A stretch of DNA of 64,000 bases from an uncultured Elusimicrobia bacterium (lineage in GTDB: Bacteria; Elusimicrobiota; Elusimicrobia; F11): contig CAYOPN010000001.1 of NCBI GenBank assembly GCA_964405835.1, positions 51,502-115,501 of the forward strand, given 5' to 3'. Positions 1 through 64,000 of the stretch are shown here, one piece after another; within the stretch, counting starts at the first letter, position 1; each line of letters starts with the position of its first letter. The notes under the pieces were generated by a model. It worked only from the letters and a program-made list of their open reading frames with translations, was not told the origin of the DNA and searched no databases. A program made the position numbers and the translations under genes.

Positions 1-268
1 CTTTCTTGGCGAACTTCACAAACGTTGTCACGATCTCCTGTGTGTCCACCGTGTAATTGCGCATGACTTTTTTAAGGACTTTGAACATGCCGATTACCTG
101 GCCGATCGGGTAGTTTACGAGTAATGCGCAGAACGTGCCGCCCAGCACGATGCAGAACGCTTCCGCGTTCAAAAAGGGCGCAAACCCTTTCATGCCTTCC
201 GCGTGGAAGACCGTGAAGAAGACCATGAACCCGCCGATCAAAATTCCCGCAATTGTTCCTATGTCCAT
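1..268 (-). CDS. motA: Flagellar-type stator protein MotA/PomA family, N-terminal fragment (gene continues past the left edge)
   Basis: Manual translation of the minus strand from ATG at 268-266 gives MDIGTIAGILIGGFMVFFTVFHAEGMKGFAPFLNAEAFCIVLGGTFCALLVNYPIGQVIGMFKVLKKVMRNYT..., open to position 1. This is the typical MotA/PomA N-terminus (TM1, short loop, TM2). It starts 10 nt inside the end of flbD, the classic flbD-motA arrangement. It is absent from the ORF track because it has no stop codon in the window. Confidence 0.8.
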   Translation of the reverse strand, partial: MDIGTIAGILIGGFMVFFTVFHAEGMKGFAPFLNAEAFCIVLGGTFCALLVNYPIGQVIGMFKVLKKVMRNYTVDTQEIVTTFVKFAKK

Positions 269-462
269 GACATTTCCTTTTTCTGCTTCGTTTGCCGTTG
301 ATATTCGACGATCTTTTCAATCACGACGTTCGCTTTTTCCAAAACGATGATGTTATTGCCGGTGGTCAATGTGATGACCGTGTCCGGCGCGCTCTCCACC
401 TGCTCTATGAGCTCGGCGTTCAACCAAAACTCGGTGCCGTTAAGCCGCCGAAGACAGATCAT
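259..462 (-). CDS. flbD: FlbD (flagellar/swarming stator-associated small protein)
   Basis: The internal Met of track ORF 259..642 gives the 67-aa product MICLRRLNGTEFWLNAELIEQVESAPDTVITLTTGNNIIVLEKANVVIEKIVEYQRQ.... This matches the FlbD family signature (xRLNGxEFxLNAExIExxExxPDTVITL). The upstream 60 codons of the track ORF are R/S/K-rich and overlap the preceding gene, so the shorter start is preferred. Confidence 0.85.
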   Translation of the reverse strand: MICLRRLNGTEFWLNAELIEQVESAPDTVITLTTGNNIIVLEKANVVIEKIVEYQRQTKQKKEMSWT

Positions 463-3121
463 CTTTGTCCTTGTCTTTTTTCTTGCCTGTATCGATGATC
501 GGCGTATCGAGAAACCGGCCGATCGCCGTGAACAAACCGCCCGGTTTTTTGCCTTCGTACTTCGGGTCGGCCGCGTGCTTGGCCAATTCCCGCTGATAAT
601 GAGCTTCGGCCTGCTGCAAAAGCTCTTGGGCCTCACGCTCAATCTGGGCCCGCGCTTCGCGCGCGCGTTTCAGTTCGTCGCGCATGCTCTCGCTTTCCCA
701 TTTGAGCCGGTCCATTTCTTTCTTGGTTTCTTCCTTGCTCTGCGCCGCGCGCTCTTCCATCTCGGTTTCTTTTTCGCGCATGCGGTCCAAAATTTCGCCC
801 TCCATGTCCTGGCGGAGACGGGCTTCAATCGCGCTCGTGTCAACCGGGGCCGATACCGGCATCTCGGAGCGAACACGTTCTTCGGCTTCCGCGGCGGCTT
901 GGCGTTTCACCTGATCAATTTCGACGCGCTTCTGTTCGAGCAACTTTTCGCGGTCTTCTTTCGCGTGCTGCAGGAATTCTTCATGCTCTTTTTGGAGCTG
1001 CTGGAATTTGCGGTCAACGACGGCCAAACGCGTCTTAAATTCGGCGGTCATGTCGTCTTTGTCGGCGATAATTTGTTTGAGCGCTTTTTCCTTCTCTCTA
1101 AAGATGTCGTCTTTTTTCTCGATTTCTTGAAGTTGGCCGCTGGTGCGCGACAACGCTTCTTTGGCTTTTTCCAACGCCGCGGTCTTTTCGACCAATTCCG
1201 AACGCAAGTCCTCCAGGCTTTGGAGCCCGCGGCCCTGCAATAATTTCTTGTATTCGGCGACTTGGTCCTCCAAAGCGGCTTGTTTCTGGCGCGCAAGCTC
1301 GATTTCATTCTCGAACCCTTGCAGCCGATCGGTCAATTTCTTCACTTCCGCTTCGCGCTGATCCACCTGCGTCTGCGTAAATTCGGCGCTGGCACTGCGT
1401 TGACGCAGTTCTTGCTCGAGGCTGATGCGCGCGTCCTCCGCCTGGTCCAATTTGATCTGCGTGTTCTGCAGCGCTGTATTCAATTCTTTGACTTGGGCTT
1501 CCATGTCCCACTGCGACTGCTTCCAGTCCGCGCGGACCTGGTCGAGTTCCTGCTGTAACGCGACGCTGCTCTGCGTGTTGCCACGGTTCTCATCGGCAAT
1601 ACGTTCGGCATCTTTCAGGCGGGCTTCCATTTTGTTCATTTCGTCCTGGACCTGCATGCGCGCGTGATCGTACTCGCGTTTCACATTGGAGTCGTACCAG
1701 TCGAGCCGTGATTGCAATGTCTTGATGCGCGTGTCCGCTTCCGCCTGGATACGCTGCGCTTCCTCGGCTGCGGCCAGACGTGCATGGCTTAAATCTTTCG
1801 TCAACATTTCGATCTGGTCTTCGTATTTTTTCCGTTGGGCACCGGTCAGGCCCTCGTTTTCCGTGGCGCGGCGGCGCGCGTCTTCCAATGCTTTCTCCTT
1901 CTCCTGCAGGCGGTAATCAAGCTGGTTGATCTGCGCCCGCGCCTGGGACAACTGTTGGTCGACGGAATTGGCATGCACCGTTTTCTCGGTAACGTCGCGC
2001 ATATAGTTCTGGATCTGCGCATTCAGGCTCATCAATTGTTTCTCGGCGGTCTCTTTCTCATTGGCAAGCTGCTGTTTGAGTAAATTATTCTGGGCATCAG
2101 CTTCGCGTTGCAGCGACGTTTTCTCGGCCCGGTGCTGGTCCTCGACCAGTTTCAGCGTGCCTTCCGCGCGCGCGAGCTGGTCCCGAAGAGACTGCCGCTC
2201 CAATAATAGATGGTCTTTTTCCTGACTGAATTTGTCTTTGGCCCGCTCCATTTCCCGGTCGGCCTTGTCCCGCTCGGCCGTCATGGATTTCAGGCGGTCT
2301 TCCCAGAAGGCCTTGTCTTGTTCGGCCTTGATCTGGATCTCATGCCGGACGCGTGTGAGCTCCGCTTCTCTTTCCCTCAGCGCGTTCTCAAGGCCGGACT
2401 TTTCCTGTGACCAGCGGTACTCCAAATCCTTAAGACGGGACGAAAAATGGACCTCCATTTCCTGTGTAATCTGGTCGCGCTGTCCCATCTGGCCTTTGAG
2501 CGTGGCCACCCATGCTTCGCGCTCCTCGGCCATGCGGCGTTCCAAGTCAAGCACGCGACCTTCGGCCTTGCGGCGCGCGTCATCAAGCTCCTGCTCGCGT
2601 TTCTCGCGGCGCAGTTTGTCCTGAATGTCCTTGATGGACGTTTCGACTTTCGCCGAGACGGCTTCCTCTTCTTTTGACCGGAGCGACGCCAACAAAACTT
2701 TTTCACGTTCTTCGAGCAGCTTCTTTTCAAGATCGGCGATCTGCTGCTCCATTTGATTTTTAAGCGAATCGGTCTCCGCTATTTTGTTCCCCAAGGCGGG
2801 CGTGAACGGACCGGTCCCGGCGGGCGGCATCGGCGGAGCAGCCGCAGGAGGCCCTGCTGGCGGACGTGGCGGCATGGCCGGAGGCATTCCCCCTACAGTA
2901 GGCGGTATTGGCGGTTTGGCCGCGGGAGGCATCGGTGGAGTGGCAGGAGCGCCCATGGCCGGCGGTGGAACGGCGGGTTTAGCCATCGGCTTCATGCCGG
3001 GCAATTGCATCCCTCCTCGCGGAGGGACCGGTCCTTTGGGCAGCGACCCCGGTTTCTTCGGGGGCGGATGCGGGGGGCGTGACGGTCCTGGCCCTCCCGG
3101 TTTTTCTTCCGGTTTGTCCAT
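440..3121 (-). CDS. 893-aa protein: Pro-rich N-terminus followed by ~750 aa of E/K/R/Q-rich predicted coiled coil; no signal peptide or TM seen
   Basis: Long ORF. The first ~112 aa are ~40% Pro (PGGPGPSRPPHPPPKKPG...PPAMPPRPPAGPPAAAPPMPPAG). The rest is heptad-like (LEKKLLEEREKVLLASLRSKEEE..., AEVKKLTDRLQGFENEIELARQKQAALEDQVAEYKKLL). The ATG at 3121 lies 1 nt after the stop of the upstream gene, and the 3' end overlaps the flbD start by 23 nt. Confidence 0.8.
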   Translation of the reverse strand: MDKPEEKPGGPGPSRPPHPPPKKPGSLPKGPVPPRGGMQLPGMKPMAKPAVPPPAMGAPATPPMPPAAKPPIPPTVGGMPPAMPPRPPAGPPAAAPPMPPAGTGPFTPALGNKIAETDSLKNQMEQQIADLEKKLLEEREKVLLASLRSKEEEAVSAKVETSIKDIQDKLRREKREQELDDARRKAEGRVLDLERRMAEEREAWVATLKGQMGQRDQITQEMEVHFSSRLKDLEYRWSQEKSGLENALREREAELTRVRHEIQIKAEQDKAFWEDRLKSMTAERDKADREMERAKDKFSQEKDHLLLERQSLRDQLARAEGTLKLVEDQHRAEKTSLQREADAQNNLLKQQLANEKETAEKQLMSLNAQIQNYMRDVTEKTVHANSVDQQLSQARAQINQLDYRLQEKEKALEDARRRATENEGLTGAQRKKYEDQIEMLTKDLSHARLAAAEEAQRIQAEADTRIKTLQSRLDWYDSNVKREYDHARMQVQDEMNKMEARLKDAERIADENRGNTQSSVALQQELDQVRADWKQSQWDMEAQVKELNTALQNTQIKLDQAEDARISLEQELRQRSASAEFTQTQVDQREAEVKKLTDRLQGFENEIELARQKQAALEDQVAEYKKLLQGRGLQSLEDLRSELVEKTAALEKAKEALSRTSGQLQEIEKKDDIFREKEKALKQIIADKDDMTAEFKTRLAVVDRKFQQLQKEHEEFLQHAKEDREKLLEQKRVEIDQVKRQAAAEAEERVRSEMPVSAPVDTSAIEARLRQDMEGEILDRMREKETEMEERAAQSKEETKKEMDRLKWESESMRDELKRAREARAQIEREAQELLQQAEAHYQRELAKHAADPKYEGKKPGGLFTAIGRFLDTPIIDTGKKKDKDKDDLSSAA
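2786..3121 (-). other. Proline-rich low-complexity N-terminal segment of the 893-aa protein
   Basis: Runs of PPxP / PPA / MPP in aa 1-112, read directly from the translation. Confidence 0.8.
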
Positions 3122-3122
3122 A

Positions 3123-4874
3123 TTATGCGGCCTTCTTTATGCCGATTTGGTCCAGGACGCTTTGAACAACCGACATAGCGTCCTGCACTTCGCGTAAAAA
3201 TACCTGCGTCTCTTGCTCTTCATCGCGGTACCAGCGGTCCAAAAACCCGACCTGCGCCGCGATGCCCGACGCTTCCTTCAAAACGTCCGCCTGAGTCTGC
3301 TTCATACGGTCCGTCCAGTCGGAGATCAATGTCTCTAATTCCTTAATCTGGGCGAATAACCTCGTTTTTTCAAGCTCAAACTGGATTTCACGCTGTTTGC
3401 GTTGTCCACCGCTCTTCTCCTGCATCTGCAACAGGTAGCTCTGGACATCGTCCGTGCGTTGGTTGTCGCGTGATTCGGACTCCCCCATTGTGTTCTTCTC
3501 TTTCAAAAATTTCTGCTGGAGCAGTTCAATCTGTTCGTGTAGCGCCACGCGCTCTTTTTTCAAAACGTCCAGCCGCGCCTGCCACAGGGCCCACAGCCGG
3601 TCGCGGCGCCAATGCCAGCGCTGGTTGATGAGCTGTTTCTCTTTTTCGGCGTTGGCGCTGATGCCGGTGTGCCGCGACTTGATGTCGGAAAGGCGTTGTT
3701 TAAGTTCATCGCGTTTGGCCTCAAGACTGCGCAGCGCCGTGCGTGCTTCGCGGTCGACCCGCAAACGTTCGGCGTCGTATTCGGAATCATGGACCGCCTT
3801 CTGCATCATGAGCGAACGGATCTGGTTGTCCCAATGCCATTTGCGCTTCTCGTATTCCTCTTTAAGCCGGGTCAGTTCTTTTTCTTTCGAGGCTTTTTCC
3901 TGTTCGTAAAGTTTCTGTTCGTAGTCACGGCGTTCGGACTCGGCCTTGACCGCGTCTTTGAGCATCAGCTCTTCTTTGAGGAACGCTTCTTCAGTCTCTT
4001 TTTTGACCTTCTCGTGATTGGTTGAAAATTCCTGCAGCTCGCGTTCGGACGCGGTCACTTTTGCGCGCAAGTCCGCCACTTCGGCCTCGCATTTCCGCTG
4101 GTCTTCCTCGGCCTTCTCTACGAGCGTCGCCTTGTCCACATCGAGTTGTTCGCGCGATATTTTCATGGCCAAACGGGCCTGGTCGAGTTCTTTCTCTTTC
4201 TCGCTCTTGATCTCGGTAAGCCGCTTTTCGATATGGTCTTTTTCCGTGGTGATCGCGGTCAACTCCTTCTTGATCGCTTCCAGCGCCATCGCCCAGCCCT
4301 CGCGTTTGGCGTCGGAGCTCTCTTTCAGCTTCTCGAGCTTCTCGGAGGTCATGGAGTTGATCTTGGTCAATTCGTCCTGTGCTTTGTCCCGGGATTCCTT
4401 GACCTTCACTTCCATGTTCTGCCATTCGCGCAAAAGCCCGGCGCGCGTCACGGTCAGATGGCGCATTTTCTCTTGATACATATCGGTCAACGCGCTTTTC
4501 TGACGTTCCAATGAAATCTTTAGGTTGGTCTTTTCCTCGTTGATGCGGGCCAGCTCTGTTTCGTATTTCTTTTCGAGATCGCGGTATTCTTCCTCAAGTC
4601 GTTTGAGCTGTTCGCGGTTCCCGTTTACGTCGCGCTCAAGCCGGTACTTCGCCTGCGAATATTCCTTGCCAGCCTGGTCGAGCTGGGATTTGGTTTGGGT
4701 ATCCAGATTGTTAAATTCGTCGAGTTTCTGTTTTTTTTCAGTGTCCCAATCAGCGACGGCGTGGAGAAACAGCGCTTCAACGGCGCGCGCCTCGCGCTCC
4801 AACAAACGATCGTAGCGCTCGCTCCATTTCTGGAGGCGGGTCAATCTTTGGTCGAGTTCGCCGGAAGGTTTCAT
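3123..4874 (-). CDS. 583-aa predicted coiled-coil protein, no recognisable enzymatic domain
   Basis: Long ORF with charged heptad-like sequence throughout (LKRLEEEYRDLEKKYETELARINEEKTNLKISLERQ...) and two Trp-rich patches (RKWHWDNQIRSL; INQRWHWRRDRLWALWQARLDVL). Its start lies 4 nt after the stop of the FliG-like gene, and its stop lies 1 nt before the next start. Confidence 0.75.
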   Translation of the reverse strand: MKPSGELDQRLTRLQKWSERYDRLLEREARAVEALFLHAVADWDTEKKQKLDEFNNLDTQTKSQLDQAGKEYSQAKYRLERDVNGNREQLKRLEEEYRDLEKKYETELARINEEKTNLKISLERQKSALTDMYQEKMRHLTVTRAGLLREWQNMEVKVKESRDKAQDELTKINSMTSEKLEKLKESSDAKREGWAMALEAIKKELTAITTEKDHIEKRLTEIKSEKEKELDQARLAMKISREQLDVDKATLVEKAEEDQRKCEAEVADLRAKVTASERELQEFSTNHEKVKKETEEAFLKEELMLKDAVKAESERRDYEQKLYEQEKASKEKELTRLKEEYEKRKWHWDNQIRSLMMQKAVHDSEYDAERLRVDREARTALRSLEAKRDELKQRLSDIKSRHTGISANAEKEKQLINQRWHWRRDRLWALWQARLDVLKKERVALHEQIELLQQKFLKEKNTMGESESRDNQRTDDVQSYLLQMQEKSGGQRKQREIQFELEKTRLFAQIKELETLISDWTDRMKQTQADVLKEASGIAAQVGFLDRWYRDEEQETQVFLREVQDAMSVVQSVLDQIGIKKAA

Positions 4875-4878
4875 ATTT

Positions 4879-6759
4879 TTATGCCGCCGGCGCCGCGAGG
4901 CTCACGCGGAATTGTTCGACCCACGCCTGCAGTTCCGGGTTCGGTTCAATGGCCAGGCCCGCATCGTAGGCCGCGAGCGCTTCTTGATATCGGCCGAGCG
5001 CATAGTACGCACCAGCCAGGGCCAGTTGCGCCGCCGCTACCGTCGGATCTTTCTGGGCACTCGCCTCAAACGACGCCAACGCGGCTTCCATGTTGCCCTG
5101 TTCCTGCGCCGCAACGCCAGCGGCGTAATCTTGCGCGGCACCTTCGGGATCGCTCGGCTGATTTTTGGTGCGCAGCGTGCTTAAGTTGATGCCGGTCATG
5201 TCCGCCGAATCAAACGAGGTGCTCTTCTTCGCCTGCCGGAACGAAATTTTCCCTTCGGTCTCCATCACCTTGATCATGTCGATGATTTTGCGGCGCTCTT
5301 CTTCGACCTGGTCTTCGGTCACGGGACGGCCGTAATCCATTTCTTCTTTGAGCAGTGTCACCGCGCCCTGCGACATATTCTCGAAGAATTTGGCTTGAAG
5401 TTCCGGGCTCGCGCCGCGGAGCGCCCGGCCCAATTGTTCGGTCTTTAGTTCCCGCACCACGACCTGCATAGCCACTTTCGGGAAATTCACGATGTCTTCG
5501 AACAACAGCACGCGCTCGCGCACGCGCTCGTAGATACCAGGTTTTTCGTTCTTCAAATACTCAAGTATGTTGTTGCGCGACATGCGGTCCGAGCTTTCCA
5601 GGATCGTGACGAGCTTCTCGAGGCCGCCCACCACGAAGTCAATTTTCTGTTTGATGTCCTCATCGATCGTCTGCACCTGTTCCAGGGAGGTCTGGCGGTA
5701 CATTGCGGTCTCGAGCGCCACTTTGGCTTGGAGGTCGCCGGGCAGCGCTTCCATCACCTTGAACGAATGTTCCGGCGACAGATAGGAAATCACGAGCGCC
5801 ACAATCCATGGCTCCTCGTGATGCAGCAGGTACGCCAGCTGCTTTATATTTTCGTCGTTCACGTATTTAAATGGTTCGAATTTCTTCATGGCTTCCTCCT
5901 CCGCCAACTGCGCTTCCAAAGCCGCCTGCTCCTCCGGCGTCATTCCGTTTTCGCCGTTGGTCTCGTCTTCGCTCTCCGCGTCTGTTTCGTTCTCGGTCTC
6001 GCTCTTGTTTTCCATTTCCACTTTGGATTTGGACTGCTCTTTCATGCCGTCGATGTAGTTCTTCATGAATTCGGCCAATGGGCCGGATAAAAACCGCAGA
6101 AGCATGAACGCTAAAAGAAGCAGGAACAAATACAAAAGCGTTTTTGCGTCCAAGGATCCGATGAGGTTCTTCTTCACCGTTTCTTTCGGATCGTAATTTT
6201 CGGTCTCGGTCAAAAACGACGTGGCTTTAAATATGAGCTTGAGAATGCTGCGATAGCGGTCGAACGCCGATTCCAGCGCGCCTTTGGCCATGTCGACGCG
6301 TTCCGTCGGTACCTTGTCGTCATGGACGACCGTGATGTCGAAGCGTTTCAAAACGGTCTTCATGTCGACGCTGGATTGCTGGGCGGCTTGGTTTTCAACG
6401 GAGAGATCTTTGGGGGTTTCTTCTTTGGAAACGGACTTGGGGGCCGGGACCCAAGGAAGCAGGAAATTGTCGTCGCCAAGGCCGTTCTTCGCATCGCGTT
6501 TTTGATTCAAGGCCGATCCGCCTTTGCGCGTGCTCTCGAGGCCCAACTCCACGTTCACGAGCACGCTGGCGCGGCCCTTGCCCATGATGCTGTCGCAGAT
6601 GGATTGGGCCTTTTGTTCGGAATCTTCTTTTAGGCGGCGTTCTTGATCAAAGACATTTGGGTCCGGGGCCTCGGTTTCGGCTTTTCCAATAGCGCAAAAC
6701 GCCATAAAAATGGCGCTTAAAAACAGCGCGTTTTTGATCCGGACCCCATTTAGTCTCAT
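4879..6759 (-). CDS. Membrane-anchored FliF-like / FliG-like fusion protein with C-terminal TPR domain (626 aa)
   Basis: Layout: aa 10-25 hydrophobic anchor; aa ~26-204 periplasmic segment with FliF/SctJ-like strings (ICDSIMGKGRASVLVNVELGLES; LKRFDITVVHDDKVP...AKGALESAF); aa 205-226 TM (TLLYLFLLLLAFMLLRFL); acidic linker; aa ~296-507 clear FliG middle and C-terminal domains; aa ~540-615 TPR-like (ALASFEASAQKDP...AGAYYALGRYQEALAAYDAGLAIEPNP). FliG strings: FEPFKYVNDENIKQLAYLLHHEEPWIVALVISYLSPEHSFKVMEALPGDLQAKV; LLFEDIVNFPKVAMQVVVRELKTEQLGRALRGASPELQAKFFENMSQGAVTLLKEEMDYGRPVTEDQVEEERRKIIDMIKVMETEGKI. Confidence 0.8.
   Translation of the reverse strand: MRLNGVRIKNALFLSAIFMAFCAIGKAETEAPDPNVFDQERRLKEDSEQKAQSICDSIMGKGRASVLVNVELGLESTRKGGSALNQKRDAKNGLGDDNFLLPWVPAPKSVSKEETPKDLSVENQAAQQSSVDMKTVLKRFDITVVHDDKVPTERVDMAKGALESAFDRYRSILKLIFKATSFLTETENYDPKETVKKNLIGSLDAKTLLYLFLLLLAFMLLRFLSGPLAEFMKNYIDGMKEQSKSKVEMENKSETENETDAESEDETNGENGMTPEEQAALEAQLAEEEAMKKFEPFKYVNDENIKQLAYLLHHEEPWIVALVISYLSPEHSFKVMEALPGDLQAKVALETAMYRQTSLEQVQTIDEDIKQKIDFVVGGLEKLVTILESSDRMSRNNILEYLKNEKPGIYERVRERVLLFEDIVNFPKVAMQVVVRELKTEQLGRALRGASPELQAKFFENMSQGAVTLLKEEMDYGRPVTEDQVEEERRKIIDMIKVMETEGKISFRQAKKSTSFDSADMTGINLSTLRTKNQPSDPEGAAQDYAAGVAAQEQGNMEAALASFEASAQKDPTVAAAQLALAGAYYALGRYQEALAAYDAGLAIEPNPELQAWVEQFRVSLAAPAA
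4915..5142 (-). other. C-terminal TPR-like repeats of the FliG-like protein
   Basis: Ala/Tyr/Leu pattern typical of TPR helices in aa ~540-615. Confidence 0.6.
5239..5874 (-). other. FliG middle + C-terminal (torque-helix) domain region
   Basis: Motif-level match to the FliG_M pattern (EHPQ-type helix here EEPW, then xLPxxLQAxV) and the FliG_C pattern (F.FEDI...; ALKGAS.EL....F.NMS...A..L.EEM...GPV...VE..Q..I). Confidence 0.8.
6082..6732 (-). other. TM1 - periplasmic FliF/SctJ(RBM)-like segment - TM2
   Basis: Two hydrophobic helices bracket ~180 aa whose two conserved-looking strings resemble the start and end of the FliF RBM3 region (xIVGxGxVxVxVxAELDF and IKRLSVAVVVD...). The resemblance was judged by eye only. 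Confidence 0.45.
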
Positions 6760-6836
6760 AAATCTTCAAGAAGTATAAGGGGTGGCAGGAGTGTTTTCCA
6801 TGCTTCAATTGGGGCTGTTTACGTCGGAAGTCAATT

Positions 6837-6910
6837 GTACGGTTGAAGCTTGAGAATTGATGATTGGTACTTTGAATGATCAAGTTTCAATCATCAAGCT
6901 TCAACCGTAC
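6837..6910. promoter_or_regulatory. Long AT-rich imperfect inverted repeat (stem-loop) in the 155-nt gap between the barrel gene and the FliG-like gene
   Basis: gtacggttgaagcttga(gaat)tgatgattg ... tcaatcatcaagcttcaaccgtac: a 17-bp perfect stem plus a 7-bp extension across a 4-nt bulge, with a ~20-nt loop. No U-tract follows it on the transcribed (minus) strand. Confidence 0.5.
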
Positions 6911-6914
6911 AAAC

Positions 6915-8630
6915 TTATTTATAGGCGCCGAGTTGACGTAGGTACTCGATGGCGGTCTGGTTGTTCGGCTCGAGTTCGAGCGCGCGTTTCCAGAGCGTGA
7001 TGGCCTTCTCTTTCTCGCCCATCAAGAAGAACGACGCGCCCATGCGGCCGATCGCGGTCACGTTGCTCGGGTCGATACGGAGAACTTGTTCGCACTTGGT
7101 GATGGCGACGTCGTAGCGGCCTTCGTAGATCGCCGTCAACGAATCGTGCAGTTTCTGGTCAACCAAGGTCCAGCGGGCGCCCGACACGGTGTCGCGCGGC
7201 ATCTCCACTTGCGGGAGGCCGGCCTGGCGGGCGATGCGGTTCGTGAAATTCATGAGGTTCGGGTTCGACGGGTTCTTCTCGAACGCGGTGCGCAACGAGT
7301 CATAGGCCGTCGTGAGGTCGCCCTGCACATAGGCCGACACGCCTTGGCGGACCAAGCGGTCGATTTCGCCGTCGCCGGTGGCGGCCGGCAAGGAGCCCGC
7401 GATGGCGTTCATCTTGTTGACCATGGCCTGAAGGTCCTTGTTGCCCGGATCGACGGACAGCGCCGCTTCCAAGCGCGCCACGGCCTGCGCGTAGTTGCCT
7501 TTGCTGAACGCGGATTCGCCGGCCTTGATCAAACGGCGCACTTCGTCGCCGCGGCCCGAGGTGGCGGTCTTGCCGAATTTAAAGCCAAGCGACATGCGTT
7601 GCGACATGCCGAGTTCGTTCAAGCCCACGGCCAGATCCAAATTCAAACGGCTGAACGCGAAACCGAACCCGAAGGTCGTTTCCGCAATTTCACCATCACG
7701 GTTTTCAAGGCCCAAACGCAGGGCCATTTTGCGCGTGGCCCAATATTCGGTGCCCAGGTTCCAGCCGAGGCCCGAGTACTTGTTGGAATTGATGTCGGCG
7801 GCGAGCACGAGGCGCTTATTAAGCATGCTGTAAGAGTTGCCGATGCGCAGCGTGAGCGGCAGGCGATCGTCGGATTCGGCCGGCGCCTGGCTGACCGCGT
7901 TCTTGATGGACAAACCGAAGCGGTAGTTCTCATTGACCTTCGAAAACACCGAGGCGTCGACCGCTGAAAATGATTGAGCGAATGTATCGATCGTGGTGCT
8001 GATGCGTTTGAGCGCGATACCGGCGGAGAGCTTCTGGGTGACTTGTTTTCCATAGGCAAACGTCATGCCCTGCTGCGAAATAACAAAGTCCCCTTTCTTG
8101 TCCACCGTAAGGTAGTTGGGGCTGTCCGGCGGCGACGACGGATCGATGGTCACAGCCACCTTCTCGAAACCGCCGGAATTCAGCCGCGTCATGTTAAAAC
8201 CCCAAGCGCCCATTTTGGAGCCCGGGCTGACGTAGCTGATAGATGTCAGCGTGGTGTCTTCAAAGAGCGAGGCCTGCATCGCCTGAAGCTCTTTGCGTTC
8301 TATCTGGACCATGGCGGCGGGGTTCCAATAGGTAGCGCTGGCATCATCGGCCACAGCCAAGAACGCGCGGCCCATGCCCAATGAACGGGCGCCGGAACCC
8401 CATTGCATAAAGCCGGCAGGTTCGCCGGCAGCGAAAATGTGAGAGATCGACGGAACGACCACCAACGCCACGATCACAAGCGCACGGGTGAGATGCGCCT
8501 TAAACGGGGTATTGGAGGGATGCAAGGAAGGAGAGACCTGGGTAGAAATAAAGGAGCAAAGCGCCGTCAGCGCTTTGAAATAAAAATTCCGATGTGTTCC
8601 CTCGATCACGTCGTACATTTCGTTTTTCAC
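6915..8630 (-). CDS. PorV/PorQ-like outer-membrane beta-barrel fused to a C-terminal TPR domain (571 aa as drawn; start uncertain)
   Basis: A signal-like segment (KAHLTRALVIVALVVVPSISHIFAAGE) is followed by AGFMQWGSGARSLGMGRAFLAVADDASATYWNPAAM, the ARSxGMGxAxxAxxDDxSAxxWNPA signature I associate with PorV/PorQ/UPF0164-type barrels. After that come alternating beta-strand-like sequence ending ...MSLGFKFG, then ~210 aa of TPRs (FSKGNYAQAVARLEAALSVDPGN; IYEGRYDVAITKCEQVLRIDPSN; FLMGEKEKAITLWKRALELEPNN). The track start is GTG at 8630. ATG at 8618 or TTG near 8519 would place the signal peptide closer to the N-terminus. Confidence 0.7.
   Translation of the reverse strand: MKNEMYDVIEGTHRNFYFKALTALCSFISTQVSPSLHPSNTPFKAHLTRALVIVALVVVPSISHIFAAGEPAGFMQWGSGARSLGMGRAFLAVADDASATYWNPAAMVQIERKELQAMQASLFEDTTLTSISYVSPGSKMGAWGFNMTRLNSGGFEKVAVTIDPSSPPDSPNYLTVDKKGDFVISQQGMTFAYGKQVTQKLSAGIALKRISTTIDTFAQSFSAVDASVFSKVNENYRFGLSIKNAVSQAPAESDDRLPLTLRIGNSYSMLNKRLVLAADINSNKYSGLGWNLGTEYWATRKMALRLGLENRDGEIAETTFGFGFAFSRLNLDLAVGLNELGMSQRMSLGFKFGKTATSGRGDEVRRLIKAGESAFSKGNYAQAVARLEAALSVDPGNKDLQAMVNKMNAIAGSLPAATGDGEIDRLVRQGVSAYVQGDLTTAYDSLRTAFEKNPSNPNLMNFTNRIARQAGLPQVEMPRDTVSGARWTLVDQKLHDSLTAIYEGRYDVAITKCEQVLRIDPSNVTAIGRMGASFFLMGEKEKAITLWKRALELEPNNQTAIEYLRQLGAYK
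6918..7553 (-). other. TPR domain of the barrel protein (aa ~360-571)
   Basis: At least 4-5 TPR-like helix pairs read from the translation. Confidence 0.7.
7572..8417 (-). other. Beta-barrel portion (aa ~72-353)
   Basis: N-terminal GMG/WNPA signature, amphipathic strand pattern, and aromatic-terminated C-terminal strand (LGFKFG). Confidence 0.6.
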
Positions 8631-8807
8631 CCTTTATTTTGTGCTACCCGCCTCCGCAGAATCGCTTCGGCGGGCAAGCCCGCTCGAAACTGCTCTACAG
8701 ATGTGTTTAGTCTAGGGGGATGCCGTGACAGGGGAGGGATTTAGAGAAGACAAACCGATGACAAAATATCGACAATCTAAAGCTTACTTGAGGTTCTTAT
8801 TGGTGAA

Positions 8808-11800
8808 TTAGTTAATAATGCCGATTTTGCGGATAACGGTGGTCGAACCTTTTGATCCGATGACCTCGATCCGCATGATGTAGCCGCCGGCGGCGACGCG
8901 GGTACCGCCGGTGTCTTTGCCGTCCCATTGGAACACGTTGGGGCCGGCTCTACCGCCGGTCTGGCCGGCGCCAAAGTCCCATTCGCGGATCTTGTAACCC
9001 AACAGATCAAACAGCAAGATTTTGACCGTCGCGTCCTCATTAAGGATATAGGCGATGTTGGTCGGACCCTGACGAATATCCACCGGGTTCGGGTAGTTCG
9101 TCACTTTGGTGATCGCTTCGTTCGGGAAGCCGGTGCTGGCCGGTTCCGACGGATCGGACCAGGCGCTTACGCCGCCCGCTTGGTTAATCGAACGAATACG
9201 ATACTGATAGAAATGACCTCCCGGTTTCGGCAAATTGGCCGGATTATCTTTGTTGCCGATCAACATTGAGAACTGGTTACCGGGCACGAGGCGAATTGTT
9301 GCCCAGGTAGGATCATTGTCCACGCGTTCTTGGATTTCGTATGCGCGCACGCCGGATTCGCTGTCCCCACCGACAGCCCAACGGATCGTGAACACGCCGC
9401 TCTTGGCCGGCTCGCCGCCCGCCAACTCTTGGTCGGAAACGGGCTTCCCAGGCACCGTCGGTGGTGACAGGTCGATGCGGTAGAACTTGACCGCCGTTTC
9501 AGCGCCCGCCAATCCTCCAGAGGTGACGGCGCGCGCGCGCACAACGTATGCGTTGTTCGTGACGCGATCTCCGACAAAATGTTCGACACGCGGCGTGCCG
9601 TATGTTTCTCCGCGTCGGTTAATGACGAACTTGTTGTTGACCCGCTGCGAATAACCGAGGATTTCACTGCCGATTTGAATTTGGTTGTTTTCCGCAGGGA
9701 AATCTTCGAGCCCATTGGTGTTGTCTACATAAAGATCAAACGGCGGATTTGTCGTGATTGGCAAACTTTGCGAGAGTTGGGCAACCGCCGCCGCAAGCAA
9801 TGTTAAGTTGCTCATCTCGATAAAGTTCTCTTTTTGGGTGTCCATCCAACCGAGGCCACCCAACTGCTGACGCGAAATGGAGTTCATTAAGTTGTTCACG
9901 CTAAGACCCACTTCGTATTTGCCCAATGCGGAGCTGCTAACCTTGGCCCATTTCGCGAACAGTTTGGATGTGTCTTTCGACCATTTTTCCGGAATGTAGC
10001 CAAAGTCCGGGAAGCCATCTTTGCCCAAATCAATTTCCGGGACACTATCGCCGTTCTGGTCGGGCAATACGGTGTCGGGCGTTCCGTCGTTATTGAAATC
10101 TACATCCAAATACCCGCTCTTGAGCATATCGACCTCGATCAACCCGTCGCCGTCCAAGTCAATTCCGGGAAGCTGTGTGGCCGCGTCTTTAATCACATCG
10201 TTCAGTCCATCTCCGTCGACATCCACCATTGGCACGCCGAACGAGTCGAACGTGCGCGGCGCCGGGATGCCGTTCTCGTCCAGCGCCGGATACCCGTCGC
10301 CATACGGATTGGCCCAAATGCGCGGCATCACGAACACCGGCGAAACGATCATGGAGCCTTCATCGAGAATCGTTGTCAAGTTACTATTGAGTGAAACAAA
10401 ATCGATGGCAGGGTCGGCCCCCGCCGTGGCCGGGACAAATGTAAGGTCCGAAAATTTCTCGATTTTGATGCCGAACTGATGGCCTTTGGTGGATTCCAAC
10501 GTGAGCGAGGTTTCACCCACATCGACGGTGACGAAAAAATTAATAAGCGACGTGCTGATAACCTGACCCGATGAAGCATTCAGGTCCACGAACGCTACGC
10601 CATTCACAAAATTCGTTGATTGGCCAAGCAAGACCTCGCCGATCAGCGTGTCGGACAACGGCTCGAAAATCGTGTTGTCATTGTCCCGCCACAACGAGAC
10701 GCGCGTAATGTCGCCCTGACCATCGACATCGCTTTCAATGCGACCCGTCTGCTCAAACCGGATGCGATTCAACGTCACGTGATTGCGGTTGGTGACCATC
10801 GTGAACATCATCATAGGCACGCCGGTGGACAACGCCGGAATTTGCGGCGGCGCCAATGTTTGCCCCGACATGCTCACCTGCACCGCGTTAATCAAGAACA
10901 AAGATGTCTGATAGGGGTACGCCTGTTGGGGCGTGGTTCCGTTCAAGAATTTAACAACGGGGGACACCGTGTTCGGCGCCGACACGCTGATCCAAGACCG
11001 ATCGGCAATACGCACCCCGAGAGTGGCGCCCGCCTCTGCCCCGTCGCCGATATCATAAGCCACGAAGAAACTCCGGCCCGTCGGCGACAACAACACCGAT
11101 GTCGTAAGCGGGATTTGGATAATGCGATCGTTGTTATCGGACAAGTTGAATTGCGCGGTCGGGCTGCTTAGCAACTCGTCGCCGGCGTCCAACTGATCGT
11201 TGAAGTTAACGTCGCGGTAAATCTTCACGTATTTAACGTCCGAGTTCCGGCCGAAGGGATAGCCCGCCGGATTTTCAAGCGACGACCCGGTGCGTTCAAG
11301 ACGGATCGAGTTCCACGTGGCTTGCGACAGATCCGTGGCTAATGTGAACCGCAACACCTCCACATTGGTGCTCGCCTGGTAGGTCCCGCCATTTTGCGAC
11401 ACGACCTTCGCCGAATCAAACACAGAGAGCGTCACTATATCGCTGGCTTCCAACACACTGGAGCGAGACGTGCTGAACGGCGGCGTGATGGTTACGAACG
11501 ACGGCGTATCGGGGAAGTCAACCGTGAAATAATCGGTGGCGGAAATGCGCGCGCCGACATTAACGCCCACTTGCGCGAACGCGTTCAAATCATAGGTTAA
11601 GAAGTAATTCTGCCCAGCCGGGTTCACCGTCTCGGATTCAATGACTTGCGGATCGAGAACAAGGTTCGTGGTCATTTCGTTGAATGTCTCGGTACCCTGC
11701 GAGAGCATATGGACCAACGCCCCATTCGCATCAGTGCTCGTTTCCTGCACGTTGAATATGTTGTCGTTCCCGACATCTTCAAAGATGCGGATCGCCGATA

Positions 11801-14800
11801 CATCGCCGTTGACGGCACCATTGTCGGTAATAAGGTCGACGCGCAAATTCGTCCATACCGCCGTATTAGCGTTGGTCTTCAAATTGATGCGCGCCATCGG
11901 CACGTATTGAAGCGCCTGCGTCACTTGGGGCGGCGCCAGGTCTTCCATGAAGATCTTCATCGTATCGAGCGTCGGACGAATGACGTTCGCCGGCGATTCG
12001 ACCGGCATGTTCGCGCTCGACACGCTGTGAATTCCGTCGTTGCTGGTCAGCGCGCCGATAGAGAGGCTGGTCGCGCTGTTGATCTTTAGCGCGAGCAAAT
12101 CGTCGTAAATTGCCGTTGGATCCACATCCACGGTGACCCAATACGTTGTCTGCTGCGATGTCACGAGCGCGAAACCGGGGCTGCCGACCGTTGGGTCGTT
12201 GAGCGCGATTAACGCCACGCCGCCTGCATCGCCGCCCGTGCCAAGCGCCTTCTGACCAACCAGCGTTTCGGTTCCCGGAGGAATGATCCCCGTCGCGGGA
12301 TCGCGGTCCAACGTTCCGTTGCCATTATCGCGCCATACCTTGATCATCGCGACATCGCTATCACTGCCTTTAATCGAACCCGGTGGCAAGAAGCGGTTGA
12401 GGCGCAAAGAGAACCAACGCACGTTAAAACCATCGCAGGAGACGAGCAGCTTCATAAAGGCGTTGTTTAAATCGCCTTGCGTGTAATGAACGCCCACTTT
12501 CGCATTGCCGAGATGCGCGTTGGGGACCGTTCCCAACTGGCCGCGCGACACGCTCTGCAGCTGACCGTTGCTCTTCGAAGCGTAATAAATCACTTCGGAG
12601 TCGATGACCGCATAACCCGATGTAGGCAGGCCCAATGTATTGGGACGCAGCGGGATCGCCGTCGCCACCGAGCTCACATCCACATCCAGAACCGGCGTGG
12701 CGGTCACGCCGGAGCTGTTGCTGAAAAGCAACGTCGGTTCGACGGTGACAACCCGTGGTGACGGGATGATCGTTCGCACCATGGAGTTGGCCGGCAAATT
12801 CGCCGCGCTCACCGTGTCAAAATTGGGCGGCGTTGGGAACATCGTGAACGATGCCGGGCTTGCTATACGGAACGAGAGCGTGGTTTCCGGCGTGGCGAGC
12901 GGCTCCATGTCCACCGTCAAGAAATAACGCAGGCTTGTATTTGTGGCAAGGCTGCGCGGCGTGGTCATCAAGGTTTGCTGCCCGTTGAAATTAATTTGTG
13001 CAATGCGCGGGGTTCCCGTGTTGCCGAAGGTGCCCGTGCCCACGCGCACGTCGTTAACGCTTGAAAACACGCCGTTGTTATCCACGTCGTACCAAACGGC
13101 AATCTGCTCCACATCGGCCGGATTCGCCGTGCCCGTGGAGAAGATTTGCAGCCCCGTCCAGAACGCTTCGGATTGGTTGGTTGACAGCATCATCTGCAGC
13201 ACCGGCTGATTGATCGCCGACTGCTGAAGCGTGCTGCCGAGTGTCGTGTTCGTGGACACGACCGTGATCGTATCGCCGTACTCCAATATGTCGCCGATTT
13301 CCGCGTTAAAACTCGGGATCGGATCAACGATATCGGGCGCCCCAACGCTCACATAGGAGGTGGCCGGAATAGCAAGACCCAGGACCGTCTGTTGACCAGC
13401 CAGTCGGCCCGGAATGGCCAAGGGGTCGATATCGTAAACGATGAAATACGATTTGTTGCGGCCGGCACTAAATACCGACTCCCCGGTTAAATGATCCACC
13501 GGCACAACACGGGTAACACCGGTGAACGAGGTCGCGGTTTTACCCGTGTAAGCAATACCGTTTTCAGCGCCGATCGAAACCGTACCGGAAGGCGGGAATT
13601 CGGTCGTGTCGCCGACATTGATCGTCAACGGCCCCGTGCTGCTGTCCATGTCCGCGGTGATCACGGTCTCGGCCTTGAACGCCAAATTCTCGGTTATTTC
13701 CTGTCCGCCAAACGAACCAAAAATCTGCAAATAACTTTGACCGTCAACTTGCACGCCGGCCGCGTGCGCGATGGGCGTTGAGCCTTCGACACCACGCGTA
13801 ACGCCCGTAAATTCGTTAAACACAGCGTCAATGCCCGTATAGGTCACCACCTCGCGGTTGCCGGTGTTGTCTTCAATCACCAACCGTCCGGGCGCGGCAG
13901 GGAAATCCTCGACCGAACTGACCGGGATATTGGTGGCGGCGCCGGATATCGCGGATGCCAGCGTCGCCGATTTGAACACGATCTTTTTATTGGTCGGAGA
14001 CACAATTTGGTCGATATCCGGATCCAATTGCTGGTTACCGTCGACGTCATAGTAAACCCGCATATCTTCGACGTCGCTCGCTTCATTGACCAAGTTCGTG
14101 TTTTTACGGTCGATCCGAATTCCGGTCAATATGACCGAGTGATCGTTCGAATACATATCGAGGCGAACAATCGGAACATCTTTGTCCCCTTGCGTCGCCG
14201 CGGCCGGGGCCACCGGGATCGGGTTGATAATAAGACGGTCGTTGGTGGCGGCAATCGGCGGCGTTCCCGACAAGACCGGGAATGCTTGCGTGGTCGGGTC
14301 CACCAGATAATCCACCATCGCGCCGTCGGAAAGAATGATGTCCGTTCGGGATGGGATGCGGATGCCGAGCGTGGAACCAATGGAAGCCGAGTCCGCCAAC
14401 GCCATCACAACGTAAAGATATTTGGTCGTCCCATTTAGGAGCAGATTCGGCTGAATATCCAACAGCGCCGCGCTGGTTGAAAAAGACATGACGCTTGAGT
14501 TAATAAGCGTGTCCGCGCCGGGTTGGAAATTTCCATCGCCGTCGGTGCCGTCCAATCCGTCCAAATACAAACGGATGTTTGAAACATCCAAATCGCTGGC
14601 GGTGCCCGTCCGCGTAACCCGAATTTTGTCGAGAACGCCGGTGAAATCCCGCGTCCAGAACCCGAGTTTCAAATAACCGGCCGCCGATTGACCTTGCGGA
14701 ACGGTGGCATTCTGAGCGTTGCTGTAATAGGCGGCGATATTATCGGCACGCAACATCACCGGCGCCGGCGTCTTTGTGATCGGCGATTCATAAGACAACA

Positions 14801-17800
14801 TCGGGAAATTGTTCTCCGCGATACGCGCCGTCGACTCGATGGCCGGGATGGTGAAGGCCCCCGAATCCAGGATACCCACGCCCAGCGTTGTATTTTCCGC
14901 AGCCACCGTGCTGATGCGAACCGTCACGAAGTAATACTGAAACACGTTTGTGATGACTTGCGATGACACCGTGAAATCAAGATCGCAAATATCGTTGCCG
15001 GAAACATTGGCGAAAGTGCCCGTCGCCACGGGGACGCCTACCGTGACGCCGTTGCCGTCGTCGGCGGAGTCAAATTCACCGTCTTTGGGCCCCATGTCCT
15101 TCCACAACGCGACTTCAATCACATCTTCGTTCGGCAAGTCGCCGAGCTTGGTCACGCGCAGCCCTTTCCAGGTCGCGTACGTCGCCACGGTGGGCTTCAC
15201 CACCGTGTGCAACCGCAGCATCGCTACTGGATCCGGCTTGTCAACCGTGGTTCCATCGCCTTGAGCGAGCGAGAAAGGAATCGAAATCGAATCTTTATAG
15301 GGGTCGCGGTTGCCGATCGGCTCCGGCGCCAAATCCGTCGGCGTGCCGACAAGACCGGTGGTCGTGATATCTCCGCTTGAAGGGGGTAAACCCGTGCGAC
15401 CATTGATAGATGGGTTTGCATAATCGGTCGCGTACACCCTCAGGGTTTCTTGGATTAAGTCGCGGATGCTGAAAGAACCCGTTGCGGTATTCGTTAACGT
15501 GAGCGTGGAAATACCAACCCCATCACCGGTAATCGTGACCGTCGCGGTGCTGGCGGAGTGTGATAAGCGGATTATGCCGGAATAAACCAATCCATTGTTT
15601 TCGCCGATCGCAGCGCCGCCGTCGGCCGCGTTGTTGTAGACATCGCGCGCCACCACCGAAATCACGCCTTCGTTACGCACGCTCAACGGGCTGACGGTGG
15701 TATACGGATGCTCAAGTGAAATCTTGGTGGCGCGGTTGGGCGTAATCACCGCGTTCTGCGTGCTCGACAAGATGGTCCCACCTTGGTGCACCGCCGACAA
15801 CACCGGGAAGCCCACCGTTTGATCTTTGTAATACATGTCGCGTTCGGTCGTGCCCGGAGGGAATGAAAGTGAAAGCCCATTCGCTCCGAAGATGGAGTCA
15901 AAAGTTCCCGTGGGCGTGGTGCCACCCTGGCCAAGCGGCGAGGTCGAGAACACATCGACCGTCTGAGTGCCGGTCGAAGACGAAACGTTATCGTACCGAT
16001 CGCGCATCTGAATCTGAATATTCGGCGTAGTTACGCCAATGACATACGAGCTGGTTGTGCCGGCAATCAATTTGCGCACCGGCGTATTGAACACGAGGCG
16101 ATAGGGCGGCGCGGCCTGGACCGTGTACGTTTGGGTGGCGATGTCCCAACCGCGCGAGGGCGCGAAATTCTCGCGGACCGTATGCAAGTGATTCCCCGCC
16201 TTGTCATCGGACATATAGTAGGTCGTCGTGTGCTGGCCCAAGGCCAAGTTGGCCATGCCGTTTCCAGAGGAGAAGGTCGCGCTGGATGGAGAAGCGAATC
16301 GGTAATTGCCCGTCGAATTCGACTCCAAACGGAAATTAATCCCGGCGCCGGCATTGTCCTCGCTGCCCAAGATAACCGGCGTGGGGTTCGAATATTTATC
16401 CTGCAATTGGATCGTGCGCACGGACGTTGTTGTGCCCGCCACGAACACGGCTGGCGACGAAAGAATTACGATCTTGTTCTGGAAGTCGAATGTTGGCAGC
16501 ACCGTCACAAAATGGTCCGACGTCTGCCACGACCGGGCCTCGGCTTTTCCGCCGATGATCGGACGACTTGAGGAAAGGACGCCGTAACTTTCCGAAGATG
16601 TTGTGTCGAAGTAATAGAAACGCGTCACATATGTTCCGGAAGCGATATCCAGGCTTCCGGTCGTGTTTGCCAATAGCCCCGGCAAGGTGGTGGCCGCCGA
16701 GCTGAACAAAAATCCGTACGCGTCGTTGGTGGCGGAGACGGTTCGCGTGCTTAAGAAATTAACCTTGATGGTTTCGGTCGCCAACGTCGGGTTTGAGAAC
16801 GAGTCCCACAACTCAAATTGATATTCCTGCACATTGCCCTGGTAGGTGATCATGCCGGCTTCCAACGTGCGGCGCGGATTGTCGACGCCGATCGTTGCCG
16901 TCTGACCTGGCACCACCAAGAGTTCATGCGTGGCCGTCGTCAGCGGAGCGCCTTCGGCGCGTATCTGCCAGGTCCCAAGCCGGCCGTCCTCGCCGATTGG
17001 GATGGACGACATCGTGTCGTAGAACGAGAACTTCATCTGAGAAACGCCGATGTTGAACACGCGGGTTGTGATTTGATTCACCTGCGCGTTGGGCTCGGTG
17101 AAATAGAATGTTTTTCCGTCCGATGAATGCGTGGTGCTCTGGCCGGTGCCCAGCAACAAATTAACGTTCGACACCGATTCCGTGGTCGCATTGTCGAAGT
17201 CATCGCGCCGCTCCAAGGTGAATTGATCGGCGGTCCAGGTCCCGGCCACCATGCTCGTTGGCGCGCTGGTGAAAACAAGTTTCGAAGGCGATCCGCCCTT
17301 CGTCACCAAACTCAATGTGTTGCCGGTCACCGAATTGCTGGCAAAGCGCACTTGCGCGTAATCCGCGGCGCGGGTTGAAACAAAGTAATAGAAAGCGGGG
17401 CTGCTGCCGATGCGTCCATTGGCGTCGGTCCATGTTGATGTAACGACGTTGTAAGACGCGCCGTCAAACCAACGGATGGTGCCGGTCGCGCCGAACACAT
17501 TAATCACGTTCAAGTCCGCGTTGAAATTCGGCGTGGCAACATGGTTATTGTATTGATCGGCCAATTGCGCGACCAGCTGAACCTTGCCGAGATTCGACAG
17601 GTTTCCGGCGGACACATTAACCTGATTGTCGACGGTCCCATCTGTCAAATCAGCCGGCGTCGTGAACAAGAATCGGCTCGGCGCACCCGACAGAACCAAC
17701 ACATAGGGCCGCGAAGAGAATCCGGCCCGTTCTGTGCTGATTGCGGACGAACCAAAATCAGATGCTTTTAACCAGCGCGATCCGGCTTTCTTGAGAGTGA

Positions 17801-20800
17801 AATTACCCTCGGCGCCGCCGATAAAATCTTTCACACCATTGTCGGTGGCCAAGAACGTGTAATTTGGCGGCAACACCGCCACTTGCGCGGGATCGGTTGA
17901 CGTCTCGGCCTCAAACACGATCGTTCCCGTGTAACTGTTCGGTCCCGTTGAAACAATGTTTTGGAATTGATCGCGGACCTGAATGGTGCCGTTAAACGCA
18001 TCGCCGGCGGTCACGGTCGACGGCAAATTCGTGAATTGCAGATAATGCGCCGCAGCCGGCCAAACGCGCAAATTGCTCGCCTGGCCCGATTTAACGCCCC
18101 CGGTTCCAACCGGAGAATTCGTGCTCGTCGCGGCCGTGATGGTGAAGTTTGACGTGGCCGTCTTTGCCCGCATCGTAATCACGCGTTCGCCGTTCACCAA
18201 CGTGTTCGGATTGGCCGAAATATATTCTTCGAGCACATCGTTCGAGGTCAACCGCATTTCGGGCATCGTCCCCGAATTCACCAAGTTGTATTGCTCATCA
18301 GTGAGACGCACCGTGAGCGCGAACGACACGCCAGCCGTTTGATTGGTCGGCGATCCGGTTTTTCCTCCCGTGGTCAAACCAGGGACGTGCGTTTCGCCGG
18401 GCAACAGAACGATGAACCGGCTCGCCGTGGAGGCATCCACCGAGAACGGACCCGAAACCGACGACGCGAACGTAGTCCCCGGAACCACCTCGTTGGTGTC
18501 AACCGCCGTTAACGTATGGCCCGCGCCAGCCGTTCGCAGCGTGACGATAAGCTGATCGCTGCTGGTTCCGTCCGCGAACGTGGCCGTGCCCGGATGGGTA
18601 TCGTACAGATCAGACGTATCAATCCGAATATTCTCGGTCGCGTGTGTGGGCTGCGGGTTGTAATAATCATCGACCACTTGCACGGTAACCGCGAAAGTCG
18701 AACCGGCCACTTGCGTGGTGGGCGTTCCGGTTTTTCCGGGCGCCCCGGATCCGGGCAGAGGCGTTTCACCGGGCATCAGAACAAACAAACTGGTCGCGGT
18801 GCTGGGGGCAATGGTCAATACCGACGAAAGCGAACGCGTCCACGGCACACCATGGGCAACCGTGACATCGTCGCCGGCGATGGTGTGGGTACCCGCTTTG
18901 ACGAGCGTCATTTGGAACGAGGCAAACCCGCTGGCCGCAACAATGGGTTTCACCGGTGTCGGGATTTGCACATACGGATCGGAGTTGTTCTCAACCGAAA
19001 TCTGGATGTCCGCCGTGTTCGCGCCCGGTGCCGAAGGCGGAACCGCCACGAGGTTGTTAAACATGTCGGCCACGTACACACCAACGTCGATTTCAACGCC
19101 CGCTGTTATTGTGGAGGCGGTTCCGGTTTTTCCGTTCGACGCTCCAGATGAGAACGATTCGCCGGGCAGTACCGTGATGAGTTTTGCGGCGACACCGGGA
19201 ATAACCGGGATGGTGGATGACGTGAACAACGTGTAGCGAAGCGGGTTGGGCGCGTTGTTGTCATCCAAATCGGTGGCGGTCAAGCTCCATCCGCGGGTGC
19301 TGATGGTAATAAGCTTAAAGTTGAATGTTCCGGAACCGTTGGTAACCGAGAAATCGTATGGATCCAAACCGGTTCCGATCCAAGGACCGGTCGATTGATC
19401 GAACGGATCGCTGGAGGTCAGGCGAACCGTGCTTGAGGAACCGGTCAGGTTCCAGAAATTATCGGTGATACGAACCTGGACCGGAATGTTCGCGCCCGCT
19501 TGCGCGGAGGTGGGCGTGCCGGTCACGCCGCGGGCCAGCGCCCCATTTCCGGGCACCGCCGTCTCGCCCGGCAAGACGATTTGCAGGCGCCCCGCCGTCG
19601 ACGGCGCTACCGCAAAGCTGGCCGAATTCGCAACCCCGAGGCTCGGCCCCGCCGCGTCGGAATCGGTCGCGGTCACGAAGGTTGCCGCGCGCGCCGTTCT
19701 CGGGCTGACCGTCGTTATTGTGAGAGATCCTCCCGTGATCGCGAAGTTTCCGGGGTTCGTGTCATAGAGATCGTCGGTTGTGATCGCGATCGGGTTCTGG
19801 GCGGTGCTGACCAGGTTGTAGAAATTGTCCGTTATAAGAACCGTTGTCATAACGCTTTCACCGGCGGTTTGCGACGTTGGGGTTCCGGTGCGGCCGGCCG
19901 GCGCCGTCATCTTTCCGGGCGTATGCGTTTCACCGGGCATGAGGACCAACAGACGCGTGGGCACGGAGTGATTGACATAAACCCAGGTCGAAGTGTCGTT
20001 TTGATAAAGATTCGTGTAGGGATCGTCGGTCGCCGTCAGCGTCCAGCTCGAGTTCGTATTGAAATAAACGCCAATGGTGGCGTCGCCGCTAACGGGATTT
20101 AACGATTGCGGGTTTCCGCCGAAATACGCGCTTTCGTCATCGTACGGATCGGTCGAAGTAATCCCAACCGTCGGCATCGTGGTACCACGAATGACGTTGT
20201 AGAACGCGTCCGTCAAACGAACTTGTATATCGTACCGGGTGCCCGCGATGGCGTTATCGGGTGTTCCCGTTTTTCCAACCGCGCCATTCGTTGTTAAACC
20301 GGGTGAGGCCGTTTCTCCGGGCAACAGCAATTGCAGTTTCGCCGGAGCGCCGAATGTCACCGGAATGATCGGTGACGTGTTGGGCAACAAGTTCGTCGCT
20401 GAATCCGAGGTGCTCGAAACGGTGATCGTCCAACCCGGCGCTTCGTTCTCGGTCTGGAAATAAACCGAGAAAATGGTGGTTCCCGCGGTCAGGTTCAAGG
20501 CGCTGGGGATCGGCGCGTTGACGTCGTCAAACGCAAGTTGGGCTTTCGCGTTCGGCTGGACCAAGTTGTAATAATTGTCCACCGCACGAACCGTAACATT
20601 GAACGGCACGCCCGCCGGGAACGAGGTCTGACCGTTCCCTGTGTTGCCGTCGTAATCCGGCGAACCGGAACGTCCGCCGTTCCCGTTATAAGGCGGTTTT
20701 CCAGGAACCGCGGTCTCTCCCGGCACCAACACTTGGAATTGCGTGGCCGTGTTGGGATTCACTTGAATGCTGGCCCCGTTTGCCGTGGGGTTCGACAACG

Positions 20801-23800
20801 CCTGCCCGCTCGTCCGCTGCGCGGTGAAAATCGCCGACGCGGTGGCGGTGTACAACGTGTAATGGAAATTGGTCGTCCCGTTCGCCAACGCGACCGTTTG
20901 CGATGAAGAATACGCATCCGAATTTGTCAATTGAACCGACAAGCTTGCCGACGGGACAATGTTCCAGTTGCTATCCACGACGTTCACGATCACGCGGCTG
21001 GAAACACCGGCCACCCATGCATGGGCTGTTCCGGTTTTTCCGGTGGGCGTTCCCGGGGCCGCCGTTTCACCGGGCAACAACACCTGCAACTTGACCGCGC
21101 TGCCGGGATTGGTGGGCAACCACGTAGACGTGAACGCGCTGAACCCGGCGCCACCGTCATCCACCGTCAATGTCCACCCGACGCTATTGGACGTATTGAA
21201 CGTCCACGCCATCGTCGTCGCTCCCGAAATAAGCGTAACGGATCTCGGATCTGCCAAGTCGTTGGGATCGGTGGACACAAGCGTCATGTTGATCGGCTCA
21301 TCGGTCGTCTTGTTCCAATAAGCGTCCGTCGCGCGGATTCGCACGTTAAACGGGGTGCCCGCCACGAAGGGCTGCGCACCGTTTCCGTTGTTCCCATCCA
21401 CGTCAGGCACACCCGTCATGCCGCGCCCGCCGTTCAGATAATTTCCCGGCACGGCGGTTTCGCCCGGCACGAGCATTTGGAACCGGTCCGTGACGGCGGG
21501 GTTCATCGGAATGCTTCCCGAATAACCGCTCGTCAGCGCGGGCGCGGTGGCGATAATGATCGTTTCTTTTTGAGATCCCGCGGTTGTTTCGGCGGTCACA
21601 AGATAGATGTCAAACGTTGTGGTGCCTGAAATCAAATTCTTCGCGATCGGCCGCGTCGGCTGGCTGTACACGTCATCATCCGCGGCGTCGGCGTTCCCGA
21701 TCAGCGTCAAGGCGACCAACGCGTCGGTAGCGGTCACGATATTGAAATGCTGGTCCACAGCGCGGACGGTGACGGTGAAGGTTGAGCCGGCCGTCTGGGC
21801 GCTGGGAATATCGTCTGATTTTCCAACCGGATTCCCTTCCTCGCTTGTTTCCCCCGGCGCCAAAACAAGCAACCGCTGCAATGCTCCCGCCGTGACGGGG
21901 ATCCACGTTGAACGTCCGATCGAATAATTATCGCCGGAATTGGTGGATGCGGTGATTTGCCATCCGGTCGAGGTGCTGCGCGTGACGAGGAACGTGTCGT
22001 AAAACACCGTTTGGCCGCTTGGGTTTCCGTCGGCACCGGTTTGTTTTTGACCGAGCAGCGCAAGGTCGTCATAAGGATCGTTGGCCGAAATCACCACGAA
22101 CGTATTTTCCGAGGTGGCACGGTTGAAATACGCGTCGACGAGATTCACGGTCACGTTGAACGTGCTGCCGGCGACAAAAGACTGAATGCCGCCGGTGATC
22201 AAATCGCCGTCTGGCAATCCGGTCTTGCCGCCGTTTTCGCCGGAATCGTACGGCGGCTTTCCAGGCTCCGCGGTCTCGCCGGGCATCAACACCTGCAGCA
22301 TCGCGGCCGGACCGGACACCACGGAAACCGTGGCGGAAACAAAATCATAAATAGATGGCGACAAATGGCTTGGCGGCGTGGATGTGCGAACTGACCAAGG
22401 GCCGGGCGCGGTGTGGAAACGCACGGTAAACGTGGTTGTTCCGTTCAACAATGTCCGGGTTGAGGGATGGTTGTCGTAGATATCGGTGGTCTCGATTTGA
22501 ACCTGCGGCGTCAAATCGGTTTTCACGTTATAAAACCGGTCCGTTAAATTAACGGTAACTATGTACGGCTGCCCGGCCGTCGCCGTCGTCGGCGTGCCGC
22601 TCAAACCACGCGCGTTATTGGCGGTAAGACCGGCAACCGGCGTCTCGCCCGGCAACACCAATTGCAAACGGTCCGTGGTGGTCGCGATAACAACCACCGC
22701 GGGCGACGTGTCCGGGAACGCCGAATACGCGGAGGCGGCAATGGTGGTGGCCAGCACGTTCCAACCGGGGTTGTTATTCGCGCGCTGGAACGTCATCGTG
22801 AAACTCGCCGATCCGTTGATCGCCAACGTTTGCTGGGCTGGCGACACCGTGGCGTAGGACGTTGCAAGGGTTGTTTGCAAACGCACGGTGGGCTGTGTGG
22901 CCTGTGGAACACGGTTGTAATAATTGTCCGTTAAGTTAACAGTAACCGCATAATTGTCGCCGGCCGCAACCGCGCTTGGCGTTCCGGTTTTCCCATTGGA
23001 AGAGCCGGGGTTGGCCGCTTCCCCGGGCAGCAACACTTGCAAGCGCGTCCCCGTGTTCGGATTCACCGGAATCGCGCTCGACGTGCTGGTTGCCAGCCCC
23101 AATCCATTCACGTAAAGAACCTGAGGAGAGAACGTGGCGGTTGACGTTAACAGCGTAATTGGAACCGGCGATGCGTTTTCGCCGGAGGAAAGACCAAAGG
23201 TTTGCGAAACCGGCAACCCATACGGATCGGCCATCGTCACCGTCACCGAACCGTTTGTTGAAACGTTGTTGAAATACGCATCCACCGCGCGAACGCTGCC
23301 GGTAGAAAGATTGAACGTCACGCCGGCAATCTGCGTGTTCGGCGCGCCGATTTTTCCAGTGGCCGTGCCGGGTGCGCGCGTCTCGCCGGGAACCAAGATC
23401 ACCAGCTGGGTCATCGCGCCCGCCGTGATGGGGATAACCGACGACGTGCTGTTGTTAAATCCATAACCATTGGCGACACCGCTCGAAACGATAAGCCATC
23501 CCGGCGCCGTGTTTTGCGTCCGCAATTGAACCGTGCCGGTATAGAGCCCGCTCGCCGTCGGCGCGCCGGACACCAAAGGAACTGCAACGTTGGGATCGGT
23601 GGCAATCAATCGAATCTCAGGAGCGCCCACCGATGGGGACTCAATCAAGTTCCAATAATTATCCACCACGCGCACGGTGACCGGAATGTTCTGGCCGGCG
23701 GCGAAGGTGCCCACGGAGCCTGTTTTTCCGCCGGTCGGCCACAAAGCGCTACCCGGCAGCGGTGTTTCGCCTCCCACCAATATCTGCAAATTGCGCACCG

Positions 23801-26800
23801 TATCGTCGTCATCGACACCGGCCGCCACCGACTGGCTAGCGAATCCGGTCGCGCTCGCCGTCGATGTCGTTACCGTCTTATCGCCGGTTTCACCGGCATC
23901 ATCGGTGCGTTCAGTAACGAACACATGCGAATACACCGACGTGCCATGAACCAACGTCGCGCTCCGCGGATCGTTCGCGTCATAAGCGTCATCGGTCGTG
24001 AACGTGATGGTCGAACCGATGTCCAAGATGTTGCCCCAGGTGTCCGTTCCGTCGAGGGTGATAGTGAGCGGCGTTCCCGCAATGAAATCTCCATCCGGGG
24101 CCGGACCCGAGATCGTTCCGGATTTTCCGGCCACCGTTCCGGGCGCGCGCGCTTGACCCGGGAACAGCATGCGAATCTTGCGAGGACCGACAGTGTCCGG
24201 ATAGAGCGTTAACTCCGGCGTGTCATAGTTTGGATTGGTCAAACCGGTTATGGTGACGCTAAAGGTGTGGGTCGAACCGTTATAGTCAACCGCTTTAAAG
24301 AGCGTTGATGAATAGGTCGTCGCACCGCTCACCAGATGGAGAACGCCAACCCCCGACGGATTGATATCGGCCGGCGCGCTCAGCGTCACCGTTGCCACCG
24401 AGACCGCCTGGTTCCAATACGCGTCGGTGGCGTAAACGGTCACATTGAACGGCGTTCCCGCCACTTGCGTGTCGGGCGTTCCGTCTTTTCCGCCGGTGCC
24501 GGCCCCGATCGTATAAGGTGGCTGGCCGGATTTGTAGGTTTCGCCGGGCAGGACCACCAACGCCCGGTTCGCGGCGCCGGCCGTGATCGGAATATTCGCA
24601 ACGGTCGAGGTGGAATACAGGCCCTCAATGTGATAGGCGCTCATCGTTTGATTGCCGGCCTGCAGCATTCGCACCGCAAAGGATGTCGTGCCGTTCACGA
24701 GCGTGCGGGTAGTCCCTTCGGTGTCGTAGGGATCCGACGTCGAGAAATACGAGTTGCCCGACGCGTTAGCGGCCGTGTTGTACCAATTGTCCACCGCCGT
24801 CAACGTCGCCACCCACACCGCGCCGGCAACGGCCCCGGACAACGACCCGGATTTTCCGCTGTTTGCAATGTCCCCCGGCACGTGCGTTTGGCCGGGCAAA
24901 ATCAGGTGCAACCGCGTCGGATTATTGGACCTTACCACCGCGTTGGCTGACGTGGCCGGGCTCAAAAAGATCCCAAAGCTGGTCGACACGTTCACGTTCC
25001 AGCCCGATGGATTGGCCGTGAAAAACGTTTGCATGAACACGGTGGCGCCGGCCAACAAATCCTGTTCTTGTGACGTGGGCTGATCATAAGGGTCGGTCGT
25101 CGTCATTGTTACCTTCGGCGTCGCGCCGGTCACCAAGTTGAAATAGTCGTCGGTCGCGCGCACCGTTACGGAGTACGCGACGCCGGCCACGAAATCATCG
25201 ATGTTCCCAGGAAACGCGTCGCCGTTGACGCTGTTGTTTGCGTCCGCGTCAGGCGATCCGGTTTTGCCGGTCGGCGAACCGGGCACCGCGGTTTCGCCCG
25301 GCAACAACACTTGCAAACGCGACGCGTTGTTCGCGTTCACCACAAAAGATGTGGAAGTCGCCGTGCTGTATTCGACACCCGAACCGTAGGTGGCTTCGTT
25401 GACCGTCAACACCGCCGTGCCGGTGGCGCGGCGGATCGACACGTTCACCGTCGCGCTGCCCGAATTAAGCGTGAACGACGCCGCCGGCGAATAAGTCGGG
25501 TACAGCGTCGAATTGGCGGAAACCGTGACGAGCGGGTTATCGGCGTCGGCAACCTTGTTATAGAAACGGTCGACCGCGATCACGGTGACCGGGAACACGT
25601 CGCCGGTCCGCGGCGCGGCATAGCCAAGGACCGTGGTGAAATTCGGCGTTCCGCTGCGGCCCGCCGGCGCCGATGTTTTACCGGGCTCGAATTGCTCGCC
25701 CGGCAAAACGATCAACAGATGGTGCGCGTTCGCCGAATTGGGGTCGGCCTCCACCGGCACCGGGCCCGCAACGGTTGAAACATAAACGGGGCCCGATCGC
25801 GTCGACGCGGCCACGAACCAACCGGTATCGTTTTGACGCTGGAACTGATGCACATAGGTTGTTTCGTAATTGCCGGCGCCTTGATTGATGGTCGCGCTGT
25901 TGTCGGGATCGGGTGTGTCATAAGGATCCGTCGTCGTCAATTGCAAGCCCACGTTTGAGGATGTGTTGCCCACCGCGTTCCAATAATCATCGGTCAACCG
26001 CACTTTGATGGAATAGTCCTCGCCCGCGGTTGCCGTCGTGATTGATCCGGTTTTTCCGCTGGAGGTTCCCGGCGCCGCGGTTTCACCGGGCAACAAAATT
26101 TGGATCCGCGCGGAGGCCGCAGCCTGAATATTGAGGTTCGGCGTTTGGCCCGAGGCCAATCCGCTGGCGGAAGCGGTCAACGTTTGGGTGACCGGGGAAG
26201 CATTGGCGTCTTGCGCGGTCCGGAAAATGGCCGTGAACCCGGTGGTTCCGCCGACCAGTGATCGGGTGAGAGGCGTTGCGTTGTTCGGCGTTCCGTTCAC
26301 ATCGGACGAAAGCAACGTCACCGTCGCATCGGTGGATATCAAGTTGTGATAATTGTCCACCGCATTGACGGTCAACGCATACCCGCTTCCGGCCACGAAA
26401 TCTTGAACGCCATCGTTGCTATCGTCATTTTCATCCGGAGTTCCTGTTTTGCCGGCCAATCCGCCGCTTCCCTGCCAGTTGGCCGGACGGCCCGGTGCGG
26501 CATCTTCGCCGGGCATCAACACCTGCAATTGCGTCAGCGTGTTGGGTATTACCGTGAAGAAAGAAGAGTTGTTCGCCGTGTAGGCGCCACTCAACGGTTC
26601 CTCGGCGCGGAGCCGGTGGCTCAACGCCGATCCCGCGGTGCGCAAGGTCACGGTGCTCGTGAACACCGCGCGGTAGACACCGCCGCTCAAGGTCATCTGG
26701 CGGCTGGACGGCAGAATCGCGTAGGTATCCACCGACTCCGGCGCCGTCAATACAACCCACGGCAAAGGACCCGATGTAATGGGGTTCCAATAATCATCCA

Positions 26801-29800
26801 CCAGTCGCACTTCCACACCCGGCGCTCCAATGGCCACGCCGGCAACCTGATCGGCGGGGGTTCCACTTTTTCCGCCCGTCGGATGCACATTCGATCCCGG
26901 CAGCGGCGTTTCTCCCGGCAAGATGACTTGATAATGCTCGGCGGCCGCCGGACTGATCGTAATGCCTGTGATGGTCTGGCTTGATACCGCGGGCGTGGTG
27001 ACGTTGTAAGCCCAAACCGACATGGTGCCGGCCCGACGAGGCTGGAATGTCGAATAAATTCGTTGCCCCAATGTCAGGGGTCCCGTCGCGTGGAACAGCG
27101 CATAGGGGTCGTTGCTTTCGATATCCACGTCATTTCCGGCGTTCGTGTTGTACAACGGACCAAGGCCTTTGTTGTGGTTCCAATAATTGTCAACGGCTTG
27201 CACGGTCAACGCATAAGCGGACCCTGCGGTGCCGCCGACCGGCGCGCCGGAATTCGTTTTTCCGGACCCCGACGGATCGGAACCTTCCACGGCCGTTTGG
27301 TTGGAAGCCAACACACGCAATTTCACGATATCGCTCGGCCATGTCGCCACCCAGGTGGAGACGTCCGCCGTGTAGAGACCTCCTCCATCCGTGGTCACTT
27401 GCCACCCGATGTTATTGCGCGCCGGACCCGTATTGGCGGAGAAGGGATTGTTGGATGTTACGAACGTGATCGTCGTTTGACGAACACCGCTCACCAGCGA
27501 AATGACCTGGGGATCGAATGCGAAGGTCTCATCGTTCGGATCGTTGGTGGTCAGCGTAATGGTCGGCATCACCGCGCCCGCGGTAATCAAATTGTAGAAG
27601 CGATCAACCAAACGAACGGCTACCGTCGATCCAATGCCCGCGTATTGCGGATTGGGCGTTCCGGTTTTTCCACCATTCTGTTGAGCGTAGGGCGGCAACC
27701 CGGGCACCGCGGTTTCGCCGGAGAACAACAATTGAATGCGGATCTGCGCGTTGTCGGTGTCCGCCTGAACCGTGAAAGACTCCGAGGTATAGCTGTTGTT
27801 GGTAACGGCGCCGGTCGCCTGAACCACTTGTGATCCGGCGGTCACCGGTGTCAGCGTGAAACCGGTGGTTCCGGAAACCAGGGCTCGGGACGACGGCGTT
27901 ACGTCATACGAATCGTTCGGCAGGTTCGCGTACACCACCGCACTCGCCGCCGGATCCAAGTTGTAATACTGGTCAACGCCATAAACGGTCACCGCCAAGC
28001 TTTGTCCCGCATAAACCTGGGAGATCGAACCCGTCTTTCCAAATGGCGCCACATTGTATTTTCCCTGTGTGCGAGATTGGCCGGGCATAACAGCAACCAA
28101 CCGATCGGCGGGCCGTGGATTAATAACAATTGTGTTCGACGTTCCTGATTCGCCGGCCCCGGTGGCCGACACCGTTTGATTGCCGGCCGTTGTCATGGTG
28201 ACGTTCACGGTGGCCGTGCCTGCGGATATCGCCGTCGATCCCGGATCGGTGTCGTACGCATCGGAGGTGGTCACGGTAACGGTAGGAGCCGATGACGGCA
28301 CCACGTTCCAATATTTGTCCACCACTTTAATTTGAGCGACCACCGTGTTGCCGGCCGAGGTCGGCGTCGGATTGTTTTGCCGGCCATCTCCGTCGGGCGT
28401 CGGGCTCTCGCCCGGTACGTAGGTTTGACCCGCCAAAACCACCATCAGCCGTTCGGCGGCCGCCGGATTCACCGTCACATTATTTTGCAAACCAAAAATG
28501 GAAGGATCTATGGAGTCCTCCGACCGAACTTGGCGGGAACCGGCCAATCGGAAACGCACGGCGGAGCTGAATGTGTGAATGCCGGCATCCCCGCTCGTGA
28601 ACGTGTAATTTTTCGGCAAGCCGTAAAGATCGTCCACCGTATCGTCCGAGTCGGGCGTTTCAGTGCCGCCGGGAGCGGAGAAAATCACGGTGCCCTGGTA
28701 ACCGGTCGCGCGGAAGCCGTCTTCATCAATCGCCTCAACGGTGATGTCGTGATCGAATCCGGCGTTTTGGCCGTCGCTGAGGCCGGTCACCACAAAGCTC
28801 GCGGCCGGCGCGGCGATTTGGAATTTGGGCCCAGGCGTCATGGAGTTCTGCACATTCCCGGCGTTATCCAGCGCGCGCACCCACACGACGTAAAACTTTC
28901 CTTTGGTCCAATTATTGACCAGTCCAAGATACGTCCAGTTCCCAAACCCGTCCATCGAATCGGCATTCACCCAGGTTTGTCCGCCGCCCGTGGCAACCCA
29001 GGTGGATCCGTTCCAGAAATAATCTTCCGCGCCCCACGAACCGAACGAAACAGGGCCGGAACCGGCCACCGGCGTCTCATCGCGCAACACCAAAATCTGA
29101 GCCTTGCCTTGATGCCAACCCAATGTGGATTTCACGCCGGAACCGGTGCCGTTGATTCCCGAAGTGAAACCGGGATCGCTGGCGGTGCCGAAAATGGTTT
29201 CGGTGGGCTGGCCGGTATAGTCGTTGGGCGGGTTAACGACGCCCGATAAAGGATTCTGTCCATCCAGCAAGAAGCGGTTTCCGGATCCCGGGGTTTCCAT
29301 GTTGCCGATGGTGTCCGACGCCGAGGATTTCACGACGTAATGATGCCCATGAACAAAACTCAAACCTCCGGATGTGTAGGTCCAGCTGGAGGTGAACAAC
29401 TGCGTGACATCCAGAAATATTTCGGCCGTCGCGCTGAAGGTGGAACCGTTGTAGTACTTGGCACCGCCCGACGCATCTTCATCCACGATGGAAATTTGCA
29501 CATTGTTTAAGGGAGATGTCGCGTCGACAGCCGTTCCCGAGAGAACCGTCAGACCGGCGGCCGTATAAGCGCGATCGTTGAGCGGGTTGCTGGGAGCTGA
29601 CGCGGGCGGCGTGTTGTCAAACACGAATGTTTTCGTGGACGTCTCGAGCGCGGTGTTGCCCGCGGTATCGATGGCGCGCGTCACCATGTAATACGTCGTG
29701 CCGGAGGTCCACATGATCGGCGGCGTGGTGAAGTTGGTGTCGCTGTAATCCCAATAGAACAGGCTTCCCCCTTGGCTCACGCTGTTCGAAACCAGGTTCC

Positions 29801-32800
29801 AAACGACAGGGGTTTCCCACGCGTCCGAGCCGCCGTTCCAATGCTCGGTGGTTCCGGCGGTGACCCTGTAAATTTTTAACCGGGTTTCGGCAATGTTTCG
29901 CGGCGCAAGACCGTCCTGGACCGTTCCATGAATGCTGGCCATCGTGCGGTGCGTCGAACCGGAGACGGGGTAAGTCGTGATGCTGACCGGAGCGATGTCA
30001 TCGTAAGTGAATGTCACCGTCGAATAACTGGAAGAATAGTTGCCCGCTTCGTCCAGGCCGCGCGCGTTAAGAACATAGGTCTGCGCCGCCCAGGTGGGCA
30101 AGGTGCTATACGTCCAGTTAACTGTCGCCGAAGTGGCCGCCGATCCGGTGGCGACCACCCACGTGTCAGCGGACGCCACGAACGCGGAACCGTTCCAATA
30201 TTCATTGCTCCCGTTGCGCAAGCGGAGCTCCACGCGTTTGGTATTGAAGTTGTCCTGGGCGGTTCCCGAAAGTACCGTGATGCTCGGATAAAGTTGGTTA
30301 TTTACCGGATATTCCACGGCCACGCCCGGCACGGTGATATCGTAACGGAACACGATGCCGGCCGAGATCGTCTGCTGGACATTGCCCGGGATATCGGTGG
30401 CGCGCGAACGAACGCGGTATTGCCCATCCGCGGTCAGACGGTTATCCGGCGGCAAACCGGAATCCAAATGGAACCCGCGCGGGTGGCTTCCCAGCGGCCC
30501 ATCAACGGTGGCCGTTGGAGAAATATAGAGCGGACCGGAGCCGCTCCAACTGTTGCTGCCGGAATTCCACCAGTTGCTGTCGGAAAGACGCTGAATTGAT
30601 ACCTCCACCGTTTGGATATCGTTGAGGTCGTCGGCGGTTCCGGAAACGGTGGTGAATTGCCCGAACCGGACGAACGCGCCGTTCGCCGGAACCATGACTT
30701 CGGATTGCGGTTCGGTTTTGTCCCACGTGAACCCGCTGACCGCCGCCGGCTGTTGGTTTCCGGCAACGTCGATGGCGTAAACATTCACCGTGTAATCGCG
30801 CCCGGTGGTGAGCTTGTTGGAGTCGAACGGCCATGTCCACGTCGTCCACACGCCCGCCGATTGGGGCGTGGTCAAATAAAATACTTTGGCCCCGTCCACC
30901 AGTGAGAACGTGCTCCCCGTTTGATCCCACCACAACATCGTGGTGTCGTCGCGAACCGTGATATAGACGGCGGAGGAGACAAATTCTTCGGTCGTGCTCC
31001 CGGCGAAATTCGTTAAGGCGGAAATAATGGCGCCATTGGCCGGGGACGTGACCGTGGCGGTGGGATATTGAACGTCGTAGACGAACACCGCGCTTGAGAT
31101 CGTCACTTCGGTGTTCGGCGTCGGCACCACATTGTCCGACGCTCGAACGCGAATCAAATACGCCTGGCCGTGTTTGTAGGTTGGCGATGTCAACGTCCAC
31201 GTCGAGTTGGTGGCGGCGAGCGCGCTGGCGCTATAGAACGTTTCGCTCCCAGCGGTAAACGTGGAAGCACCCGCCCACCAAGCGCCCGCCGGGACGAATT
31301 CCCGGATGCTGAGGCCGACCTGCCCGGCCGAGGTGATTTGAGAAATGGCATCCGTGCTCGTTCCGGAAATTGTCGGCAACGAATTGAAGTAGCTCGTCGT
31401 GCCCATAACGGGCCGCGTGATACGGGAAACGGGCAGGCCTTTATCAACAACGATGGTGTTGGAATCGGTGCCGATCGTGAAGTTCGAATTTGTTCCGTTC
31501 GAGGTCGGCCCCTGGTTCGCCGGCACGGCCAAGTCCTTCGCGCGCACCTGCACAAGGTACGTCGTCCCGCTAATAAGCGCGCCCGTGAGGCTCCCGTTCG
31601 TATAGCTCCACGAGGTGGGCGTGCCGCCGTTCGCGTTGGCCCACGCCGCGTTCGAATCCGCCTGATTGAAAGACGATCCGCCCCACCAGCTTCCCCCCAC
31701 TTCCAAAATACGGACTTGCACGCCGCCGGACGCCAACACTTCAAGCCCCGCGGTCGCATCGAACGCGTTGCCCGAAATCGTGTTGAGCTCGGAACGGAAC
31801 GTGGAAGAAAGCGGCGCCGACAACGATGCGGTCGGTTTTGTCACGTCGAAGAATGTTTGGATCTGCGCCGGGAGCGCGGACTCGGTGTTGCCGGCCCCAT
31901 CGACCGCCATGCTGCGGAACAAATATTTTAATCCCGAGGTGTAGGGGACGCTCGCGTTGTAAGCCCATTCCGTCGTGCCCGTGGTCAAGTTGAAATACTC
32001 GGTAGCGGCCGCGAAGCTCGCCCCATTGAAATAGTCGGTGGTGCCGCCCGTCACCTGCCCCACCGAAACGTACACGTACGAAACGCCCACTTTGTTGTCG
32101 GACGCGGTTCCGGAGATTTGCGGGATCGTCGAACGCACCTGCGTTCCATCGGGGAACGTCACGCGGCTTTCCGGGGCGCTACTGTCAAACGTGAAAGTCA
32201 GGGTGCTGATGTTCGGGGTGAAGACGTCTTGCACATTCGTGGCCTTGTCGGTCGCCCGAGCGCGAATCGAATAGGCGTGCCCATCAACGAACGGAATGCC
32301 GGTCGCAAACCACGTGGTGAAGCTGTTTGTTGTGGTCACGGTGAAATACGTTTCCGATCCCTGGTCGAAAGCTCCATTGATACCGCCCGCGTACCAGGCG
32401 CCGGTGTCGACCCAAATCGCCAATTCAACCGCTTGAACGCCGGACAACCCCGTGTTATCGGAAACGGTTCCTGAAATAAACGGCAACGACGACAATTGCG
32501 CGTTGACCGAGGGCCGTGTGATGCGGGCTGTCGGCGACGAAATATCGTACGTGAAATTCGTTGCGGTGCGCAGCGGTTCGACGTTGCCGGCCCGGTCGAC
32601 GGCGCGCATGCGCACTTGATACGCCAAACCGTCTTGGAGCGTCGGGCGCGTGGACGTCCACACATTCGGATTGGAGAACGCCATTGCGTTAAAGAGTTCG
32701 CCCGCCGAATTAAAGGTCGAAGCGCCGACATTCCAATATAGCCCGCTAACGCTTTCGCGAATGGAATAGGAAACGCTCTGCACGCGACTGCCCGCGGCCT

Positions 32801-35800
32801 CATCTTCGGCCGTTCCAGAAATCAACGGCAGAGGATTCGTCGACGCGTTGTAATACTGGTTGTTCACGGGCGCCACAACCGTGGAGGTTCCGTATTGCGT
32901 GTCGTACGTAAACGCGTTCGACGACGTTCCCACCGCAAACGAAATCTGTGTATTTCCGGGGAGATCGGTCGCACGGATCCAGGCGCGATACACCTGGTTG
33001 TGCGCCCAGATTTGCGTTTCATTTCCAAGCACATACGACCAATTCGGCAAGCTGGCCGTTGAAACGATAATGGCGGTGGCCGTGGTTCCCCACGCGCCGA
33101 ACCCGTCCGCCGGGTCTTCAATATCATGCCAATAATCACCATTGGCGCGCTGAATGAAAAGTTCGAGATTTTTCACTTCGCTCACCAGGTCGGCGGCGGT
33201 GCCGGAAAGCGTCGTGATCTGCCCGGAACGGTAGTAGGCGCTGTTGGCCGGCGCTTGCACCACCGCGGTGGGAACATTCACATCGTACGTAAAGGTGTGC
33301 GACCCGCTTGCGGTATCGCTCTCGACATTGCCCGCGTCGTCGTACGCGCGCGAAATGATGTAGTAGCTCGTTCCTGTCGCCAAATGGCCGTTGTTCAGCA
33401 CCGTGTAGGTCCAGTTGTAGGGCGGCGTTCCGCCGAGCGTGGATTTCGTTAACCACAAAGTGGACGGGCCGGTGAACCCGGATCCGTCGAACCACAATCC
33501 CGTTGCGTTGTTGCGAACCGCCACTTCCAGGTCGGTGACAGTACCGCCATCCGACGCGGTGCCGGCAACCGTCACAAGACCTTGAATCACGGCGCTCGAA
33601 GGCAACGACGTGAACGATTGCGGCGCGTCGGTGTCGTAGGTGAATGTTGAATAAACGATCGTCGAAACGTTGCCCGCTTTGTCCACCGAGCGGGTTTGGA
33701 CCGAGTACGCGATGCCGGTCGTCCAGGTAAAGGTCGCGTTCCAATTCATATAGCTGTTGGTGGTATCGGCAACGAACCAGGCGGTGTTACCGGGCTCGGC
33801 GATATTGAAGCTCGGCGTCTGGCGCGGCGTGGCCGGATTGTAGAACTGCGTCAGATCATTGCGGCGGATGCGGACTTGGACATAATCAAGATTGGAGTTG
33901 GTCGTGTCCGAGGCGGTTCCAGAAATAGTGGCCAGGCTCGAGACACGCGGCTGCGTGGGCTCACCTACCGGCGCCTCAATAGCGGCCACGGGATTCACGT
34001 TATCGAACGTGAATGTGTAAGAAGAAATCGTTGAGAAATTCAGCGCCACGTCGCGCGCGCGCACTTTCACGAGATACGTGGTATCGTTGACCCACGACGG
34101 TTGCGATGAGGCCGACAGCGTCCAATTCCCCGGATCGGTGGTCGTCGTGACCGCAACCCATCCCAATCCGGCCGTGTCAGCGGTATCGCTGAAGTCTCCG
34201 TCGTCCACGTTGAAGCCCGCGCCGTCCCACCAATTGCCGACGCCATCCGGATTGCGGCGAATCGCGACCTTGGCGTTCAATAGACCGGACTTGCGCGCCG
34301 TGGCCGCATCGCCGGCGGTACCGGAAAGATTGGCCAGCGTTCGCTCAAACGCTGCATTCGGCTGTTGGATCACCGCCAACGGCACGCTCGAGTCGAATGT
34401 GAAGTTCTGCGTCGTAGACAGCGAAAGATTTCCAGCGAGATCCAACGTGCGAATATTCAAGGAATAGTCCGTGTTGTCCTGCCATTGTGCGCTCGGTTCC
34501 GGGAAAGACCAGGTGGTGCTTCCCGTAACGATCATCCAAGTAGAACTGTTAACCACCCATGCCGAGCCGTTCCAATATTCCGTTCCATTCGGTGTGCGGC
34601 GGATCCGGATTTCGTTGCGGGCAACGCCGGCAAAAACATGGGCCGGTTCATCCACGGCCACGCCCGTAATGGACGTGAGCGGATTGGCGGGCGAACGATA
34701 GACCGGGCTTCCCGTTGGATCGGTGAAGGTGGCCGTAGCATGGAACAAATCAAACAAGAAGTTCACCGTCGAAACCGCCGTTTCAAAATTGGAAGAACGG
34801 TCATAGGCGCGCGAGAAGACCATGTACTGCCGGCCCGACACAAGATTGGAAAGCAGCGTTCCGGTGTTGTACGACCAGGTGACGGACGGCGAGTTCATAT
34901 GGACCACCGATGACAAAACAGTCGTGTAGGTGGTGGAGCTGAACGCAGCGCCGTTCCAATAATAGGTGCTGTCCGCCAATAGATAGCTGATGGTCAACCG
35001 CACTTCGTTGACACCCGAGAAATCGTCACTGGCTAGACCGGAGAACGCCGAAAACGTGCGATACGCGCCGCCGTCGGCGGGCACGCTGACCGTCGATGTG
35101 GCGGCGACGTTGTCGAAGTAGAAAACGTTGGACGACACTCCGACCGTAAACGCCGATTGCGTATTGCCGGCGCCATCGGAGGCCCACGCCAGAACGCGAT
35201 AATTATGGCCCGACGTAAATTGGCTGTTGATGCTCCCGTCGTTGTAAATCCATGTGCCGGAGGAGGAGCCCGTGAACGTGGCGGTGCGCGAGGCCACGGC
35301 AGTCGTGAATAGCGCGCCGTTCCAATACTTCTGTGGCGACGTGCTGATGTCAATGATCTGCAGTTTGACGGATGAAATGGGGCTGAAATCGAGGTCCATC
35401 CCGGCACCGACTTCCGTCCCGGCCGCCGTTCCGGTCAACGTGCTCAAGGTTTTGTAACCACTATTGTGCGGCGGTGTAATAATTCCTGCAGTGGGCGGAA
35501 CGTTATCGATGCGAAACGTGGTCGTCGATAAAACATAATCCAAATTATCGGCCGAGTCTTTCGCCTGCGAGATGAGTTTATAGATGCGGCCGGACGTCCA
35601 GGTGGCGGGGAGCTTGTTGCCAACGGTGGTCACATCCCAGGTTGCCGACGTTGTAAAGAGATCCAGATTGGTTACGACTTGGGTGGAGACGCTGTCCCAA
35701 CCGGAGATGGAACTCCAATAGAGATCGTCTCCTCCTCCCTCCGCGTGGTCAGCCCCCAAATTCCAAATCGTCAAATAGACTGCCTGAATGCTGCTCGTCG

Positions 35801-38800
35801 CGTCTTCCGCGGTCCCTGTTACCAGCGCGACCGCTTGCAGGGATGCGTTGTCGACGGGCGACGTAATCCCGGAACTGGGAGGCAAAATATCAACGGTGAA
35901 GCGGCGGGTTTTGCGGATTTCCACATTACTCAGGTTGTCTTCCGCCCAATATTCGAGGAAGTAACGGTAGCCGGAATCCCACGTTGGGGCTGCGGTGGAG
36001 TACGCCACGCCACCATCCGCGTGCATGCGGCGAACGACCTCGTTTGCTTCATCAAAGTCACCCGGATATTCTCCGTCCCAATAGAGGTCGCCCGCATCGG
36101 ACACATTGTTGTTGTTGTCATCCCGACGTAGCGAGAAGTACACCTTGGCGGCGTCCACGCCCACATTGACTTTCGGTGAGGACGGCAAATCGGAAACGTT
36201 GGCTGAAAGTGTGACCAACGTGTTGCTGGTGCCATTGTAGCCGGTCCCTTCTGTGGGCCTGGTAATGGTCGTGAGCGGAGCCGAGGAATCAAAAACAAAC
36301 TGCGACACGGCAGCGGTCGGCGGCATATTGCCCAACTCATCGAAAGGCAACGCGTGAATCCGGTAGGTATGGCCCGATTGCCAAATATTATCGTCGTTAT
36401 TGTAAGTCCACACGACCTGGTCCTGCCCCGAAATATTGACCGGAACCGTGGAAGATGTGGCCGTAAAACTGGAAATGCCGGTCCAATAGGTGTCTTGATT
36501 TGCGGCCCCGCCGCCCTGCAGATGATCATCGCCCAAATCGATGATTTGAAGATCAACCCGCGACATTCCAACGCGTTTCAAGGGGGCGATCGGGTAATCG
36601 CGGGCGGTGCCCTGGATTTGGACCAAACTGTTGCGCGAAACGAGCGTCGCCGGCGTGGTGATACCAGAGGCAGGGCCTGACGAGTCGTAGACAAAAATTT
36701 GGTACGTCGCGCCGGTTTGAATATTTGAAATCAAGTCGGTTGCGGACGATTTCACGACATACGTATGACCGTTTACCAATTGTCCGCTAAGGGACGCGTG
36801 TGTGTAAGACCACGAGCCCGACGAGGCGCCCACGAAAACGGCCGCATACCAGGATGCCGATTCATCGTTTTCACTGAAGTCCGTTGTCGACTGTTTCCAA
36901 TACGTCGTTGTGTCCTGGTCCCGGATCGAAATTCTCACGCCCGACGAACCGATGCCTGCGTTCAAATTCCGCGCGGCCGGCAGCATGGTGTAATCATCCG
37001 CTGTACCCGAGACTGTCGAGAGTGTTTTGTAATAGGGCTCGTCCGCATAAAGCACGCCGGTGAGAGGCGGGGATGTTACGCCGGTGATCGGGCTAGTGTT
37101 GTCAAATGTAAACGTGGACGAACCGGATGCGAAATCGATTTCGGAGTTGGTGGCCGAGTCAACCGCCTGGCTCGTCACATAATAAGAAGCGCCGGACAAC
37201 AGATCGCCGTCGCCCAAACCGGTGATCGCGTAGTTCCAATCCGGGAATGTCGGATTCTGGGTCACGCCGGTTTGGAATACGGGCGCGACGCCCGGAGACG
37301 TGAAATCATCTTCGATCGGGTCCCACCACATCTCAAGGCTCATGTCTTTTACGGCAATCCGGACAACCGTGATCGGTGAGCCGGTATCGCCCGCCGTTCC
37401 GCGAATGCCAGCAGCGCCCAACGTGCGTACGGTCCCTCCGGCCGCGGGCACGGTCACAAACGAGAAAGGAAGGTTCGTGTCGAACGTGAACGAGGAATAA
37501 TAAATGCTCGATGTATTTCCGGCCTGGTCGCGCACGCGCATCGATATCCCGTAGTTCTGGCCTGATTGCCACGTCGGGGTTGACCCCGTGAAGTACCAAT
37601 TCGCCCAACTGTTCGAGCTTGACGCTGAGAACCAAGCGGTGTCGTCGTCCAACGCGCCGTTCCAATTCCGAAGCACGGGGTCCCACCAAATCGTCCCACC
37701 GATGTGACGGATCCGCAATTGAACAAGGCTAATACTGCCGGCCCGCGGTCCGCCGGTCGCGTCGTAAGCGGAACCGGCAATGGTGGTCAAGAAATTCTCG
37801 AAGTCCGTGCCCGGCCCGTCGAAAGGTTGTGTAATTAAACCGGTTGAAATAACGGAGTCATAGATGAACGTCGACACTTTTACCTGGCTAACATTCTGCG
37901 CCAAATCGGTGGCCAGCACATGCAGTTCGTATTGATGGCCGTTCTGCCAAACGGGGATCTGGTCCGAACCGAACGGATAACTCCATGGCGCGCTGGCCGT
38001 GGCAACGACATTGATGGTGCTGCTGGTCATGCGGTACGAAGCCGCATTTTGGTTGAACGCGGTGGCGTTTATGCCCGAGTACCATTTGTTCGCGTCGCTA
38101 TCATCGGCGTCAAAAATGGCCACTTCAATTTTTTCGAGTCCCGAGCGCGGCTCCACCACGCCGTCATGGGCGGTGCCCGACAAAATGTCCAGCGTGCTGG
38201 CCGCGTGATACAGCTGCGACGGGACCAGCACGACGCTCACGATGGGGGCCGTTGAATCGTACGTGAACAACGATGCCGTCGTCGTCGAAATGTTGCCGGC
38301 CACATCGAAGGCGCGCGCGCGAATTTGATACTCGCGATTAACAATCCACGTTGGTGATGCGAAGGACCAGGACGCGAGCGAACCCCCGACATTCACCCAA
38401 CTGGAACTGGCCTGATCGAACGCGGACCCGCCCCAAAAAAGTGAGTTCGTCACGTTCTTGATTTCAAGTTCCACCCGCACAACACCCGAGTGGTTGTCCA
38501 CGGCAGCGCCCGTAATATTGCTCAACAATTGGTTCGGCCCGTAGGCACCGTTGTTGACGGGCGCCGTGATGCTGAGCGACTCGGGCGGCGTGTTGTCGAA
38601 GTAGAACGTGTACGACCCCGGCGTTCCTCCCACTTGCGTGTTGGGCGATGGCGTCGCGGCATCGGTTCCGAAAATACGAATCGTGTACGTGGCACCGCTG
38701 GTGAGATGCGATGTGGTCACGAAAGTGGACGTGTAGGTTTGACTGCCGCTTTGTCCCGTCAAGGTTCGCGTGTCGATGAAAATCTCGCTCGCGGAAGCAA

Positions 38801-41800
38801 AGGCCGTCCCATTAAAATACGTGTTGCTTTGATCACGAACCGACATTTTGATGTTTCCAAACCCCGCCAAATCGGCGTTGGCGGTAGCGGATATAGTGGC
38901 GAGCGAACGGATCGGCGTCGTGTTGGGATAAGTGACCCCGGATGTCGGCGTGGTCGTGTCGATAATCACATTCAGCGAAATTGTTTCGGACCCAGGGTTC
39001 GGCGTCGGAAATGCGTTGTCACGTGCACGGGCTTTGACCGTGTACGACCGGTCCGACAACCAGCCGTTCATGACGGACGGCGGATCCATCTTCAAGCTAT
39101 CGAGCGCGTTGTAGCTCCAAGTTCCTGACGACGCGCCCAGCGCGACAAACCCATCAACCGTTTGCCACGCCGCCCCTTCGGTGGTTTGGCTTGAGAAGAC
39201 CGTTCCGGTCCAATAATAGGTGCTAACTCCAACGACATAATACGCCAACGTATCAATGTTCCCCACGGCACTTACACCGGCGTTGTTCGGAAAGTCGGTG
39301 GCGGTATTGTCGTCCACGGTTCCGGTGATCGCCAGCAATTGACGGTAAATTCCATTGTTGACCGGAAGGGTCAACGCCGTCGATGGCGCCTGGTTATCCA
39401 CCACGAAAGTTACCGACGACAAGGTATTAACGAATAGGGCATTTTCGTTTCCGGCCTTGTCGGCGACCTTCACACGCAATGAGAAATTTTCCTTGTTGTA
39501 TATCGCCAATGAAAAATTCGGCATGCTCGCATAGGCCCAGGAGCTGATGTAGAGCGTGGCGGTCAAGTAAGTTGGCGTGGGGCCCGCTACCCATGCGGAA
39601 CCGTTCCAATACGAGCCGTTGGAATTGCGCTGCAAGGCGATCTGAACTTGACTGACCTGATTGTATCCGGCAATGGCCGCGTCTTGCGAAGCGCCAAGAA
39701 TGTCGCTCACAGGCCCCGATGCAATCGCCACCGACGAACGCAATTGGCCTTGCGCAACCGACGTGATGGTCGCCGTCGGAATGGAAATATCATAGGTCAC
39801 GTCGGAGTCGTGTTCCGCTTCGTTGGTCCCGTCGTACGAATTGCTGTCCAAGTACGAACCATCTTCGGCGATCAAGTAGATCTTGTATTTGTAGCCGTCC
39901 GTAATATGTGTTGAATAAGCGATGTCGTACTGCCAGTTCCATAAATTTGGCGACGCAAGCGTTGGCGTCACGGTCAAATTCGGGCGCACCAATGTCCAAG
40001 TAGCGCCGTTCCAGTAATATCCGTCGGCGGCGGTGGTGTCGTTTTTGTTAATTCGGCGGAGGTCAATTTTCACGTTGTTCACGCCGGCCAGGTTGGCTTG
40101 ATCGGATGCGGTGCCGGAAATTCGCGCGAAACTGCTCGTGAAGGCCGTTAATGGCTGCGTTAACACCGAGGTTGGCGCTTGTGAATCGTAGGTGAACAAC
40201 GCCGAGACCTCGGCGCCATCGATGTTCGCGGTGTTGATACCATACGCGCGCACCGTGTAACTCGAACCATGCGTGAACCAATTTCCGGACGCCGGCACAC
40301 TGGAATTCCAGGCCCAGTTCGGAACAGCCAGCGCGTTGGCCAAAGTGTAGGTTGACGCACTTATCCAGGATTGACTCGTTCCGCTCCAATAGCGGTTGAC
40401 CGGATCGGAATAGCGTTCAATTTGAATTAATACACGGTCGGTGGCCGCATTGGCGGTACCGCTGATGTCGGTTAAATTCTGCCGATAGAAACGCGTGTTA
40501 ACGGGTTTTAACAGCGTCACAACCGACGGCGGCGGCTGGAACGTGAAACCGAACGAGCTCGGATACACCGAATAGGTGGTCTGATAATTTCCGGCCTTGT
40601 CCAAAGCCCGAACGTAGACCGCGTAGTCCACGAGGTTTTCCCACAAATTGCCTTGGTTGGTGGTTTTGCTCCATTCGCCGGTGTTGCTGTTGTAAGAATC
40701 CACCGCGTTCCAGACCGGCGACCCCGATGGTTCCCACGAGGTGTTGGAGAAACGGTACCAATCGCCGTTGCCGTTTGGCGGAAGCCGCGTTATCGCGATT
40801 TCAACCGTGTTAAGGCCCGGCGTCCCGTACGTGGTGTCGGTCGCGGTGCCGGTGATCGCCGGCAAGGCGGACACCACCGCGGAATTCGGGACTACAATAG
40901 CCGCTGTTCCGGCCTTGACGTCATAAGTCGCGGTGACAACCGAGAAAGATTGTGTGTTGCCGGCGCGGTCGACCGATTGAACGTAGAACCGGAACCAGCG
41001 CCCGTCGGTGCCGGTGCCGTGGCTCCAGTCCGGCGGAACCGCGGACATCGACCACGTCGTGGAGTAGACCGTGGCGCGCGTCGACGCTTCCACAGCGCCC
41101 CAGCCGGTTCCGTCCCACCAAGGGTTTGTCGCTTCAACACCGTCAAAAATCTTCACGTTAACGTATTGAACACCCGACGGTGTGTTGCCCGGAGGGACCA
41201 GAACGTCAGCCATGGTGCCGGTGAGCGCGGCAAGCGAATTGAAATAACCGCTGCCCGCGTTCACAATGACCGCCGTCGGTGTGGACTTATCGACGACCAC
41301 GATGGCTGAATTATAAACCTGCTGCGTATTGGTCGGGCTCGAGTTGTCGGTCGCGCGGCTTTGGATGTTGTATCCGTACCCATCTTGGAAAGTGTTGGTC
41401 GGATCCGAGAACGTGAACGACCAACTGTCTTGCCCCGTGGCCGTCAGCGGAAAATTAATCGATCCCGAATCCTGGTCGAACCCGTTCTCGGACGCGTTCA
41501 AATAATTCCCATCGGTGCGGCGCACGCGAACCGTTACCGTGTTGACGCCGGAACCGCCCGCGTCATCGGTCGCCGTGCCCGTAACAACCGAGAACGGACC
41601 CGCCACGTAGTTGGTCACGCCGGCCGTCAGCGAATCCACCGCGGACGTGGGGGATGAAAAGTCGATTCGGAATTGACGCCCTGTGCTGGCGAAATCGGGG
41701 TCCGAAACGGGGTTGCCCGCCGCATCGATCGCGCGCACAAACAATTTATAAACGGTGCGATCGTTCCAGGACGTCGGCAGGTTTGTAAAGGTCCACGAAG

Positions 41801-44800
41801 TGGAGTTAACCGTGGCCGCATTTAACCAGGATGTGCCCGCGTTGTAGGGGTTGAAACCAACCCCATCCCAAAACGTGTTGGCCGGATGACGCAGCGCGAT
41901 CTGAACCGTTGTCGGAACAGGGTTCGGGGCATCCGACATGGTGCCGGTCACCAACGTCAGCGAACGATACGAGGCCAGGCTGGCGGGCTCCACAACGCCC
42001 GCGGACGCCGGTGTATTGTCGAAAGTAAACGTCGAGCTAACCACCGTGCCGTTGTTAAGCGCCGAATCACTCGGACGGACTTGAATCTTATAAATGCGGT
42101 TATTAATCCAAGTCGGCGTCGAACCGGTGTAATGCCAGTCCTCGCTCGTCGTATTGAAAGACCCATCGGTCGGCGTCGCGCTCAACCAAATAGCGCTGCC
42201 TTGCCAAGCACTTCCGTTCCAATAGCGATCGGTGTAGGGCGCCGACGCTCCGGTGGAGATGGTGATCTCAACCAAATTAATCGCGGAGGAAGAATCCGCC
42301 GCCGTTCCGGAAATGGTGCCAAGCGATCGCTCGTAAGCGGCGTCGGGATCCAATATCGCGGTCGTTGGGTCCGCCGCGTCGTATACCAACGTAACGCCCT
42401 GAGCGACACTCTGCGTGTGCACGTTGCCCGCATTGTCCGTGACGCGCAAACGAATCAAATAGGTTTTCCCTTGTTGCAGCGCCGGGCGCGTAAAGGCCCA
42501 GCTATCGATGCCCGCGCCGCCGCCATCGGGCGTGTAGGTTGTTGTGCTCCGAAACGTGCCGCTATCGCCAAAGTCCGCGCTGAACGACGTTCCGTTGTAC
42601 CACGTACCGGCCGTGCCCGAAGCGCTCGACGATATAGCGATTTCCACTAAGGCGATGCCGGCCGGGTCATCAAACGCTGTCCCGGCGATGGATGTTTGCG
42701 ATGCATTGATAAAGTTGACCGGAGACGTTACGGTCGCCGTCGGCGTTCCGATATCGTAGGTGATCGTGCGAACCGCGGTGAACGCGGACGTGGTGCCCGC
42801 CACGTCCCAGGCGCGCGCCTCAATCGTGTAGGACTGACCTTCCACGAAATCTTCGTTCACCTGCAACTGGGGAATGACGAATTGCCAGGTCGGATTGGAA
42901 TAACTCGCTGTTACGGTGGATTGCGTGGCGGTGAAACTGCCCGCGCCGTTGTGGGTTCCCGTCCAATAATTGGCTCCATTTTGGATACGCACTTGGACCA
43001 CGCTCACGCTGGAAGCGGCATCGGAGGCTGTGCCGCTGATAGTTAAAGCGGTTGAATTGGTAAAGAAAGCATTGTCGTTTGGTGCCTGTACAACCACTGT
43101 CGGTGCCGTGTTGTCAAACGTGAACGTCACTGATCGGACCGAATAGAATCCTTCATCGTTGGTGGGCGAAGCGTTGTCTTGTGCGCGCGTGGTGATGTAG
43201 TAACTGGTGCCCGACGTCAGATTGGCGGAAGCAATGGCCGCGTAGGTCCACGAGCTAGCCCACAGGCTTGCGTTGTCCGTCGTCAACGGGTTATTTTGAT
43301 TGAACGCATTTGACCCGTTCCACCATTTCCCTTCGTTCACGCCGCCGAGTTCGCGAATCGCGAACTTCACCGATGCGACGCTGCCGGAATTTAAGGCACC
43401 GGTATCGTTGCGCGTTCCATAAATCGGATTGACCGCCGGGGTGATGTCCCTAATGTAACTGTTGTTGGCCGGAAAGCTGATGAACGATTGAGGCCGGTCT
43501 TGGTCCATGACAAAACTTGCGGTGGCCAAATTCACCTGCACATTTCCCGCGGCGTCCCGCACTTCCGCCTCAACGCGGTACCGCGCGTCCGTCACAAAAC
43601 TGAACGTGCTGTACCAATTGGTCCAGGAATTGCTGGTCACCGCGTTGAACCAGGCGGTGGAGGCGCTGTTATCGTCGATATCAAAGAGGCCGTTCGATGG
43701 GTTGAACCAGAGATTGTTGTCGTTGTAGCGAACGCGGACACGAACCAGCGCCACACCCGAAGGCCCGCTGTCACTGGACGTTCCGATAATGCCGGCGAGA
43801 CCGCCGATCAACGATGTCGTTGACAAGCGTGGCGTTGTGTCGGTTCCCGGCGTGGCGTCCAATGGATCGATGATGGCCAACGACGGCGCGCTGGAATCAA
43901 ACGTGAAAGTGGTGGTCACCACCGTGCTGATGTTGCCCGCCTCATCGGTGGAGCGAGCATGAATTTTGTAGGTGATCCCGGACACATAGGTCGGGGTGGA
44001 GGCGCCGGTCAATGTCCAGTTCTCGTTGCTCGAGTTGAAATTCCCGTCCAATGCCGCGGCGGGCAACCACACCATCGTCGGCCCCGGCAACCACGCGCTC
44101 CCATCCCAGGAGAAATTCTCGGAAACCGGGCCGCCGGTCGATATCACAACCTCGGCCGAAACCATATTTGTGTCCGCATCCGTGGCGTTACCGAGAATGG
44201 CCGGCAAGCTCCGTTCATAAGCCGCGTTGGGATCGAGAATGGATGATGTTGGGCTGGTCGCGTCATAGAAGAACGTTTTTCGGGAGGCCAACGGATACGT
44301 CCGAATGTTTCCGGCCCGGTCCGTAACGCGGAGCAACACCGAATAGGTTTTCCCTTGTTGCAGCGCCGGCCGCGTCCATTCCCAGGAAATCAAACCGCCG
44401 CCCAAATCGGCCCATGTGCTGGTTGACTGCCAAACGGTGTTGGACGACAAGTCCACGCTGAACGTGGAACCGTTGTACCACGTCCCATTCCCTCCGGCGC
44501 TGTCCGACGACAGCGCCACTTCCACTTTGAATATTCCCGATACGCCGTCCATCGCCGTTCCCGTAATGACAGCTTGACTTCCGTTCATGAACGAACCTGG
44601 CACCACCACCGTCGCGGTCGGGAGATCTACTTCGTAGGTGATGGTCCGTACCGCCGTGAACGCACTCGTTGTTCCGGCCACGTCCCATCCCCGCGCTTCA
44701 ATCGTGTAGGTCTGCCCGTTCACAAAGTCTTGACCCAATTCCGCCGCGGGAATCACGAACTGCCAGGTCGGGTTCGCGTACGAAGCGGTCACTGTGGTGA

Positions 44801-47800
44801 TGGTGGTGGTGAAATTACCGGCGGCGTTGTGAGTTCCCGTCCAATAATTGGCTCCATTTTGAATTCGCACTTGCACCGTCTGCACGCCCGAGGTGGCATC
44901 GCTCGCCGTTCCGCTGATGGTAAGCGCGGTTGCGCTTCCGAAATAGATGCCGTCCGCGGGCGACTGTACCACCACCGTCGGCGCCGTGTTGTCAAACGTG
45001 AACGTGGATCCGCGGGACGAAAAATATCCTTCGTCATTTACCGGCGACGCGTTGTCGCGCGCGCGCGTGGTTATGTAATAGGAGGACCCGCTGGCCAAAA
45101 ATCCGCCCGTCAACCCCGTGAAACTCCACGATGACGTGTGCAACGTCACATTGTCCGAGGTCGGCGCGGCGCCCAACGTAAATGTCTGACCTAAATTATC
45201 CCACCATTGGCCGCTGCTTAATTCTCGAATCGCGATGCGGACAGGACTAACGGTACCCGTGTAACGGGTTCCCGTTTCCGCCATGGTGCCTTGAATGACG
45301 GTGAGGGCGCGCACAATTGATGCGCTTAGCGGCGTTAACACGCCGGATTGCGGCACGTTCTGGTCCATGACAAAACTGGCCGTGGCCAGAGCCGTTGAAT
45401 AGTTGCCGGCCGAATCCCGTGCGCGTGCTTCGATGTGGTATTTGAAATCGGTAAGGAAACTGAAGGTGGCATAATAATTTGCCCAACTGTTTGATGAAAG
45501 AGCGTTGAACCAGGCTGTATCGGCATCGTTCACATCAATGGTATAGGCGCCCGCCGAATAATCGCTGCCGTTGGACCAATACGAACCGGGGTCCGATTTG
45601 TAAATCCGGATCTGCACAAGATTCACGCCGACGCCGGACGCGTCCGACGGCACGCCGACAATGCTAGGCAGCCCCCCCACGTTGATCGGCACCGTGGACA
45701 AACGCGGCGCGGTGTCGTCGGCGGGCGTGGTGTCGTTGGGCACCGTGATCGTTAACGTTGGCGGGTTGGGATCGTAAATCACCGTCGTGCCGACACCGGC
45801 CGGCGCGGTGCTGGAAGCGAACTCCGCATTGCCCGCCAAATCAACGCCGCGGGAAACAATGCGGATTGAATGGCCTTCCACCAAATCGCTAATCAATCCG
45901 GCCGGCACCGTGTACGTCCAGGTGTTGATTGCCGTCGTGGTCGTATTAATAACTTCAAAGTAGGTTGGGTTCACCCCGACAAAATCCGCGCCATCCCACC
46001 ACGCTCCGGCCGTCGCGTCATAGAAAGCCACCCCCACGGTGTGCGTGCCGAGTTTCGATTCGTACGCGCGCACGCCGAAGCGTTCATCCGTCGCCGTTCC
46101 GGCGATGGATGTCAGCGATGTTGCATACCCGGCGGCCGGCGACGTGATCGACGTTGTGGGAATCTCGACATCGTAGGCGAAGGTAACGCTGGTCGAATTG
46201 GTGAAGTTGCCGGCCGCGTCAATGGCGCGGGCCGTGATTTGATATTGGTCGTCGTTCTCAAGCGTGAGATTCCCGCTATTGAACTGCCACGACGCCAATG
46301 TGCCGCCGTTCACACCCAGATAGAACGGCCCGCCGCCCGCGAACGCGGCGCCGTTGAAGTAATCGTTGTCCGTGACATCGTAGATCGACACTTGCACCGT
46401 GGACAATTGGGTGGCAAAAGCGCCGGCGTCGCCGGCCGTGCCGGTGATGGGCGTGGAAACTTGGACTTGCGAATAGATACCGCTCGCCAGCGGATACGTC
46501 ACGGACACCGTCGGGCTCGTTAAGTCGATCGTGAACACCTTTGTCGAAAGCGTCGCCGAATAATTTCCGGACAAATCAAGCGAACGCGCAATCACGGTGT
46601 ACGTGGCGTTCATGACCATGCCGACCGGAACATCGTAATGCCATCCGGTCGCGCCGTCTAGCGTCGCGGAGAACCAGGTGAGGTTGGACGTCCAGGAGGA
46701 AGACGTCCAATAATATGGCGTTCCGACGCTCGTGGAAATTTTCAACTCAACAAGATTGATGCCGGACAGCGCCGCGTCCATGGTGCCCGAAATGGTCGCC
46801 AGCCCCACCAGGTTGGAGGCCGAAGGAACCGTGATCCCCTGGGTCGGTACCGTGTCGTCCACGATGAAATTCACGATATCGGTGCCGGGAACCGCGGGAA
46901 CACTGAAATTGCCGGTCGCGGTGCCGTCGGCCTGGAACGACAAGTCTTCGCCGCGGGCTTCCAGCCGGTATTCCCGGTCGGTTCCACCCCACGTCACGCT
47001 CCCGAAAAATTCCCAGTTGTTGTTGGATGTGTTGATCCATCCGTTATTGACCAGCGAATGGGACGAAAAAGCGGTTAGGCCCGTTTGCCAGTAATAAGTG
47101 TCGTTGCCAAGAAGATAGCCGAGACGGATTTGCACTTTGCGCACGCCGGAATTCCACGGAGAACCCGGGTCCGTGACCGTGCCCACAATGGGGTTGGCGC
47201 CGCCGCTGACCTGACTTCCCTTGTATTTGGCGTTGTGCGATGGGAACGTGATGGCGACCGCTGGCGCAACCGTATCAGCCAAGAAAGTGCGTGATGAAAC
47301 GTCCGCCACGAAACTCGTTTGATGATTGCCGGCCACGTCAATGGCGCGAGAAAGGAGTTGATAGTACGTGTTGTACTCGGCCAGGCGAAGGTTGATGTTG
47401 GCGTCCACCAACTGCCAGTTCGCCGACCCATCCGAACTCGTTTCGACCCAATAGGGGCAGTTCGCGGTAAAGAAATTGGTTCCCGGGTCGTAACATTTGT
47501 CGTTGCGGAAAGACCGCAACGAAATGCTCGTTGCGTAAATCGTGAAGCCATCGCTCGCGGTGCCGGACAACGTCGAGAGTGAATTGACCGGCGAGGAACC
47601 GGTTGGCCGGGTAATGCCCGAAGTGGGCGCCGTGGTATCCCATGTAAAGGAGTTGCTCGCCGTTGTCCCGTTCCCAGCCCGATCGACGACGACCAAATAC
47701 GCCGTGTAAACTTTGGATTCTTCAAACGTCGCCGCGCTGACAAAACTGGAATGCGTCACGTTGTAAACACCGCCTCCCAACGAAGTGGCCGGCAAACAAG

Positions 47801-50800
47801 AATTGTCGACGGCCGTGATGCAATTAACGCCCGAATCGGCCACCCAGGAAGAAGAAACCGCGACCCAATATTGCGTTGACGGAACGGTGCGCCGCAGACG
47901 GAAGTAAACGGATTTGCTGGCGCCGGTCAGAGCATCGGCATCATCCGCCGCCGTTCCGGAAATAATAGGAAGGCCATTTTTATAAGCGACGTCCGGCATC
48001 CGAACGGAAGCGGTTGGCGCTCCATCATCGACATAGAACGTAAGCGGGCCTTGCGGAGGACTTTCGGTCGGTGAACCGGTGGCGCGCGCCTCCAATTGGT
48101 AGCGATTTAAACTGGTCCAGGAACTGCTCGGGACCGTATAGGTCCAGGTCGGCGGCGACGCAAAATTTGCGCTTTGCCAGCCGGTGATGCTGGTGCTGGC
48201 CACCCAAATCAAACCGTTCCACACCAAATGGCTAGATGAATTGCTGGTGTCTTTAAGACGAATTTCAACGCCGGTGGCCGTGGGATTGTTGGCGGTACCC
48301 GAGAGCGTGACAAGACCGGATTTGTAATGCGGGTTGGTGTTTTCAGGTTTCTGAATAACAGAGACCGGCACTGGCGGGACCCAACTGAAGGAAATACGGT
48401 TCGTATTGGCGCCGGCCGATGTTGGCAGCGATTCGGCATTGGACGCAATGTCCACCGCCGCGGCCAGAATGTGATAATCGCCCGTCACCGGGAAGGTGGG
48501 CGTGGATGCCCCGCTCGCGATCCAGTTAATGGGGCTCCCTGCCGAGGTTGTAGCCGCCACCCAATAATTGGAAGACGTGGAAGGCGCGTCCACCGGCAAA
48601 CCCGCGGAGTCCGCCAAATTAAATGTGCCGGTGGTTGTTTTGTTCCACCAGGCGTTCTGCGTGACGCCGTAAAAAGCCAGCAACACGCGCGACACACCGG
48701 AAGGACCATTGTCTATGGCCGTTCCCGTTACATTGGCCAAGCTGGAAATGGATCCGCCATGGGGCGGGCCTGTAATAACCGAGGCCGGAGATGCAAAATC
48801 CGCTGAAAATACAACGGTCGAGTACGACAGGTCAAAATTCAACGCCGTGTCGCGCGCGCGCGCGTTCGCTTCGTAAGTTTCACCGGTCGTCCAAGCCGCG
48901 GTGGACAACGTCCATGTCCAGGGACCACTGCCTGCGGGCGTCACGTTGTTCCACGTGTTCGAGGTTGCATCCACAACCCAGCTACCTGGCAAGCCGCCGC
49001 TGATATCCAAGAATCGATTGTCCGAATACCGGCGAACGCGCACCCGAACCTGGTTGACCACGCCCGCCCCGGTGTCCGACGCCGTTCCGGCAATATTTCC
49101 AGATTGAGAAATATAACCCGCAGCTACCGGGAAAGTGATCCCGGTGTCAGGAGCGGTCGTATCGTAGACGAATGTTTTTGTCGATAATTGAATAGCCGAT
49201 TGATTGTCCGCTTGATCTCTCGCTTTGGCACGCACATCATACGCCGTGTCGACCGTCCATTCTCCACCCGGCGGCATGGCGAAGGTAAACGGCTCGTCAA
49301 TTTCATCAAAAGCACCGTCGTCGGCCGTGGCCGCTGGCCACGATGGCGAGGGTTCGGATCCATCCCACGCGCCGCCCGTCCAATACGATGTTGTGCCATT
49401 GGAGTTAAAGCGGCGAATCAAGACAGTGACATTTTGGAGTTTGCCCCCCGTATTATCTTCACCGGTTCCAAGAACGTTGGTAAGAACACTGCTGGTGTGG
49501 ATTCCATTTACGGGGGAACTAATAATAGCGCGAGGACGCTCCGGATCGGTGTCTTGATAACGATCCAGCGTAAAAGTAACGGTGGAAGGGCTCACTTCGA
49601 TATTGCTTGCCCAATCTTTCCCACGGACAATGAACCGGATTTGTTTGCCTGAAAAACTGGTGAGAGAAGGAAGATTGATTGTCCACGTTCCACTGGCGCT
49701 GCTGACACCCGCAGCGGAGGTGAACGTGGTGGTAGACCAATAGGCCGAACTCGCTGGGTCCGCGATGTCCTCTTCTTCGTCTCCGGTGGAACCATTCCAC
49801 GCACCTGTTTGCCAGTTGTACGTCACGTCGTCGGGCGCCGGGCGATAAAGGTGCACGTAAACGTTGCTGACCTGGCCGGGATTTAGGCCCGATGTTCCGA
49901 TATCCGAGGCGGTGCCTTGCAGCGTGGTTAAAGAGGATCGATAACTATTATTGGAGACATTTGTTATCCGCGAAACGGGTTTCTCATTATCAAAAGTAAA
50001 CTTGATCAGGGTTCCGCCCACTCCATCGGTTTCTTCGTTACCAGCAAAATCTTCGGCGCGAGAGCGGACCCAATATACTTGTCCATTATCAAAGGAAATG
50101 TGCGTCGTTGAAGTGGAGAAATTCGGAAGATTAGAAAATGCCGGAAACCAATTTTCCGATCCAAAAGCATTCCATCCATTAACACTCCAATACGTTCCAT
50201 TGCCGGTTCCGATGGCGCCCCCGCGTTTAATGTACATGTCCACGGATTGCACAATTCCAGGAGACGTGTCATCGGTCGGATCCGGCGGCTGCGCTCCTCC
50301 CAAACTGGTGATGCTGTTATAGGCGCTGTTGTTCGTCAACGTGCCGGGGCCGCTGGCGTTACGATCATTTAACGTGGAAGTTGGGTCAATGGTATCGTAT
50401 GTGAAAGTTTTTGACTGGTTGGAGGATGCAGAGTTGCCGCTGTTATTTAAAGCGTCGGTCGCCCGTACGGTCACTGTGTAATCAAGTCCGTTTTGGAACC
50501 CGATGCCGCCGGGCAACGTATAGCTCCAATTACTTCCGGAAACAAAGGCCCCGGCCACCCACGTTGAAGCCGCCACCCACGCCCCGGCACCATCTCCATC
50601 CCAATACCGCGTTCCGCCGCCGGTGCCACTGGAAATTTGGAATTCAACGCTGGCCACCGCAACTTGGTTGTCGCTAACACTCGCCGAGAGGGTAGTCAAT
50701 GACATATTGCGATAAGCTTCAGTGGGGTTGGTTACTTGTGCATTCGGAGCGAGAATATCCACGTTAAAGGTCGTCGATGATCGCGCCCCCGCAAATATGA

Positions 50801-60403: not shown

Positions 60404-61654
60404 TTATTTTGAGTGGTCCTTATAGATCGGGAATTTGGCGCAAAGTTTTTTGACGTCGGCGCGGATCTGCGCGAGCTTTTTCGGATTGTCTTTGTTGTCG
60501 AGCGCCGCCGAAATCCAGTTGCCGATCTGGATGAATTCTTTTGTCTTCATGCCGCGCGTGGTGACCGCCGGAGAACCCAGACGAATGCCCGAAGCGATAA
60601 ACGGCTTCTGCGGATCAAACGGGATCGCGTTCTTGTTGGTCGTGATGCCGGCCAAGCTCAACACGGCCTCGGCTTCTTTGCCGGTGATGTTTTTCGGACG
60701 CAGATCAACGAGGAACATGTGGCAGTCGGTCCCGCCGGTCACAATGCGCAGGCCGTTTTTTGCGAGCGTCTCCGCCAATGTCTTGGCGTTCTCTTTCACT
60801 TGTTTCTGATAGACCTTGAAGCTGGGTTTGAGCGCTTCACCAAAAGCGATCGCTTTCGCGGCGATCACATGCATGAGCGGTCCCCCCTGGTCGCCCGGGA
60901 ACAACGCACGGTCGATGTCGGCCTGGTATTTCTGTTTGCAAAGAATGAGGCCGCCACGCGGGCCGCGCAGCGTTTTGTGGGTGGTGGTCGTCACGACGTC
61001 GGCGTAGGGGACCGGAGACGGATAAAGACCCGCCACAATGAGTCCCGCGTAATGCGCCACATCCGCCATCAGGATTGCGCCGACATTGTCGGCAATTTTC
61101 CGGAAACGCGCCCAGTCAAACTCCCGCGCGTAGGCCGAAGCGCCGATGCAAAGCAGTTTCGGCTGGTGCGCTTTCGCCAGGTTCTCGGCCTGTTCGTAAT
61201 CGATGAGCTCGGTTTTTTCCGAAACACCGAAACCGACCACGTTGAAATATTTTCCAGAGAAATTGAGAGGATGACCGTGGGACAGATGCCCTCCGTGCGC
61301 GAGTTGGAGCCCCATGATCGTGTCGCCGGGTTGCAGGAACGTCATCAACACGGCGATGTTCGCCTGCGTGCCCGAATGCGGCTGCACGTTCGCGTGCTCG
61401 GCGCCGAAAAGTTTTTTCGCGCGCTCTACCGCGAGGGTTTCAACGATGTCCACTTTCTCACAACCGCCGTAATAGCGTTTGCCCGGGTATCCTTCGGCGT
61501 ATTTGTTCGTCATCACGCAGCCCTGAGCTTCCATCACGGCCTCGGATGTCAAATTTTCGGAGGCGATAAGCTCCAGCCCCTCTTGCTGCCGTTCCACTTC
61601 TTCCTTGATCGCCTTATAAACCGGCGCGTCCTGCTTCTTTATCTTGTTGTACAC
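60404..61654 (-). CDS. glyA: Serine hydroxymethyltransferase
   Basis: [38 protein letters not shown]...[10 protein letters not shown]...[10 protein letters not shown]...[14 protein letters not shown] is the full-length SHMT pattern, including the PLP-lysine motif. It has a GTG start preceded by AGGGAGAA. Confidence 0.95.
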
Positions 61655-61669
61655 GTGTTCTCCCTATTC

Positions 61670-61757
61670 GTCATCCCGGCGAAAGCCGGGATCCAGGTTT
61701 TAAACATATTTTTAAAATCTGGTTTACGACCTGGGCCCCGGCTTTCGCCGGGGTGAC
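61670..61757. repeat. 88-bp element: two 28-bp GC-rich hairpin-forming arms in inverted orientation around a 32-bp AT-rich core
   Basis: The left arm is gtcatcccggcgaaagccgggatccagg (61670-61697). The right arm is cctgggccccggctttcgccggggtgac (61730-61757). The arms are reverse complements at 25 of 28 positions. Each arm contains its own cccggc-gaaa-gccggg hairpin. The element fills the gap between the PTP stop and the glyA SD. Confidence 0.8.
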
Positions 61758-61760
61758 GGA

Positions 61761-62210
61761 CTATATTTTCTTCAAAATCTTTCCGATGGCATTTTCGATT
61801 TCAGCCAAAACTTTTTTATACGTCGGCAGCGGATATCCATAGGGATCCAATATTCCATCCCGGTCCGTCCCGGTGCCCGCGTACGTGTTGAGCACGTGGG
61901 TTTTCCCGGCCGCTTCCGGAAACCGGTCAATCACACGCTGCTTGTGCCCGGAATCCATCGCCAAAATTAAATCCGCCCAATCCACCAACTTTTGAGTCAT
62001 CGGTTGCGCCGTGTGCGTGATGTCTTCGATGCCGTATTCTTCCAGCGCGCGCTGCGCGTCACTCGTCGCGCCGTAACCGGTCTCGGCCGCCACGCCGGCG
62101 GAAGCGACATGAATGTTCTTCACACCCGCCTCGGCCAGTCGCTTGCGCAGCAAATGTTCGGCCATCGGACTTCGGCAAATGTTACCGGTGCAAACAAATA
62201 GGATATTCAA
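61761..62210 (-). CDS. Low-molecular-weight protein tyrosine phosphatase (arsenate-reductase-fold)
   Basis: MNILFVCTGNICRSPMAEHLL shows the CX5R(S) P-loop, and ...LDPYG shows the DP general-acid motif. The 149-aa length is typical. Confidence 0.9.
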   Translation of the reverse strand: MNILFVCTGNICRSPMAEHLLRKRLAEAGVKNIHVASAGVAAETGYGATSDAQRALEEYGIEDITHTAQPMTQKLVDWADLILAMDSGHKQRVIDRFPEAAGKTHVLNTYAGTGTDRDGILDPYGYPLPTYKKVLAEIENAIGKILKKI

Positions 62211-62902
62211 AGCGCCTCGAGGATGTTTTGTTTCGGTATCGCGCCCTCGCGCAAAACCGAGAATGGAAAATGCGTCACGTCCACGATCGTTGACTCTTTT
62301 CCAAGCGCGCAGCGCCCGCCGTCAATGATCACATCGACCTCGTCTTGAAAAATTTTTCGCGCCTGGGACCCGAGCTTGATCGATGGCCGCGTGGACGGGT
62401 TCGCGGAAGTCACCGCCAGCGGAAAAGGCAGCGATTCCAACAATTGGTTGACCAAAGGATTTTTCGGGATCCGCACCGCGATGGTGTCTTTACCGCGCGT
62501 GGCGTTCAGCGCCAACGGACCGGTTTTGAACACGAGCGTCAATGCGCCCGGCCAAAACGCTTTTGTCAAAGATCTGGCTTCCGGCAGAATTTCCTTCGCC
62601 ACAAGCGGCAACTGTTCCACGTCCGCCAAGAAAACCGGCAGCGGCTTCGAATAACTGCGGCCTTTCACGCGGTACACCTCTTGCACGCCATGCGCGTTAA
62701 ACGCGTTGCACGCAAGACCGTAGACCGTGTCGGTCGGAAACACCACCAGGCCGCCGGCCGCTAGCCTTTCCAGGCAAAGATGCAGTTCGCCGCGGCTAAG
62801 CCCGCGTTTTTTAAGTGCGATAACCTGCGTTGATACCAACGTATTGGCCAGTAAAGTCGCAGGTCTTGTAATGGGACCATTCTTTGCCAAGGCCCAGATC
62901 AA
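62207..62902 (-). CDS. tsaC: L-threonylcarbamoyladenylate synthase (TsaC/YrdC/Sua5 family)
   Basis: VVFPTDTVYGLACNA...VYRVKGRSYSKPLPV...FWPGALTLVF...IAVRIPKNPL...PLAVTSANPS is the YrdC-domain pattern. As drawn it overlaps argJ by 92 nt. An internal TTG near 62839 is an alternative start. Confidence 0.85.
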   Translation of the reverse strand: MIWALAKNGPITRPATLLANTLVSTQVIALKKRGLSRGELHLCLERLAAGGLVVFPTDTVYGLACNAFNAHGVQEVYRVKGRSYSKPLPVFLADVEQLPLVAKEILPEARSLTKAFWPGALTLVFKTGPLALNATRGKDTIAVRIPKNPLVNQLLESLPFPLAVTSANPSTRPSIKLGSQARKIFQDEVDVIIDGGRCALGKESTIVDVTHFPFSVLREGAIPKQNILEAL

Positions 62903-64000
62903 CCCGGATCACGATCTTTTTGTTCTGCATGTAGCGGATCGCCTGTGGTTCCGAGAACGGCGCTTCGGTGCCGCCGACACAAACCAGAATATCGCCGAGC
63001 CAGATGCGGACTTTGGATTGCTCAAACTTGACACCGGAGCGGCCCATCGCGGCCAGCACGCGGCCCCAGTTCGGGTCGGCGCCATGGCAGGCGGTTTTCA
63101 CGAGCGGCGATGAAGCGATCACGGCCGCCATTTTCCGCGCCGACTCTTCGCTCTTCGCATGCTCCACATAAATCTCGACCATCCGGGAAGCGCCTTCGCC
63201 GTCCATGGCGATCGCGGTCGTTAATTTTTCACAAACCTCATGCAACGAGGCCCGGAAGGTTTCATAGGCCCGCTCGTGCATCGTTTTGATTTCGGGCGCG
63301 CCGGACGCGCCGTTCGCGAGCACGCTCACAAAATCATTGGTCGACGTGTCACCGTCCACGCTCACGCAATTGAACGTTTTGTCGGCCACCCATTCGAGCG
63401 CGCGCTGCATAAGCGGCGATTTGATGTTGGCGTCGGTCAGGATAAACACCAGCATGGTCGCGTGCAATTGACCATTGGGGCCGCGCAAATCCGGATGGAT
63501 CATGCCCGAGCCTTTCGCGCAGGCCCACATGCGCACCGAATGACCACCGATCTGGAACGTGGTCTCGGCGATTTTGATTTTCGTGTCGGTCGTCATGATC
63601 GCTTCGGCCGCCAGATGGCCTTCGTTGATGTTGTCGGCTTCGCCGGATTTGATCACGTCGACCATCCGATCGACGCCCTTGTGATATTTTTTGAGATCAA
63701 TGCGCGTGCCGATGACGCCGGTCGATGCCACCCAGACTTCGTCCTTGGACACAGCGAGGCCTTCGGCCACCCAGGCGGTGGACGTGATTGCGTCTTTAAG
63801 TCCCGGCTCGCCAGTGGCGGCGTTGGCCGAACCGGAATTGACGACGACAGCCCGCACGCGGCCTTTCGTCTTGAGCAGCCGTTCTTGCGTGAGCAGGATC
63901 GGCGCCGCTTTGACCTGGCTGTTCGTGAACACGGCCGCGCCATTGGCCGGCACGTGCGTCACAAAGAGCGCCATGTCTTTCTTGTTTTTCTTTTTCGAAA
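62811..64000 (-). CDS. argJ: Bifunctional ornithine acetyltransferase / N-acetylglutamate synthase, 5' end beyond the right edge
   Basis: ANGAAVFTNSQVKAAPI...VVNSGSANAATG..., the autoprocessing site HATMLVFILTDA, and ...DGDTSTND... are present. The frame stays open upstream of the track ATG to position 64000 (..SKKKNKKDMALF..), matching the usual ArgJ N-terminal G.KK.GK.DLAL segment, so the gene is partial. Confidence 0.9.
   Translation of the reverse strand, partial: SKKKNKKDMALFVTHVPANGAAVFTNSQVKAAPILLTQERLLKTKGRVRAVVVNSGSANAATGEPGLKDAITSTAWVAEGLAVSKDEVWVASTGVIGTRIDLKKYHKGVDRMVDVIKSGEADNINEGHLAAEAIMTTDTKIKIAETTFQIGGHSVRMWACAKGSGMIHPDLRGPNGQLHATMLVFILTDANIKSPLMQRALEWVADKTFNCVSVDGDTSTNDFVSVLANGASGAPEIKTMHERAYETFRASLHEVCEKLTTAIAMDGEGASRMVEIYVEHAKSEESARKMAAVIASSPLVKTACHGADPNWGRVLAAMGRSGVKFEQSKVRIWLGDILVCVGGTEAPFSEPQAIRYMQNKKIVIRVDLGLGKEWSHYKTCDFTGQYVGINAGYRT

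Follow-up and report, generated by a model that had tools for sequence, protein, structure and literature searches.

A natural FliF-FliG fusion protein is conserved alongside a flagellar-type stator in Elusimicrobiota

Here, we describe a protein that is a natural, shortened joining of two flagellar rotor proteins, encoded by an uncultured Elusimicrobia bacterium (assembly GCA_964405835.1). Its gene was found in a 64,000-nucleotide stretch of contig CAYOPN010000001.1 (positions 51,502 to 115,501; hereafter the window, to which all coordinates refer). It occupies 4879..6759 on the reverse (-) strand, on which all other features given below lie as well, and starts with ATG. The 626–amino acid (aa) product, which combines a FliF RBM3 domain, a transmembrane (TM) helix, FliG_MC, and a tetratricopeptide (TPR) module, is identical to P0001 of an NCBI-derived collection. 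More than 230 proteins or protein clusters from independent assemblies share its length and architecture as intact open reading frames (ORFs), and this architecture is not a chance resemblance. Found together with stator genes, a PorV-like protein, and a giant protein in a phylum reported to lack flagella, the fusion suggests that a motor core has been reused in a nonflagellar machine.

Results

From N to C terminus, the fusion comprises a signal or anchor helix, a periplasmic domain, a TM helix, an acidic linker, FliG_M, FliG_C, and two TPRs. The first hydrophobic helix (residues 6 to 26; 6682..6744) exceeds a Kyte-Doolittle window value of 1.5 and corresponds to a helix at residues 5 to 25 in the AlphaFold2 (AF2) monomer model (mean pLDDT 82). 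It ends in an AxA-like ...AIGKA|ETE and, going by its sequence, could be a cleavable Sec signal peptide (or else a permanent helix, TM1). The second, TM2 (residues 205 to 229; 6073..6147), has hydropathy of up to 2.27, lies in a modeled helix spanning residues 205 to 251, and is followed by a conserved FGPLA motif. Between these two helices, the model shows an alpha-beta-[disordered 80 to 129]-beta-alpha-beta domain. An acidic, partly disordered cytoplasmic linker (residues 240 to 290; 5890..6042), delimited by charge and pLDDT, takes the place of the FliF C-terminal tail and FliG_N; the net charge across residues 225 to 300 is -13, and pLDDT falls below 50 at residues 247 to 272. At the C terminus, a TPR module (residues 538 to 622; 4894..5148) consists of two repeats and a capping helix, modeled with a pLDDT of ~97, and Pfam TPR_19, TPR_2, and TPR_1 matches cover residues 545 to 612.

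A first-pass annotation of this DNA had proposed two hydrophobic helices, a periplasmic segment, an acidic linker, and TPRs. Between them, hydropathy, the AF2 model, and Pfam bear out all of these, with the segment measuring ~155 aa. Because the FliG-like part comes after the N-terminal helix (export signal or anchor), the periplasmic domain, and TM2, it is predicted to be cytoplasmic; neither hydropathy nor the model places it outside the cytoplasm.

The FliG_M and FliG_C motifs seen in that annotation both score above their Pfam cut-offs. The middle domain (residues 306 to 374; 5638..5844) reaches 52.9 bits (E 4.5e-14; cut-off 25), and the C-terminal domain (residues 401 to 506; 5242..5559), which carries the torque helix NMSQGAVTLLKEEMDYGRP, reaches 98 bits (E 4.9e-28; cut-off 23.3). 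A profile of the fusion family matches Thermotoga maritima FliG_MC (PDB 1lkv) at E 1.5e-58. Alignment with Escherichia coli FliG by hhalign gives a probability of 98.6% over FliG residues 118 to 323, and BLASTP against Salmonella FliG returns a match over 246 to 321 at E 7e-13. The Gly-Gly linker of the FliG part is invariant (G378 and G379).

In flagellar motors, the FliG N-terminal domain binds the FliF C terminus. This domain is absent from the fusion, as first supposed: FliG_N attains only 17.1 bits (cut-off 25), on the FliG_M stretch, and alignment to TIGR00207 begins only at position 109 of the model. The latter also falls short of the equivalog level (129.4 bits versus a cut-off of 226.7). 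The EHPQ (EHPQR) motif of FliG, which binds FliM, is not kept. Its counterpart is EEPW across the family, with E315 invariant and W318 present in 102 of 114 members. Source databases label the fusion “flagellar motor switch protein FliG.” We also considered an assignment to MgtE_N alone, which was rejected: the match (23.2 bits versus a cut-off of 25.9; E 1e-4) lies inside the FliG_C match, and Pfam finds no CBS or MgtE transporter domain in the fusion. The region is thus claimed by FliG profiles, as the annotation had held, and not by MgtE_N alone.

The periplasmic domain (residues 30 to 186; 6202..6672) is a homolog of the FliF RBM3/beta-collar. When the PDB is searched with the domain model using Foldseek, the top 18 matches are all FliF MS-ring RBM3/collar structures (E 2e-5 to 1e-3), with PrgK and MxiJ ranking after them. 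A domain-only profile (A3) matches the genuine FliF proteins P0250 and P0251 among 1.8 billion proteins (E 6e-6 and 8e-6), and its library-wide E values for genuine FliF range from 6e-6 to 1.5e-5, with alignments that span the entire RBM3. Comparison with a single E. coli FliF sequence by hhalign is weak (E 0.073), as are sequence-profile matches to the PDB (SpoIIIAG on top, and FliF). The long strands beta1 and beta2 are separated by an insert modeled with low confidence (residues 80 to 129; 6373..6522; pLDDT <50), which occupies the place of the FliF collar loop. It carries a conserved LPWVPAPKS motif, including the invariant P102 and P105, that lines up with the PG-rich part of the collar in FliF proteins.

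Two strings had initially been singled out as FliF-like. The first, IMGKGRASVLVNVELGLES, spans the end of alpha1 (residues 34 to 59) and strand beta1 (64 to 79), and the second, LKRFDITVVHDD, lies within strand beta2 (130 to 147); both align to the matching RBM3 strands of genuine FliF. The structure search and the domain profile likewise show that the N-terminal segment resembles FliF/SctJ ring-building motifs. The FliF-like half of the proposed miniature rotor holds for RBM3 and the collar but not for RBM1 and RBM2: neither YscJ_FliF nor YscJ_FliF_C has a Pfam match in the fusion at E ≤ 1, and its periplasmic part amounts to one domain. Lacking RBM1 and RBM2, the fusion therefore offers no housing for a type III export gate.

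The fusion gene sits in a tightly packed, single-strand cluster that encodes, in order, a giant protein with a C-terminal domain (CTD), a PorV-like protein with TPRs, the fusion, two coiled-coil proteins, FlbD, and MotA. Neighboring genes abut or overlap each other. The gene directly upstream of the fusion (6915..8630) encodes a PorV/PorQ-family outer-membrane barrel with a C-terminal TPR extension (NCBIfam PorV_fam and Pfam TPRs). It scores 119 bits for PorV_fam (NF033709; cut-off 90) and stays far below the cut-offs of the specific PorV and PorQ equivalogs; its true start is probably a TTG at 8525. Farther upstream lies the ORF of a giant secreted or surface protein of 14,805 aa (8808..53225) with a C terminus resembling the CTD of the type IX secretion system (T9SS), of FlgD Ig-like type. 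The last 100 aa give 27.1 bits for FlgD_ig (cut-off 27) and 12.7 bits for Por_Secre_tail, under its cut-off of 23, and searches link the C terminus to those of T9SS-dependent proteins (E 6e-7 to 3e-4, against the CTD regions of the PorZ, PorU, and M6-like models). The stop of a gene for a 215-aa HEAT-repeat protein (53222..53869; Pfam HEAT_2, E 1.2e-21) overlaps the start of the giant gene by 4 nt; judging from this overlap, it is possibly the first gene of the cluster.

The two coiled-coil ORFs follow the fusion gene. One encodes 583 aa without a known family (3123..4874; SMC-type matches are weak only) and is conserved in position in related loci. The other encodes 893 aa with a Pro-rich N terminus and a long coiled coil (440..3121; weak SMC matches). 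No SprA/Sov, PorK, PorL, PorM, PorN, or PorU was seen among the window ORFs. Neither the window nor the conserved core of 80 related loci contains pil or gld genes, and the cluster contains no rod or shaft genes.

The window ends with stator genes. A 67-aa FlbD/SwrD-family protein (259..462; Pfam FlbD, E 1.9e-26) is encoded by a gene sharing 23 nt with the 3′ end of the preceding 893-aa gene, and translation identifies the first 89 codons of MotA (1..268), which crosses the window edge. MotB comes after MotA in orthologous loci, one of which (L001) encodes a full MotA (262 aa) and MotB (225 aa). This MotA matches flagellar MotA structures (PDB 6ysl at E 9e-45), as well as Bacillus subtilis MotA, Clostridium MotA, and Vibrio PomA (E 1e-40 to 1e-44). 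It contains the motif KKARTDGFLALQ, and the two conserved prolines are aligned and kept. MotB of orthologous loci retains MotB_plug, the channel Asp (YADLMT), and the OmpA domain. The best NCBIfam families for the stator are flagellar MotP/MotA/PomA, with all equivalog cut-offs missed (best 216.5 versus 394). On sequence grounds, the stator co-encoded with the fusion is of the flagellar clade and not ExbB/TolQ-like. A Zorya defense system was rejected as a candidate: PADLOC reported no ZorA, ZorC, or ZorD, and only generic MotB-ZorB matches.

At the rotor-stator interface, residues K264, R281, D288, D289, and R297 of Salmonella FliG correspond to R448, G465, E472, E473, and T481 of the fusion. 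The K264 equivalent is R448 in the window and close relatives and Q in many distant members. E472 is invariant, and the D289 equivalent (E/S473) is partly kept. Two of the five classical charges are gone: the R281 equivalent is Gly in nearly all members, and R297 is replaced by Thr. On the stator side, the MotA R90 equivalent is always R or K, and Gln replaces E98 in 34 of the 47 partners. The interface thus differs from the flagellar one, since R281 and R297 are lost and MotA E98 is often Gln, and the loss does not strictly covary.

Among species-representative genomes, we found 80 related loci, all of them from Elusimicrobiota. Of the 67 loci with room for it, 58 have the PorV-like gene immediately upstream of the fusion. 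Downstream, a homolog of the 893-aa coiled-coil protein follows in 55 of 58 loci, FlbD and MotA in 45, and MotB in 44. A giant or edge-truncated same-strand ORF precedes the PorV-like gene in about a quarter of loci (13 of 54). Twelve loci of one subtype have no MotAB within 10 kb, and ~8 loci of another have neither the PorV-like nor the coiled-coil genes. A TPR-less relative adjoins a 16,931-aa protein, a PorV-like protein, and MotAB, and a relative in Margulisiibacteriota adjoins a protein of >3,722 aa. Elsewhere, che genes follow one related locus, a PilZ gene lies near one relative, and RBM3-like domains are also found fused to MotA_ExbB domains.

Purifying selection on the fusion is strong. 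We find a dN/dS of ~0.06 overall and 0.036 in FliG_MC (range, 0.04 to 0.17, with dS saturated). Twenty alignment columns are invariant and ~90 nearly so, including the Gly-Gly linker and E472. Genome surveys report no flagellar machinery in Elusimicrobiota, and cultured isolates are reported to be nonmotile (PMC11257099); the surveys describe the phylum rather than this genome's own gene set. One preprint notes fliG, motAB, and flbD in Elusimicrobiota, but only as enigmatic.

Discussion

With moderate confidence, we take the most likely reading to be a miniature MS-ring/C-ring rotor that is driven by MotAB and operates in a nonflagellar envelope machine. The first-pass annotation had suggested such a rotor without FliM/FliN partners; the linkage to FlbD and MotA, the EEPW motif, and the reported lack of flagella in the phylum support it, and it is still something that we infer. 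FliF rings have ~33 to 34 subunits. In the proposed rotor, the RBM3-like domains would oligomerize into an S-ring–like ring just outside the inner membrane, holding an equal number of FliG_MC units as a ring below the membrane. A peptidoglycan-anchored MotA5B2 stator, aided by FlbD, would harness ion flow and push against the torque helix of FliG_C, mediated by a retained charge pair (R or K at the R90 position of MotA and E472 at the D288 position of FliG). The ring would then turn or step, with no FliM/FliN switch, and the cytoplasmic TPR and the two coiled-coil proteins might replace the lower C-ring as a scaffold or regulator.

More speculatively, the periplasmic collar might pass work on to the product of the adjacent upstream gene, the PorV-like barrel/TPR protein, which could relay it to CTD-bearing, often giant surface proteins. 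The system might thereby move, tension, secrete, or release surface adhesins, as a flagellar motor–derived analog of the GldLM/PorV/SprB or Agl-Glt gliding systems. We only tentatively propose this fuller picture, with somewhat less than even confidence, in which an RBM3-FliG rotor with MotAB/FlbD is the engine of a previously undescribed envelope machine that passes torque via the PorV-like/TPR protein to giant CTD adhesins. Several observations count against this reading: there is no rod or other obvious output shaft, interface charges are altered, some loci are without MotAB and others without the PorV-like and coiled-coil genes, only about one locus in four has a giant gene next to it, and cultured isolates of the phylum are reported to be nonmotile.

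Some of the same observations fit a nonrotary transducer, which we regard as unlikely, yet as the strongest competitor. MotAB would then act like ExbBD or TolQR, and the fusion, monomeric or of low order, would act like a TonB or TolA lever across the membrane, relying on conformational change driven by the stator to energize the PorV-like protein for secretion, anchoring, or release of CTD proteins. The tight linkage of an outer-membrane barrel/TPR gene, a cluster without rod or shaft genes, the altered interface residues, the fusions of RBM3-like domains to MotA_ExbB domains, and the precedent of SiiAB/SiiE in Salmonella would all suit it. However, FliG_M and FliG_C are the pair that polymerizes head-to-tail in C-rings, and the stator is flagellar-clade with a torque-generating interface rather than ExbB/TolQ-like. 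The periplasmic domain, moreover, is specifically of the ring-forming RBM3/collar type, and isolated Salmonella FliF RBM3 assembles into rings (10.1101/2021.09.23.461508).

It is improbable that the module instead works for some other filament or motility apparatus whose genes lie elsewhere, for instance type IV pili (twitching) or a Gld-type system. This idea was raised in a preprint on magnetotactic Elusimicrobiota (10.1101/2022.07.08.499144) and could draw on the che genes after one related locus and the PilZ gene near one relative. It would make the PorV-like and giant-protein adjacency incidental, but the PorV-like linkage is far too regular for that, and pil and gld genes are missing from the window and the conserved core of the 80 loci. 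Still less probable is that the module is what is left of an ancestral flagellum, in decay and without any mechanical role today. Elusimicrobiota are reported to be without flagella (PMC11257099), and FliG_N, RBM1 and RBM2, the FliM-binding motif, and some torque-helix charges are indeed gone; yet intact ORFs of constant length in >230 clusters and 80 species-level genomes, the low dN/dS, the invariant and nearly invariant columns, and the conserved gene order and translational coupling all speak against decay. We give the lowest probability to an ordinary flagellar FliG or an MgtE-like Mg2+-sensing domain protein. Database labels favor the former and the weak MgtE_N match favors the latter, but both are contradicted by the domain architecture: the fusion has a membrane anchor and an RBM3 domain, has no FliG_N, misses the TIGR00207 cut-off (129 versus 226.7 bits), and bears only a subthreshold MgtE_N match inside FliG_C with no MgtE transporter domain.

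The miniature rotor that we favor shares much with its flagellar counterpart: a homologous RBM3/beta-collar outside the membrane followed by a TM helix, FliG_M and FliG_C with a Gly-Gly linker and an acidic torque-helix residue, and co-encoded FlbD-MotA-MotB (MotB in orthologous loci). It differs in having neither FliG_N, the FliF C-terminal tail, nor FliM/FliN, in the change from EHPQ to EEPW, in the missing R281 and R297 equivalents, and in its added C-terminal TPR; no rod, hook, or filament genes accompany it, and the host phylum is reported to be nonflagellated. Its 1:1 covalent stoichiometry is also that of engineered FliF-FliG fusions in Salmonella and Vibrio, which are described as still forming rings (PMC10941966 and PMC11481574). 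The RBM fold is shared with SpoIIIAG and SctJ/PrgK, and SpoIIIAG and FliF RBM3 both have an insertion between beta1 and beta2. However, significant sequence matches of the fusion go to FliF instead, and neither the SpoIIIAG nor the SctJ/PrgK family is FliG-fused or MotAB-linked.

Bacteroidota T9SS/gliding machinery (GldLM or PorLM) likewise combines an ion-driven 5:2-type inner-membrane motor, a PorV/PorQ-family barrel, and a very large repetitive surface protein with a CTD-like Ig end (SprB-type). In contrast, the motor here is MotAB with a FliF/FliG-derived rotor rather than GldLM, the PorV-like protein has a TPR extension, and the CTD match is borderline (Por_Secre_tail 12.7 versus 23). The Myxococcus Agl-Glt gliding complex comprises a MotAB/TolQR-type motor, TPR proteins, outer-membrane barrels, the coiled-coil AglZ, and a surface adhesin. 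By description, this parts list is like that of the fusion cluster, with a long coiled coil in an AglZ-like role, although the motor of the Agl system resembles TolQR and works without a FliG partner. In Salmonella SPI-4, SiiAB is a MotAB-like proton channel that is encoded together with the giant repetitive adhesin SiiE and acts on it. The combination of channel and adhesin is similar by description, whereas SiiAB operates alongside a type I secretion system and lacks any partner of the FliG/FliF type.

To our knowledge, FliG and flagellar-type MotAB have been described only as parts of the flagellum, and all nonflagellar 5:2 motors that we know of (ExbBD, TolQR, GldLM, AglRQS, and ZorAB) use other partners. 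The conserved operon would be the first case of a flagellar torque-generating core reused, or surviving, outside the flagellum. If true, it would be a natural, minimal “motor without a flagellum,” with no type III export apparatus, rod, hook, or filament. It offers a direct way to ask whether the rotor-stator pair can exist and work apart from the type III export apparatus, a point that bears on models of how the flagellum arose, and a minimal rotor for structural and biophysical work: a single polypeptide with no switch complex. Hundreds of database entries labeled “flagellar motor switch protein FliG” would need correction. The module is also a candidate explanation of how Elusimicrobiota handle giant surface proteins and, if our reading is true, would represent a new way of gliding or of handling adhesins in this phylum, with relatives in at least one other.

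A membrane-anchored FliG fusion

We find that window positions 4879 to 6759 (minus strand) form a single open reading frame (ORF) encoding a 626-residue protein, in which the middle and C-terminal domains of FliG are tethered to the membrane. Pfam places FliG_M at residues 306 to 374 (E = 4.5e-14, 52.9 bits), FliG_C at residues 401 to 506 (E = 4.9e-28, 98 bits), and TPR families at residues 545 to 612. A 114-member profile of the family matches Thermotoga maritima FliG_MC (1lkv) at E = 1.5e-58 and aligns with residues 118 to 323 of Escherichia coli FliG (probability 98.6%). Hydropathy analysis gives two hydrophobic segments, residues 6 to 26 and 205 to 229, the second followed by a strongly acidic stretch. 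An AlphaFold2 (AF2) model made from the family alignment (mean pLDDT 82) begins with a helix (5 to 25), which from its sequence has a plausible signal-peptidase site at its end and may be cleaved. Next comes a periplasmic domain, alpha(34-59)-beta(64-79)-[disordered 80-129]-beta(130-147)-alpha(152-165)-beta(173-180). It is followed by a long transmembrane (TM) helix (205 to 251), a disordered acidic linker, the FliG helices, and a five-helix TPR module. The Pfam domains, hydropathy, and model thus agree with the layout proposed in the first-pass annotation: a FliF-like/FliG fusion with two TM helices and C-terminal TPRs.

Flagellar FliF and FliG are connected through the FliF C-terminal tail and FliG_N, whereas the fusion has a covalent link instead. 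This replacement of FliG_N, also put forward in the first-pass annotation, is borne out: FliG_N appears only as a 17-bit Pfam shadow on the FliG_M stretch, and the full-length FliG model (NCBIfam) matches only from model position 109, with 129 bits against a cut-off of 226.7. The missing above-threshold FliG_N and the low full-length score contradict a reading as an ordinary FliG. An MgtE-like reading is likewise rejected, since the Pfam MgtE_N match is below threshold and lies inside the FliG_C match. The FliM-binding motif of FliG, EHPQ, is EEPW in most of the fusion family.

Substitution rates also contradict the idea that the gene is a remnant. In comparisons with four orthologues, dN is 0.14 to 0.31 and dS has reached saturation; with the orthologous locus L001, the dN/dS ratio is 0.06 for the whole gene and 0.036 for FliG_MC. 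Judged by these rates, the gene is maintained by purifying selection.

The periplasmic domain is FliF-like

Standard profiles miss the relationship of the periplasmic domain to FliF. Neither YscJ_FliF nor YscJ_FliF_C (Pfam) matches the periplasmic part, and an hhalign comparison between the family and one E. coli FliF sequence is weak (E = 0.073). A profile of residues 27 to 236 searched against all Protein Data Bank (PDB) sequences returns only seven weak matches. SpoIIIAG is the best and FliF is among them, both aligned on the first helix-strand.

The relationship becomes clear only with structural comparison and an exhaustive profile search. With a domain-only AF2 model, every one of the top 18 Foldseek matches is an RBM3/collar structure of the FliF MS-ring (E = 2e-5 to 1e-3), ahead of PrgK and MxiJ; the TM-scores are low (0.3 to 0.48) because a 50-residue insert is unmodelled. 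A profile of residues 30 to 186, scored against 1.84 billion representative proteins, finds 178 at E ≤ 1e-3, genuine FliF proteins among them. Two of these, P0250 (570 aa; E = 6e-6, matched region 232 to 390) and P0251 (517 aa; E = 8e-6, matched region 238 to 398), match E. coli FliF in phmmer searches at 5.6e-55 and 1.9e-70, respectively, which confirms their identity as FliF. Their alignments cover the whole of RBM3, including the Pro/Gly-rich collar stretch, and contain both of the FliF-like strings that had been picked out from the sequence in the first-pass annotation. Three independent tests (PDB profile search, Foldseek, and large profile search) therefore agree that the periplasmic domain is FliF-like. 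In this domain, the beta1 and beta2 strands of a ring-building motif are unusually long and enclose an insertion, an arrangement that matches FliF RBM3 plus beta-collar. In contrast to flagellar FliF, the fusion lacks RBM1 and RBM2.

The insert carries the conserved motif LPWVPAPKS; in alignments with real FliF proteins, its counterpart is a PG-rich part of the collar. We considered this motif as a ligand for the TPR of the neighboring PorV-like protein, but dropped the idea as unsupported; the motif also occurs in clusters that lack the PorV-like gene.

RBM3-like domains are also found in other settings. About 60 of the 178 matches are stand-alone proteins of 150 to 240 aa that cover the whole profile (E = 1e-14 to 1e-5; e.g., P0168, P0182, P0183, P0191, and P0195). 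No Pfam family was found in the eight that were scanned (P0168 to P0210), and together these small proteins may represent a family of ring-building-motif proteins that has yet to be characterised. In P0177 (275 aa) and P0185 (333 aa), also among the 178 matches, an RBM3-like domain is accompanied by a MotA_ExbB channel domain (Pfam E about 3e-6); if these proteins are not gene-call fusions, they would join ring-building and stator-type parts in a second way.

An operon with a flagellar-type stator

The fusion belongs to a cluster that extends from position 53869 to the start of the window; every gene in it is on the minus strand, and neighboring genes overlap or are separated by short gaps. 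The first in transcription order encodes a HEAT-repeat protein (53222 to 53869; 215 aa) whose N-terminus includes a hydrophobic segment. This gene overlaps the start of the second by 4 nt at its stop codon, so the operon may begin here. The second gene (8808 to 53225) is one uninterrupted ORF for a giant protein of 14,805 aa, with a Sec-type N-terminus and hundreds of Ig-like/SGTA-type repeats. The C-terminal ~100 residues of the giant resemble FlgD-Ig and type IX secretion system (T9SS) C-terminal sorting domains, at borderline scores only. Between the giant and the fusion lies a gene for a barrel of the PorV/PorQ family (NF033709, 119 bits; cut-off 90) that is extended at its C-terminus by TPRs. 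Downstream of the fusion are genes for two coiled-coil proteins (583 aa, then 893 aa), a 67-residue FlbD/SwrD-family protein (Pfam E = 1.9e-26), and the first 89 codons of MotA, which crosses the window edge. The first-pass picture of the protein itself stands; it had made no use of this operon context, in which the giant, PorV-like, FlbD, and MotA genes are now recognized.

For MotA beyond residue 89 and for MotB, we relied on orthologous loci. In L001 (79 to 80% identical), full MotA and MotB genes continue the series and are followed by unrelated genes. At E = 1e-40 to 1e-44, the L001 MotA matches solved flagellar stators, namely MotA of Bacillus subtilis and of Clostridium and PomA of Vibrio. 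It retains the motif KKAR..GFLALQ as well as the conserved prolines, and among NCBIfam families the flagellar MotP, MotA, and PomA score best, all under equivalog cut-offs. The L001 MotB has the plug, channel Asp, and OmpA domain.

We also compared the rotor-stator interface, using Salmonella FliG numbering checked on PDB 8umd_B and a BLASTP alignment of the fusion. K264, R281, D288, D289, and R297 of FliG correspond to R448, G465, E472, E473, and T481, respectively. In the roughly 80 orthologous loci, Glu is invariant at the D288 position, and Gly is found almost without exception at the R281 position. All 47 MotA partners have Arg or Lys at the position of R90; at that of E98, 34 have Gln and 13 have Glu. 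One classical rotor-stator charge pair is thus retained and the other relaxed. Strict co-variation of FliG R281 with MotA E98 is rejected: Gly is present in essentially all fusions, with either Gln or Glu in MotA.

Two features of the surrounding sequence were also observed. Window positions 1 to 6000 have a plus-strand AT skew of about -0.30, because the coiled-coil genes on the minus strand are purine-rich (Glu/Lys/Arg/Gln). Between the cluster and folD is a 161-residue ORF (53972 to 54457, minus strand) that matches no family and whose N-terminus resembles a signal peptide.

Conservation across Elusimicrobiota

The system is conserved phylum-wide. A word-indexed search matched 233 proteins; most of the 120 listed are about 600 to 690 aa with FliG_M and FliG_C, and their organism, where the sources give one, is Elusimicrobia/Elusimicrobiota. 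Among 185,579 species, each represented by one genome, a scan yielded 80 loci, all from Elusimicrobiota metagenome-assembled genomes and spanning both Elusimicrobia and Endomicrobiia. On simple ORF calling and single-sequence phmmer, the PorV-like gene is directly upstream of the fusion in 58 of 67 loci with room for it, two further loci being mis-called. A coiled-coil gene is downstream in 55 of the 58 loci with at least 3 kb of downstream sequence; FlbD and MotA are present in 45 of these and MotB in 44. A giant or edge-truncated gene precedes the PorV-like gene in 13 of 54 loci, and in several others a small protein with the giant's C-terminal domain takes that position.

Variants also occur. 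About eight loci have the order fusion-FlbD-(small ORF)-MotA-MotB, without PorV-like or coiled-coil genes. In twelve loci, the fusion is followed by a 1,600- to 1,880-residue protein, and no MotAB lies within 10 kb. Shorter fusions without TPR exist. One is P0181 (577 aa) in locus L088 (1 to 15762), alongside a 16,931-residue protein, a PorV-like/UPF0164+TPR protein, MotA, MotB, and an 824-residue protein; a PilZ protein is encoded near this cluster. Another (549 aa; RBM3-like/FliG_MC) comes from Candidatus Margulisiibacteriota (L089, 9216 to 21650), with a response regulator before it and, after it, a separate 225-residue FliG_C-only protein and a Kelch/beta-propeller protein of >3,722 aa; MotAB is absent from the 10 kb shown.

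In Elusimicrobia GWA2_56_46 (L082, 14048 to 20024), CheW-, CheR-, CheB-, CheA-, and CheY-like genes, as judged by eye from their N-termini, directly follow the PorV-like, fusion, and coiled-coil genes, with no MotAB within 10 kb. In L071 (1 to 21509), a divergent set (PorV-like, 603-residue FliG-like, MotA, and MotB) adjoins a canonical set on one contig. Some genomes therefore have paralogous copies of the system.

Possible function

Free-living Elusimicrobiota have been reported, in a 2022 preprint on magnetotactic members of the phylum, to carry motAB, flbD, and fliG homologues without structural flagellar genes, in a role called unclear (10.1101/2022.07.08.499144). Our literature search found no paper on a PorV, FliG, and MotA linkage in this phylum, and no description of the FliF-RBM3 fusion, the TPR, or a tie to PorV-like and giant proteins. 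FliF RBM3 in isolation makes rings (10.1101/2021.09.23.461508), and engineered FliF-FliG fusions do so too (PMC10941966, PMC11481574).

We consider it somewhat probable that the RBM3-like domains form an S-ring-like ring bearing FliG_MC units in equal number, on which PG-anchored MotAB units, aided by FlbD, would act without a FliM/FliN switch. The cytoplasmic TPR and coiled-coil proteins would then occupy the place of the lower C-ring. The main rival takes the same parts as a non-rotary, TonB-like energy transducer, which we regard as unlikely. A Zorya defence reading of the cluster is rejected, as PADLOC found no ZorA.

How a rotary ring would be put to use is a more tentative matter. By analogy with GldLM-PorV-SprB, Agl-Glt, and SiiAB-SiiE, its output might pass from the collar through the PorV-like/TPR protein to giant adhesins bearing the C-terminal domain. 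The result could be surface movement, secretion, or release.
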